A DNA stretch of 32,000 nt. Source: Geotalea uraniireducens Rf4 (lineage in GTDB: Bacteria; Desulfobacterota; Desulfuromonadia; Geobacterales; Geobacteraceae). Under the pieces are notes generated by a model. That model made no database searches and was not told where the DNA came from. It worked only from the letters and a program-made list of their open reading frames with translations. Shown one piece after another: positions 1 through 32,000 of the stretch. Where the stretch lies: positions 540,001-572,000 of the forward strand of contig NC_009483.1 of NCBI RefSeq assembly GCF_000016745.1. Reading direction: 5' to 3'. Position 1 is the first letter of the stretch; the number at the start of each line of letters is the position of its first letter. The position numbers and the translations under genes were made by a program.

Positions 1-12
1 TGTCACTGAGAC

Positions 13-69
13 TGTCAACCGGCGTTGACATAAAACACCTTTGCACTTGCACCGTTTTTCCTCTATTAT
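13..69 (+). promoter_or_regulatory. Perfect palindrome TGTCAAC-CGGC-GTTGACA (13-30) followed by a candidate sigma-70 promoter TTGCAC (41-46), 17-nt spacer, TATTAT (64-69)
   Basis: Read directly from the sequence. It lies 60-115 nt upstream of the Fe-S subunit ATG at 129. There is no experimental or comparative support. Confidence 0.3.
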
Positions 70-128
70 TTGCGCTGTCTGCGGCGCTTGCCGCCAGAGT
101 GGCATCATGAAACCAGCGGAGGGCATAC

Positions 129-887
129 ATGGACAAGGATATCCTGATCACAATGCAGGAGGATCTGGAACGGGCGCTGCAAAGACCCGCTCTTGAGCGG
201 CGCTGGGCCATGCTCCTTGACCTGCGCAAATGCGTCGGCTGCCACGCCTGTACCATCGGCTGCGTCTCGGAAAACAAGCTGCCGCCGAAACTTTATTACC
301 GTCCCGTCTTCGAGTATGAGCAGGGGAAATACCCGAAACCAACCCGAACCTACCTCCCCCGGCCGTGCATGCAGTGCGACAAGCCTCCCTGCGTCACCGC
401 CTGTCCGGTGAAAGGCCCCGATGGCGCCACCTGGAAGGAAACCAAGGGGATCGGCACCGGTATCGTCCCGGTCAATTATGCCCGCTGTATCGGTTGCGGC
501 AAATGCGTTCCCGCCTGCCCCTATCAGGCTCGCACCATGGATGACGGCGGCTTCCACACCGCCGGCACCCCTGAGCTGCAGAAATACGAAACCTTGCCCT
601 CCTTCGAATATGGCAAGAAGTGGCCCCGTTCCGGCAAGAACCAGCCGATCGGCAACGCCCGCAAGTGCCATTTCTGCATCCATCGTTTGGCCAACGGCAT
701 GCTTCCCATGTGCATCACCACCTGCATCGGCCGGGCTGGCTATTTCGGCGACGAGAGCGATTCAAAGAGCCTGATCGCCCAGGTAAAAAAGGCCAACAAG
801 ATTCAGATTCTCAAGGCCGGCAAGGGGACGGCGCCGCGGGTCTATTACGTGGCGAATGAGACGCTGGAGGTGCTCTATGGCAAATAA
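129..887 (+). CDS. 4Fe-4S ferredoxin-type electron-transfer subunit of a molybdopterin oxidoreductase (DmsB/NrfC/TtrB-like, four Cys clusters)
   Basis: The ORF is 252 aa, with a GGAGGG SD at 119-124. Cys groups are CVGCHACTIGC, CMQCDKPPCVTACP, CIGCGKCVPACP and CHFC...CITTC. It has no signal peptide of its own, consistent with Tat hitch-hiking on a catalytic subunit. Confidence 0.9.
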   Translation: MDKDILITMQEDLERALQRPALERRWAMLLDLRKCVGCHACTIGCVSENKLPPKLYYRPVFEYEQGKYPKPTRTYLPRPCMQCDKPPCVTACPVKGPDGATWKETKGIGTGIVPVNYARCIGCGKCVPACPYQARTMDDGGFHTAGTPELQKYETLPSFEYGKKWPRSGKNQPIGNARKCHFCIHRLANGMLPMCITTCIGRAGYFGDESDSKSLIAQVKKANKIQILKAGKGTAPRVYYVANETLEVLYGK

Positions 888-972
888 CAATGACGATGAC
901 GTTTCCCGCCGCGAATTCCTGAAAAATCCGCTATCGTGGGTGGGAGTGTGTCGTTCTATGACACGAAGGTGA
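877..972 (+). pseudogene. 31-codon ORF encoding only a twin-arginine leader-like peptide (MANNNDDDVSRREFLKNPLSWVGVCRSMTRR); likely remnant of the 5' end of a catalytic-subunit gene
   Basis: The ATG at 877 overlaps the stop of the Fe-S gene (ATGGCAAATAA), the coupling typical of subunit pairs. Its SRREFLKN matches SRRDFLKN of the intact oxidoreductase at 4750-4770; about 22 of 25 nt are identical across tttcccg.cg.ga.ttcctgaaaaa. The frame stops at TGA 970-972. Confidence 0.35.
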
Positions 973-1020
973 AAATTGATAAAGGTATGAAGTGTAGGAT
1001 AAAAGATTGACTCGAAAACG

Positions 1021-1048
1021 GGGTCGCCAAGTGGCGGCCCTTTTTTTT
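1021..1048 (+). terminator. Rho-independent terminator
   Basis: GGGTCGCC-AAGT-GGCGGCCC stem (one mismatch) followed by TTTTTTTT at 1041-1048. Confidence 0.7.
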
Positions 1049-1144
1049 ACCCTGTCTTCCAGTTCGTACCATAAGGAATCCAGCTAAAGTTTTTTCAACT
1101 GTGTGACGATAGGGCTATTAAAACAACTTTATCGGGAGGGTGAC

Positions 1145-1936
1145 ATGGGTATGAAAAGAGGGGTCTCGGGTAAAAAGACGGTTTTGCTGGCAGCGGTGTT
1201 GGCGTTGGGCGTTATACATGCGGCTCAAGCAGAAACCGTAAAGCTACATGGTTCGACGACGGTGCAAAAGCGGATTATGGAGCCTGGCAAGGACGCGCTG
1301 AAAAAAGCAACAAGCATCGATCTGGTGCTGGTCGGCAACGGGACCGGCAATGGCCTTGAGGATCTGGTAAACGGCAAGTGTGACGCTTCCATGGCGTCGG
1401 AAGAGTTGGCCGATGCCGTAGCCAGCATGAAGGACGCAAGCGGCAAGGAAGCGGCTGCAGGGCTTACGCCTCATATTATTACCACCGATGTCATCAAGGT
1501 GATCGTGCACCCGTCAAATACGGTGGCCAAGCTTTCCAAGGAACAGCTCAAGGGGCTTCACAACGGCTCAATAGCCAACTGGAAGGATGCCGGCGGGACC
1601 GACCAGCCGGTAATCGTCATTACCTCTCATCTCGGTTCTGCGACGAGGAAGGTCTTCCAAAAAGAGGTCATGGACGGGACAAAATATGTGGATGGCGCCA
1701 TTGAAGTGGAAACGACCCGCAAGGAGATCGACAACGTTTCCCACTTTCCGGAAGCCATAGGGGCCGTCAGCATGGGGTTCATCAATCTGCCCGGCAACAG
1801 GGAAAAGATCAAGATAGTCGAAACGCCGCAGATCAGCCGCCCTCTCATGTTGATCACAAAAGGCGAGGCTTCACCGTCAGTAAAAAAAGTCGTGGATTTT
1901 TTCAAGGGTGAAGGAAAGAAATACATTAAAGACTGA
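1145..1936 (+). CDS. Periplasmic substrate-binding protein, PstS/PBP-like-2 family-like (secreted)
   Basis: ORF 1103-1936 was trimmed to the ATG at 1145, which has a GGGAGGG SD at 1134-1140. The signal peptide is MGMKRGVSGKKTVLLAAVLALGVIHAAQA. LHGSTTV and VGNGTGNGLEDLVNGKCD resemble phosphate/anion-binding PBP domains. The ligand is not inferable. Confidence 0.8.
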   Translation: MGMKRGVSGKKTVLLAAVLALGVIHAAQAETVKLHGSTTVQKRIMEPGKDALKKATSIDLVLVGNGTGNGLEDLVNGKCDASMASEELADAVASMKDASGKEAAAGLTPHIITTDVIKVIVHPSNTVAKLSKEQLKGLHNGSIANWKDAGGTDQPVIVITSHLGSATRKVFQKEVMDGTKYVDGAIEVETTRKEIDNVSHFPEAIGAVSMGFINLPGNREKIKIVETPQISRPLMLITKGEASPSVKKVVDFFKGEGKKYIKD

Positions 1937-2029
1937 CGACCGTTGGCAGGGCTCGGCTTGAAGCGCACAGCCCAGTGTCGTGCGCTGTTTTTACGCGTAT
2001 CAATTCTGATCAGCAGATGGAGAAGCAAC

Positions 2030-4522
2030 ATGACGATTAAGGCAAAGCTGTATGCAAATATGCTGATTACGATTACTGGAATTCTGGTTATCGGCGGTTT
2101 CAGCCTCGCCGGGATGAAATTCGTGCAAAGCAAGCTTTCGGTTCTCACGGAACAATCAACGCCATACCAACTTAAAACCATTGACCTGCAGCGTGCTCTC
2201 CAGGAACACACATCAAGCCTGATCAAATTGGCCACGGCAACGTCAATGGCAGACTATAACGCTACAAAGAACGACGCCGAAAAAACGCTCGCAGAAATCA
2301 AGACCGTTTCCAATGATCTTGCCGGCTTCAAATCGTCTAATGGAGAGGACAGGTCGAATAGCTCTGCACAGGAATTGGAAGTGATAACCGTAGAACTGTT
2401 CAAGACCACGCAAGAGCGGTTGCTGGCTGAGGAAGCAGGTAAAGCGGCTGATGCTCTGATGAAGAAGAAGCTGCTGGACATTTCCAGGAAATTGCGCGAC
2501 ATGGATAACACCATGAAATCCGTACAGAAAAACTCCATGCACCAGCTTTCCAAATCCAATGACAGCGTCAAGACCATCACCCAGAAGGTAAAGAACGTGC
2601 AAGGCGCAACCAACTCATTGAATGATGTGAAAGTGGCCGTGCTGGAGGTCTCCGCAGCCGACAGCAAAACCGCCCTGGCGGTGGCCAAGAGTCATTTTAC
2701 GGTTGCTTCACGCCTGGTCACTCAGAGCGTTCTTGTTAAAAACGATAAAGGGGGCGGGATTGGCAAGGAGCTTACTGAAGGGATCGGCGAAGTGACCAAG
2801 CGTGTTGCATCTTCACAGGGGCTGCTCGATCTGAAGGGCGCGATTCTCGTGACACCAGACGACGAAACAAAGAAAAAATTCAACCAAACCTTGGCGTTCG
2901 TCAATCAAAAGCTGGCGCAATTGTCGGTATTGATGGGGGACGCGGTCGAAAAATCGACGGAAGACTTTTCCTCAGAGAACACGAAATTTGACAGTTCGTT
3001 AACAGGAGCCAGTTCAGCCGGCGATATTATGGCGTCAACCAGCGACCTGATTGCTCTCGGCTCTGATGTGAGCAGGCTTATCAATGATCTCTTCAGCGCC
3101 GGCACCATACAGGAACTGGAAGCCATCAAAGCAGACCTTGTGCATAAATTCGACAATGCAAATGCCATACAGAAGAAGGTGGCGTCAGTGAGCGGCGCAC
3201 GGAGAAATTCGGGGCAGACGGTGCGCCTTGCCGGCGTATCCGGCTCTTTGACCGAGATCAAGGGTCTCTTGCTGGCAAAAGATGGTGTCGCAGAAAAGCT
3301 TGCTCGGGTGTTGAAGGTGAAAACCCAGGCTCAATCACTGAACACCAAGCTGAAGGACCTGGTGGCCAAGCAGCGCGAGGAGGGAAAAAGAGGGGTTACC
3401 TCGGCACAGGCTGAACAGGAAAAAGCGGTTAAATCGGTGAACAGGGTTTTTAAGACTAATATTACGTCAGTTTCCGTCATCGCGCTCATCGTGCTGGTGC
3501 TGGGTATTGTCTTCAGTACCGGTCTGGCAAAATCGATCACCGCACCGATCAGAGAACTGACCAGCATTTCGGAAAAGTTCGGTAATGGCGACTTCAGCAG
3601 CAGTCTCGATGAAAAGCGGAAAGACGAGTTCGGTACGCTCGCAGTCCATTTTAACCAGGCTACTGCAAAGCTCAAAGAGATAACCTCCCAGATTCGGGAG
3701 GCCATCGGCAACCTTGCCTACAGCTCCAGCAGCCTCACTGCTACGGCTGAAGAATTGAGTGCCGGCGCACGGCAGCAGGCAACACAGACGGATCAGTCCG
3801 CTTCGGCCATGATCGAGATGAGCCAGACGATCCAGGATGTGGCGCGCAATGCCCATGAAACTGCTGCAGAGACAAAAAACTCCCTCACTCTGGCCAGCGA
3901 CGGCCAGAAGATCGTCGGTGAAACCGTGCGCGGCATGGAAGAAATTGCTGCTTCGGTCAAGGAAACCGCTGATACCGTCAAGCTACTCGGCGAAAATTCT
4001 ACCAGGATCGGCTCGGTCGTTGATGTCATAAATGAAATCGCCGACCAGACCAACCTGCTGGCGCTTAACGCGGCCATTGAGGCGGCACGGGCTGGCGAGG
4101 CCGGCAGGGGCTTTGCCGTAGTTGCCGACGAAGTGCGGAAGCTGGCCGAGAAGACCGGCGAGTCCACCAGGGAAATTGCCGAAATGGTCGCCCAGATTCA
4201 GGCCAGCACCCAGAAGTCGGTGCGCGCCATGGAAAAGGGGACCGCCAAGGTCGAGGAAGGGATGCTGCGGGCAACGGAAGCAAACCTCGCCTTGGAGTCC
4301 ATCGTTGGGGCGTCTGACAAGGGTGTTGCCATGGTTCAGACCATCGCCACCGCAGCAGAAGAGCAATCGGCTGTTGCTGCTGAGGTTTCCACGAGCATGG
4401 AGCACATCGCCACGATAACCCGTTCAGCCGAAATGTCCACCGGTGAGATTACCCGTGCTGCGGAAGAACTCAACAGGCTTGCCGGCGACTTGAATCGAAT
4501 GGCGGGGTGGTTCAAGATGTAG
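2030..4522 (+). CDS. Methyl-accepting chemotaxis protein with a large (about 450 aa) helical periplasmic domain, HAMP domain and MA signalling domain
   Basis: ORF 1943-4522 was trimmed to the ATG at 2030 ([24 protein letters not shown] is TM1). TM2 is [20 protein letters not shown], followed by HAMP. The canonical signalling hairpin is [39 protein letters not shown]. Confidence 0.93.
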
Positions 4523-4554
4523 AAAAAGGAATGGGGTATTGAAGGGTTTAGAGT

Positions 4555-4593
4555 GGAAACGGGCTGTCGCAAGACTGCCCGTTTCCGTTTTCT
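4555..4593 (+). terminator. Rho-independent terminator
   Basis: Perfect 10-bp stem GGAAACGGGC (4555-4564) / GCCCGTTTCC (4577-4586), a 12-nt loop, then GTTTTCT. Confidence 0.75.
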
Positions 4594-4704
4594 AAGGTTA
4601 ATAATGGTTTTTTAAATACCAACCTCGCGTTCTGCAACTTCTTCTGTTGCCTTTGCGCCTATTTTTGCTATCTTTACGTGAATCTCAATAACAGGAGGGC
4701 GTTG

Positions 4705-7700
4705 ATGGATGAGCGTGACGATATAGAGCTTCTGGAAAATAAAGGGATTTCCCGGCGAGATTTCCTGAAAAACAGCGCGCTCATCGGCTGCGGCGCCCTG
4801 GTGGCCTCCCAGCTCGATTTTGCCCACGGCCTCATCGCCCGTGTCGAGGCGGGGGAGCTGACCCAGATGGAGGCCCTGGAGATGTTGCGGGAGGAAAGCA
4901 CCCTCTATACGGTTTGCCTCAACTGCAACACCGGCTGCGGCATCAAGGTGAAGGTCCTCGACGGCGTCGCCGTCAAGGTGGACGGCAACCCGTACAACCC
5001 GTTCACCCTCCACCCCCATCTTCCCATGACCGAGGAGTTGAGCAGGGCGGCAAAGGTGGACGGCGCCATCTGTCCCAAGGGACAATCTGCCCACCAGGGG
5101 GCCTACGACCCTTACCGCATCCGCAAGGTGCTGAAGCGGGCCGGCAAGCGTGGCGATGGGAAGTGGGTCTCCGTCCCCTTTGACCAGGCCGTGTCCGAAA
5201 TCGTCAACGGCGGCGCGTTGTTCGCCCATGTCCCGGGCGAAGAAAAGCGCCTGGTGACGGGGCTCAAGGATATCTACGCCATGAAGGATCCCATGGTGTT
5301 CGAGTCGATGGGGGCCGACGTGGCGCTGATCCGCAAGAAAAAAATGACGGTTGCGCAGTTTAAGGCGCGGCACGCGGCCAATCTCCACCTCCTCATCGAC
5401 CCGGACCACCCGGATTTCGGGCCGCGGAACAACCAGTTCGTCTACTTCTGGGGGAGGATCAAGGGTGGGCGGAGCGACTTCGCCAAACGCTTCACCGACG
5501 GCTTCGGCACGGTCAATACCCATGGCCATACCACGGTCTGCCAGGGGTCGCTCTACTTCGCCTGCAAGGCCATGAGCGAGCAGTATGTGGGCGATACCTT
5601 CAAGGATGGCCAGAAGTTCTACTGGCAGGCCGACCAGGAGAATGCCGAATACATCCTCTTTGTCGGCGCCAACCTCTTCGACGGCAATTACGGCCCTCCC
5701 AACCGGACGCCGCGCATGACCCAGAGGCTCGTTGAGGGGAAACTGCGGATTACTGTCATCGATCCGCGTTTCACCAAGCTTGCCGCCAAGGCTCACCGCT
5801 GGGTGCCGATCAGGCCGGGCACCGATGCGGCCTTTGCCATGGGGATGACCCGCTGGATTCTGGAGAACAAGCGCTATGATGCAGTCTATCTGGCCAACGC
5901 CAACAAGGCGGGGGCTGCGAAGGACGGGGAATCCACCTGGAGCAATGCCACCTGGCTGGTGAAGATCGATAAGGACGGGAACCCCGGCGCGTTCCTCCGT
6001 GCCTCGGAGATCGGCCTGAAAGCGAAGGAGGTAAGGACGGGCAGGGATGGGAAGGAGTTCCCGTTCGAATACCTGGTGGCCATCCGGGACGGCGAGCCGA
6101 CGGCCTTCGATCCCAACGACGAGCGGCTGCGGGTGAGGGGGGAGCTCTTCGTCAGCACCGAGCTCAAGGGGAAGGAGGGGCCGATCAGGGTCAAGAGCGC
6201 CTTGCAGATCATGCTGGAAACGGCCCGGGAAAAAACCATCGCCGAATATGCAAAGATCTGCGGCGTGGAGCCGGGGGTGATCGAGGCCGTGGCCAGGGAA
6301 TTCACCTCCTACGGAAAGAGGGCCTGCGTCGATGTCCATCGCGGACCTGCCCAGCACACCAACGGGTTTTACGCCATCTCCTCACTGATGAACCTGAACC
6401 TGCTCGTGGGGAACTTCGACTGGAAGGGGGGGATGATCGCCGCATCGACCTTCAACACGGACGGCAGCAGGAACGAGCGGCAACCATTTAACTTCAAGAA
6501 GCTTACCCCAAAGAGCGGCAAACCGTTCGGCCTGTCCATCATTCGCCACGACGCTTTGTACGAGGAGTCGACCGTTTTCGCCGGCTACCCGGCCAAGCGC
6601 AACTGGTGGCCGCTTTCCTCGGACGTTTACGAGGAGATTCTGCCATCCATAGCCGATGCCTACCCCTATCCGATCAAGGTCCTTTTCTCCTACATGGGGA
6701 GCCCTTCCTACTCCCTTCCCGCCGGGCAGACCAATATCGCGGCCCTGACGAACCTGGAACGGGTGCCGCTCTACTTTGCCAGCGACATCACCGTAGGCAC
6801 CACCACCATGTACGCCGATTATGTCTTTCCCGACCTGCACTTCCTTGAACGCTGGGAATTCCAGGGGTCCCATCCCAATATGCCGGTCAAGGTCCAGCCG
6901 GTGCGCCACCCGGTAATTGCCTCGCCCAACGAGGTGGTCCGGGTGTTCGGCGAGGAGCAGCCGATCTCCTTCGAGACGCTCTGGCTCGCCCTTGCGGAGA
7001 AACTGGGCATTCCCGGCTTCGGCAAGGACTGCTTTGCCGCCGGTCAGCATTTTACCCGTCCCGATGATTTTTATTTCCGCATGGTTGCCAACCTGGCCTA
7101 TGACGGCAGGGAGCCGGTCCCCGATGCCGGGTGGAACGAGGTGGAGTTATTCATGCGGGGCCACAGGCACCTGCCGAAGAATGTCATCGACATGGCGCGA
7201 AATGAAAATCTGGGGTTGGCCAACTTGAGCAAGGCGATCCACATCCTCAACCGGGGCGGCCGTTTCGATACACAGGAAGCCTCCTACAAGGGGGAGTACG
7301 CGGCAAACAGGTACGGCCGGCTGATAAACCTCTACCAGGAGAAAACCAGCAAGGTGAAGGACGCCTTTACCGGCAGGCATTTCCATGGCATGGCACGCTA
7401 CGAGCCTGTTGCCGATACGCTCGGCAACGAGCCGACTCTTCTTTCAAAAGGGTACGACCTACACCTCATAACCCAGCGGGATGTGAGGATGACCAAGAGC
7501 CGGACCGTCACCAACCAGTACCTGACCGAACTCATGCCGGGAAACGGCATCATCGTCAACACGAGGGATGCCAGGCGATTGGGGTTGAAGAACGGACAAA
7601 TGGTAAAGGTGGTGTCGGCGAGCAACCCCGCCGGGGAGTGGGACCTGGGCAACGGTGTGAAAAAGCCGATGATCGGCAAGGTGCAGATCACGGAGACCAT

Positions 7701-7929
7701 CCGGCCCGGCGTCGTCACCTTTACCCTCGGCCACGGCAACTGGGCCACCGGTGCCGCAGACGTGACCATCGACGGTACGCTGATCAAGGGGGATCCGCGC
7801 CGGGGCGGGGGTGTCCATGCCAATGCCGCCATGTGGATCGATCCGCACCTGAAGAACACCTGCATGATCGACAAGGTGGGGGGGAGCGTTTCCTTCTACG
7901 ATACGATGGTGCGGCTGGTGAAGGTCTAG
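4705..7929 (+). CDS. Tat-exported molybdopterin (bis-MGD) oxidoreductase catalytic subunit, DMSO-reductase superfamily (TtrA/PsrA-like size class)
   Basis: ORF 4678-7929 was trimmed to the ATG at 4705, with an AGGAGGG SD at 4692-4698. The twin-arginine motif SRRDFLKNSALIG is at 4750 onward. The N-terminal FeS motif CLNCNTGC is at 4915-4938. The protein is about 1074 aa. Substrate is not inferable from sequence alone. Confidence 0.9.
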   Translation: MDERDDIELLENKGISRRDFLKNSALIGCGALVASQLDFAHGLIARVEAGELTQMEALEMLREESTLYTVCLNCNTGCGIKVKVLDGVAVKVDGNPYNPFTLHPHLPMTEELSRAAKVDGAICPKGQSAHQGAYDPYRIRKVLKRAGKRGDGKWVSVPFDQAVSEIVNGGALFAHVPGEEKRLVTGLKDIYAMKDPMVFESMGADVALIRKKKMTVAQFKARHAANLHLLIDPDHPDFGPRNNQFVYFWGRIKGGRSDFAKRFTDGFGTVNTHGHTTVCQGSLYFACKAMSEQYVGDTFKDGQKFYWQADQENAEYILFVGANLFDGNYGPPNRTPRMTQRLVEGKLRITVIDPRFTKLAAKAHRWVPIRPGTDAAFAMGMTRWILENKRYDAVYLANANKAGAAKDGESTWSNATWLVKIDKDGNPGAFLRASEIGLKAKEVRTGRDGKEFPFEYLVAIRDGEPTAFDPNDERLRVRGELFVSTELKGKEGPIRVKSALQIMLETAREKTIAEYAKICGVEPGVIEAVAREFTSYGKRACVDVHRGPAQHTNGFYAISSLMNLNLLVGNFDWKGGMIAASTFNTDGSRNERQPFNFKKLTPKSGKPFGLSIIRHDALYEESTVFAGYPAKRNWWPLSSDVYEEILPSIADAYPYPIKVLFSYMGSPSYSLPAGQTNIAALTNLERVPLYFASDITVGTTTMYADYVFPDLHFLERWEFQGSHPNMPVKVQPVRHPVIASPNEVVRVFGEEQPISFETLWLALAEKLGIPGFGKDCFAAGQHFTRPDDFYFRMVANLAYDGREPVPDAGWNEVELFMRGHRHLPKNVIDMARNENLGLANLSKAIHILNRGGRFDTQEASYKGEYAANRYGRLINLYQEKTSKVKDAFTGRHFHGMARYEPVADTLGNEPTLLSKGYDLHLITQRDVRMTKSRTVTNQYLTELMPGNGIIVNTRDARRLGLKNGQMVKVVSASNPAGEWDLGNGVKKPMIGKVQITETIRPGVVTFTLGHGNWATGAADVTIDGTLIKGDPRRGGGVHANAAMWIDPHLKNTCMIDKVGGSVSFYDTMVRLVKV

Positions 7930-8094
7930 GAGCCTGTCGGACTTAGGAATGAATCTACTGCGAGAATGGCAAATCGGTCCATATCTCCGGAAATTTTCGA
8001 CGAATAGGTCCACTATTAGCTCTCAAATTTCCGGAAATCTGTCCTCGATTTTCCATCCTCTCGCTACGATTCCCTAAGTCCGACAGACTCCTAG
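7926..8094. repeat. 169-bp long imperfect palindrome (MITE/REP-like element or structured RNA)
   Basis: The outer arms CTAGGAGCCTGTCGGACTTAGG (7926-7947) and CCTAAGTCCGACAGACTCCTAG (8073-8094) are 21/22 complementary. The inner arms CCGGAAATTT (7987-7996) and AAATTTCCGG (8025-8034) are perfectly complementary, and intermediate segments are partly complementary. The left end contains the TAG stop (7927-7929) of the oxidoreductase gene. Confidence 0.7.
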
Positions 8095-8131
8095 GGGCGG
8101 GCAAAACTATCAAAAATGATCGGAGCAATTT

Positions 8132-9832
8132 ATGAACCGGAGCAAAGCGCTGTTCAGAACATTATTTCCGTCTTTACTGTTGGGTCTTTCGCTGCTCCAG
8201 GGTTGCGCGTCTATGGAGCCGGCAACCGGAAAGCAGGCGACGGCGTCGGCCAGCATATGCAACCAGGCCAACAGCGCCGTAATCGACTATTTCGGCCTCA
8301 TCGACAGCGCAAAAAAGGAACGACCCGAACTCGTTGAAGCCCTGGCGAAATTCCCCAAGGGTGCCGACCTCCATAACCACCTTTCGGGAACGGTTATGCC
8401 GGAAGACTATATTGCACTGGGGAGCGCAGAAGGCGACTGCTTCGGACCGGACACGAGCGTCCCGACCATGTATGCCATCACGACTGCCGCTGCATCCGGT
8501 GCATGCAATGCCGGTTTCAAGCCGCTGGCGAAGGCGAGCGCCGATGAGCGGCAAAAGCTGGTGCAGTCCCTGTCCATGTACCAGTTCGACTATCAAGGGA
8601 TCCAGTCCGGACACGATCAGTTCTTTGCGACCTTCGGCAGATTCGGAGCGGTATCCGGCTCATTCAGCAACGAGGGGCCGATGCTTGCGAAACTTCTGCA
8701 ACAGGCGAATGCGGACAATGTCATCTACGTCGAAACCATGATGTCCTTCCAGCCAGCGGCGGTCAGCCGCCTTGCCGACCTGCTGAGACAGAGATATCCC
8801 GACGCCTCGTATTACACGGAAAGCAGCAATTATCCCGCGCTGTTCGACTATTTGCTGAGTGCCGGATTGAAAAACGCCGTGATCGCGGCGCAGAAGGATA
8901 TCGCCGCATACGTGAGCAGTACGAATGCCGTACTCAGGTGCGGCGCTGCCGACCAGGACCCTGCCTGCGATGTTTCCTACGACTTTCAAGCTGCCGTGAA
9001 CCGGAATGCTTCAATGAAAGACGGGAGCGCCGACCTGCCGAAAATTTTCACGCAGACAGCCATCTCCTGTCTGCTCGCCGATGCTGAAAAACGGGTGGTG
9101 GGAGTGAACCTGCTGAGCGGCGAAGACCAGCCCGTCTCCATGCAAAGCTTCAGCACGCAGATGCAGTTTTTCAGCTATTTCCATGGCAGGTTTCCGAAGG
9201 TGAACATTGCTCTCCATGGGGGCGAAATCACGCCGTGTTTCGTTGGTGACGGTAATCCGGCGCTGAAGGACCATCTCACCGGTTCCATACGTGCGGGCGC
9301 GAAGCGGTTGGGTCATGCAGTTTCCTTCAGCTATTTGAACGATGTCGACAAGGCCGAAGTCGCCGCAGTGATGAAGAGCAATAACACCCTTGTGGAAATT
9401 CCGTTCACCAGCAATGCGCAGATACTGGGGGTCGCCGGCGAGGAACATCCGTTTCCGCAGTATTTTCGCAAGTATGGCATTCCCGCCGCTTTTTCGACGG
9501 ACGACGAGGGGGTTTCCCATGCCGACTACACGAGCGAATGGATCTACGCTGTCATGAAATACGGAATAACCTTCTCTGAAGCGGTACGGCTGGCGCGTTT
9601 CAGCATCCAGTACAGCTTCCTGCCCGGCGACCCGCTCTGGACGGACGTGGCGTCGGCAAAAATAGTCAGCCAGTGTGCTGGCCAGGCTCCGGGGAGCTCC
9701 GATCCCGCCGAACCATGCAGGGCCTTCCTTGCGGGCAGCGCGAAAGCCAGGACCCAATGGAGCTACGAAGCGAAGCTTTCCCGTTTTGACAACGAATACG
9801 GACCAAAGCTGAGGAAGTATCTCGGGAATTGA
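8132..9832 (+). CDS. Adenosine/AMP-deaminase-family metallohydrolase, predicted lipoprotein
   Basis: The ORF is 566 aa, with a GGAG SD at 8122-8125. The signal peptide has the lipobox LSLLQGC. The metal-binding motif is ADLHNHLSGT (HxH), and the C-terminal STDDEGVSH resembles the (S/N)TDDP deaminase signature. Confidence 0.8.
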   Translation: MNRSKALFRTLFPSLLLGLSLLQGCASMEPATGKQATASASICNQANSAVIDYFGLIDSAKKERPELVEALAKFPKGADLHNHLSGTVMPEDYIALGSAEGDCFGPDTSVPTMYAITTAAASGACNAGFKPLAKASADERQKLVQSLSMYQFDYQGIQSGHDQFFATFGRFGAVSGSFSNEGPMLAKLLQQANADNVIYVETMMSFQPAAVSRLADLLRQRYPDASYYTESSNYPALFDYLLSAGLKNAVIAAQKDIAAYVSSTNAVLRCGAADQDPACDVSYDFQAAVNRNASMKDGSADLPKIFTQTAISCLLADAEKRVVGVNLLSGEDQPVSMQSFSTQMQFFSYFHGRFPKVNIALHGGEITPCFVGDGNPALKDHLTGSIRAGAKRLGHAVSFSYLNDVDKAEVAAVMKSNNTLVEIPFTSNAQILGVAGEEHPFPQYFRKYGIPAAFSTDDEGVSHADYTSEWIYAVMKYGITFSEAVRLARFSIQYSFLPGDPLWTDVASAKIVSQCAGQAPGSSDPAEPCRAFLAGSAKARTQWSYEAKLSRFDNEYGPKLRKYLGN

Positions 9833-9992
9833 GACACGGGCGAATTCAGGGTCAAAGTGCACCACTACGTGCTTGCGTGGCTGACGAGATGTTGTTGATT
9901 TGGGTTCAATCGTATTTAAACTGAAAGTCCAGAAAACATAAATTTAACCCTCTTTCAGCGTTGTCCGTTAGGTCTTTGCATTAAGTTTTTTA

Positions 9993-10143
9993 GCCCCATT
10001 AGGGGTGTTCGCATGTAGCCGGGGGATTCATCCCCCGGAACAGATCCCAGAATATCCCCACGTCACGTACGTGACGTGATGAAATTTGCCGCAATGACCG
10101 GGGAATGAATTCCCCGGCTACCAGCATTCTGTCCCTACGGGAC
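9993..10143. repeat. Cluster of five GC-stem hairpins/palindromes, including a perfect 20-bp palindrome flanked by inverted hairpin copies
   Basis: The elements are CCCCATTAGGGG (about 9995-10006), CCGGGGGA-TTCA-TCCCCCGG (10019-10038), CACGTCACGTACGTGACGTG (10059-10078), CCGGGGAAT-GA-ATTCCCCGG (10098-10117) and GTCCC-TAC-GGGAC (10131-10143). Segments 10015-10038 and 10098-10121 are inverted copies of each other. Confidence 0.7.
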
Positions 10144-10237
10144 GTAAGCAAAAACCGGACACTGCTGACCATCTTTCCTTTTTCCCCAGGCAGTCATTCT
10201 GCCCCTGTGCCGACTTGCGCCCATCACCGAAAAATAC

Positions 10238-10265
10238 TTGCAAAAAGCAAATAATTTTGTATAGT
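10238..10265 (+). promoter_or_regulatory. Candidate sigma-70 promoter of the marR-hgcAB unit: TTGCAA (10238-10243), 16-nt spacer, TATAGT (10260-10265); small palindrome TTGC-AAAAA-GCAA overlaps the -35
   Basis: Hexamers and spacing were read from the sequence. The site is 20 nt upstream of the ATG at 10285, with a GGAGGA SD at 10274-10279. Confidence 0.45.
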
Positions 10266-10284
10266 GTCTGTATGGAGGATTGAG

Positions 10285-10752
10285 ATGGATTCCGTACGAG
10301 AGCAATTGCAAATATTTGTGCGCCGGTTCGGGCTCCTGAACGCCACCTGTTGCGAGGCCTGCTGCGGCGAGGATGTATCGCTTGTGCAGAGCCACATCCT
10401 CTTCGAGATACGGCGCATGGGGGAACCGTCGATGCAGCAGGTGGCGGAGGAGCTGGGGATTGACGTCACCACCTTCAGCCGCCAGGTCAAGGCCATGGAA
10501 GGGGACGGGCTGGTGACGCGCCGCCCGTCGGAGAGGGATCGCCGGGTGAGCCTGCTTGGGCTGACCGACGAGGGACGGCGAGTGCTGGTCCGGATCGATC
10601 GCTACATGGCGGAGAAGATCGGCCAGATCTTTTCGGTGATGACCCCTTTCGAACGGGAGGTTACAACCCGTTCGCTGGCTCTCTTCAACGAGGCGCTGGC
10701 CAAGGTCGGTGAGGCTGCTTCCGATGGAAAAAACATTGCATGCTGCAACTAA
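10285..10752 (+). CDS. MarR-family winged-helix transcriptional regulator with vicinal cysteine pairs
   Basis: ORF 10264-10752 was trimmed to the ATG at 10285. The MarR-like core is SLVQSHILFEIRR...MQQVAEELGIDVTTFSRQVKAMEGDGLVTRRPSERDRRVSLLGLTDEGR. It carries CCEACC at 10348-10365 and a C-terminal ...IACCN (CC at 10741-10746). Confidence 0.88.
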   Translation: MDSVREQLQIFVRRFGLLNATCCEACCGEDVSLVQSHILFEIRRMGEPSMQQVAEELGIDVTTFSRQVKAMEGDGLVTRRPSERDRRVSLLGLTDEGRRVLVRIDRYMAEKIGQIFSVMTPFEREVTTRSLALFNEALAKVGEAASDGKNIACCN

Positions 10753-10768
10753 TATTGGGGCGGGTGAG

Positions 10769-10942
10769 ATGATGAAAGTTCAGAAAACGGGGAAGGTCGA
10801 GTGGTCGAATGTAAAGCTGGCGACGCCTGCCGGCTGCGGTCCCGCTGCCGGTAACGGGCTGGAGAAGCCCCCCTGCTGAGGCCCCCGCATCTCCGCCGGC
10901 GGCGGAGCGATTGATGAAACGGTTCCCGGCTTCCTGGGGTGG
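10769..10942 (+). other. Open, coding-like extension of the hgcA frame, interrupted by a single in-frame TGA (10877-10879). It is either a Sec-containing N-terminal extension of HgcA or a separate 36-codon leader ORF
   Basis: The ATGATG at 10769 is in the same frame as hgcA (both coordinates equal 2 mod 3). It lies 16 nt after the marR stop and has a GGGGCGGGTGAG SD-like run. Translation gives MMKVQKTGKVEWSNVKLATPAGCGPAAGNGLEKPPC-TGA-GPRISAGGGAIDETVPGFLGWL, then TTDAGRF... Third codon positions are strongly G/C on both sides of the TGA. Confidence 0.45.
10891..10907 (+). promoter_or_regulatory. SECIS-like hairpin candidate downstream of the in-frame UGA
   Basis: The stem is CUCCGCC-GGC-GGCGGAG, 7 bp and perfect, with a G-containing apical loop. 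It starts 11 nt after the UGA at 10877-10879. Confidence 0.35.
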
Positions 10943-11929
10943 TTGACGACCGATGCGGGGCGGTTCCCGCAGGTGGCGTCGGAGCTTGCCTGGACAGACC
11001 GGCTCGGCGGATGGAAGGCGCGTTGGGGGATCGGCCGCATGAGCTACCTGATTCCCGCCGGTCTCTACGCCGTAGGCCAGCCGACCCCGGCCGATCCCGT
11101 TGTGGTGACGGCCAATTACAAGATGAGCTACGATCTGGTGCGGCGCTCACTGGCCGGCCGCAACGTCTGGCTGCTGGTGCTGGAGACTTTCGGCATTAAC
11201 GTCTGGTGTGCGGCGGGGAAGGGAACCTTCGGCACGGACGAGCTGGTACGGCGCATCGGCGCGACCGGACTGGCGCAGGTGGTAACCCATCGGCGCCTGC
11301 TCCTGCCGATTCTGGGTGCGCCCGGCGTGGCTGCCCACGAGGTGGCCGGGCTGACCGGTTTTACGGTCAGATACGCGACGATCCGGGCCGACGACCTGCC
11401 GGCCTATCTGGACAACGGCATGGTGACGACTCCGGCGATGCGGGAACTGACCTTTACCTTTCGGGAGCGGCTCGTGCTTATCCCGGTGGAACTGGTGCTG
11501 GCACTGAAGCCGACGGCCGCTGTCTGTGCGGTAATCTTCCTGTTGGCAGCCCTGCTCGGGGGTGTTCCTGCCGGGCTCTGGACCCTTTTGGCCTATGCCG
11601 GCGCGGTCTTTACCGGCATAGCGGTTGCGCCGCTTCTCCTTCCATGGCTTCCGGTGCGAAGCTTTGCCGTCAAGGGCGCGCTGGCAGGTCTTGCCTGGAG
11701 CACGGGCTACTATCTGCTCGCTGGCGGCGGCAGCTGGAGTGTGCCGGTGGCGATTGCAGCATTTCTGACCCTGCCGGCGGTGAGCGCCTTCTACACCCTC
11801 AATTTCACGGGGTGCACCACGTTTACCTCCCGTTCCGGCGTGAAGAAGGAAATGCGGCTCGCCCTGCCGGTCATGGGGGGCGCCCTTGCCGTCAGTGCAC
11901 TGTTGCTGGTGGCGGGGTTGTTTCTGTAG
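10943..11929 (+). CDS. hgcA: Mercury-methylation corrinoid protein HgcA (minimal extent as tracked; the true start may be 10769 with UGA read-through)
   Basis: The diagnostic cap-helix motif NVWCAAGK is at 11198-11221, in GINVWCAAGKGTFGTDELVRR. The C-terminal half is multi-pass transmembrane. An HgcB-type ferredoxin gene follows directly. The tracked start at 10943 is a TTG with weak initiation context. Confidence 0.92.
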   Translation: MTTDAGRFPQVASELAWTDRLGGWKARWGIGRMSYLIPAGLYAVGQPTPADPVVVTANYKMSYDLVRRSLAGRNVWLLVLETFGINVWCAAGKGTFGTDELVRRIGATGLAQVVTHRRLLLPILGAPGVAAHEVAGLTGFTVRYATIRADDLPAYLDNGMVTTPAMRELTFTFRERLVLIPVELVLALKPTAAVCAVIFLLAALLGGVPAGLWTLLAYAGAVFTGIAVAPLLLPWLPVRSFAVKGALAGLAWSTGYYLLAGGGSWSVPVAIAAFLTLPAVSAFYTLNFTGCTTFTSRSGVKKEMRLALPVMGGALAVSALLLVAGLFL

Positions 11930-11946
11930 CGGAACGGGGAGGCATA

Positions 11947-12237
11947 ATGAAAGACTTCAGATATTTGCGAAACGTGGCGACGCTGGAACTGCGTGAGTCC
12001 GCCTGCATCGGCTGCGGCAGGTGCGTGGAGGTCTGCCCGCACAAGGTATTCTCCCTTGCGGAAAAGCGGTCCCGCATCGTCGACTTCGATGGCTGCATGG
12101 AGTGCGGCGCCTGCGCGAAGAACTGTCCGACCGCTGCCATAAAGGTAGATGCCGGGGTCGGCTGCGCCTCGGGGCTGATCACTGAATGGCTCCGGGAGCG
12201 GAACATCCGCGGGGTCGGCGGCGGGTGTTGTTCTTAG
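11947..12237 (+). CDS. hgcB: Mercury-methylation 2[4Fe-4S] ferredoxin HgcB
   Basis: The ATG at 11947 has a GGGGAGG SD and lies 17 nt after the hgcA stop. The protein is 96 aa, with CIGCGRCVEVCP and CMECGACAKNCP motifs and a C-terminal vicinal pair GGGCCS (CC at 12226-12231). The tracked 343-aa ORF 11206-12237 is an out-of-frame over-extension across hgcA. Confidence 0.92.
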   Translation: MKDFRYLRNVATLELRESACIGCGRCVEVCPHKVFSLAEKRSRIVDFDGCMECGACAKNCPTAAIKVDAGVGCASGLITEWLRERNIRGVGGGCCS

Positions 12238-12249
12238 CCGACAGGGCCT

Positions 12250-12834
12250 TCAGGAGGGCTCGACGCGCATGCGCGGCGCCGGAAACTTTCTGCCGACGAT
12301 GGCCTTGTGCCGGGCGCGCAACTCCTCCATTCCCCCTTCCAGAAAAGAGAGTGTTCTCTTGTCTTCCAGTTCGTTCAGATAGGCATCAGCCAGCGTTGCC
12401 ATGAGGGCGTTGTACTTTTGGGTTGAACTGCCGTGGGCGTAGTTTCTGCCGGGGAAGCGGCGGATGTCGCCGTTGAATTCCGGTGCGACGTGATAGAGTT
12501 CGTGGAGGACGGTTATCAGTTTTTCTTTTAGTGGAAGATTGAGAAAGCGGGGGACGAGGAAATAGATGATGTAGAGGATCTCGGTGTCGCGGTGGGTGAC
12601 GGGGGGCATGGAACAGATGAAGGTGCGGCGGCCGCGGCGGGCTGTCGTGGTCCGGCTGCCGTCTTTGAAGCGGAGCGGGTGGATCTTGGCGTAAGTGCCG
12701 TGAATGCCGCCGTTGCGGGTGTTTGAGATGCAGACGAGGAGCTGTTGCGGGTCGATGTGGCCGAACTCCGGCATCCGCCGGACGATGTCGGCAATGAGCC
12801 GCTCCAGCTCCCCTGTCAGGTTGAGGGTAGTCAT
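12250..12834 (-). CDS. Hypothetical protein with an HExxH motif (putative zinc metallopeptidase-like)
   Basis: The ORF is 194 aa. HELYH is encoded at 12490-12504 (minus strand). No signal peptide is apparent. It is convergent on hgcB with only a 12-nt gap. Confidence 0.7.
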   Translation of the reverse strand: MTTLNLTGELERLIADIVRRMPEFGHIDPQQLLVCISNTRNGGIHGTYAKIHPLRFKDGSRTTTARRGRRTFICSMPPVTHRDTEILYIIYFLVPRFLNLPLKEKLITVLHELYHVAPEFNGDIRRFPGRNYAHGSSTQKYNALMATLADAYLNELEDKRTLSFLEGGMEELRARHKAIVGRKFPAPRMRVEPS

Positions 12835-12893
12835 TGTTCTAGAGGACGAAGGAACGGGGTTCGAGGTTCGAGAAAACCCGCATCCTTGCCCCT

Positions 12894-13184
12894 TTAACCT
12901 TGCGCCTGGAGTTTATGGCAGAACAGGCAGCGCATCGGGCCGTCTTTCGGCTTGACCGGATGTTTCGGCGGGAAGGGGATCCCCCCCTGCTCATTGTGGC
13001 AGGCGGGACAGCCTTTGTCCGCCTCCATCTTGCTGCCGGTCTGTTTTACGATTTCGTAAAAAGGTTTATGCTTGTCGTCGAGGGGGACCCGTTTGGTCTT
13101 TTCTTTGCCGGAAATGGCAATAAAAATAACCAGTACCACACCGATTATGGCGATAAATATCCAGTCGTTTTTGCTGATTTTCAT
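12894..13184 (-). CDS. Small membrane-anchored diheme c-type cytochrome
   Basis: The ORF is 96 aa. The N-terminal anchor is WIFIAIIGVVLVIFIAI, and there are two CXXCH motifs (CPACH, CLFCH). A GGAGGGAAT SD precedes the ATG. Confidence 0.85.
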   Translation of the reverse strand: MKISKNDWIFIAIIGVVLVIFIAISGKEKTKRVPLDDKHKPFYEIVKQTGSKMEADKGCPACHNEQGGIPFPPKHPVKPKDGPMRCLFCHKLQAQG

Positions 13185-13204
13185 CTATTCCCTCCTGTTT
13201 AATC

Positions 13205-13253
13205 GTGAGAAGTGAGAAGTAAGTAGTAAGAAGTAAGTCGTGAGTCGTAGAGG
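13205..13253. repeat. Degenerate heptamer tandem array, 7 units of GTRAGNN
   Basis: The units are GTGAGAA GTGAGAA GTAAGTA GTAAGAA GTAAGTC GTGAGTC GTAGAGG, read directly. The array lies in the 5' leader/promoter region of the minus-strand diheme cytochrome gene. Confidence 0.8.
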
Positions 13254-13265
13254 CTTTTACCGATT

Positions 13266-13286
13266 CCCAGTCCCCAGTCCCCAGTA
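13266..13286. repeat. Heptamer tandem repeat CCCAGTC x3
   Basis: CCCAGTC CCCAGTC CCCAGTA, read directly. Confidence 0.8.
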
Positions 13287-13318
13287 CACTGTAACATCTG
13301 AATCTAACCCCCCTCAGT

Positions 13319-13371
13319 CCCCCCTTACCTAAGGGGGGAAGCCTTGAAGTCTCCCCTTAGATAAGGGGAGA
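13319..13371. repeat. Two adjacent related hairpins sharing a CCCCTTA-NN-TAAGGGG core
   Basis: CCCCCCTTA-CC-TAAGGGGGG (13319-13338) and TCTCCCCTTA-GA-TAAGGGGAGA (13350-13371). They lie downstream of the minus-strand activase gene and could act as a terminator, but no clear U-tract is present. Confidence 0.65.
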
Positions 13372-13413
13372 TTTAGAGGGGTTATCCGCAAAAATAAGTG
13401 TTACATGGTACTA

Positions 13414-13434
13414 GTTCCCAGTTCCCAGTTCCTA
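13414..13434. repeat. Heptamer tandem repeat GTTCCCA x3, overlapping the stop codon of the activase gene
   Basis: GTTCCCA GTTCCCA GTTCCTA. It shares the CCCAG core with the array at 13266-13286. Imperfect inverted segments TACACTGTAACA (13285-13296) and TGTTACATGGTA (about 13399-13410) lie just inside the two arrays. Confidence 0.75.
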
Positions 13435-14217
13435 TCCCAAAAAAGCGCAGCCGATGGCGCCGTTATGCTGCGGATGCTCCGGTACGGTCACTGTCATCCC
13501 GGTTTCCATTTCCAGAAGCCGGACCAGTGCCTTATTCAAAGCCACACCGCCGGTCAGCACCAGCTTTTCGCCCGGGAAGCGCTTAAGCATCGGCATCACG
13601 CGCTTGACCAGGGTCTGGTTGACTCCGGCGCAGAGCCGTCCGACGGGATAGCCGCGCAGGATCTGGCCGATCAGCTCCGACTCGCCGAAAATGCCGCAGG
13701 TGGCATCGAGGGTTACCGGCTCCTCCCAGTGGGAGGATAGCTCGTCAAGGCTCACCTCAAGAATCGACGCCATGTTTTCCAGGTAGCGGCCGCTCGATGC
13801 GGCGCATTTGTCGTTCATGACGAAGTCGGCGAGCCTGCCCCCCTTGACCAGCGCCACCTTGGTGTCCTGTCCCCCCATGTCGAGCAGGGTGAAATTTTTC
13901 AGGCCGGTCTGCATGATGGCGCCGGACACGTGGGCCCTGATCTCGGAAATTACCAGGGCGCCGCGCATGGAGATGGTGTTGCGTCCGTAACCGGTTACTA
14001 TTACGGATGCCGCAGAGAGTTCCTCTTCAGAGAACAGCCCGCTTCCCGCCAGGTCGAGCAGCAGGTCATCACCATCGACCCTGCCGAAACGCTTGTAAAA
14101 GGTGACGGTATCGTAATCGGCCAGCCTGCTTATGGCCCCATTGGCGAGGAGGGCGAACTTCGCCTTCCTGCTCCCCAGGTCGATGCCTATTTTCATGGTC
14201 ATATCATTCACCATCAA
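13432..14217 (-). CDS. Acyl-CoA dehydratase activase-type ATPase (BcrAD/BadFG/HgdC family)
   Basis: The motifs are MKIGIDLGS, GYGR, DMGGQDTKV, NDKCAASSGRYLE and LTGGVALN, in the family order. The start is ambiguous: the ATG at 14217 overlaps the upstream gene by 14 nt, and ATGs at 14202 or 14196 are alternatives. Confidence 0.88.
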   Translation of the reverse strand: MMVNDMTMKIGIDLGSRKAKFALLANGAISRLADYDTVTFYKRFGRVDGDDLLLDLAGSGLFSEEELSAASVIVTGYGRNTISMRGALVISEIRAHVSGAIMQTGLKNFTLLDMGGQDTKVALVKGGRLADFVMNDKCAASSGRYLENMASILEVSLDELSSHWEEPVTLDATCGIFGESELIGQILRGYPVGRLCAGVNQTLVKRVMPMLKRFPGEKLVLTGGVALNKALVRLLEMETGMTVTVPEHPQHNGAIGCAFLG

Positions 14218-15205
14218 CCAGCAACCGCTTTTCCCCGAGCATTTCCACGAATCCCTCGATCCTGATCTTCGTTCTCGCGTCCAGACGGGATGGCTTGTCC
14301 CCTTCCAGGGTCAGGATGGGGAGGTCGAGCTTGCGGCGGATGACCATGTCCTCTATCTGTCTGAAGCAGAACGACTGGACATAGTGAATGACCCCGTCGA
14401 TGTTCCTCCTGTCGATTTCCATGCTGATGTCTGCGAGGCGATGAAAGATGTCGTAAGGGTAGGTGTAGCTGCGGTACTGCTCCACCAGGTCGAGCGTTTC
14501 GTACGGCATGGCAAACTGGCGCTGGGTTTCGTTGAAGACCACCCGGGCGCCGAGCGATTCCAGGAATGGGTAGAGCCCGGAAAAAATGGGGGGAACGCCG
14601 AGGTAGGCGATTCTTACCCGGTCGCTGAACGGTTTGCGGGCGACTGCCTGCTCCAGGAAGGCGTCGATTTCCGCCTCGAAGCGGTCGGGATCGCCGTTCA
14701 TGTCCGATGCCGAGACTTGGAAATAGTGGTTCTCTTCCCCTGATACCCTGTTCTCCTGCCAGGTGAGCCTGTCGATCTCCCTGATCTTGCGGCGGATGCG
14801 GTCCAGTCGCTCTTTTGCAGCATTCACTTCCTGCCATCCAACCCCGAAATGGCCCATCAATTTCTCGATCTCTGCCTTAAGGCTTTGCGGGTCGCGGTCA
14901 AGGGGGTAGGCAAAAGGGATGACCGTTATCCCCCCCATGGATAGGACTTCCATGAGCGCCTTGGTGTAGCTGCAATCCCCTTCGGTAACGGCGATCATCT
15001 CTCTTATGCCGCTTTCCCTCACGGCGGCGTAAATCCCCTTGATCCAGCCGCAGACGTTGCGGGGGAAACCGTCCACTTCGGCATCTTCAATGAATTGCTG
15101 GCTTTTGTCGCTGGTAATGAAGATGTTGTTCAGGTCTGCCGGGGTCTTCCCCGCCGCGATCAGAATCTCGATGGGTATGGTTGTGGTGAAGCCGATTCGG
15201 GACAA
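14204..15205 (-). CDS. 2-hydroxyacyl-CoA dehydratase / benzoyl-CoA reductase family protein (single subunit, 3 Cys)
   Basis: The ORF is 333 aa with a TTG start at 15205 (GGAG 9 nt upstream). The N-terminus SRIGFTTTIPIEILIAAGKTPADLNN is typical of this family. The only cysteines are in NVCGW, GDCSY and SFCFRQ. It is adjacent to an activase gene. Confidence 0.8.
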   Translation of the reverse strand: MSRIGFTTTIPIEILIAAGKTPADLNNIFITSDKSQQFIEDAEVDGFPRNVCGWIKGIYAAVRESGIREMIAVTEGDCSYTKALMEVLSMGGITVIPFAYPLDRDPQSLKAEIEKLMGHFGVGWQEVNAAKERLDRIRRKIREIDRLTWQENRVSGEENHYFQVSASDMNGDPDRFEAEIDAFLEQAVARKPFSDRVRIAYLGVPPIFSGLYPFLESLGARVVFNETQRQFAMPYETLDLVEQYRSYTYPYDIFHRLADISMEIDRRNIDGVIHYVQSFCFRQIEDMVIRRKLDLPILTLEGDKPSRLDARTKIRIEGFVEMLGEKRLLVDGE

Positions 15206-15211
15206 TGGGGG

Positions 15212-15553
15212 CTACTCCGATTTGATGAAGATAAAGTAGATCAGGGCGCCGCCGATCGCCAGTCCGCCGAAGGCGAAGGGGAGTGTCGAACCGAGGGTAA
15301 TCTCGCTTTCACCCTCGGCCGGCAGGGTGAAGCGGATCAGCAGCATGATGGCGATGGCGGAAAAGAGGAAGCCTAGGACGAACTTGGAGCGCTTGACTAT
15401 CGCATAAAAAGCGATGACCAGGAAAATGCCGATGATCCAGGGACTCTCCATGGCGCTTTTCATGGTGACGTTTCTCATGAAATTGACGATATTTCCGGTC
15501 TCAAACGGGGAGAGGGTCTCGACAGTCTTATTGAGCAGTTCCTGCTTTTTCAT
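15212..15553 (-). CDS. Small integral membrane protein (hypothetical), first gene of the dehydratase-family operon
   Basis: ORF 15212-15682 was trimmed to the ATG at 15553 with a GGAGAGG SD. The protein is 113 aa and has three hydrophobic segments. Its TAG stop lies 6 nt before the next gene's TTG start. Confidence 0.7.
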   Translation of the reverse strand: MKKQELLNKTVETLSPFETGNIVNFMRNVTMKSAMESPWIIGIFLVIAFYAIVKRSKFVLGFLFSAIAIMLLIRFTLPAEGESEITLGSTLPFAFGGLAIGGALIYFIFIKSE

Positions 15554-15645
15554 GACCTCTCCACTGATGTAGAAATGAGCAATACATAGCAGATTTTGCC
15601 GATAAATTAAAGTTTTATTGTCGGGGTGATGGCGGACCAAATGCC

Positions 15646-15675
15646 TTGACAAGGGTGTACGGCATAAAATAGTAT
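15646..15675 (+). promoter_or_regulatory. Candidate sigma-70 promoter for murI: TTGACA (15646-15651), 18-nt spacer, TAGTAT (15670-15675)
   Basis: Read from the sequence in the divergent intergenic region. Confidence 0.4.
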
Positions 15676-15699
15676 AAAACATTTGCAGTAAAGATCACA

Positions 15700-16566
15700 A
15701 TGCATTGTTTGCAGGGAGAAAATCAGTTGGCCTGGAAAGCTATCGGCATATTCGATTCGGGGGTTGGCGGACTCACCGTTTTGAAGGAGATCATCAAGAC
15801 GCTACCGCAGGAAGACACCATTTACCTGGGGGACACGGCGCGAGTCCCTTACGGCAGCAAGTCGCCCGAAACGGTCACCCGCTATTCCCGGCAGATTACC
15901 TCATTCCTGGTGCAGCGGGATATCAAAATGCTGGTGGTGGCATGCAATACCGCTTCTGCCGTTTCCCTTGCCGCCCTCAAAAAGGAGTTCCCCATCCCCA
16001 TCGTCGGGGTTATCGAGCCGGGCGCCCGCCGTGCGGCTTCCGTGACCAGGAGCGGCAAGGTTGGTGTGATCGGCACTGCGGGAACCATCAAAAGCAGTGC
16101 CTATGCCAAGGCAATCAAGCGCATCAACCCGGAGATCGAGGTGGTTACCCGTGCCTGCCCGCTTTTCGTGCCGCTGGCCGAAGAGGGATGGGTCGATAAC
16201 GAAGTTGCGAGGCTGACGGCGCAGGCTTACCTTCAGGGGGTGAAGGAGGAGGGGGTTGATACCCTGGTGCTCGGTTGTACCCATTACCCGATACTCAAGG
16301 GGATCATTGCCGAGGTGATGGGAGGAGGGGTGACACTGGTGGATTCCGCCGAGGAAACCGCGTTTACCGTGGCGGAAATCCTCCGCGGCAAGGCGCTGTT
16401 GCGACCGTCATCGGAGAAGGGGAATCATCATTTTTTCGTTACCGATGTGCCGGCCGGTTTTATCCGGGTCGGCAATCGATTTCTGGGTGGACGCCTCGGC
16501 GATGTTTACCAGGTGAGTCTCGATGAGGAAGGAAAGGAAGAGGAGCCGGCTGGTGAAGAAATATAG
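15700..16566 (+). CDS. murI: Glutamate racemase
   Basis: The motifs are IGIFDSGVGGLTV, VVACNTAS and LGCTHYP. The true start may be the TTG at 15727 (GGGAGA SD at 15713-15718), because the ATG at 15700 lacks an SD. Confidence 0.93.
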   Translation: MHCLQGENQLAWKAIGIFDSGVGGLTVLKEIIKTLPQEDTIYLGDTARVPYGSKSPETVTRYSRQITSFLVQRDIKMLVVACNTASAVSLAALKKEFPIPIVGVIEPGARRAASVTRSGKVGVIGTAGTIKSSAYAKAIKRINPEIEVVTRACPLFVPLAEEGWVDNEVARLTAQAYLQGVKEEGVDTLVLGCTHYPILKGIIAEVMGGGVTLVDSAEETAFTVAEILRGKALLRPSSEKGNHHFFVTDVPAGFIRVGNRFLGGRLGDVYQVSLDEEGKEEEPAGEEI

Positions 16567-17125
16567 CCGTTCCCGCAAGGGAAAGGGATTACTCTTTGTT
16601 GCGTTTATCATTTTCGCGGCTATTGTCGGCGCACTTGTGCTGAAAAAGTACGATGTAAGCAGCCTTAAGCCGCAGACCCCACCGCCGGTAGAACAAGCGG
16701 GGACGGTCCTCGTCACGCTCTTTTTTGCCGATCAGAGCGGTGACGGACTGGTGCGCGAGGGGCGTGAAATAGACGCAAGCGCAGATCTCACGGAATCGGT
16801 CGAATCTGTTGTTGATGAGTTGATAAGCGGACCGGTGGGAGACCACGCGCCGGTGTTGCCCTACAATACCCAGATACTCAAGGTGCAGGTGCAGGGCGAT
16901 CTGGCGTTCGTCGATTTCGGCAGGGAGCTGGTGGACGGGCTGCCGGCCGGCAGTTCTGCGGAAATGACGGCAGTCTATGCGGTGGTCGACACCATTGCGG
17001 TTAATTTCCCCCAGATAAAAAAGGTTCAGATTACGGTGGACGGCGAGAACGTGGCGACCCTGAAGGGGCATCTGGATCTGCGCCAACCCCTTGCCCCCGA
17101 CTTCACGCTGGAAAAAAGACCGTGA
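16523..17125 (+). CDS. GerMN-domain protein with N-terminal membrane anchor
   Basis: The ORF is 200 aa. It has a basic N-terminus and a TM segment (LLFVAFIIFAAIVGALVL). The GerMN-like core runs from VTLFFADQSGDGLVREGREI to KKVQITVDGENVATLKGHLDL. It overlaps murI by 44 nt. Confidence 0.8.
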   Translation: MRKERKRSRLVKKYSRSRKGKGLLFVAFIIFAAIVGALVLKKYDVSSLKPQTPPPVEQAGTVLVTLFFADQSGDGLVREGREIDASADLTESVESVVDELISGPVGDHAPVLPYNTQILKVQVQGDLAFVDFGRELVDGLPAGSSAEMTAVYAVVDTIAVNFPQIKKVQITVDGENVATLKGHLDLRQPLAPDFTLEKRP

Positions 17126-17180
17126 CGGCGAACTTTGCCGGGGCGTTGAGAATGATATCATCCGAAAGAGGGCCCATCCA

Positions 17181-19595
17181 ATGAAACAACCATTTTTGCA
17201 GGCAATGAAAGAGCGGGTGCTGGTGCTCGACGGGGCAATGGGGACCATGCTCCAGGAGCGCGGGCTCAAGCCGGGACAGTCACCGGAGGAGTTGAACCTC
17301 ACCATGCCGGATGTGGTGGCAGGGGTGCACCGCGAGTACATCGAAGCGGGGGCGGATATCATCGTTACCAACACCTTCGGCGGCAACCGGGCAAAGCTTG
17401 CCCATCACGGTCTGGCAGCCAAGGTCCGGGAGATAAATGCCCGGGCGGTTGAGATTGCGCGGAAGGTCGCTGGAGAACATGCTTACGTGGCGGCCTCCAT
17501 CGCCCCCACCGGCAGGTTTGTCGAACCGGTGGGAGATGCCTCTTTCGACGAGATGTGCGACATCTTCCGGGAGCAGGCCCAGGCCCTTATCGACGCAGGG
17601 GTAGACGCCATCAGTTTCGAGACGTTTCTGGACATTAAGGAAATCAGGGCGGGTATCATAGCTGTACGGGAAATTGCTCCCGCGATTCCGATTATCGCCA
17701 TGCTCACCTTCGACGACAAGGGGCGAAGCGTTCTCGGCACACCACCTGAGTCCGCCGCCATCACCCTGGAGGCGGTAGGGGCTGATATCGTCGGCTCCAA
17801 CTGCGGTCTCGGCGTGGAAGGCATCTATGAAATCCTTTCCGCCATGCGCCGTGTTACCAGGCTTCCGCTCATTTCCCAGGCAAATGCCGGCCTACCGGTT
17901 TTGAAGGACGGGAAGACGATTTTTCCCGCCACGCCTGCTGAGATGACCGCCTACCATGACCGGATGCTTGAGCTCGGCGTGCGCATCATCGGCGGCTGCT
18001 GCGGCACCACGCCGGCCCACATCCGCGCGATCAAGGCTGCTCTGGCGGAAAAGGACCAGTCAGTACGAGCCGGCGGACCTGCAGAGGGGATCACCTGGCT
18101 TTCCAGCCGCGGCGGTTTTACCGCTTTGGGGAAGGGGCGGCCGGTTGCCGTTATCGGCGAGCGGATCAATCCCACCGGGAAAAAGGGCTTTGCCGCCGAA
18201 CTGCGCGAGGGGAAGGTCTCCTATATCCGTCGAGAAGCCCTCGATCAGGTGGCTGCCGGCGCGACCCTGCTGGATGTAAATGTCGGAGCGCCCGGTATTG
18301 ACGAGCCTGCGGCCATGGAACGGGCGGTTTTCTGTGCCGGCAGCGCGGTGTCGGTGCCGCTGGTTCTCGATTCGTCCAGCCCCGAAGCTCTGGAGCGCGG
18401 TCTTAAGGCCGCGGACGGCAAGGTCCTCATAAATTCGGTGAACGGCGAGGAGAAGAGCCTTGCCCGTGTCCTGCCGCTGGCGAAAAAGTACGGTGCAGCG
18501 GTAATCGGTCTCACCCTGGACGAGAAAGGCATACCCGAAACCGCCGAGGAAAGAACCGCCGTGGCGCAGAAGATTGCCGAAAGGGCCTTGTCTCTCGGCA
18601 TAAGCCGGAAAAATGTGGTGATAGACTGCCTTACCCTGGCTGTCAGTGCCGAGCAGAAACGGGCCATGGAAACCCTCAGCGCCATACGCCTGGTCAAGGG
18701 GCGTCTCGGCTTGAACACGGTTCTGGGCGTGAGCAATATTTCTTTCGGCCTCCCCTGCCGCCCGCTCATCTCCTCGGCCTTTTTTGCAATGGCCATGGAG
18801 GCGGGGCTGGACGCGGCAATCGTAAATCCGAAGGAACAGGCCATGATGGATGTCTGGCGTTCCGTGATGGTGCTGCTGAACAGGGATCCCAATGCTGCCG
18901 CCTATATCGATGCATACAAGGGCGCGGTGGCCACACTGGCAGGGACCCAGGTTCAGGAGCCGCCGCAGGACATCAAGGGGCGTCTTGCCAAAGCCGTTAT
19001 CGACGGCGACGTTGAAAATATCGTCGCGCTGGTGGAAACTGCTTTTGCCGAGGGGCTTTCCCCCCTGGATATCAGCAATGGGGGGCTTCTGCCCGGTTTG
19101 GAGGAAGTCGGTCGCCGTTTTGAAAAGAACATCGTGTTCCTTCCCCAGGTCATGCTCTCGGCCGAAACCATGAAGACGGCCTTCGCGCGCCTGAAACAGG
19201 AGATGAAGGGGATGTCGCTGGAAAGCCAGGGGAAGATCCTGATGGCGACAGTGGAGGGGGATATTCACGATATCGGCAAGAACATCGTCTGCACCTTGCT
19301 GGAGAACCACGGATTCGAAGTGATCGATCTGGGCAAAAACGTTCCGGCAGCCCGTATCATAGCCGAGGCCAAGGCACATGACGTGGATGCGGTCGGACTC
19401 TCTGCGTTGATGACGACCACCATGTCGGAAATGGAGAACGTGGTGCGGCAGTTGAAGGCAGCGGGGGTGAAGACCTTTACCATGGTCGGCGGAGCAGTGC
19501 TGACCCAGGAGTACGCCACCGAGATCGGGGCCGATCTCTACGCAAAGGATGCCATGGAGGCGGTCGCAAGGATCAAGGCCATCCTGGGGAAGTGA
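17181..19595 (+). CDS. metH: Cobalamin-dependent methionine synthase, short form (Hcy-binding + pterin-binding + B12 cap + B12-binding; no AdoMet reactivation domain)
   Basis: ORF 17091-19595 was trimmed to the ATG at 17181 (MKQPFLQAMKERVLVLDGAMGTMLQ). GGCCGTTP is in the Hcy domain. The pterin-binding region follows, and the B12 motif is GDIHDIGKN (DxHxxG). The protein is about 804 aa, against about 1200 aa for full-length MetH. Confidence 0.9.
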   Translation: MKQPFLQAMKERVLVLDGAMGTMLQERGLKPGQSPEELNLTMPDVVAGVHREYIEAGADIIVTNTFGGNRAKLAHHGLAAKVREINARAVEIARKVAGEHAYVAASIAPTGRFVEPVGDASFDEMCDIFREQAQALIDAGVDAISFETFLDIKEIRAGIIAVREIAPAIPIIAMLTFDDKGRSVLGTPPESAAITLEAVGADIVGSNCGLGVEGIYEILSAMRRVTRLPLISQANAGLPVLKDGKTIFPATPAEMTAYHDRMLELGVRIIGGCCGTTPAHIRAIKAALAEKDQSVRAGGPAEGITWLSSRGGFTALGKGRPVAVIGERINPTGKKGFAAELREGKVSYIRREALDQVAAGATLLDVNVGAPGIDEPAAMERAVFCAGSAVSVPLVLDSSSPEALERGLKAADGKVLINSVNGEEKSLARVLPLAKKYGAAVIGLTLDEKGIPETAEERTAVAQKIAERALSLGISRKNVVIDCLTLAVSAEQKRAMETLSAIRLVKGRLGLNTVLGVSNISFGLPCRPLISSAFFAMAMEAGLDAAIVNPKEQAMMDVWRSVMVLLNRDPNAAAYIDAYKGAVATLAGTQVQEPPQDIKGRLAKAVIDGDVENIVALVETAFAEGLSPLDISNGGLLPGLEEVGRRFEKNIVFLPQVMLSAETMKTAFARLKQEMKGMSLESQGKILMATVEGDIHDIGKNIVCTLLENHGFEVIDLGKNVPAARIIAEAKAHDVDAVGLSALMTTTMSEMENVVRQLKAAGVKTFTMVGGAVLTQEYATEIGADLYAKDAMEAVARIKAILGK

Positions 19596-19719
19596 AAGCC
19601 GGCTGGAGGCAGGGATCGGTTTGACGTAAACACCGCAACAGCAATCCGTTTTACTTGTTGCAACTATTTGATTCGTGTGATAATTTGCAATCAATACGTC
19701 ATTTGGCGGATAGGAATCG

Positions 19720-20115
19720 ATGATGGTTGTGGGCTTCAATCATAACGTTGTGTATAAAGGGGAAATGTTCCATATCCAGACCGAGGATAGCGGAATTGCG
19801 AACCCACATATCATAACTCTCCTCTATCGCGGCGGCACCATAATCTCCTCAAAAAAGACCAGCTATGCCGATATAATCAAGATTGAAAATCTTGAGCAGG
19901 TGGTGGAAGATCTCATGAAGGAGCAGCATAAGGATATGCTGCGCCGTCTGAAGGCTGCCGAATTCGATGGCCGCCTTTTCGGCTCGCAGTCGCAAGCTCC
20001 CGCCGCTCCAGCCACTCCCGTCACTCCTCCACAAAATGCATCAGCAACAACCCAAAAGCCGACACAAAGTCTTGACGAAATAATTCTTGAGTACCTCATT
20101 ACCGATGACAATTGA
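19720..20115 (+). CDS. Hypothetical protein (131 aa), structured N-terminal domain plus a low-complexity P/A/T/Q-rich tail
   Basis: The ORF starts with ATGATG. I do not recognise the family (HIQTEDSG...LLYRGG segment). Coding-like periodicity is present. Confidence 0.6.
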   Translation: MMVVGFNHNVVYKGEMFHIQTEDSGIANPHIITLLYRGGTIISSKKTSYADIIKIENLEQVVEDLMKEQHKDMLRRLKAAEFDGRLFGSQSQAPAAPATPVTPPQNASATTQKPTQSLDEIILEYLITDDN

Positions 20116-20127
20116 TCAAAATCAATT
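20110..20127. promoter_or_regulatory. Perfect CRP/FNR-type box AATTGAT-CAAA-ATCAATT (core TTGAT-N4-ATCAA)
   Basis: It matches the FNR consensus TTGAT-N4-ATCAA exactly, with 7-bp perfect arms. It overlaps the TGA stop at 20113-20115 and lies about 30 nt upstream of the transketolase GTG at 20149. Confidence 0.35.
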
Positions 20128-20148
20128 ACCCTGAAAGGAAAGGTTTTA

Positions 20149-20979
20149 GTGAAAGAGCATATCGCAAATCTGGAAGAAAAAGCCAGGCAGCTTCGCATCT
20201 CTATTGTCAGGGCGCTGCATAGCTCCCAATCTGGTCACACCGGCGGTTCTCTGTCGGCTATCGACATGGTGACCGCCCTCTATTTTTACAAGATGCGCCA
20301 TAATCCTGCAGAGCCGTCATGGGAAGGCCGGGACCGCTTTGTCCTCAGCAAGGGACATGCGGCGCCTGCGCTCTATGCCGCCCTGTCCGAAGCCGGATAT
20401 TTCCCCAAGGAAGACATGATGATGTTGCGCCGCCTCGGCAGCCATCTGCAAGGTCATCCTGACAGTAAAGCTACGCCTGGTGTCGACGTCTGCACCGGCT
20501 CCCTGGGACAGGGCCTTTCCATGGCCAACGGGATGGCCCTCGGTCTCAAGTTGGATGGCAGGGATAACAGGGTATATGCCCTGCTGGGCGACGGCGAGTT
20601 GCAGGAAGGGCAGGTCTGGGAAGCGGCAATGGCGGCGGCCCATTATAAACTGGATAACCTCTGTGCCATGGTGGATGCCAATAACCTGCAAATTGACGGT
20701 GACGTTGCGAAGGTTATGAACGTCGCCCCCATAACCGACAAGTTCAGCGCTTTCGGCTGGCATGTACTCGACATAGACGGCCATGATCTTGAGGCGATCG
20801 TCAACGCCCTGGATGCGGCGGAGACGGTCAAGGGGAAACCGACGGTTATCGTTGCCAGAACGGTAAAAGGGAAGGGTGTCTCCTTCTTTGAGAACAAGGC
20901 ATCGTACCACGGCGTTCCACCCAGTGATGAGGAGTTGCCGCGGGCACTGGAGTGCCTGGGAGAGCAATGCAATCTGTAG
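20149..20979 (+). CDS. Transketolase, N-terminal (thiamine-diphosphate-binding) subunit of a split transketolase
   Basis: The ORF is 276 aa with a GTG start and an AAAGGAAAGG SD. The motifs are SGHTGGSLS, GSLGQGLS and GDGELQEG. Confidence 0.92.
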   Translation: MKEHIANLEEKARQLRISIVRALHSSQSGHTGGSLSAIDMVTALYFYKMRHNPAEPSWEGRDRFVLSKGHAAPALYAALSEAGYFPKEDMMMLRRLGSHLQGHPDSKATPGVDVCTGSLGQGLSMANGMALGLKLDGRDNRVYALLGDGELQEGQVWEAAMAAAHYKLDNLCAMVDANNLQIDGDVAKVMNVAPITDKFSAFGWHVLDIDGHDLEAIVNALDAAETVKGKPTVIVARTVKGKGVSFFENKASYHGVPPSDEELPRALECLGEQCNL

Positions 20980-21078
20980 AGGTGCATGGCATGCGCCCCT
21001 GTGCCAAGCGGATATGGCGGTATAGCAAGCAAGGGCGCACACCGTGCGCCCCTTCATAACAGAAAGGGATTTAAATAT

Positions 21079-22017
21079 ATGAGCACAATGATTGCTACCA
21101 GAGACGCCTATGGTGAAACCCTTGCGGAACTGGGCGCGGAGAATAAGAACGTTGTTGCCCTGGACGCGGACCTTTCGGGTTCGACGAAAACCGGCGTTTT
21201 TGCAAAAAAATTCCCTGAGCGGTTTTTCAATATGGGCATTGCCGAGGCAAATATGGTCGGCACTGCTGCCGGGCTCGCCGCTGTCGGGAAGATACCGTTT
21301 CTTTCCACATTCGCTATTTTTGCCGCCGGCCGGGCTTGGGAGCAGATCCGTCAGTCAGCCGCATATCCGAAGGCCAATGTCAAGATAGTAGCGACCCACG
21401 GTGGCGTAACGGTCGGCGAAGACGGTGGTTCCCACCAGTCGGTGGAAGATATAGCCATCATGCGTGCGATTCCCAACATTACGGTCATTGTTCCGGCCGA
21501 CGGCGTTGAAACCAAGGGCGCCATCAGGGCCGCCGCCGCCATGAAAGGGCCGGTCTATGTCAGGCTCGGACGCAACAAGGTGCCGACCATCTTCCCTGAA
21601 GACCACCGTTTTGAAATCGGCAAAGGGGCTGAGTTGGTTGCCGGTTCCCATATGACCTTCGTTACCACCGGCCTTATGACTGCCCAGGCAATCGCCGCCG
21701 CAGAGAGTTTGAAGAAGGATGGCATTTCTGCGCGGGTGGTCCATATCGGCACCATCAAGCCGCTTGACCAGGAAATAATCCTCAAGGCAGCCCGGGAAAC
21801 CGGCGCCATTGTCACTGCAGAAGAGCACTCCGTCATCGGCGGGCTTGGCGGCGCCGTTGCCGAGCTTCTTGGCGAAAACTGTCCGACCCCCATGAAACGG
21901 ATCGGCATCAACGACCGCTTCGGCACCTCCGGCAAGGCGGAAGAACTGCTCAAATATTTCGGCCTGACCCCGGACTGTCTGGTTGACGCAGCAAAGGAAA
22001 TCCTTTCGAGGAAATAG
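21079..22017 (+). CDS. Transketolase, C-terminal (pyrimidine-binding + C-terminal domain) subunit
   Basis: ORF 20986-22017 was trimmed to the ATG at 21079 (MSTMIATRDAYGETL). The motifs are FFNMGIAEANMVG and THGGVTVGEDGGSHQ. A hairpin GGGCGCAC-ACC-GTGCGCCC (21033-21051) lies between the two halves. Confidence 0.92.
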   Translation: MSTMIATRDAYGETLAELGAENKNVVALDADLSGSTKTGVFAKKFPERFFNMGIAEANMVGTAAGLAAVGKIPFLSTFAIFAAGRAWEQIRQSAAYPKANVKIVATHGGVTVGEDGGSHQSVEDIAIMRAIPNITVIVPADGVETKGAIRAAAAMKGPVYVRLGRNKVPTIFPEDHRFEIGKGAELVAGSHMTFVTTGLMTAQAIAAAESLKKDGISARVVHIGTIKPLDQEIILKAARETGAIVTAEEHSVIGGLGGAVAELLGENCPTPMKRIGINDRFGTSGKAEELLKYFGLTPDCLVDAAKEILSRK

Positions 22018-22596
22018 ATGGTATTCAACCCGCTCAGGTCTGCTGCCGGATTTACCTACATCGCCGCATTGGTGCTGGTGATAGTAATGGGCATTATGCT
22101 TGGCGTTGTCGGCCAGACCTGGACCCAGATCATGAAACGCGAAAGGGAGCAGGAGCTGATCTTTCGCGGCACCCAGATCGTCCAGGCGATCAGGCGGTGG
22201 AATAAACCCAAAACCCCCCAACAACAGGCGGTCATGCCGCTTTTCGAGTTGGAGCATCTGTTGAAGGACCCGCGGTCCTTTGCCAATCTTCGGCATCTGC
22301 GCCGGCTGTACAAGGACCCCCTGACCGACAAGGACTGGCGGGTGATCAAGGATCCCCATCGCGGCATTATCGGCGTTGCCAGTTCCAGTGAAGAAGAGCC
22401 TTTGCGGCAAAGCTTCCAGACTATGACCCCGCTAAGTGCATCTGACAAGTATCTGGAGCAGATGTTCAAATCGTTCGAGGGAAAGAAGAAATACAGCGAA
22501 TGGGAGTTCGTCTACCGAGGGGAAGGCGTTGCACCGGGAACCACAACCACAACGGTAACTACACCGAGAACTACAACTGGGACGCCAGGTGGATAA
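22018..22596 (+). CDS. Type II secretion / type IV pilus pseudopilin-like protein (prepilin-type N-terminus, no Glu+5, Thr-rich tail)
   Basis: The ATG directly abuts the transketolase stop (TAGATG). The N-terminus is MVFNPLRSAAG|FTYIAALVLVIVMG. GspG-like REQELIFRGTQIVQAIRRW and YKDPLTDKDW segments are present. The C-terminus is PGTTTTTVTTPRTTTGTPGG. Confidence 0.75.
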   Translation: MVFNPLRSAAGFTYIAALVLVIVMGIMLGVVGQTWTQIMKREREQELIFRGTQIVQAIRRWNKPKTPQQQAVMPLFELEHLLKDPRSFANLRHLRRLYKDPLTDKDWRVIKDPHRGIIGVASSSEEEPLRQSFQTMTPLSASDKYLEQMFKSFEGKKKYSEWEFVYRGEGVAPGTTTTTVTTPRTTTGTPGG

Positions 22597-22643
22597 TTTG
22601 TTGAGCCATTCCCAGCCGTACCGTCCAATGTACTGGAGTCAGG

Positions 22644-24119
22644 TTGATATTTAAGAGTCTTACATCAAGGGTCATCGTAATATCCATTTGTCTGCTTGTA
22701 TTCGGTATCAGCGCCTTTGCTTTTGTAACGTTGCGCAGAGAGCAGATGCAGTTGATCAATGCCGCAAGGGAAAACAGCGAGCTTTTGCTTAATACCATCG
22801 AGAGAAGTACCTATAATTCCATGCGTATCGGCAATTCGGAGGATGTGCAGATTATTTTGGAGATGGTAGGCCAGAACCAGAAGTTGCTCGGTGTACGCAT
22901 ATTTCATCCTCACGGCATAGTCCTCAAGTCGTCCCAACCCAGCGAAGTCGGCAAGCCCGTGGATAATCGTGATTATCAGCTCTTCATCAATAATAAAAAA
23001 GAAGGGGTTTTTACCCTGGAGGGGCACGGTGAAGTTCTCGGGATGCTTAAACCCATCTATAACGATGAGCAGTGCCATGTTTGTCATGGGCACAAAAGCC
23101 GCATAATCGGCTTATTGAACGTCAATTACTCGCTCGTCGAAACGAGAAAGCGAATAATGGATGCTACAAAATTATTTGTTTTCTCTACCATAGCCATCAT
23201 TGCCTTCCTTTCCCTTGCCATTTCCCTTGTTATGCTTAAATTCGTCAAAAAACCTTTGCACCTTATGGCAGAAAACATGGCACGGGTCGAAAAAGGCGAT
23301 TTGTCGGTACGGATGAAACCTGAAGGCAAGGATGAGATCGGTCGACTGATTACCAGCTTCGACTCCATGGTCGACCGGCTCGATACGGCGAAGCAGGAAC
23401 TGGAGCGTTATCACTTTCAGCAGATGGAGCGGGCGGATCGTCTTGCCTCTGTCGGCGAAATGGCGGCGGGAATCGCCCACGAGATCAAAAACCCCCTCAC
23501 CGGCATAGCCTCGGCGATAACGATCATAAAGGATGATTTTTCTCCATCGGACCCTCGAACCGAGATTGTCAACGAAGTTCTGGAGCAGGTCAGTCGTCTC
23601 GATAAGACCGTGAACGATTTGCTCTTTTTTGGCAAGCCCTCACAGCCGGAACCAACATATATCGATATTAATGCGACATTAAAAAAGACACTCATGTTTG
23701 CATCCCGGCATCGGGGCAGTAAGGATATCGAGAAAAAACTTGAGCTTCAGGACGATTTGCCGCCGGTATATGTCGACCCCAAGCAAATTCAGCAGGTTTT
23801 TCTGAATCTGTTTTTGAATGCGGTACAGGCGATGTATCAGGGGGGAGTGCTTACAATAAAAAGCTCTTTGCTGCAAAAAGATTGTACGTGGGTAGAGGTC
23901 AGCGTAGCCGATACCGGTCAAGGAATACCCCCGCAGATTCTGGAGAAGATATTCACTCCGTTCTTTACCACAAAAGCTCAAGGTACGGGCCTGGGTCTGG
24001 CTATCTGCCATAAACTCGTAACTCAGCACGGCGGAACATTGTCTGTTGCCAGCGAGGACGGCAAGGGGACTATATTTACCGTTGCCTTGCCGGCTTTCGA
24101 CCATGGTTTGCAGGTCTGA
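22644..24119 (+). CDS. Sensor histidine kinase with a periplasmic CXXCH (heme c) sensor domain, HAMP, HisKA and HATPase domains
   Basis: The start is a TTG at 22644 (GGAG 6 nt upstream). There are two TM segments flanking a domain of about 150 aa that contains CHVCH (23073-23087). The H-box is AAGIAHEIKNPL. The N, G1 and G2 boxes are LNLFLNAVQA, DTGQGI and GTGLGL. Confidence 0.9.
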   Translation: MIFKSLTSRVIVISICLLVFGISAFAFVTLRREQMQLINAARENSELLLNTIERSTYNSMRIGNSEDVQIILEMVGQNQKLLGVRIFHPHGIVLKSSQPSEVGKPVDNRDYQLFINNKKEGVFTLEGHGEVLGMLKPIYNDEQCHVCHGHKSRIIGLLNVNYSLVETRKRIMDATKLFVFSTIAIIAFLSLAISLVMLKFVKKPLHLMAENMARVEKGDLSVRMKPEGKDEIGRLITSFDSMVDRLDTAKQELERYHFQQMERADRLASVGEMAAGIAHEIKNPLTGIASAITIIKDDFSPSDPRTEIVNEVLEQVSRLDKTVNDLLFFGKPSQPEPTYIDINATLKKTLMFASRHRGSKDIEKKLELQDDLPPVYVDPKQIQQVFLNLFLNAVQAMYQGGVLTIKSSLLQKDCTWVEVSVADTGQGIPPQILEKIFTPFFTTKAQGTGLGLAICHKLVTQHGGTLSVASEDGKGTIFTVALPAFDHGLQV

Positions 24120-24226
24120 AACGGGTGTGCAAGCGTAGCAGGCCTCTAAACGTCACTGTGTGAGTAAATTAACGTTATTTTGAAAGCTGAAGCAAATATA
24201 AACATCTGAAGTCAAAAGGAGTTCCC

Positions 24227-25597
24227 TTGAGAAAGACAAAAATACTAGTCGTGGATGATGAACATTTAATCCGCTGGTCTCTTGAGCAGAACTTGAAAAA
24301 GCAGGGCTACGAAGTTTTCACGGCAGGCAATGGTGAAGATGCGCTGCGCTTGGTGCGGGAAGAGCAACCCGATCTGGTTCTGCTGGACATCCAGCTGCCG
24401 GGAATAGGCGGCCTGGAGGTGCTTGAGAAGGTCAAAGAATTCGATGAGGATATCGTCGTTATTATGCTGACGGCCCATGGCGGATTGGAAACCGCGGTAA
24501 ATACCATGCGCATGGGGGCCTACGATTATATAAACAAGCCGTTTAATCTGGACGAGTTGTCGATAGTAATTAAAAAAGCGCTTGAGACGTCCGACCTGCG
24601 GCGAGAAGTGGTGCAGCTCCGCAGTGAGCATAAAAAATCCGGTCCTCCGCAGATTATCGGCACGAGCAAGCATATGAAAAATGTTCTGGATATGATGGGA
24701 AAGGTTGCCAAGAGCGAGGCTTCGACCGTCCTGATTCAGGGGGAATCCGGCACGGGCAAGGAGCTTGTCGCCAAATGGATTCATTATCAGTCCAATCGCT
24801 CGGAAAAGCCGTTCGTGGCTATAAACTGTGCGGCGGTACCGGCAACACTGCTTGAGAGTGAATTGTTCGGACATGAAAAAGGGGCTTTTACCGACGCAAA
24901 AACTGCGAAGAAAGGTTTGTTCGAACTTGCCGACGGCGGGACCGTATTTCTCGATGAAATCGGCGATATGGAGATGGGGATGCAGGCCAAACTCCTGAGA
25001 TTTCTTGAAGACAGGACATTCAGGAGAATCGGCGGGGCAAAAGTGATATCCGTGGATGTCAGGATCATATCGGCCACCAATAAAGAACTGATGAAGGCAA
25101 TTGAGGAAAAATCATTCAGAAACGATCTGTATTACCGGCTCCAGGTCATTCCGATATTTCTTCCGGCTTTACGGGAGCGCAAGGAAGACATTATCCAACT
25201 GGCTAATCATTTCATTGAAACTTTCGGCAGGGAGTTCAACAAGCCCATCAATAATATTTCAAGCATGGCGGAAAAAATGCTGTTGGAATACAGCTGGCCC
25301 GGCAACATCCGCGAACTTAAAAACGTCATCGAACGCGCGATAATTCTGGGAAGTGAAGATACCCTCCTTATTGAAAATCTGCCGCTGGAAATTATTGCCA
25401 AGACATCCTCGTCGAACGTCCCGCTGGCAACGTTTAAACTCCCGCCTGAAGGTGTCGATATTGAAGAGGTTGAAAAGGAACTCATCCGGCAGTCTTTGGA
25501 AATCACCGATTGGAATCAGTCCAAGGCCGCAAAAAAACTGAACCTCGGCATCGATGCATTTCGCTATCGAATGAAAAAATTCGGCTTTTTGAAATAA
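24227..25597 (+). CDS. Sigma-54-dependent response regulator (NtrC family: REC + AAA+ + Fis-type HTH)
   Basis: The start is a TTG at 24227 with an AAAGGAG SD. REC is ILVVDDE...DLVLLDIQLPG. Walker A is GESGTGKE. The sigma-54 contact loop is GAFTDA (24881-24898). ESELFGHEKGAF is present, and the C-terminal HTH is NQSKAAKKLNLGIDAFRYRMKKFG. Confidence 0.93.
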   Translation: MRKTKILVVDDEHLIRWSLEQNLKKQGYEVFTAGNGEDALRLVREEQPDLVLLDIQLPGIGGLEVLEKVKEFDEDIVVIMLTAHGGLETAVNTMRMGAYDYINKPFNLDELSIVIKKALETSDLRREVVQLRSEHKKSGPPQIIGTSKHMKNVLDMMGKVAKSEASTVLIQGESGTGKELVAKWIHYQSNRSEKPFVAINCAAVPATLLESELFGHEKGAFTDAKTAKKGLFELADGGTVFLDEIGDMEMGMQAKLLRFLEDRTFRRIGGAKVISVDVRIISATNKELMKAIEEKSFRNDLYYRLQVIPIFLPALRERKEDIIQLANHFIETFGREFNKPINNISSMAEKMLLEYSWPGNIRELKNVIERAIILGSEDTLLIENLPLEIIAKTSSSNVPLATFKLPPEGVDIEEVEKELIRQSLEITDWNQSKAAKKLNLGIDAFRYRMKKFGFLK

Positions 25598-25641
25598 TCT
25601 GTAGATTTGCCGGTTGGCGCAATCGAGATACAATCGCATAA

Positions 25642-25696
25642 AAGCGAAATGACATCCTGTGGTGCAGCGCATTTGGGCGATCAAGTCATTTCGCTT
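25642..25696. promoter_or_regulatory. 12-bp perfect inverted repeat AAGCGAAATGAC ... GTCATTTCGCTT (31-nt spacer), followed by TTTCC; either the terminator of the regulator gene or an enhancer-binding (UAS) site
   Basis: Read from the sequence. Its centre is about 180 bp upstream of the -12 element at 25851. An AT-rich tract (about 25767-25800), compatible with DNA bending, lies between the two. Confidence 0.3.
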
Positions 25697-25837
25697 TTCC
25701 CATCCACATTTTGGCAGGATTACAGCCACAAGCCACAAGCCGTATCGGGTGCTTTCAGTCGTTACGAATTAAATATGCATTATATATCGCCTATTGTATA
25801 GGCGTTCATTGGAAATGCCAGTCCCTTGGCCGATGTC

Positions 25838-25853
25838 GGGCACTGAAGTTGCA
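25838..25853 (+). promoter_or_regulatory. Sigma-54 (-24/-12) promoter
   Basis: gGGCAC-TGAAG-TTGCA compared with the consensus TGGCAC-N5-TTGCW. GG (25839-25840) and GC (25851-25852) have the canonical 12-nt register. It lies 84 nt upstream of the NHL-protein ATG and just downstream of an NtrC-type activator gene. Confidence 0.7.
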
Positions 25854-25936
25854 TATATTTGATAAACAAAAACACTGCCGCAGGGCAGGCTTGCTATTAA
25901 ATTAAGAATATCTCCAATAAATACGGAGGCTTTCAG

Positions 25937-28750
25937 ATGATTCACTCTACTCGAAATCTATTGGCAATACTTGTCGTCTCACTGTTTGTTGCGGTTATTT
26001 CGCTGCCAGGAATAACCTCAGCCGCAGTGGCTCCTAAAATCTCTACCCTGACACCGGTGAAGCGCGATATGGTGGCTCCCGTCAGGATAGCTATGGATTC
26101 GTCGGGCAATTATTATGTGACCGACCCGCGTAGCAGGGGGGTATTGAAGTTTAATGCCTATGGGCGGCTGGTGAAGACTATACCGACTGCTGGCGTCCCT
26201 TTAGGTGTGGCTGTTGCAGCCAACGGCAACGTCATTGTGACCCAGGGTACCTATGTGTCTATCCTCGATCCTGACGGCGTAGAACTTGCCAAGCTGGGGA
26301 GTGGTGTCGGTCAGTTTGCTAAGGCGAACGGTGTCACGATAGATGGGAATGGTTATATATATGTTACCGATGGTGGTCTTCATCTGGTGCGGGTCTTTAA
26401 TGCCTCGGGCGCATCAGTCACGCAGTTTGGCGGCAAAGGTGTGGCTACGCAAAGCGTCCCGCTCAATGGCCTCTTTAATGATCCGACCGCGATAGCATAT
26501 GAGAAGGCGCATAATCAAATTGCCGTTGCCGATACCTTGAACGGTAGGATTCAGTTCTTCGATGCTGCCACTTATGCGTGGGTCAAGACGATAGGCAAGA
26601 TAGGTGATGCTCCCCTGTCCTTTGTTTCGCCCCAGGGGATAGTATTTGAATACGCCAACGCTACCACACTGATGAGGATGTATGTGGTGGATACCTGGAA
26701 AAATACTATGCAGGTGATTGACACCGAAGCCTCTGCGGCCGGTAATTTCTTGTCGCTTATAGGCTGTGGAACGGTAAGTTTCCAGTATGGTATGTGCGGC
26801 GGGGTGGCGGATGGGCAGTTGCAGTTGCCGTCGGATGTGGCGTTTGATGCGGTAAACGGCAGGCTTCTGGTGGTTAATGGAGCCGGCAATATCCAGATAC
26901 TCGGCGTCGATGGCGGTTCGAGTCCATTTGACAATATCCCCCCCGTGTTGACGCTTAATACGGTGCCCAGCAACACTAATCAGGCTAACCTGGCGATAAG
27001 CGGGACTGCTGATGTGGGCGTTGAGCTTAAGGTGACGGTAAGCACCTCTGCTGTCGCCGGTCCGATAAATCATGCGTCAACCCCTTGGGATACGACAATA
27101 ACCGGCCTTAACTTCGGCAGCAATCTTATCACCGTTACCGCCACGGACGCGGCGGGCAATGTGGCAACGAAGCAGGTGAACGTTATCTATTCGTTGCCTG
27201 CTCCTGCGCTCAGCATAACGACAGCTTCCAATATCATGACCAACACGTCTGGTCAGACTATTAACGGTACAGTGGATGCCGGCGCAACGGTGACGGTCGT
27301 CAATGCAGCTACGGGTGCGAGCGGTGCGGCCGTCGTCAACGGGACAACGTGGAGTTATGAAGCCACGCAGCTGGTGGAAGGCGCAAACAATATTACGGTG
27401 ACAGCGACCCAGCCGTCGAGTGCAGCTGCCACGGCAACAATAACCGTGGTGCGCGATACCGTCCAGCCGGTTCTTACCGTGTCTGCGCTTGCCAACGGCA
27501 GCTCCAGCAGCGTGTTGACGCAAAATATCGCCGGTACCGTCGCTGACCTGCATCCGGGCACGGTTACCGTAACGGTCAATACCGTACCGACGACCGTTAA
27601 TGGTAGCACATTCAGCGTTCCGGCGAATTTACAGGTAGGTCCGAACACGGTGACTGTGCAGGCTGTTGACTTGGCCGGCAACGCATCTTTCACCAATACC
27701 AGAACCATATACTACGACCCGGCGACACCGGTTGTGAGTATAACCACACCCCCGTCGCCGGCGGACAACTCATATGTCAAGACTAGCACAGTGGGCATGA
27801 GCGGGACCGTTACACCTGCCGCTTCAACCATAACCGTTAACGGCGTTTCCGTAGTCGTAGACGCGTCCGGCTACTGGCCGGCAGGCGGCGGCACTACGCC
27901 GGTCACACTCACTAGCGGGATCAATACGCTGGAGGTAGTCGCCACATCGGGCACCAAGTCTTCCAGCATGAAACGCTCTGTTATCTATGATCCATCGTTG
28001 CCGGTACTCGCCATTACTTCCCCGGCTCAGGATATTGCCACTAATCAGCCGAATATGAATATCGCCGGCACGGTGTCCGATGTCGGCAGTGCAGTTACCC
28101 TGGCTGCGACCGTGAACGGCGCAGCTGTCTCACCGGCCCCGGTTGTAACCAACGGTGCCTACAATTTCAACGCGACGTTCGGCCCGGTAGAAGGGCCCTA
28201 TAGTGTGGTGGTGACGGCAACCGATGCCGCCGACAATGTGACGACGTTGCCGCCACGCTCCATCACCTATGATATAACTCCGCCTGCGTTGACGCTTGAT
28301 CCGGTATATGCCGGTTATCCGAAGACCATCAGCGGCACGGTGGAATTGCAGGCAGGCGTTACCGTTGCGGATGGCGCTGCGTCATTCCCGGTTACCATTG
28401 TCAACGGCAGTCCTAACGCTACCTGGAGCGCGGACCTGTCGGCCGGGAATTATAACCCGTCGACCATCAAGATTACCGCGACCGACCCAGCTGGTAATCC
28501 TTCCGTTAGAACGGGACTGACATACACTCCCCCTATCGGTGACATAAATGGCGACGGTCCTGTAAATATCCTTGATGCGCGATATGCGCTTCAGTGCGTG
28601 GTCGGTCTCGCTACACCGACGGCAGCGGAAATACTGCGCGGCGATATCGGACCGCTGTTGAACGGGAAGGCGAATCCGGACGGCAAGATAGACCTCGTCG
28701 ACGCAATGCTTATACTGCGTAAGGCGTTGGGTGATCCCGTAAGTTGGTAA
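25937..28750 (+). CDS. Secreted NHL-repeat beta-propeller protein with tandem Ig-like domains and a C-terminal dockerin-type module
   Basis: The ORF is 937 aa with a signal peptide (LLAILVVSLFVAVISLPGITSAA). There are six NHL-like blades: YYVTDPRSRGVLKFN, VIVTQGTYVSILD, IYVTDGGLHLVRVFN, IAVADTLNGRIQFFD, MYVVDTWKNTMQVID and LLVVNGAGNIQILG. At least 6 Ig-like repeats end in xTVTATDxAGN-type strands. The dockerin-like duplicated Ca-binding loops DINGDGPVNILD and NPDGKIDLVDAMLIL are at 28538-28747. Confidence 0.88.
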   Translation: MIHSTRNLLAILVVSLFVAVISLPGITSAAVAPKISTLTPVKRDMVAPVRIAMDSSGNYYVTDPRSRGVLKFNAYGRLVKTIPTAGVPLGVAVAANGNVIVTQGTYVSILDPDGVELAKLGSGVGQFAKANGVTIDGNGYIYVTDGGLHLVRVFNASGASVTQFGGKGVATQSVPLNGLFNDPTAIAYEKAHNQIAVADTLNGRIQFFDAATYAWVKTIGKIGDAPLSFVSPQGIVFEYANATTLMRMYVVDTWKNTMQVIDTEASAAGNFLSLIGCGTVSFQYGMCGGVADGQLQLPSDVAFDAVNGRLLVVNGAGNIQILGVDGGSSPFDNIPPVLTLNTVPSNTNQANLAISGTADVGVELKVTVSTSAVAGPINHASTPWDTTITGLNFGSNLITVTATDAAGNVATKQVNVIYSLPAPALSITTASNIMTNTSGQTINGTVDAGATVTVVNAATGASGAAVVNGTTWSYEATQLVEGANNITVTATQPSSAAATATITVVRDTVQPVLTVSALANGSSSSVLTQNIAGTVADLHPGTVTVTVNTVPTTVNGSTFSVPANLQVGPNTVTVQAVDLAGNASFTNTRTIYYDPATPVVSITTPPSPADNSYVKTSTVGMSGTVTPAASTITVNGVSVVVDASGYWPAGGGTTPVTLTSGINTLEVVATSGTKSSSMKRSVIYDPSLPVLAITSPAQDIATNQPNMNIAGTVSDVGSAVTLAATVNGAAVSPAPVVTNGAYNFNATFGPVEGPYSVVVTATDAADNVTTLPPRSITYDITPPALTLDPVYAGYPKTISGTVELQAGVTVADGAASFPVTIVNGSPNATWSADLSAGNYNPSTIKITATDPAGNPSVRTGLTYTPPIGDINGDGPVNILDARYALQCVVGLATPTAAEILRGDIGPLLNGKANPDGKIDLVDAMLILRKALGDPVSW

Positions 28751-28768
28751 TGTTGCCTGAGCGACTGT

Positions 28769-28811
28769 TGTATTGATGATGTATTGATATCTGCTATACC
28801 TGTCTATTGAC
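28769..28811 (+). promoter_or_regulatory. Phased direct repeats TGTATTGAT (x2, 11-bp period) plus a degenerate third copy TGTCTATTGAC; possible regulator binding site or internal promoter before the cytochrome gene
   Basis: The repeats are at 28769-28777 and 28780-28788, with a third copy at 28801-28811. A TATATAAAT -10-like tract is at 28817-28825. Confidence 0.25.
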
Positions 28812-28843
28812 TAAGCTATATAAATGTTTTCAGGAGCGTAAAC

Positions 28844-31800
28844 ATGAAACGACCAATTACAAATGCTCTGGCAACACTGATGATGGTCTTTATAGTGGCA
28901 ACCACAGCTTATGCCAAGGAACTATCTAGTCCTCACACATTCGGCATACAGAGCGATGGCTCAACGGTTGATACATGCTCTGTCTGTCATGCGAGTGCCT
29001 TGCCGACTGGTGCTGCTGCGAACAACGTCTGTCTGGTTTGTCATAAGGCAGGCAGTGCATATTCCTTGACCAAGCAGTTCTTCAAGGGGGATATGGCTAA
29101 CCCTTTCGGGACTACGGTCGAGGATGACTCCAATAGCAACTATTCTCATAGTTCGCACGAGTGGTCGGCTACCGACAATAACCCTGCGGCCGGTGCGCTG
29201 CCGCCGACAAACAGCGCCATGAAAACGGTCACTGCGTATAACGGGCTCTTAAGCTGTAATCGTTGCCATTCCGTTCATCAGCTCGACTCAATACCCGCAG
29301 CGCAGAAGCCTCTCCTCAGGGTGCAGAATAGCAACAATGAAATGTGTTTGGATTGTCATCGATTGAGGAACACACAATCGCACCTGACCGGTACACATCC
29401 CGTAAATATTAACTATACTACCGTGGCAAAGAACAATCCTGCGAAATTCTACCCGCAGCCGGTGAACAGCAATCCCAATAACCTGACTTCGGCGATGAAT
29501 CTCATAAATGGCAATATACTCTGTACAACATGCCATGGTATCCATTACACCGACTCGAACTCACACACTTTTGACAACCGCACTACGGCGCTTACTGGTC
29601 GCCTCGCTCCCTCCAAGGGCTACCTGCTGAGAACGGATTATCGCAATTATTCCTCAAGCTTGAATAGTCCGAATATCTGTACCAACTGTCATGCGAATAA
29701 ATTCGAACATAATGGCGGCGAACAGAGAGTGGTCTGTACCGACTGCCACAGCGGCCACGTGGATTACGATCCAAACGCGCTGACCAGTCAGGACCGGGTA
29801 CCCAATATCTATATGATCAAGCGCTACATGAACTGGTCGTCACCAACCGGCTGGAAGGATAACAGGAAGCTGGCTACCCCTAAGCAGACCTTTTATCAGG
29901 ATGCAGGTGCGACAACTAAGCTCTTTAAGCGGGCCGATGGCAAGGGTGTCTGTCAGGGATGCCATGAAGTGCCCGTCGCTGGTCTGACCTCTCCAAATGG
30001 CAATATCTACCCCGATGAGCATGGCACGTCGAATCTCGTCGATGCCCCGGCCTCTTCCTGTATATCTTGCCACAACCACGACACACCTGCACCGGAGGGT
30101 TCATTTGCCGCGAGCTGTACCAGCTGTCATGGTCAGCCGCCGACGGCCACTTCGGCAGCGGCCGGTTACACCGGCAACGAGGCCGTGTCTGCGCACCTGC
30201 GCCATACCGGTTACTCATACGGATGTAAGGAATGTCATTATTCCGGTGCCCCTTCCGACCTGCACAGGAATGGCAGTTTCAAGGACGTATTTACGACCTA
30301 CACCTCAGGTATGATCGCGCGTAAATTTGGCGCTAATCCTCAGTATAATCCTGATAACACATGTTCCACAGTCTATTGCCACAGCAATGGTGCAGTACCA
30401 CCCGTATATCAGACGCCCCCCAACTGGTTCGGCGGCAATATCACCACCTGCGATGCCTGCCACGAAGCATCACCGACAACCAATGCCCATGCGAAGCATA
30501 TTGGCGCACCGAATAATTATAGCTGTGAGAACTGCCATGCGGCCACTGCAACCGGTTCGACGGTCATCAAAGACAAAACGAAGCACGCTAACGGCGGTAA
30601 GGAAGTACAATTTTCCTCAACAGCGCTTCCATTCGTAAACACGGGAAGTTTCGCTTCAGCAACTTGTTCGGCTGTCTACTGCCACAGTGACGGGGCCGAA
30701 ACCTATGCGACGCCTGTCTGGACAAACAGCAGCACTGGCGCGTGCGGCACCTGTCATGCCACAACAACGAGGGCTACCGCTGCTCACCAGCCGCACCTTT
30801 CGACATCTGTGGCGTACGGTCCGAAACTCAACAATTTGCCGGTGGCTGCTGCCTGTAATAGCTGCCATGGACCCGATTACACGGTCAATCACATTAACGG
30901 CTCCGTGCAGCTTGTTGCTGATACGTCATGTACTGCTTCTTGTCACAAAAATGGCCTCGGAACGTCAACTTGGACTTCCGGTATACGCCCAACCTGCGAA
31001 AGTTGCCATGCCGGCTTGCTTTCCGTGATTGATGGCAAAACTGCCCCGGATAAGGGCTTGTTCCAGACCTTAGGTCACGGCAAGAACTCCAGCAGTACCA
31101 GCGTGGTCATGAATTATGTCTGTACATCGTGTCATGATTCCAACGCTGCACATATCAATCCGCCGGTGCGTGACGGCAGGTTGCAGTCGAATCTTACCTC
31201 GTCTTTCAACGCACAATGTAACTACTGTCACAATGATTCGTTAAAGGTTACGACGTTATCCAAGCTGAATTTGCCATCTCACGTTCTGGATAAAAATGCT
31301 TCTCCTACAGCAAGCAGTTGTAGTCTCTGTCATGATCTCCATGGTTCATCCAATAGGTCTATGATCAGAGATATCATCAACGGTCAGTCGGTCAGCTTCA
31401 AAAACTCGACTTGTGTCACGACTTCTCTGAATGCCAATGGCGTCTACGCCGGTTTGTGTCAAGTATGTCATACGCTTACCAGGTTCTATAAAAACTCTGT
31501 TGCAGAAGGCAGTCACTATACAACGGGTTGTCTGAGTTGCCACAAGCATACCGATAATACTAATGGCCAACCTGCGGATGCTGCTTTCTATGCCTTCAAG
31601 CCGACTGGCAACTGCAACGATTGTCATGGCTATCCGCCGGTTCAGAGCCTTGACGGCATTGCTGTCCAGGGTAATTACTCCGGTGCCCGGCTCAATGATT
31701 ACATCGGTGGTGGCGGTGCCCATAGTGTTGCCGGTCATATACCGAAAACCGTCAAGCCAGCGGATGGCTGGGCTAACTGTGCCAAGTGTCACTACGGTGC

Positions 31801-32000
31801 AAATGATGCTATTCACATGACACGTGATTACACGAAACCAAGCAACATAAGGGTTGCTGTTGATCCGCAGTACAAGTTCAACGCGGCACTGCAGATCAGG
31901 TACAGCAGCAACCAGGTTGATCCGCCGCTTGTGAATTCAACTGGCACCTGTTCTAATGTCAGCTGTCACTTCCAGCCGACACCACGCTGGAGTACGATAA
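28844..32000 (+). CDS. Giant secreted multiheme c-type cytochrome (partial; continues beyond the window), containing the Geobacter-type CxxxxCH...CXXCH repeat unit
   Basis: It is not in the supplied ORF track because no stop occurs before the window end. I translated the frame by hand from the ATG at 28844 (AGGAG SD at 28832-28836) to 32000 and found no stop in 1052 codons. The signal peptide is MKRPITNALATLMMVFIVATTAYA. There are 23 CXXCH motifs (the first, CSVCH, at 28976-28990), 3 CX4CH (CSTVYCH at 30362-30382, CSAVYCH, CSNVSCH) and 1 CX3CH (CTASCH). Confidence 0.9.
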   Translation, partial: MKRPITNALATLMMVFIVATTAYAKELSSPHTFGIQSDGSTVDTCSVCHASALPTGAAANNVCLVCHKAGSAYSLTKQFFKGDMANPFGTTVEDDSNSNYSHSSHEWSATDNNPAAGALPPTNSAMKTVTAYNGLLSCNRCHSVHQLDSIPAAQKPLLRVQNSNNEMCLDCHRLRNTQSHLTGTHPVNINYTTVAKNNPAKFYPQPVNSNPNNLTSAMNLINGNILCTTCHGIHYTDSNSHTFDNRTTALTGRLAPSKGYLLRTDYRNYSSSLNSPNICTNCHANKFEHNGGEQRVVCTDCHSGHVDYDPNALTSQDRVPNIYMIKRYMNWSSPTGWKDNRKLATPKQTFYQDAGATTKLFKRADGKGVCQGCHEVPVAGLTSPNGNIYPDEHGTSNLVDAPASSCISCHNHDTPAPEGSFAASCTSCHGQPPTATSAAAGYTGNEAVSAHLRHTGYSYGCKECHYSGAPSDLHRNGSFKDVFTTYTSGMIARKFGANPQYNPDNTCSTVYCHSNGAVPPVYQTPPNWFGGNITTCDACHEASPTTNAHAKHIGAPNNYSCENCHAATATGSTVIKDKTKHANGGKEVQFSSTALPFVNTGSFASATCSAVYCHSDGAETYATPVWTNSSTGACGTCHATTTRATAAHQPHLSTSVAYGPKLNNLPVAAACNSCHGPDYTVNHINGSVQLVADTSCTASCHKNGLGTSTWTSGIRPTCESCHAGLLSVIDGKTAPDKGLFQTLGHGKNSSSTSVVMNYVCTSCHDSNAAHINPPVRDGRLQSNLTSSFNAQCNYCHNDSLKVTTLSKLNLPSHVLDKNASPTASSCSLCHDLHGSSNRSMIRDIINGQSVSFKNSTCVTTSLNANGVYAGLCQVCHTLTRFYKNSVAEGSHYTTGCLSCHKHTDNTNGQPADAAFYAFKPTGNCNDCHGYPPVQSLDGIAVQGNYSGARLNDYIGGGGAHSVAGHIPKTVKPADGWANCAKCHYGANDAIHMTRDYTKPSNIRVAVDPQYKFNAALQIRYSSNQVDPPLVNSTGTCSNVSCHFQPTPRWSTI

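Follow-up and report, generated by a model that had tools for sequence, protein, structure and literature searches.

The window analyzed here is a 32,000-nucleotide stretch of Geotalea uraniireducens Rf4 DNA, in which marR, a selenocysteine-extended hgcA, and hgcB form a single co-oriented unit on the plus strand (10285–12237). The first gene, marR (10285–10752, +), encodes a 155-residue winged-helix protein of the MarR family, a predicted repressor of a MarR_ars-like subfamily. Its orthologues place the start at ATG 10285 rather than at the GTG at 10264 given in the ORF list; a GGAGGA ribosome-binding site lies at 10274–10279, and the TAA stop is at 10750–10752. Only 16 nt past this stop, an ATGATG at 10769 opens the N-terminally extended hgcA frame (10769–11929, +; NCBIfam HgcA 447 bits, cut-off 275), and the tracked TTG start at 10943, 190 nt past the stop, is in the same frame. 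The last gene, hgcB (11947–12237, +), encodes a 2x[4Fe-4S] ferredoxin with the C-terminus GGGCCS (NCBIfam HgcB 129 bits, cut-off 99; Pfam Fer4). Gene order, spacing, and the GGGCCS end are as a first-pass annotation of this DNA had described them. Its further statement that no terminator separates the genes also holds. None is predicted at the marR–hgcA junction, and a weak terminator-like hairpin within the 3' end of hgcA (11884–11917) is within chance, since the region has two such matches against 2.7 expected from shuffles.

The sole promoter-like site predicted in 9800–12500 is a sigma-70-like element (10238–10265, +) with a −35 hexamer TTGCAA (10238–10243), a 16-nt spacer, and a −10 hexamer TATAGT (10260–10265). 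The 16-nt gap, together with the lack of a predicted terminator, suggests that marR, hgcA, and hgcB are co-transcribed. ArsR and Acr3 are encoded 16 kb upstream of the unit in the Rf4 genome.

The hgcA frame from 10769 is interrupted only by a TGA at 10877–10879, which gives PPC-U-GP (PPC-TGA-GP at 10868–10885). Loci of the same family have C-TGA-GP in 26 of 30 cases and CCGP in 4 of 30, and across orthologues TGA alternates with TGT or TGC at this position. A SECIS-like hairpin, CTCCGCCGGCGGCGGAG (10891–10907, +), begins 11 nt after the TGA; orthologues with the TGA keep this hairpin, and it is degraded in those that encode Cys instead. Both tRNA-Sec and SelB are present in the Rf4 genome. 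A Cys-Sec N-terminal extension of HgcA, with a CU motif and an in-frame TGA, has already been published (Haft and co-workers 2022), and the extended frame reads as this selenoprotein form with its CU/CC alternation. A selenocysteine reading of the in-frame TGA in one orthologous marR was rejected because no SECIS-like hairpin lies downstream of it.

In Pfam (PF01047/PF12802), the regulator scores 51.9 bits with MarR_2 and 51.2 bits with MarR, above the respective cut-offs of 27 and 24.6. The family is characterized by a winged helix-turn-helix domain that dimerizes through helices alpha1, alpha5, and alpha6, and the monomeric AF2 model of the Rf4 protein shows the canonical MarR fold, with six helices and a beta wing (pLDDT 80). 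No model in NCBIfam or Pfam is specific to its subfamily, and none of the solved structures is close, the best match being Rv1404 (2nyx) at 37 bits. Assignments to FabT, BilQ, SlyA, OhrR, and AdcR were rejected, as the NCBIfam equivalog scores fall far below their cut-offs.

The two cysteine-rich segments pointed out in the first-pass annotation, NATCCEACCG and the terminal IACCN, are both present. The N-terminal cluster, C22-C23-E-A-C26-C27 (10348–10365, +), is located in the alpha1–alpha2 loop, and the terminal pair C153-C154 (10741–10746, +) lies in the tail. Both segments have low pLDDT in the AF2 model, the loop being flexible and the tail disordered. All six cysteines are invariant across 20 diverse homologues. 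The neighborhood survey that the annotation had suggested found CCxxCC retained in 44 of the 48 hgcA-linked orthologues, and at least one tail Cys in 47 of the 48. Both TGC and TGT are seen at each of the four N-terminal Cys codons, and this synonymous variation indicates that selection acts on the protein. The C22/C23 pair is likewise invariant, with synonymously varying codons, in the hgcA-linked proteins and in their relatives from ars islands. The hgcA-linked clade has CCxxCC, and most ars-island members have CC only. We propose that the C22–C27 cluster in its flexible loop is the metal(loid)-sensing site.

The available genomes support a tight and specific coupling of this MarR to hgcAB. 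In a class-level survey of 401 genomes, the regulator was found in 56, all of which (56/56) carry hgcA, compared with 256 of 401 overall, and at least 47 of its 60 copies lie directly upstream of hgcA. In a same-family survey of 87 genomes, 13 of 15 copies immediately precede a co-oriented hgcA. Among the best 50 loci of a species-wide collection, hgcA is directly downstream in 48, and 45 of these also have a detectable hgcB. The adjacency of marR and hgcA repeats in dozens of species, although the compared genomes are related and the counts overstate their independence. Acr3, ArsC, or ArsR flanks the marR-hgcAB unit in 10 of the 50 loci.

Two palindromes at the locus are candidate operators. 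The sigma-70-like site at 10238–10265 includes the TTGC-AAAAA-GCAA palindrome that had been suggested as a regulator site at the −35. This element, here called O1 (TTGCAAAAAGCAA, 10238–10250), matches TTGCA-N3-TGCAA at 9 of 10 positions, shares bases with both the −35 hexamer and the spacer of the marR promoter, and is a likely operator of MarR. Nearly all of the 50 related Desulfuromonadales-type loci, and 29 of the 30 Firmicutes-type ones, have an equivalent palindrome 35–57 nt before the start of marR. The second candidate, O2 (TTGCATGCTGCAA, 10736–10748), is a perfect TTGCA-N3-TGCAA that ends 20 nt before the hgcA ATG and overlaps the marR codons I-A-C-C-N; it lies inside marR because the intergenic gap to hgcA is only 16 nt. 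The O1 and O2 pair is present in nearly all of the 50 Desulfuromonadales-type loci and in most of the 30 Firmicutes-type loci.

The position of O2 affects how the terminal cysteines are to be read. The palindrome is retained even where the protein tail differs, and its codons are strongly restricted: in 34 of 34 cases each, Ile/Val/Leu is encoded by NTT, Ala by GCA or GCG, and the final Cys by TGC. Because O2 runs through the end of the marR frame, the DNA in part sets the terminal CC. The dual-coded IACCN, whose codon choice is fixed at the DNA level, cannot be taken as straightforward evidence of a metal ligand.

The palindrome follows the regulator. TTGCA-N3-TGCAA is found at 10 of 10 marR-linked hgcA loci and at 0 of 20 marR-less ones. 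The Rf4 genome contains 12 perfect sites compared with 4 expected, and 5 of the 12 fall in three loci: marR-hgcAB, a paralogue unit (1619–1621 kb of the genome), and the promoter of an operon with PEP-mutase-like, arsR, and arsM genes (2829–2831.5 kb). The operator pair also precedes this arsM operon. Seven single sites, within ORFs or beside unrelated genes (htpG, MCP, nuoD), were rejected as regulon members, being consistent with the 4 sites expected by chance. Paralogues of the regulator adjoin genes for an AhpD-like CxxC protein, thioredoxin, and CcdA; a MerB-like identity considered for a small gene that follows one paralogue was dropped, as it has no family match.

The wider family of the regulator is associated with arsenic. 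A sister branch with members in Paenibacillus, Bacillus, Cohnella, and Brevibacillus and on a Stenotrophomonas plasmid shares 39–54% identity with the Rf4 MarR, and ars genes are present in 25 of its 30 loci. The regulator stands there directly upstream of arsM (365 bits, cut-off 263), of an ArsO/ArsV-like monooxygenase, or of ArsN1 or an FAD oxidoreductase, and the deposited annotation concurs with this ars context. In the tree, the hgcA-linked and ars-island branches are split with a support of 99/96. None of the remaining MarR proteins of the genome came within E 1e-4 to serve as an outgroup; the tree is therefore unrooted and gives no direction for a transfer between ars and hgc loci.

[quoted passage not shown] 2021, bioRxiv 10.1101/2021.08.12.456183). 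MarR_ars binds both the marR promoter and a downstream promoter, its genes are located in ars operons or islands upstream of arsV, arsN, or arsP, and members from Paenibacillus and Brevibacillus were named in the same study (bioRxiv 10.1101/2021.08.12.456183). The Rf4 protein probably belongs to a MarR_ars-like subfamily, an assignment that runs through its Paenibacillus- and Brevibacillus-type relatives and through shared features rather than through a direct alignment with AdMarR_ars. The shared features are the MarR fold, an N-terminal vicinal Cys pair, and the position of the regulator as the first gene of its unit; the Rf4 protein also has cysteines near its C-terminus, but not at the spacing of Cys157. 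In ars-island relatives, a CC (KxGxCC) follows the N-terminal pair at exactly 121 residues, which equals the 36-to-157 spacing of AdMarR_ars, and 13 of the 48 hgcA-linked proteins have the same arrangement. At the level of sequence, the palindromes at the Rf4 promoter and before the downstream gene also match the two binding regions of MarR_ars, and ars-island relatives have an O2-equivalent site before their downstream gene.

There are also differences from MarR_ars. Rf4 marR itself lies upstream of hgcAB and not in an ars operon or island, a placement found in the relatives of 39–54% identity, and its target is hgcAB instead of an arsenic-resistance gene. The Rf4 protein has a second Cys pair, giving CCxxCC. 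It has lost the ancestral C-terminal Cys, with none at the KxGxCC position (around residue 144), and has only the terminal C153/C154, whose codons make up O2. The gap between marR and its target is 16 nt, with O2 inside marR.

Taken together, these observations make it probable that a MarR_ars-type homodimeric repressor heads the marR-hgcA(Sec)-hgcB unit and that it is most likely released by As(III) or Sb(III). We propose that the effector-free dimer would bind the two TTGCA-N3-TGCAA operators. Because O1 takes in the −35 and part of the spacer of the sole predicted promoter, binding there would result in autorepression of the whole unit. O2, at the marR/hgcA junction, could act either cooperatively or as an additional clamp or roadblock; we read it in this way in the hgcA-linked clade because an internal sigma-70 promoter for hgcA at O2 is neither predicted nor allowed by the spacing. 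A trivalent soft metalloid would then be bound by the thiolates of C22, C23, C26, and C27 together with a C-terminal Cys (C153/C154), the latter probably contributed by the flexible tail of the partner subunit. The effector would most likely be As(III) or Sb(III), possibly methylarsenite, and the metalloid-bound repressor would leave the DNA, enabling transcription of hgcAB. In this model, DNA binding, repression, effector identity, and site geometry are inferred. What the sequence comparisons show is the family membership, the hgcAB linkage, the conservation of Cys at the protein level, the two conserved palindromes restricted to marR-linked loci, and the arsenic context of the sister branch.

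The first-pass annotation had proposed metal- or redox-responsive control with mercury as the candidate effector. The general part of this proposal is retained: MarR is very probably a thiolate-based sensor of soft metals or metalloids that controls the hgcAB operon. Nothing specific to Hg(II) was found. Arsenite or antimonite is better supported than Hg(II) as the effector, because the other branch of the subfamily is located in ars islands and matches the characterized MarR_ars. The additional Cys pair of the hgcA-linked clade could alter the selectivity, four or more thiolates would also suit Hg(II), and the only C-terminal Cys pair of the Rf4 protein has codons constrained by O2.

A dedicated sensor of Hg(II) or methylmercury, in which the Cys pairs chelate Hg and derepress or tune hgcAB according to substrate or product, is the strongest of the alternatives, although we consider it unlikely. 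The hgcAB operon methylates Hg, vicinal Cys pairs also bind Hg(II), and multi-thiolate sites bind it very tightly. The target genes are hgcAB, the extra vicinal pair of the hgcA-linked clade supplies at least four thiolates, and similar motifs occur in the same operon in HgcA (C-U) and HgcB (terminal CC). However, CCxxCC is not specific to hgcAB, because it also occurs in Paenibacillus and Bacillus ars-island members that lack hgcAB, and the terminal CC is in part a DNA artifact of O2. The sister branch as a whole is linked to arsenic, the characterized MarR_ars responds to As(III)/Sb(III), the same operator pair precedes the arsM operon in the Rf4 genome, and the genes flanking the locus in 10 of 50 relatives are ars and not mer genes. 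No mer genes are found near the Rf4 unit. The resemblance to MerR is limited to the sensing of a thiophilic metal by Cys thiolates from both subunits of a dimer and to the control of mercury-transforming genes. MerR proteins have an N-terminal HTH, a coiled coil, and the Cys79/Cys114/Cys123 triad; the Rf4 MarR has neither the MerR-type HTH nor the coiled coil, and no MerR model is among its Pfam and NCBIfam matches. MerR also acts as an activator that distorts the promoter, whereas a protein of the MarR_ars type is a simple repressor and is released.

A sensor of thiol oxidation like the 2-Cys OhrR of the Xanthomonas campestris type, in which the repressor would be released by disulfides linking the N-terminal cluster to the C-terminal pair, formed on exposure to oxidants, polysulfides, or electrophiles, is quite improbable. 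The layout does recall this MarR-family protein, with a sensing Cys near the N-terminal helix (alpha1) and a partner Cys close to the C-terminus of the other subunit. Both Cys segments are flexible in the AF2 model, weak OhrR matches are detected (NCBIfam 27 bits; PDB 1z91 and 2pex), and the neighbors of the paralogues, namely the AhpD-like CxxC protein, thioredoxin, and CcdA, would fit. Yet the OhrR score of 27 bits compares with a cut-off of 200, the hosts are strict anaerobes, and the neighbors are metal(loid) genes rather than ohr or other peroxide-detoxification genes. Furthermore, OhrR senses organic hydroperoxides through a disulfide, and the characterized relative of the Rf4 protein answers As(III)/Sb(III) through these same cysteines.

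Least probable of all, and by our estimate very doubtful, is that the cysteines are structural or hold a cofactor (Zn or Fe-S) and that the true effector is a small organic ligand, such as the methylation-cycle metabolite SAH: organic ligands are common among MarR proteins, Zn dependence occurs in the MarRs AdcR and ZitR, the AdcR family gives a weak match (NCBIfam 23.6 bits, cut-off 175), and the ArsR2 protein discussed below also responded to SAH, but vicinal pairs in disordered segments are atypical of structural Zn or Fe-S sites, and mutations of the equivalent cysteines in AdMarR_ars impair the As(III) response.

The arsenite- or antimonite-released repressor that we favor has a counterpart in another lineage. 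In Pseudodesulfovibrio mercurii ND132, hgcAB is controlled by and co-transcribed with ArsR2 (DND132_1054), an arsenic-responsive regulator of the ArsR/SmtB family that is also responsive to SAH (Gionfriddo et al., bioRxiv 10.1101/2022.10.17.512643). As in Rf4, a Cys-rich repressor of an arsenic-linked family is directly upstream of and co-oriented with hgcAB. In contrast, the fold families are unrelated: the Rf4 protein reaches 22.8 bits with the ArsR-type HTH_5 model NF033788, for which the ArsR/SmtB cut-off is 55, and its best Pfam matches are MarR models. The four cysteines of ArsR2 are within its domain, whereas those of the Rf4 MarR form a loop cluster and a tail pair, and ArsR2 belongs to Desulfovibrionaceae while the Rf4-type MarR is found in Geobacterales/Desulfuromonadia. 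The two regulators upstream of hgcAB represent convergent recruitment.

The regulation of hgcAB and its true role are open questions in mercury biogeochemistry, and transcript abundance predicts methylation poorly. So far, a single hgcAB regulator has been tested, the ArsR-like protein from a relative of Desulfovibrio. In about one-fifth of the hgcA-bearing genomes sampled in the class (56 of 256), hgcAB lies behind a second, unrelated family of regulators that would be arsenic-sensing; the carriers include the cultured Geobacter relatives Oryzomonas, Pelotalea, G. argillaceus, and Geobacter sp. OR-1. Now that a likely operator, present twice as TTGCA-N3-TGCAA, and probable sensing residues are defined, the question becomes directly testable. 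The dual coding, in which the last five MarR codons are also its predicted operator, cautions against taking each conserved Cys pair as a metal ligand.

It is more likely that hgcAB in Rf4 is switched by arsenic-type metalloids than by mercury, because the MarR probably belongs to an arsenite/antimonite-sensing family and the locus has two conserved operator palindromes. These findings provide independent support for the proposed link between arsenic and mercury methylation. A broader and decidedly tentative possibility is that hgcAB of Geobacterales/Desulfuromonadia is part of a regulon induced by As(III)/Sb(III), in which MarR_ars acts through one operator motif on hgcAB, a CC-tailed AhpD-like protein, and the arsM operon, and that HgcAB has been selected for metalloid handling. 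If this were true, two lineages, the other being Desulfovibrionaceae with ArsR2, would each have brought hgcAB under an arsenic sensor independently of one another. HgcAB would then be selected for handling metalloids, with As or Sb undergoing, for instance, corrinoid-dependent methylation or detoxification, and Hg methylation would be a side reaction.

In the complete 5.14-Mb genome of Geotalea uraniireducens Rf4 (family Geobacteraceae) that contains the window, the gene for the cysteine-rich MarR-family regulator (marR, plus strand) runs from ATG 10285, preceded by a GGAGGA ribosome-binding site, to TAA 10750–10752. Its product has 155 residues with Pfam MarR_2 and MarR matches, carries cysteines 22, 23, 26 and 27 in the cluster NATCCEACCG (nt 10348–10365), and ends in IACCN. 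The extended hgcA frame opens at ATGATG 10769, 16 nt past the marR stop and in phase with the tracked TTG start at 10943; the NCBIfam HgcA model matches its product at 447 bits (cut-off 275). Downstream, hgcB (11947–12237; 129 bits, cut-off 99) ends in GGGCCS. The first-pass annotation was correct in every particular on these coordinates, Cys motifs, the 16-nt gap and the hgcB tail. The sole sigma-70-like promoter predicted between 9800 and 12500 lies at 10238–10265 (TTGCAA-16-TATAGT), and no terminator-like site was predicted in the marR–hgcA interval; one weak hairpin falls within the hgcA 3' end, a count not above shuffle expectation. Just 5' of the promoter, at about 9992–10150, is a hairpin-rich, MITE/REP-like repeat of ~160 bp with more than 30 copies of ~90% identity scattered genome-wide. 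Downstream of hgcB, on the minus strand, are a protein that weakly matches PhageMetallopep (PF18894) (12250–12834) and a small c7-like cytochrome (12894–13184).

The extended hgcA frame is the already known Cys-Sec N-terminal extension (10769–10945, motif PPC-U-GP), published in its Cys-Sec form by Haft and co-workers in 2022, and the gap to marR shrinks to 16 nt because the frame starts there. Its sole interruption is the TGA at 10877–10879, followed 11 nt later by a SECIS-like hairpin, CTCCGCCGGCGGCGGAG (10891–10907). Orthologues read ...DKPPC-TGA-GP... or ...PPC-TG[TC]-GP...; among 30 hgcA loci of the same family, 26 have C-TGA-GP and 4 have CCGP, and the hairpin is retained in TGA-bearing loci and lost in Cys-bearing ones. 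Two tRNA-Sec genes and SelB are encoded by the genome. Three HgcA proteins with Cys for Sec (L011, L012 and L017, from loci L056, L057 and L085) have longer N-terminal extensions, dense in extra CC, CxC and CCG, e.g., ...SCCGEA...GCGCAP...DCCATP...PPCCGP.

The proposed coupling of marR to hgcAB is borne out by adjacency at the family, class and species-wide levels. Within the family, HgcA is present in 77 of 87 species genomes and this MarR in 13; of its 15 copies, 13 are co-oriented with hgcA and immediately 5' of it, the remaining two being second copies. Across 401 sampled genomes of the class, HgcA occurs in 256 and this MarR in 56, every one of which (56/56) has hgcA. At least 47 of the 60 MarR copies in this sample adjoin hgcA; the non-adjacent ones include four second copies, two on broken contigs and a remainder whose partners are unlisted. 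The species-wide collection yielded 573 relatives, and among the best 50 (at least 58% identity) hgcA is directly 3' in 48, with hgcB detectable in 45; these linkage counts, like the conservation counts below, come from related genomes, and their independence is overstated. The two exceptions are a second copy and a gene at a contig end. The 50 loci derive from Geobacteraceae, Desulfuromonadaceae and Syntrophobacteraceae MAGs, with Oryzomonas japonica, Pelotalea chapellei, Geobacter argillaceus and Geobacter sp. OR-1 among the sources. In the literature, a MarR-family gene before hgcA is mentioned only in passing, for Geobacter daltonii and Dethiobacter (PMC10349881).

The Cys pairs are also conserved in hgcAB-linked orthologues. 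C22, C23, C26, C27, C153 and C154 are invariant among 20 diverse homologues, and CCxxCC is found in 44 of 48 hgcA-linked loci. Both TGC and TGT are used for the four N-terminal Cys codons (TGT in 6–10 of 46) and all four Gly codons occur after the cluster; this synonymous variation indicates selection on the protein. At the other end, 34 of the 48 hgcA-linked proteins terminate in CC[NK], and the last 24 residues hold CC in 40 and at least one Cys in 47. An AF2 monomer model (pLDDT 80) shows a canonical MarR fold, with the Cys cluster in a low-confidence alpha1–alpha2 loop (residues 16–32) and the final ten residues disordered. One hgcA-linked orthologue (L139 1419–1889; G248:C1:3416218–3416688, minus strand) has an in-frame TGA nine codons ahead of its terminal VACCK (...SGP-TGA-SGRMVACCK). 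No SECIS-like hairpin was found after this TGA, which would mean truncation of the regulator, with Sec insertion the less likely alternative.

The terminal CC highlighted in the first-pass annotation is present and conserved, but it is not purely a protein motif, as its codons overlap a palindrome. Two predicted operators of the form TTGCA-N3-TGCAA flank the gene: O1 (10238–10250, TTGCAAAAAGCAA) on the marR -35, and O2 (10736–10748, TTGCATGCTGCAA) over the I-A-C-C-N codons. In nearly all 50 loci, a palindrome matching at 9/10 or 10/10 positions lies 35–57 nt 5' of the marR start, and a second, TTGCATG[TC]TGCAA, covers codons [IV]-A-C-C-[NK]. Codon usage in 34 tails indicates that the codon choice of the terminal CC is constrained at the DNA level by O2: the Ile/Val/Leu codon is NTT in all 34, Ala is GCA (31) or GCG (3), with GCC and GCT absent, all 34 use TGC for the last Cys, and every tail closes with an AAN codon. 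The N/K alternation at the tail end arises because O2 fixes this final codon as AAN. The palindrome persists despite differing protein ends (IIA, NTL, TKTCC, GCCSL, CCGSSQ) and with the tails AKCK, ASCK, AYCK and VNCK. Some protein-level selection on the terminal pair nevertheless remains, because its first Cys codon, within the O2 N3 spacer, is TGT/TGC in ~85% of loci, whereas the spacer of O1 varies freely and is rich in A/T. In the same family, the palindrome 5' of hgcA is found in 10 of 10 marR-linked loci versus 0 of 20 marR-less loci.

Relatives at 47–54% identity (Paenibacillus, Bacillus, Cohnella, Brevibacillus, Ca. Formimonas and some MAGs) form a sister branch in which none has hgcAB and 25 of 30 loci contain ars genes. 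An unrooted maximum-likelihood tree separates these ars-linked proteins from the hgc-linked ones and their paralogues (99/96 support). The sister-branch regulator lies directly 5' of arsM (NF008823, 365 bits, cut-off 263) or of genes for an ArsO/ArsV-like flavin monooxygenase, ArsN1 or a Cys-tagged FAD oxidoreductase, with ArsR, ArsC and ArsB or Acr3 alongside. Deposited annotation places it ahead of ArsN1 on a Paenibacillus lautus plasmid and in an oxidoreductase-MarR-ArsR-ArsB-ArsC-ArsD-ArsA array on a Stenotrophomonas plasmid. The N-terminal CC is retained (NKNCCSxGG or EQCCxxCCG), the C-terminal motif is KxGxCC, and both vary synonymously. Both palindromes are common to the branch, O1 ~50 nt 5' of the start and O2 15–25 nt past the stop, ahead of the downstream gene. 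In these islands (loci L106–L135), several proteins that are unrelated to one another carry short CC-[TSV]-P tags, namely in the MarR tail (CCSTPSCG, CCVPPK), the FAD oxidoreductase N-terminus (SSCCTPQ), the ArsM N-terminus (SCCQTS...SCCSTQ) and an AhpD-like tail (ACCTPAT); these may represent a common metalloid-handling tag.

Yu et al. defined the MarR_ars subfamily, with marR genes of ars islands 5' of arsV, arsN or arsP, and named Paenibacillus and Brevibacillus (bioRxiv 10.1101/2021.08.12.456183). Its founding member, AdMarR_ars of Achromobacter deleyi As-55, represses arsV, binds the marR and arsV promoters, and is released by As(III) and Sb(III), with Cys36, Cys37 and Cys157 being needed (same reference). 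In the ars-island relatives, 121 residues separate the N-terminal pair from the C-terminal CC, as from 36 to 157 in AdMarR_ars, whereas the window's protein, like most hgcA-linked members, lacks a Cys at the ancestral C-terminal position and carries just the terminal pair. Judged from its Paenibacillus/Brevibacillus-type relatives and from shared features, the window's regulator is most probably a divergent MarR_ars member that works like MarR_ars. Among the papers searched, none connected MarR_ars with hgcAB. The arsenic-responsive ArsR2 of Pseudodesulfovibrio, which controls hgcAB (bioRxiv 10.1101/2022.10.17.512643), is a functional analogue and not a relative; nor is the window's regulator a MerR.

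The genome contains 12 perfect TTGCA-N3-TGCAA sites versus ~4 expected, five of them within three loci: O2 of the marR-hgcAB unit, a marR paralogue and an arsM operon. The paralogue (at 1,619,353; G000:C1:1619304–1621100, locus L055 7300–9100) is 64% identical to marR, reads CCDECCG ... IACCN, and has perfect sites at both O1 and O2. Behind it are encoded a small SHOCT-like membrane protein and, 0.95 kb 3' on the same strand, an AhpD-like CxxC protein with a ACCTPATAAKSCC tail (ACCTPAT..KSCC), with ArsA nearby; a paralogue in another genome (G055) has the same AhpD-like neighbor plus thioredoxin and CcdA. The PEP-mutase-like/ArsR/ArsM operon (G000:C1:2829243–2831627, minus strand; locus L136 2244–4628) has two perfect sites 145 bp apart in its promoter region, an ArsM at 269 bits (cut-off 263) and an ArsR with the C-terminus ECCPGGCK, and may belong to the same regulon as marR-hgcAB. 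The other seven perfect sites look like chance occurrences. ArsR and Acr3 are encoded 16 kb 5' of marR, and 10 of 50 related loci have Acr3, ArsC or ArsR flanking marR-hgcAB.

We propose that a MarR_ars-type dimer binding O1 would occlude the promoter and autorepress the unit, and that a dimer on O2 at the marR/hgcA junction would serve as a roadblock or a cooperative site. This repressor-operator part of the mechanism is well supported by sequence comparison. For the effector, family context and one characterized relative tilt the balance somewhat away from Hg(II) and toward As(III)/Sb(III), or perhaps MAs(III). Sensing of Hg(II), the candidate role in the first-pass annotation, fits the extra Cys pair and the hgcAB target genes, but it appears unlikely; ars-island members that lack hgcAB have the CCxxCC variant too. 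Redox sensing by the regulator and a structural-metal role of its cysteines are less likely.

As far as the literature searched shows, the assignment of the hgcAB-linked MarR to the arsenic-sensing subfamily is new, as are its extent (~22% of hgcA-positive class members in the sample), an operator motif and two-site layout that extend from ars islands in Paenibacillus to hgcAB in Geobacter, the placement of O2 over the final codons of the regulator gene, and the same motif at an arsM operon. Binding of a trivalent soft metalloid by the N-terminal Cys cluster together with a C-terminal Cys would release the repressor and thereby derepress hgcAB.

Follow-up and report, generated by a model that had tools for sequence, protein, structure and literature searches.

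The window, a stretch of 32,000 nucleotides from the genome of Geotalea uraniireducens Rf4, contains the gene hgcA flanked by a gene for a MarR-family regulator on its 5' side and by hgcB on its 3' side (Table 1). The marR gene terminates in a TAA codon at positions 10750-10752, which is followed, 16 nucleotides downstream, by the sequence ATGATG starting at position 10769. From either of these two ATG codons (10769 or 10772) a single reading frame proceeds through a Cys codon (TGC, 10874-10876), a TGA codon directly following it (10877-10879) and a TTG codon at 10943 to the hgcA stop codon at 11927-11929, and this TGA is the only in-frame interruption between ATG 10769 and the end of hgcA. 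The translation around the TGA reads ...LEKPPC*GPRISAGGGAIDETVPGFLGWL..., and the read-through translation is MMKVQKTGKVEWSNVKLATPAGCGPAAGNGLEKPPC*GPRISAGGGAIDETVPGFLGWLTTDAGRFPQV.... The GC content of third codon positions amounts to 0.75 upstream of the TGA, 0.76 downstream of it and 0.78 in the core of hgcA. These features had been described in a sequence-only reading of the same DNA, which had noted the tandem ATG, the otherwise open frame, the Cys codon preceding the TGA, the G/C-rich third positions on both of its sides and a 7-bp hairpin starting 11 nucleotides after the UGA, and we confirm all of them at the positions given there.

Table 1. Features of the hgcA locus, with positions referring to the window.
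Feature	Positions	Strand	Remarks
MarR-family regulator gene	10285..10752	+	Open reading frame and translation; directly 5' of hgcA
Predicted full-length hgcA selenoprotein open reading frame	10769..11929	+	386 codons (ATG 10769) or 385 codons (ATG 10772)
N-terminal extension without counterpart in the GenBank annotation	10769..10972	+	Cys23, putative Cys36-Sec37 and VPGFxxWL conserved
TGC-TGA, read as a Cys36-Sec37 (CU) dipeptide in PCUGP	10874..10879	+	Aligns with CC of full-length homologues
Candidate bacterial SECIS hairpin, CUCCGCC/GGCGGAG, loop GGC	10891..10907	+	Overlaps the I-S-A-G-G-G codons
GenBank hgcA, truncated model	10973..11929	+	GTG start, 318 aa; ABQ24695.1
hgcB ferredoxin, Cys form	11947..12237	+	Scores 129 bits to NF040864 (cut-off 99)

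The closest database protein, ABQ24695.1, is 100% identical to the corresponding part of the translation. It starts at the GTG at 10973 and not at the TTG at 10943, and the N-terminal extension is wholly absent from it. With its 385-386 residues, the read-through form of HgcA would exceed the GenBank model by about 68 residues and an open reading frame starting at the TTG by 58. A member of the homologue cluster with a length of 360 residues (P0124), considered as a possible read-through form, was rejected as its N-terminus is unrelated, and it probably originates from a chimeric or mis-called ENA gene. A search for tandem repeats found none.

The assignment of the protein to the HgcA family is reflected in its score of 446.9 bits to the NCBIfam model NF040863, which surpasses the equivalog cut-off of 275, with residues 67-384 matching profile positions 2-323 out of 325. 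The cap-helix motif N(V/I)WCA(A/G)GK, which contains the cysteine serving as corrinoid ligand, is found as GINVWCAAGKG, and the stretch N144-V145-W146-C147-A148-A149-G150-K151-G152 is invariant across our alignment of homologues. A structure of the read-through protein predicted with AlphaFold2 (AF2) displays five long helices towards the C-terminus (residues 231-264, 266-293, 299-317, 325-348 and 356-385), and the C-terminal domain of HgcA is known to consist of five transmembrane helices (PMC11588087). The adjoining hgcB encodes a protein with the sequence GGGCCS at its C-terminus and GVGC at a site which, in a minority of HgcB proteins (6.4%; Haft & Gwadz, bioRxiv 10.1101/2022.07.06.499078), is occupied by selenocysteine (Sec). 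The MarR protein on the opposite side has TCCEACCG as a CCxxCCG motif, together with ACCN at the C-terminus, and its matches in NCBIfam are confined to generic MarR-type models, each of them scoring below its cut-off. MarR homologues with the same Cys motifs are also located just 5' of hgcA at eight of the orthologous loci described below (L001-L004, L006, L009, L010 and L015).

The identity of the residue at the TGA position becomes apparent in a comparison with related proteins. In an alignment of 18 full-length homologues with lengths between 382 and 434 residues, the sequence KPPCCGP occupies the exact site of KPPC-TGA-GP in the window, and the residues of the extension that are conserved at a level of at least 90% comprise C23, K33, C36, G38, V52-P53-G54-F55 and W58. 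We have further surveyed 80 genomic hgcA loci, 76 of which encode a recognisable HgcA core. At 29 of these loci, making 30 with the window, a TGA is found 78-80 codons 5' of the invariant NYKM motif, and the frame upstream of it is open in every case. The codon preceding the TGA encodes Cys at all but three loci, where it encodes either Ser (L010) or Thr (L042 and L049). In six other genes (L001, L005, L008, L011, L015 and L019), hereafter termed Cys-type, the site itself harbours TGC or TGT. Neither TAA nor TAG was ever encountered at this site among the 76 loci, and both are seen only at other, variable positions in few of them. The window matches the PCUGP motif (as P-C-TGA-G-P), from which other clades deviate by showing C-U-P, S-U-G or T-U-G. 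The conservation of the upstream segment in orthologues, with either a Cys codon or TGA at the aligned position, is thus the pattern to which the sequence-only reading had looked as a check of its proposal.

The same distribution bears on the view that the TGA results from a sequencing error or marks a degraded and functionless N-terminus in which a former Cys codon has been lost. The conversion of TGC to TGA requires a single base change and the gene has been annotated without the extension. However, 29 independent genomes and metagenome-assembled genomes (MAGs), which belong to several clades, have the TGA at this very codon, their reading frame is uninterrupted otherwise and under purifying selection, and the hairpin following the TGA covaries. 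We thus regard this explanation as effectively refuted.

Selection was quantified by Nei-Gojobori counts in 16 TGA-type genes of the Geobacter clade, which provide pN/pS values of 0.24 for the five codons preceding the TGA, 0.37 for the 21 codons following it and 0.32 for the core of the protein. The coding sequence is consequently under purifying selection both 5' and 3' of this codon. No start codon 3' of the TGA is conserved among the orthologues. The first ATG, GTG or TTG is instead found at distances varying between 2 and 75 codons, often past the conserved VPGF..W, and at three loci (L016, L051 and L022) it is located 54-75 codons downstream, within the conserved domain.

These results permit an evaluation of the most obvious alternative, in which the TGA would act as a true stop terminating a leader peptide of 36 residues that ends in Cys, with HgcA being initiated separately at TTG 10943 or GTG 10973. 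Bacteria generally insert Sec with low efficiency, and a certain degree of termination at the UGA is therefore to be expected. Besides, separate initiation matches the deposited 318-residue annotation ABQ24695.1, and a short HgcA from ND132 that lacks the extension is able to methylate Hg in lysates of E. coli (PMC11588087). Against this view, the 21 codons past the TGA not only are under purifying selection but also align with the full-length proteins of the Cys-type, the stop is always TGA and never TAA or TAG, the start codon is not conserved, initiation at either the TTG or the GTG would disrupt a β-hairpin predicted in the structural model, and the RNA hairpin accompanies TGA and not Cys codons. 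On the basis of the Cys homologues, the TGA-containing orthologues, the selection and the missing conservation of a re-initiation site, we exclude a leader peptide with independent initiation as main reading and consider it highly improbable. The sequence-only reading had kept the leader peptide as its alternative, which is now disfavoured by the constraint on the peptide encoded after the TGA and by the variable distance of the first downstream start.

The hairpin downstream of the UGA (CUCCGCC-GGC-GGCGGAG) forms a perfect 7-bp stem, whose first base is located 11 nucleotides past the UGA. Its general features agree with those published for bacterial SECIS elements, which include a loop of 3-9 nucleotides, a stem of 4-16 bp, G at the first two positions of the loop, a distance between UGA and loop of 16-37 nucleotides and a minimum free energy (MFE) of -7.5 kcal/mol or lower (PMC13188914), since the element in the window contains a loop of 3 nucleotides (GGC), 7 bp, a UGA-to-loop distance of 18 nucleotides and an MFE of -12.6 kcal/mol. 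Conversely, the surrounding region of 76 nucleotides (10870-10945) is not more stable than dinucleotide-shuffled sequences (z = +0.63), so that single-sequence thermodynamics was dropped as evidence. A perfect 7-bp hairpin starting 8-20 nucleotides downstream is found at about 0.9% of the positions in the window. The hairpin by itself is thus weak evidence, and its weight comes from its conservation in orthologues.

This conservation is pronounced. In an ungapped alignment, the helix is kept in 17 of 17 TGA-type genes of the Geobacter clade, with 95.8% of the cells being paired and a mean of 6.7 out of 7 pairs retained. Two of the pairs in the stem have changed on both sides, and the exchanges include C-G to U-A as well as U-A to C-G, G-C or A-U. 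Column shuffles attained neither the covariation score nor the paired fraction in any of 500 trials, registers of the helix that were slid along the alignment show pairing of only 41-81%, and RNAalifold, when supplied with no structure, returned the identical helix. In the Cys-type genes of the same clade, a comparison that encompasses six related genes, the hairpin is lost, with 3.8 out of 7 pairs being kept and a mean local MFE of -5.5 kcal/mol compared to -12.0 kcal/mol in the TGA-type set. The hairpin, whose conservation the sequence-only reading had named as a check, is thus kept by compensatory changes in orthologues containing the TGA and degraded where the site encodes Cys. A chance occurrence of the hairpin was rejected in view of its conservation and covariation together with the TGA and its loss in Cys-type genes. 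As the region also encodes the conserved sequence SAGGG, part of the nucleotide conservation could originate from the protein. However, the synonymous divergence pS of 0.38 in the codons of the hairpin, compared to 0.6-0.75 in its flanks, points to a constraint at the level of the RNA beyond that imposed by the SAGGG peptide.

A second clade, characterized by the C-U-P motif, contains a different hairpin (approximately AGGCUC-AGUU-GAGCCU) at a similar distance, in which four of six pairs have changed on both sides. The titles of the MAGs in this clade refer to Syntrophobacter/Syntrophobacteraceae, Syntrophaceae, Desulfobacteraceae/Desulfobacterales and other 'delta proteobacteria'.

Bacterial SECIS elements of the type found in E. 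coli fdhF contain a larger apical loop and a bulged U, which are contacted by SelB. The hairpin in the window resembles fdhF and bacterial SECIS elements in general in being a stem-loop that is part of the coding sequence and directly follows the UGA, with a spacer of 11 nucleotides and a G-rich loop. It differs in the size of this loop, which with 3 nucleotides (GGC, with GGC, GGU or GGUCG in orthologues) is smaller than in fdhF-type elements, in the absence of a bulged U from the 7-bp stem and in its lack of sequence similarity to fdhF. We thus propose that the hairpin works like a SECIS element that is not of fdhF-type sequence. Searches against Rfam, which covered the complete window with gathering thresholds as well as positions 10700-11100 with E <= 10, returned nothing meaningful, which was expected since, to our knowledge, bacterial SECIS elements are not modelled in this database.

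Taken together, the Cys-containing homologues, the TGA loci, the selection on both sides of the codon and the conservation of the hairpin support the proposal of the sequence-only reading that HgcA carries a Cys-Sec pair in an N-terminal extension, and we assign a probability of about 90% to the TGA at 10877-10879 being a selenocysteine codon within hgcA of Geotalea uraniireducens Rf4. Translation would start just past marR, at ATG 10769 or 10772. Upon arrival of the ribosome at the UGA, the hairpin, acting as SECIS, would recruit the complex of SelB, GTP and Sec-tRNA(Sec), leading to the insertion of Sec instead of termination, and the product would be an HgcA of 385-386 residues carrying Cys36-Sec37. 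Such SelB-dependent recoding is well supported as a reading of the comparative evidence in light of the established SelB/SECIS pathway. A tRNA scan of the window detected no tRNA at all, and hence no tRNA-Sec, and there are no sel genes among its 20 open reading frames annotated with Pfam. At the level of the genome, eight selenoproteins, among them SelD and two FdhA proteins, have been listed for G. uraniumreducens (Zhang et al. 2006, PMC1794560), and the machinery for Sec insertion is encoded in all 20 HgcA-containing species that were examined by Haft & Gwadz (bioRxiv 10.1101/2022.07.06.499078). In the literature that we searched, we found no experiment demonstrating selenium in any HgcA.

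It is also conceivable that the locus has a dual output, with full-length Cys-Sec HgcA being produced in presence of selenium, whereas in its absence translation would stop at codon 37 and little short HgcA would be made from weak internal starts, so that the capacity for methylation would track selenium. The recoding of UGA competes with termination by RF2, the idea fits all comparative data, and a short form of HgcA is active. Yet, the internal start is not conserved, and the proposal adds a regulatory claim to the explanation by Sec insertion without replacing it. We consider it very unlikely to be the better description of the locus.

The Cys-Sec extension is already known from previous work, which apparently includes this very protein. 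Haft & Gwadz (bioRxiv 10.1101/2022.07.06.499078; J Bacteriol 2023 205:e00259-22) reported HgcA to be a selenoprotein in which Sec is part of the motif PCUGP, and the remark in the sequence-only reading that no such description had come to its attention was thus mistaken as regards the state of the field. According to these authors most HgcA proteins are selenoproteins, and PCUGP showed no variation across 20 genes that they had re-extended, among which are GSU1440 and DND132_1056. In their Fig. S7, the row at the top, WP_250697401.1, reads MKVQK.GKVE.SN...PAGCGPAAGNGLE-PPCUGP-.ISAGGGA-IDETVPGFLGWLTTDAG... and, apart from noise of machine reading, appears to be the protein of the window from MKVQK onward, a match that places the start at ATG 10772. 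The protein characterized here shares with their Sec-containing HgcA the membership in family NF040863, the PCUGP motif in an N-terminal extension and a single UGA read as Sec, and there is nothing substantive that would set it apart. HgcA (NF040863, CU) is also found among the prokaryotic selenoproteins in a 2026 review. A SECIS element for HgcA is not described in the paper by Haft & Gwadz, and the association of a hairpin with the TGA, the decay of this hairpin in Cys forms and the existence of another hairpin type are a minor increment over their study.

With respect to the structure of the extension, the AF2 model of the read-through protein is of mediocre quality, with a mean pLDDT of 65.8 obtained from an alignment of 21 sequences. 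In this model, residues 1-45, which include C23 and C36-U37, are of very low pLDDT. Residues 55-69 form a β-hairpin as part of a stretch (approximately residues 50-70) with a pLDDT near 81-83, which is followed by the corrinoid domain and the five helices. Residues 1 to about 45 thus appear to constitute a flexible arm carrying Cys23 and the vicinal Cys36-Sec37, although low pLDDT is no proof of flexibility, whereas the predicted β-hairpin containing VPGFxxWL is apparently part of the corrinoid domain. The TTG start corresponds to residue 59 and the GTG start to residue 69, and either of them would cut into or remove the β-hairpin in the model.

Cysteine pairs located on flexible segments act in the mer system as soft ligands that relay Hg(II) between sites. 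By functional analogy to these pairs, which occur in NmerA, in MerT and MerP and as a CC at the C-terminus of MerA, and to the C-terminal CC of HgcB, the arm of HgcA with its three sulfur or selenium ligands may use its thiolates and selenolate to capture Hg(II) or a different soft metal or organometal substrate and either pass it to the methyl-corrinoid site or take the product from there. The analogy is restricted to function, as the pairs of the mer system and HgcB contain sulfur only and bear no sequence relationship to the arm. In HgcB, C94 and C95 matter for methylation (PMC11588087). A second likeness exists to the SAO system (SaoL, SaoB and SaoC) and to rare selenoproteins of the MerT family, which share the CU dipeptide, its replacement by Cys-Cys in homologues without Sec and a link to mercury or organometallic compounds. 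Their folds are unrelated to HgcA, and the CU is found elsewhere in the protein, in case of SaoL and SaoC near the C-terminus.

As the short HgcA of ND132 is active in lysates without it, the arm is dispensable for the core chemistry. A more far-reaching and rather doubtful possibility is that the arm, with Cys23, Cys36 and Sec37, would be the physiological acceptor of Hg(II) and that the UGA and SECIS would constitute a selenium-dependent gate on the expression of hgcAB, in which case, since the arm can be produced only with selenium, the methylmercury output of the many TGA-type methylators would depend on selenium supply at the low Hg concentrations of the environment. This idea goes past the proposal of Haft & Gwadz, and the methylation observed in lysates with the short HgcA weakens it.

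HgcA makes methylmercury, a neurotoxin that accumulates in food webs. To the picture of this family, the window adds a confirmed example and a clearer view of the hairpin linked to recoding, which accompanies TGA and is missing where the site encodes Cys. Provided that the majority of HgcA proteins contain the Cys-Sec pair, structural models and recombinant constructs that were derived from truncated genes would lack a conserved metal-binding arm, and hgcA calls in genomes and metagenomes would be systematically too short. Finally, as has been raised already in 2022/2023 together with the former two implications (Haft & Gwadz), the supply of selenium could in that case affect mercury methylation.

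An invariant PCUGP motif around the predicted Cys-Sec pair of HgcA had been suggested by a sample of 20 genes (Haft & Gwadz, bioRxiv 10.1101/2022.07.06.499078). Among the genomic hgcA loci that we have fetched (numbered with the prefix L), a second clade of genes with a TGA at the proposed Sec site contains C-U-P or C-U-A in its place (second-clade and variant loci: L023, L043, L051, L053, L059, L069, L073-L075 and L078; also L010, L042 and L049), while the predicted HgcA proteins carry Ser-Sec in L010 and Thr-Sec in L042 and L049. Since these variants imply that PCUGP varies across the HgcA family, the invariance seen in the 20-gene sample does not, as judged from predicted proteins, hold family-wide. 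The second clade also contains a SECIS-like hairpin unlike that of the window. This second hairpin approximates AGGCUC-AGUU-GAGCCU, is located about 17-35 nt 3' of the TGA in the ten loci listed from L023 to L078 and displays compensatory changes.

The N-terminal extension of HgcA holds a further cysteine, Cys23, positioned 13 residues N-terminal of the Cys-Sec pair and conserved in at least 90% of the full-length homologues in our alignment. With this residue conserved in addition to the pair, the arm would thus offer three soft ligands, not two. In HgcB, the site occupied by cysteine in the window is reported as GVGU, with Sec, in about 6% of proteins (Haft & Gwadz, bioRxiv 10.1101/2022.07.06.499078). 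Every other listed hgcB match from the fetched loci that reaches this site contains GVGC, except for GAGC in L054, with the matches in L021 and L058, which fall short of it, left out of the count.

Coordinates of features in the window
Feature	Position	Strand	Remarks
Molybdopterin oxidoreductase, 1,083 aa	4678-7929	+
Perfect GC-rich palindrome CCGGGGAAT-GA-ATTCCCCGG	10100-10125		directly upstream of marR
MarR-family regulator	10285-10752	+	upstream of hgcA
Cys23 codon of hgcA	10835-10837		third Cys of the extension, within PAGCGP
hgcB, Cys form	11947-12237	+	GVGC at potential Sec site; C-terminus GGGCCS
Perfect GC-rich palindrome CCCCCCTTA-CC-TAAGGGGGG	13315-13345 (near 13320)
MetH-like cobalamin-dependent methyltransferase	17091-19595	+	about 5 kb downstream of hgcAB
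Open frame, >1,060 codons	28811-32000	+	CxxCH-like motifs (CSVCH...); continues past right window end

About 5 kb downstream of hgcAB, the same strand encodes a MetH-like protein with homocysteine S-methyltransferase, pterin-binding and B12-binding domains, and the interval contains genes for a BadF/BcrA-type ATPase and a 2-hydroxyglutaryl-CoA dehydratase D-component. Large multihaem cytochromes are typical of Geobacteraceae, and the long frame at the right end, which accounts for a part of the window that seemed free of ORFs, probably encodes such a protein, as its motifs suggest. The genes adjoining that of the molybdopterin oxidoreductase encode a 4Fe-4S protein (at 129-887) and an MCP. Both palindromes may be terminators or operator sites.

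The MarR-family regulator contains a conserved CCxxCCG motif at residues 22-28 and a second conserved cysteine motif, ACC[N/K], at its C-terminus. Both are common to homologues at the same position in other Geobacteraceae (L001-L004, L006, L009, L010 and L015; 59-72% identity), with the C-terminus of L010 deviating from ACC[N/K] and the alignments of L001 and L006 ending before it, and the CCG motif is retained in remoter hgcA-linked homologues (L032, L047, L050 and L071). PMC10349881 mentions a MarR gene upstream of hgcA in G. daltonii, in passages that do not discuss the cysteine motifs. The regulator could act as thiophilic-metal sensor for hgcAB, a candidate role resembling that of ArsR in ND132.

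Follow-up and report, generated by a model that had tools for sequence, protein, structure and literature searches.

A predicted heme-kinase and sigma-54 activator pair directly upstream of an OmcO/OmcP-type cytochrome operon in Geotalea uraniireducens Rf4

We analyzed a 32,000-nucleotide stretch of the Geotalea uraniireducens Rf4 genome (the window), toward the end of which five genes follow one another on the forward strand, encoding a pseudopilin-like membrane protein, a sensor histidine kinase, an NtrC-family response regulator, a secreted NHL protein and a secreted multiheme cytochrome. A sequence-only reading had pointed to five elements in this region, namely a kinase with a periplasmic heme site, a sigma-54 activator, an inverted repeat with an AT-rich tract, a sigma-54 promoter and a two-gene unit for the NHL protein and the cytochrome. 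All five were found where that reading had placed them and its gene identifications hold. Based on dN/dS, each of the five genes is under purifying selection.

The kinase gene (22644-24119, forward strand) starts with TTG and encodes 491 residues with HAMP, HisKA and HATPase_c domains recognized by Pfam. The protein is arranged as a first transmembrane segment, a putative PDC/sCache-like periplasmic domain bearing a c-type heme site, a second transmembrane segment, HAMP, HisKA (H279) and the ATPase domain. Its one CXXCH motif (CHVCH, residues 144-148) is assigned to the periplasm because it is located between two hydrophobic segments (approximately residues 10-30 and 177-200). The motif is kept in 120 of 120 homologs, which were the best matches of the similarity search and all at least 72% identical, with its two inner residues variable. 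The proposed periplasmic location of the kinase's CXXCH is borne out by position, and the motif by its conservation. Values of dN/dS for the kinase were 0.02-0.04. Pfam family PF21563 matched the sensor domain with 23.9 bits, below its cut-off of 27, and a comparison with PDB profiles returned the c-heme PAS sensors 3B42, 3B47 and 5B82 among the top weak matches (E 0.14-0.5). An AlphaFold model of the sensor domain, built with eight close sequences, reached a pLDDT of 53, which does not allow the fold to be assigned firmly; its top Foldseek matches were all extracytoplasmic PAS/Cache sensors. Two of the proteins behind these profiles, GSU0582 and GSU0935 (PDB 3B47 and 3B42), resemble the kinase in carrying a single CXXCH toward the C-terminus of a periplasmic domain, ca. 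130-150 residues long, that lies between two membrane helices. They are, however, chemoreceptors and not histidine kinases, and their similarity in sequence stays under the family thresholds. GSU2916, the positional counterpart of the kinase in G. sulfurreducens, has been counted among the heme-bearing two-component proteins of that organism.

Periplasmic redox would be a plausible signal for such a kinase. Alternatively, its heme could sense a ligand such as O2, NO, CO or sulfide instead of redox poise, in which case a gas or oxidant signal would switch the operon, a reading to which we assign a distinctly lower but still appreciable probability. A ligand signal has precedent in c-heme PAS-type sensors, because the related sensor DcrA has been described as sensing both redox potential and oxygen variation, and conserved histidine and methionine residues of the sensor domain (FHPHG; M60 and M134, numbered on the full-length protein) could act as displaceable sixth ligands. 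The sequence does not discriminate between the two signals. An extracellular electron-transfer cargo fits redox control, as known for BccR. BccR (GSU0598) is a REC-AAA+-HTH sigma-54 regulator which turns on the cytochrome operon cbcBA when the acceptor's redox potential drops, and the nearby gene GSU0599 codes for a heme-bearing signal protein, comparable to the heme kinase described here. In contrast to the operon in the window, cbcBA encodes an inner-membrane bc-type quinol oxidoreductase and is divergently transcribed, and BccR belongs to a different ortholog group.

Upstream of the kinase, a gene for a 192-residue pseudopilin-like membrane protein (22018-22596, forward strand) abuts the stop codon of the gene for a transketolase C-subunit. 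The protein yielded no Pfam match and showed a weak GspG-like N-terminus (E 0.004). Its gene precedes the kinase in all syntenic loci, Geomonas included, with a dN/dS of about 0.12, and the protein may be an accessory of the sensor.

The activator gene (24227-25597, forward strand) likewise starts with TTG and encodes a sigma-54 enhancer-binding response regulator of 456 residues, in which Pfam and NCBIfam recognize REC, Sigma54_activat, AAA lid and HTH_8 domains. The receiver domain (Response_reg, E 2.2e-32) contains the phospho-acceptor D54 within LLDIQLP, the AAA+ domain (Sigma54_activat, E 2.6e-72) has the Walker A sequence GESGTGKE and a DEIG motif, and the C-terminus forms a Fis-type helix-turn-helix (HTH_8, E 2.7e-12). 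Apart from its sigma-54 contact loop, the protein has the full set of parts of an NtrC-type activator, the type that had been proposed. This loop reads GAFTDA where the canonical sequence is GAFTGA; GAFTDA recurs in L004 (of our set of loci), the only ortholog whose whole sequence was read. Between genera, the activator is 78-98% identical with a nearly invariant HTH region, and dN/dS was 0.01-0.02.

The spacer between the activator and NHL genes contains a perfect inverted repeat (25640-25698, forward strand) with 14-nt arms at 25640-25653 and 25685-25698 separated by 31 nt. As RNA, the repeat forms a hairpin of -23.2 kcal/mol (z -2.5) ca. 40 nt past the activator stop codon. Its sequence is conserved in the closest relatives only. 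Other loci have hairpins of different sequence at the equivalent place, and several have terminators 3' of the activator gene. Most likely, the repeat is a terminator or stabilizing hairpin of the kinase-activator transcript. While the repeat as such is real, the enhancer role previously given to it is not well supported, given the strong hairpin near the activator stop codon and the lack of a shared motif. As an enhancer, the repeat would offer the activator two inverted copies of GTCATTTCGC, which we regard as unlikely. The window holds two exact copies of this 10-mer and L002 one; L033 has a copy at the same offset that differs at one position, and G. pickeringii an exact one. The background is one exact match in 1.35 Mb. 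Even allowing two mismatches, however, it is absent from most other clades having an identical HTH. Moreover, some 150-200 nt separate the repeat from the -24 element downstream, and it resembles the terminators seen at that position elsewhere.

Closer to the promoter, an AT-rich tract runs into a second palindrome (25763-25804 in total), both lying ca. 35-75 nt ahead of the -24 element. The tract itself (25763-25792) is 73% AT, and the palindrome (25788-25804) reads CGCCTAT-N3-ATAGGCG. Both are conserved only in L002 and represent a possible bending or activator site. Searches of the spacers for further signals gave negative results. The spacer in the window had no match to the IHF consensus within one mismatch. 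Across loci, no palindrome with exact half-sites of 4-6 nt and spacers of 0-13 nt was shared by more than two loci, the 8-mer search with one mismatch allowed picked up nothing but A-runs and sequence from the activator gene's coding end, and Gibbs sampling at widths of 10-18, with and without this coding end, gave an information content barely above that of shuffled sequences. No conserved activator binding site was thus found by palindrome, 8-mer or Gibbs searches of the orthologous spacers.

The predicted sigma-54 promoter (25838-25853, forward strand) has the sequence GGGCACTGAAGTTGCA, with the GG at 25839-25840 and the GC at 25851-25852. It deviates from TGGCAC-N5-TTGCW at one position and is the sole such match in the window. 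As 1.4 matches are expected per 32 kb, the match alone is not above chance, and its significance results from its conservation across related loci. In the alignment of the spacers, whose mean identity is 36%, GGCA and TTGC are invariant and form the sole conserved block. A -24/-12 element was found 73-89 nt upstream of the NHL start codon in all 21 loci in which the NHL-cytochrome genes follow the orthologous activator, in agreement with the near-consensus promoter originally noted, and in none of approximately 28 loci in which they do not adjoin it. In four loci (L004, L005, L011 and L092), a gene for a 4-heme cytochrome is located between the activator and NHL genes and has its own sigma-54 element beside the activator. 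Transcription is predicted to start at about position 25864, resulting in a 5' untranslated region of ca. 73 nt. A conserved hairpin sequestering the Shine-Dalgarno sequence of this region was weak (-2.4 kcal/mol) and showed no compensatory changes, and no riboswitch or other Rfam family reached its gathering score in the window.

Downstream of the promoter, the NHL gene (25937-28750, forward strand) encodes a secreted protein of 937 residues consisting of a signal peptide, a 6-bladed NHL beta-propeller, five to about six Ig-like domains (Glucodextran_B and Big_13) and a C-terminal dockerin at ca. residues 865-937 (domains according to Pfam). Its homologs over the full length, 155 in all, come from Geobacteraceae and Desulfuromonadales, and dN/dS was 0.14-0.18. 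The dockerin scored below threshold in Pfam (Dockerin_1, 19.8 against a cut-off of 22.9). It nevertheless contains a duplicated EF-hand-like calcium-binding loop (DINGDGPVNILD and NPDGKIDLVD), and a family profile of the region matched PDB dockerins with an E-value of 7.6e-5. A model of the domain reached a pLDDT of 87.7, and its top 33 Foldseek matches were all dockerins with target TM scores of up to 0.83. Profile and fold thus confirm the dockerin named by the sequence-only reading. No cohesin was evident in the Pfam lists of the neighboring genes, and we found no discussion of a dockerin on the NHL partner of the cytochrome in the literature searched.

The cytochrome gene (28844-32000, forward strand) reaches the end of the window, which falls inside its last sense codon; another 5 nt would complete the stop codon. 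On a 100% identical contig, the gene is seen in full and encodes a secreted c-type cytochrome of the OmcA/OmcO family with 1053 residues. It carries 23 CXXCH and four CX3-4CH motifs, giving exactly 27 heme sites where at least 27 had been claimed, as well as a GSu_C4xC__C2xCH domain. Identity to G. sulfurreducens OmcA is 42% over 100% of the OmcA length. The same 23+4 motif count was obtained for the cytochromes of G. pickeringii and G. grbiciae and for a 1048-residue cytochrome encoded upstream of omcA in L029, which is likely GSU2887. The spacer between the NHL and cytochrome genes shows no significant structure (z -0.38), while a strong predicted terminator, a GC-rich hairpin followed by a T-run, lies 3' of the cytochrome gene, past the window end; the cytochrome gene is complete and followed by a terminator in L001 and L032. 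These observations are in agreement with a two-gene unit without an internal terminator.

The pairing of a propeller protein with a giant cytochrome had been considered uncharacterized. This does not hold, as GSU2916-GSU2912 and Gmet_0556-0558, both of them on record, are positional orthologs of the locus. Since a counterpart has been described in both G. sulfurreducens and G. metallireducens, the locus is not new in kind. In G. sulfurreducens, GSU2916-GSU2915-GSU2914-omcP(GSU2913)-omcO(GSU2912) comprises, like the window, a heme kinase, a sigma-54 activator, a predicted RpoN promoter, an NHL protein and a 27-heme cytochrome. The RpoN promoter before GSU2914-2913-2912 was predicted in 2009. 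Our assignment of orthology to GSU2916-2912 is based on a gene table from the literature together with the loci of G. pickeringii and G. grbiciae. In G. metallireducens, the counterparts of the structural genes are Gmet_0556 (NHL) and Gmet_0558 (27 hemes), with Gmet_0557 (4 hemes) between them, the activator corresponds to Gmet_0555, and both loci occupy the same chromosomal place as the window genes, after split transketolase genes and the pseudopilin-like gene. Gmet_0556, Gmet_0557 and Gmet_0558 have been reported as necessary for Fe(III) oxide reduction or for interspecies electron transfer to G. sulfurreducens, with the 4-heme gene essential in G. metallireducens. In contrast to both of these operons, the operon in the window is without a 4-heme OmcP-like gene. 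Compared with the proteins of Geobacter sensu stricto, the NHL protein is 33-50% and the cytochrome 38-42% identical.

A second, paralogous arrangement is found in the GSU2885-omcA(GSU2884)-omcH-omcG unit, where an NHL/Ig protein of ca. 890 residues directly precedes a 27-heme cytochrome of ca. 1040 residues in one transcription unit. This is a known cGAMP-riboswitch operon with tandem GEMM-I riboswitches but without a sigma-54 element or an adjacent two-component system, whereas no riboswitch is present in the window. Secreted NHL propellers encoded beside outer-surface cytochromes are also known from GSU2505 (by omcS), DFE_0451/DFE_0463 of D. ferrophilus and UetH/UetI of Tenderiales, and have been proposed to stabilize cytochromes or help assemble them. 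The combination of an Ig stalk and a dockerin has, in contrast to the window protein, not been reported for these propellers.

Conserved linkage in related genomes had been set beforehand as a test of the proposed module, and it was found across Geotalea, Geobacter, Geomobilimonas and many metagenome-assembled genomes (MAGs). In G. pickeringii and G. grbiciae, which were approached from the cytochrome as an unbiased check, tkt is followed in turn by the pseudopilin-like gene, the kinase and activator genes, the promoter, and the NHL, 4-heme and 27-heme genes. However, ca. 28 loci, and Geomonas sp. RF6 as well, keep the kinase-activator pair in the same tkt neighborhood without the operon or a nearby sigma-54 element. 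It follows that the pair must act on other targets or on further ones, and the one-to-one circuit originally envisaged is not upheld. Adjacency may even exist without direct control, with the promoter being fired by one of the many other Geobacter enhancer-binding proteins, the pair serving a different conserved regulon and the cassette merely inserted downstream. In addition to the loci without the operon, this scenario would account for the failure to find a shared upstream motif in the spacers and for the slow evolution of the regulators, which is 5-10 times slower than that of the cargo as judged by dN/dS. Further, a second NHL copy in MAG H2geo (L010) has a sigma-54 element near a different activator which is only 41% identical. 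We nonetheless judge it improbable, because promoter and adjacency occur strictly together (21/21 against 0/ca. 28) and a second sigma-54 element directly adjoins the activator in the loci that carry an additional cytochrome gene. NtrC-family activator genes usually adjoin their targets. We infer that the local activator, and not another one, drives the NHL promoter.

Our preferred reading, which we hold to be fairly probable, is that a two-component system acts through sigma-54 as a switch for the outer-surface electron-transfer operon lying directly downstream of it. The membrane kinase would carry one covalent c-type heme in its periplasmic PAS/Cache-like domain, and a change at this heme, either in redox state or through binding of a small ligand, would alter autophosphorylation at H279. 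The phosphoryl group would then be passed to D54 of the activator, which would assemble and spend ATP on opening the sigma-54 holoenzyme poised at the -24/-12 element. The resulting transcript would run through both structural genes and end at the hairpin that lies shortly beyond the window. Both proteins would be exported via Sec signal peptides, with the cytochrome presumably serving as a long heme wire. The propeller protein, as a conserved partner of the cytochrome, would most likely hold it, position it or help assemble it at the cell surface, and the dockerin may anchor the stalk of the propeller protein to some partner. Counted against this model were the GAFTDA loop, the missing conserved binding site, the kinase-activator pairs in loci without the operon, the existence of paralogous NHL-cytochrome pairs under other controls (such as cGAMP riboswitches), the low confidence of the sensor-domain model and the absence from the window of the 4-heme partner gene.

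A more far-reaching version, which we put forward as speculation and consider quite improbable, would treat the propeller/Ig/dockerin protein as a cellulosome-style anchor, with its dockerin docking onto a cohesin-like surface protein while the propeller holds the 27-heme wire. The deeply conserved heme-sensing kinase-activator pair would in this version be a fixed socket for fast-evolving sigma-54 cytochrome cassettes that insert or disappear, whether or not they include a 4-heme OmcP-like unit. If true, it would mean that surface cytochrome assemblies in Geobacteraceae are modular and exchangeable.

In conclusion, we confirmed a dockerin on the partner protein of the cytochrome and assembled comparative data for a locus whose existence, predicted promoter and structural-gene phenotypes are already recorded for model strains, so that the value of the present analysis is incremental. 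The control of the many outer-surface cytochromes is among the less understood sides of extracellular electron transfer in Geobacter. For the OmcO/OmcP-type operon, the strictly co-occurring promoter and the invariant heme site of the kinase, together with the presence of the same cargo under cGAMP riboswitches in a paralogous operon, make up the comparative case and provide a testable hypothesis for how this operon may be regulated.

All five elements that the sequence-only reading had joined into one module (heme kinase, activator, promoter, NHL/dockerin protein and giant cytochrome) were present, and the proposed regulatory logic is plausible and conserved. The genes all lie on the + strand. 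Downstream of split transketolase genes (20149-22017) and a pseudopilin-like ORF of 192 aa (22018-22596), a histidine kinase (22644-24119) and an NtrC-type sigma-54 activator (24227-25597) both start with TTG. A 339 nt spacer separates the activator from the gene for a 937-aa NHL/Ig/dockerin protein (NHL protein, 25937-28750), which is followed after 93 nt by the multiheme cytochrome gene (28844 to the window end). In an identical public contig (L001, 100%) and a near-identical strain (L032), the cytochrome is complete at 1053 aa and a classic intrinsic terminator, ATGGCCGGGGGCATCCCCCGGCCATTTTCTTT, lies downstream of its gene, and the operon therefore comprises exactly two genes. All genes are under purifying selection, with dN/dS values of 0.01-0.04 for the regulators and 0.07-0.18 for the cargo (NHL protein and cytochrome). 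Further, linkage is conserved among relatives, covering Geotalea, Geobacter, Geomobilimonas and metagenome loci. The last ~35 nt ahead of the cytochrome start (28810-28843, ATATAAATGTTTTCAGGAGCGTAAAC) are nearly invariant even where the remaining NHL-cytochrome spacer differs; it may act as a signal for translation, or else contain a weak -10-like element internal to the operon.

The sigma-54 promoter (GGGCACTGAAGTTGCA, 25838-25853) deviates from the consensus at one position. As 1.4 such one-mismatch matches are expected by chance per 32 kb, the single-sequence match is not above chance and the case for the promoter rests on comparative data. Related loci were fetched by three routes: from genomes with the NHL protein, from metagenomes with the sensor domain of the kinase, and with the cytochrome together with the kinase. 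A -24/-12 element was found 73-89 nt 5' of the NHL start codon in every locus with NHL-cytochrome genes behind an orthologous activator, namely 7 metagenome and 14 genome loci, the latter including Geotalea, Geobacter sp. AOG1, OR-1, DSM 9736, Geomobilimonas luticola, G. pickeringii and G. grbiciae. Every aligned sequence retains GGCA and TTGC, with a mean column identity of 36% for the alignment overall. No such element was detected in ~28 loci where the kinase-activator pair has no NHL-cytochrome genes next to it; in Geomonas sp. RF6, for example, the pair is followed by a terminator and then a divergent DUF362 gene. In loci L004, L005, L011 and L092, which have a 4-heme cytochrome gene inserted between the activator and NHL genes, a separate sigma-54 element for this gene lies ~90 nt past the activator stop. 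The promoter first proposed from a single sequence is thus borne out by conserved position and sequence across syntenic loci.

The spacer had also been read as carrying an enhancer. The AT-rich tract and a perfect 14-nt inverted repeat (arms 25640-25653 and 25685-25698) are real, but an enhancer role for the repeat is not upheld. It starts ~40 nt past the activator stop, its RNA fold is a hairpin of -23 kcal/mol, and unrelated hairpins, some of them textbook terminators, occupy the corresponding place in other loci; the repeat is therefore taken to mark where the kinase-activator transcript ends. Searches for an activator site by palindromes, k-mers and Gibbs sampling yielded no motif common to different clades, despite a nearly invariant HTH. 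The remaining candidate lead is the repeat arm GTCATTTCGC: G. pickeringii has an exact copy and locus L033 a one-mismatch copy at the same offset, against a background of one exact match in 1.35 Mb. In the NHL 5' UTR (25906-25931), ATCTCC-AATAAATA-CGGAGG is kept in most orthologous leaders, and its CUCC is able to pair with the Shine-Dalgarno GGAG. This hairpin is weak (-2.4 kcal/mol); changes are C-to-U only, keeping G-U pairs, and no compensatory pairs were found among these leaders.

The kinase comprises HAMP, HisKA (H279) and HATPase domains, with a core nearest to ZraS and AtoS. Its sole CXXCH (aa 144-148) lies between both membrane segments. Cys-x-x-Cys-His is kept in all of the best 120 homologs (72-95% identical) while the inner residues vary (HV, NL, HI, YT, YP and others), a signature of selection for heme attachment. 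The sensor-fold assignment, drawn from profiles and a predicted model, is weaker: the Pfam Geobacter heme-sensor model scores just under threshold, the c-heme PAS sensors 3B42, 3B47 and 5B82 are within the top six family-profile matches at E 0.1-0.5 only, and a poor AlphaFold model (pLDDT 53) matches extracytoplasmic PAS/Cache sensor domains only. The activator has D54, Walker A and B motifs, a GAFTDA loop and an HTH_8 domain. The 192-aa ORF, which adjoins the transketolase C-subunit gene at its stop codon, encodes a pseudopilin-like N-terminus (AAGFTYIAALVLVIV; weak GspG match, E 0.004). It lies immediately 5' of the kinase gene in all related loci, Geomonas genomes without the cytochrome operon among them, and its product may belong to the sensor system as a third component.

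On the cargo side, members of the NHL protein family in Geobacteraceae and Desulfuromonadales are conserved at full length, with about 850-950 aa. Its proposed dockerin holds up: the C-terminal 70 residues contain two canonical Ca-loop/helix repeats, the family profile matches solved dockerins (E 7.6e-5), and the top 33 structural matches of a confident model (pLDDT 87.7) are dockerins, with RMSD down to 1.1-1.5 Å. Shorter paralogs of ~420 aa, mainly propeller, lie directly 5' of cytochromes of the same family in loci L013-L019, making the propeller the constant partner. The cytochrome fragment in the window contains 27 motifs (23 CXXCH and 4 CX3-4CH), in line with the at least 27 heme sites claimed, while the other five frames hold 0-3 CXXCH each. 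These 27 motifs are retained in the homologs checked (G. pickeringii, G. grbiciae and G. sulfurreducens), and G. sulfurreducens OmcA is 42% identical over the whole length. In many genomes the cassette includes the 4-heme gene (~280 aa, OmcP-like by position; L004 8766-9692, L006 12758-13600, L112 7114-7956, L113 7129-7971 and L029, the G. sulfurreducens omcA locus, 377-1216), either between the NHL and 27-heme genes or before the NHL gene with its own sigma-54 promoter; neither the window nor its closest relatives have it.

The pairing had been considered uncharacterised; it is instead the ortholog of a described Geobacter locus. G. grbiciae, by its name presumably a close relative, shows exactly the Gmet_0556-0558 gene order behind an orthologous kinase-activator pair. 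Gmet_0557 and Gmet_0558 carry 4 and 27 hemes, and their loss is detrimental both to Fe(III) oxide reduction and to the transfer of electrons to G. sulfurreducens; Gmet_0556 (NHL protein) is cited as important in iron reduction. OmcO (GSU2912) is 67% identical to Gmet_0558, OmcP is GSU2913, and GSU2916 is listed among the two-component proteins, with a single heme motif. An RpoN promoter, TTGGCACCATAATTGCT, was already predicted 5' of the operon GSU2914 (NHL repeat protein), GSU2913, GSU2912 (Leang et al. 2009, supplementary table). The paralogous operon GSU2885-omcA-omcH-omcG is documented under tandem cGAMP riboswitches, which we confirmed in L029, whereas a riboswitch search of the window found none. 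With BccR there is already a case of redox potential acting through sigma-54 on a cytochrome operon, and NHL propellers beside outer cytochromes have been noted in D. ferrophilus and Tenderiales.

Other genes of the window, namely a molybdopterin oxidoreductase (1083 aa, 4678-7929) with a 4Fe-4S protein (129-887), an MCP (859 aa, 1943-4522) and minus-strand 2-hydroxyacyl-CoA dehydratase-type genes (13432-15205), lie upstream and are unrelated to the candidate electron-transfer block. The ORF at 19720-20115, between metH and the transketolase genes, encodes 131 aa and strongly matches the RomY N-terminal domain (NCBIfam NF053858, E 3.5e-40); together, murI, Germane, metH, this ORF and tkt form a conserved block.

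Most likely, the kinase would sense via its heme and give rise to phospho-activator, which would fire the sigma-54 promoter to yield NHL-cytochrome mRNA; both proteins would then be exported and assembled at the surface, the heme wire being held by the propeller/Ig/dockerin protein. Least secure in this chain are the assignment of this activator to the promoter, given that the searches yielded no binding site, the type of signal perceived by the kinase, and the putative jobs of propeller and dockerin. Between L032 and the window, kinase and activator proteins are 100% identical (dS ~0.04-0.05) and the NHL and cytochrome proteins differ by ~2.5-3% (97% identical; dS 0.10-0.16), which hints at recombination or faster turnover of surface-exposed cargo. 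Many genomes keep the kinase-activator pair but not the operon, so other targets of the pair are probable; the cytochrome cassette has the look of an accessory unit that genomes acquire, lose and remodel, with the 4-heme gene present in some versions and absent from others.
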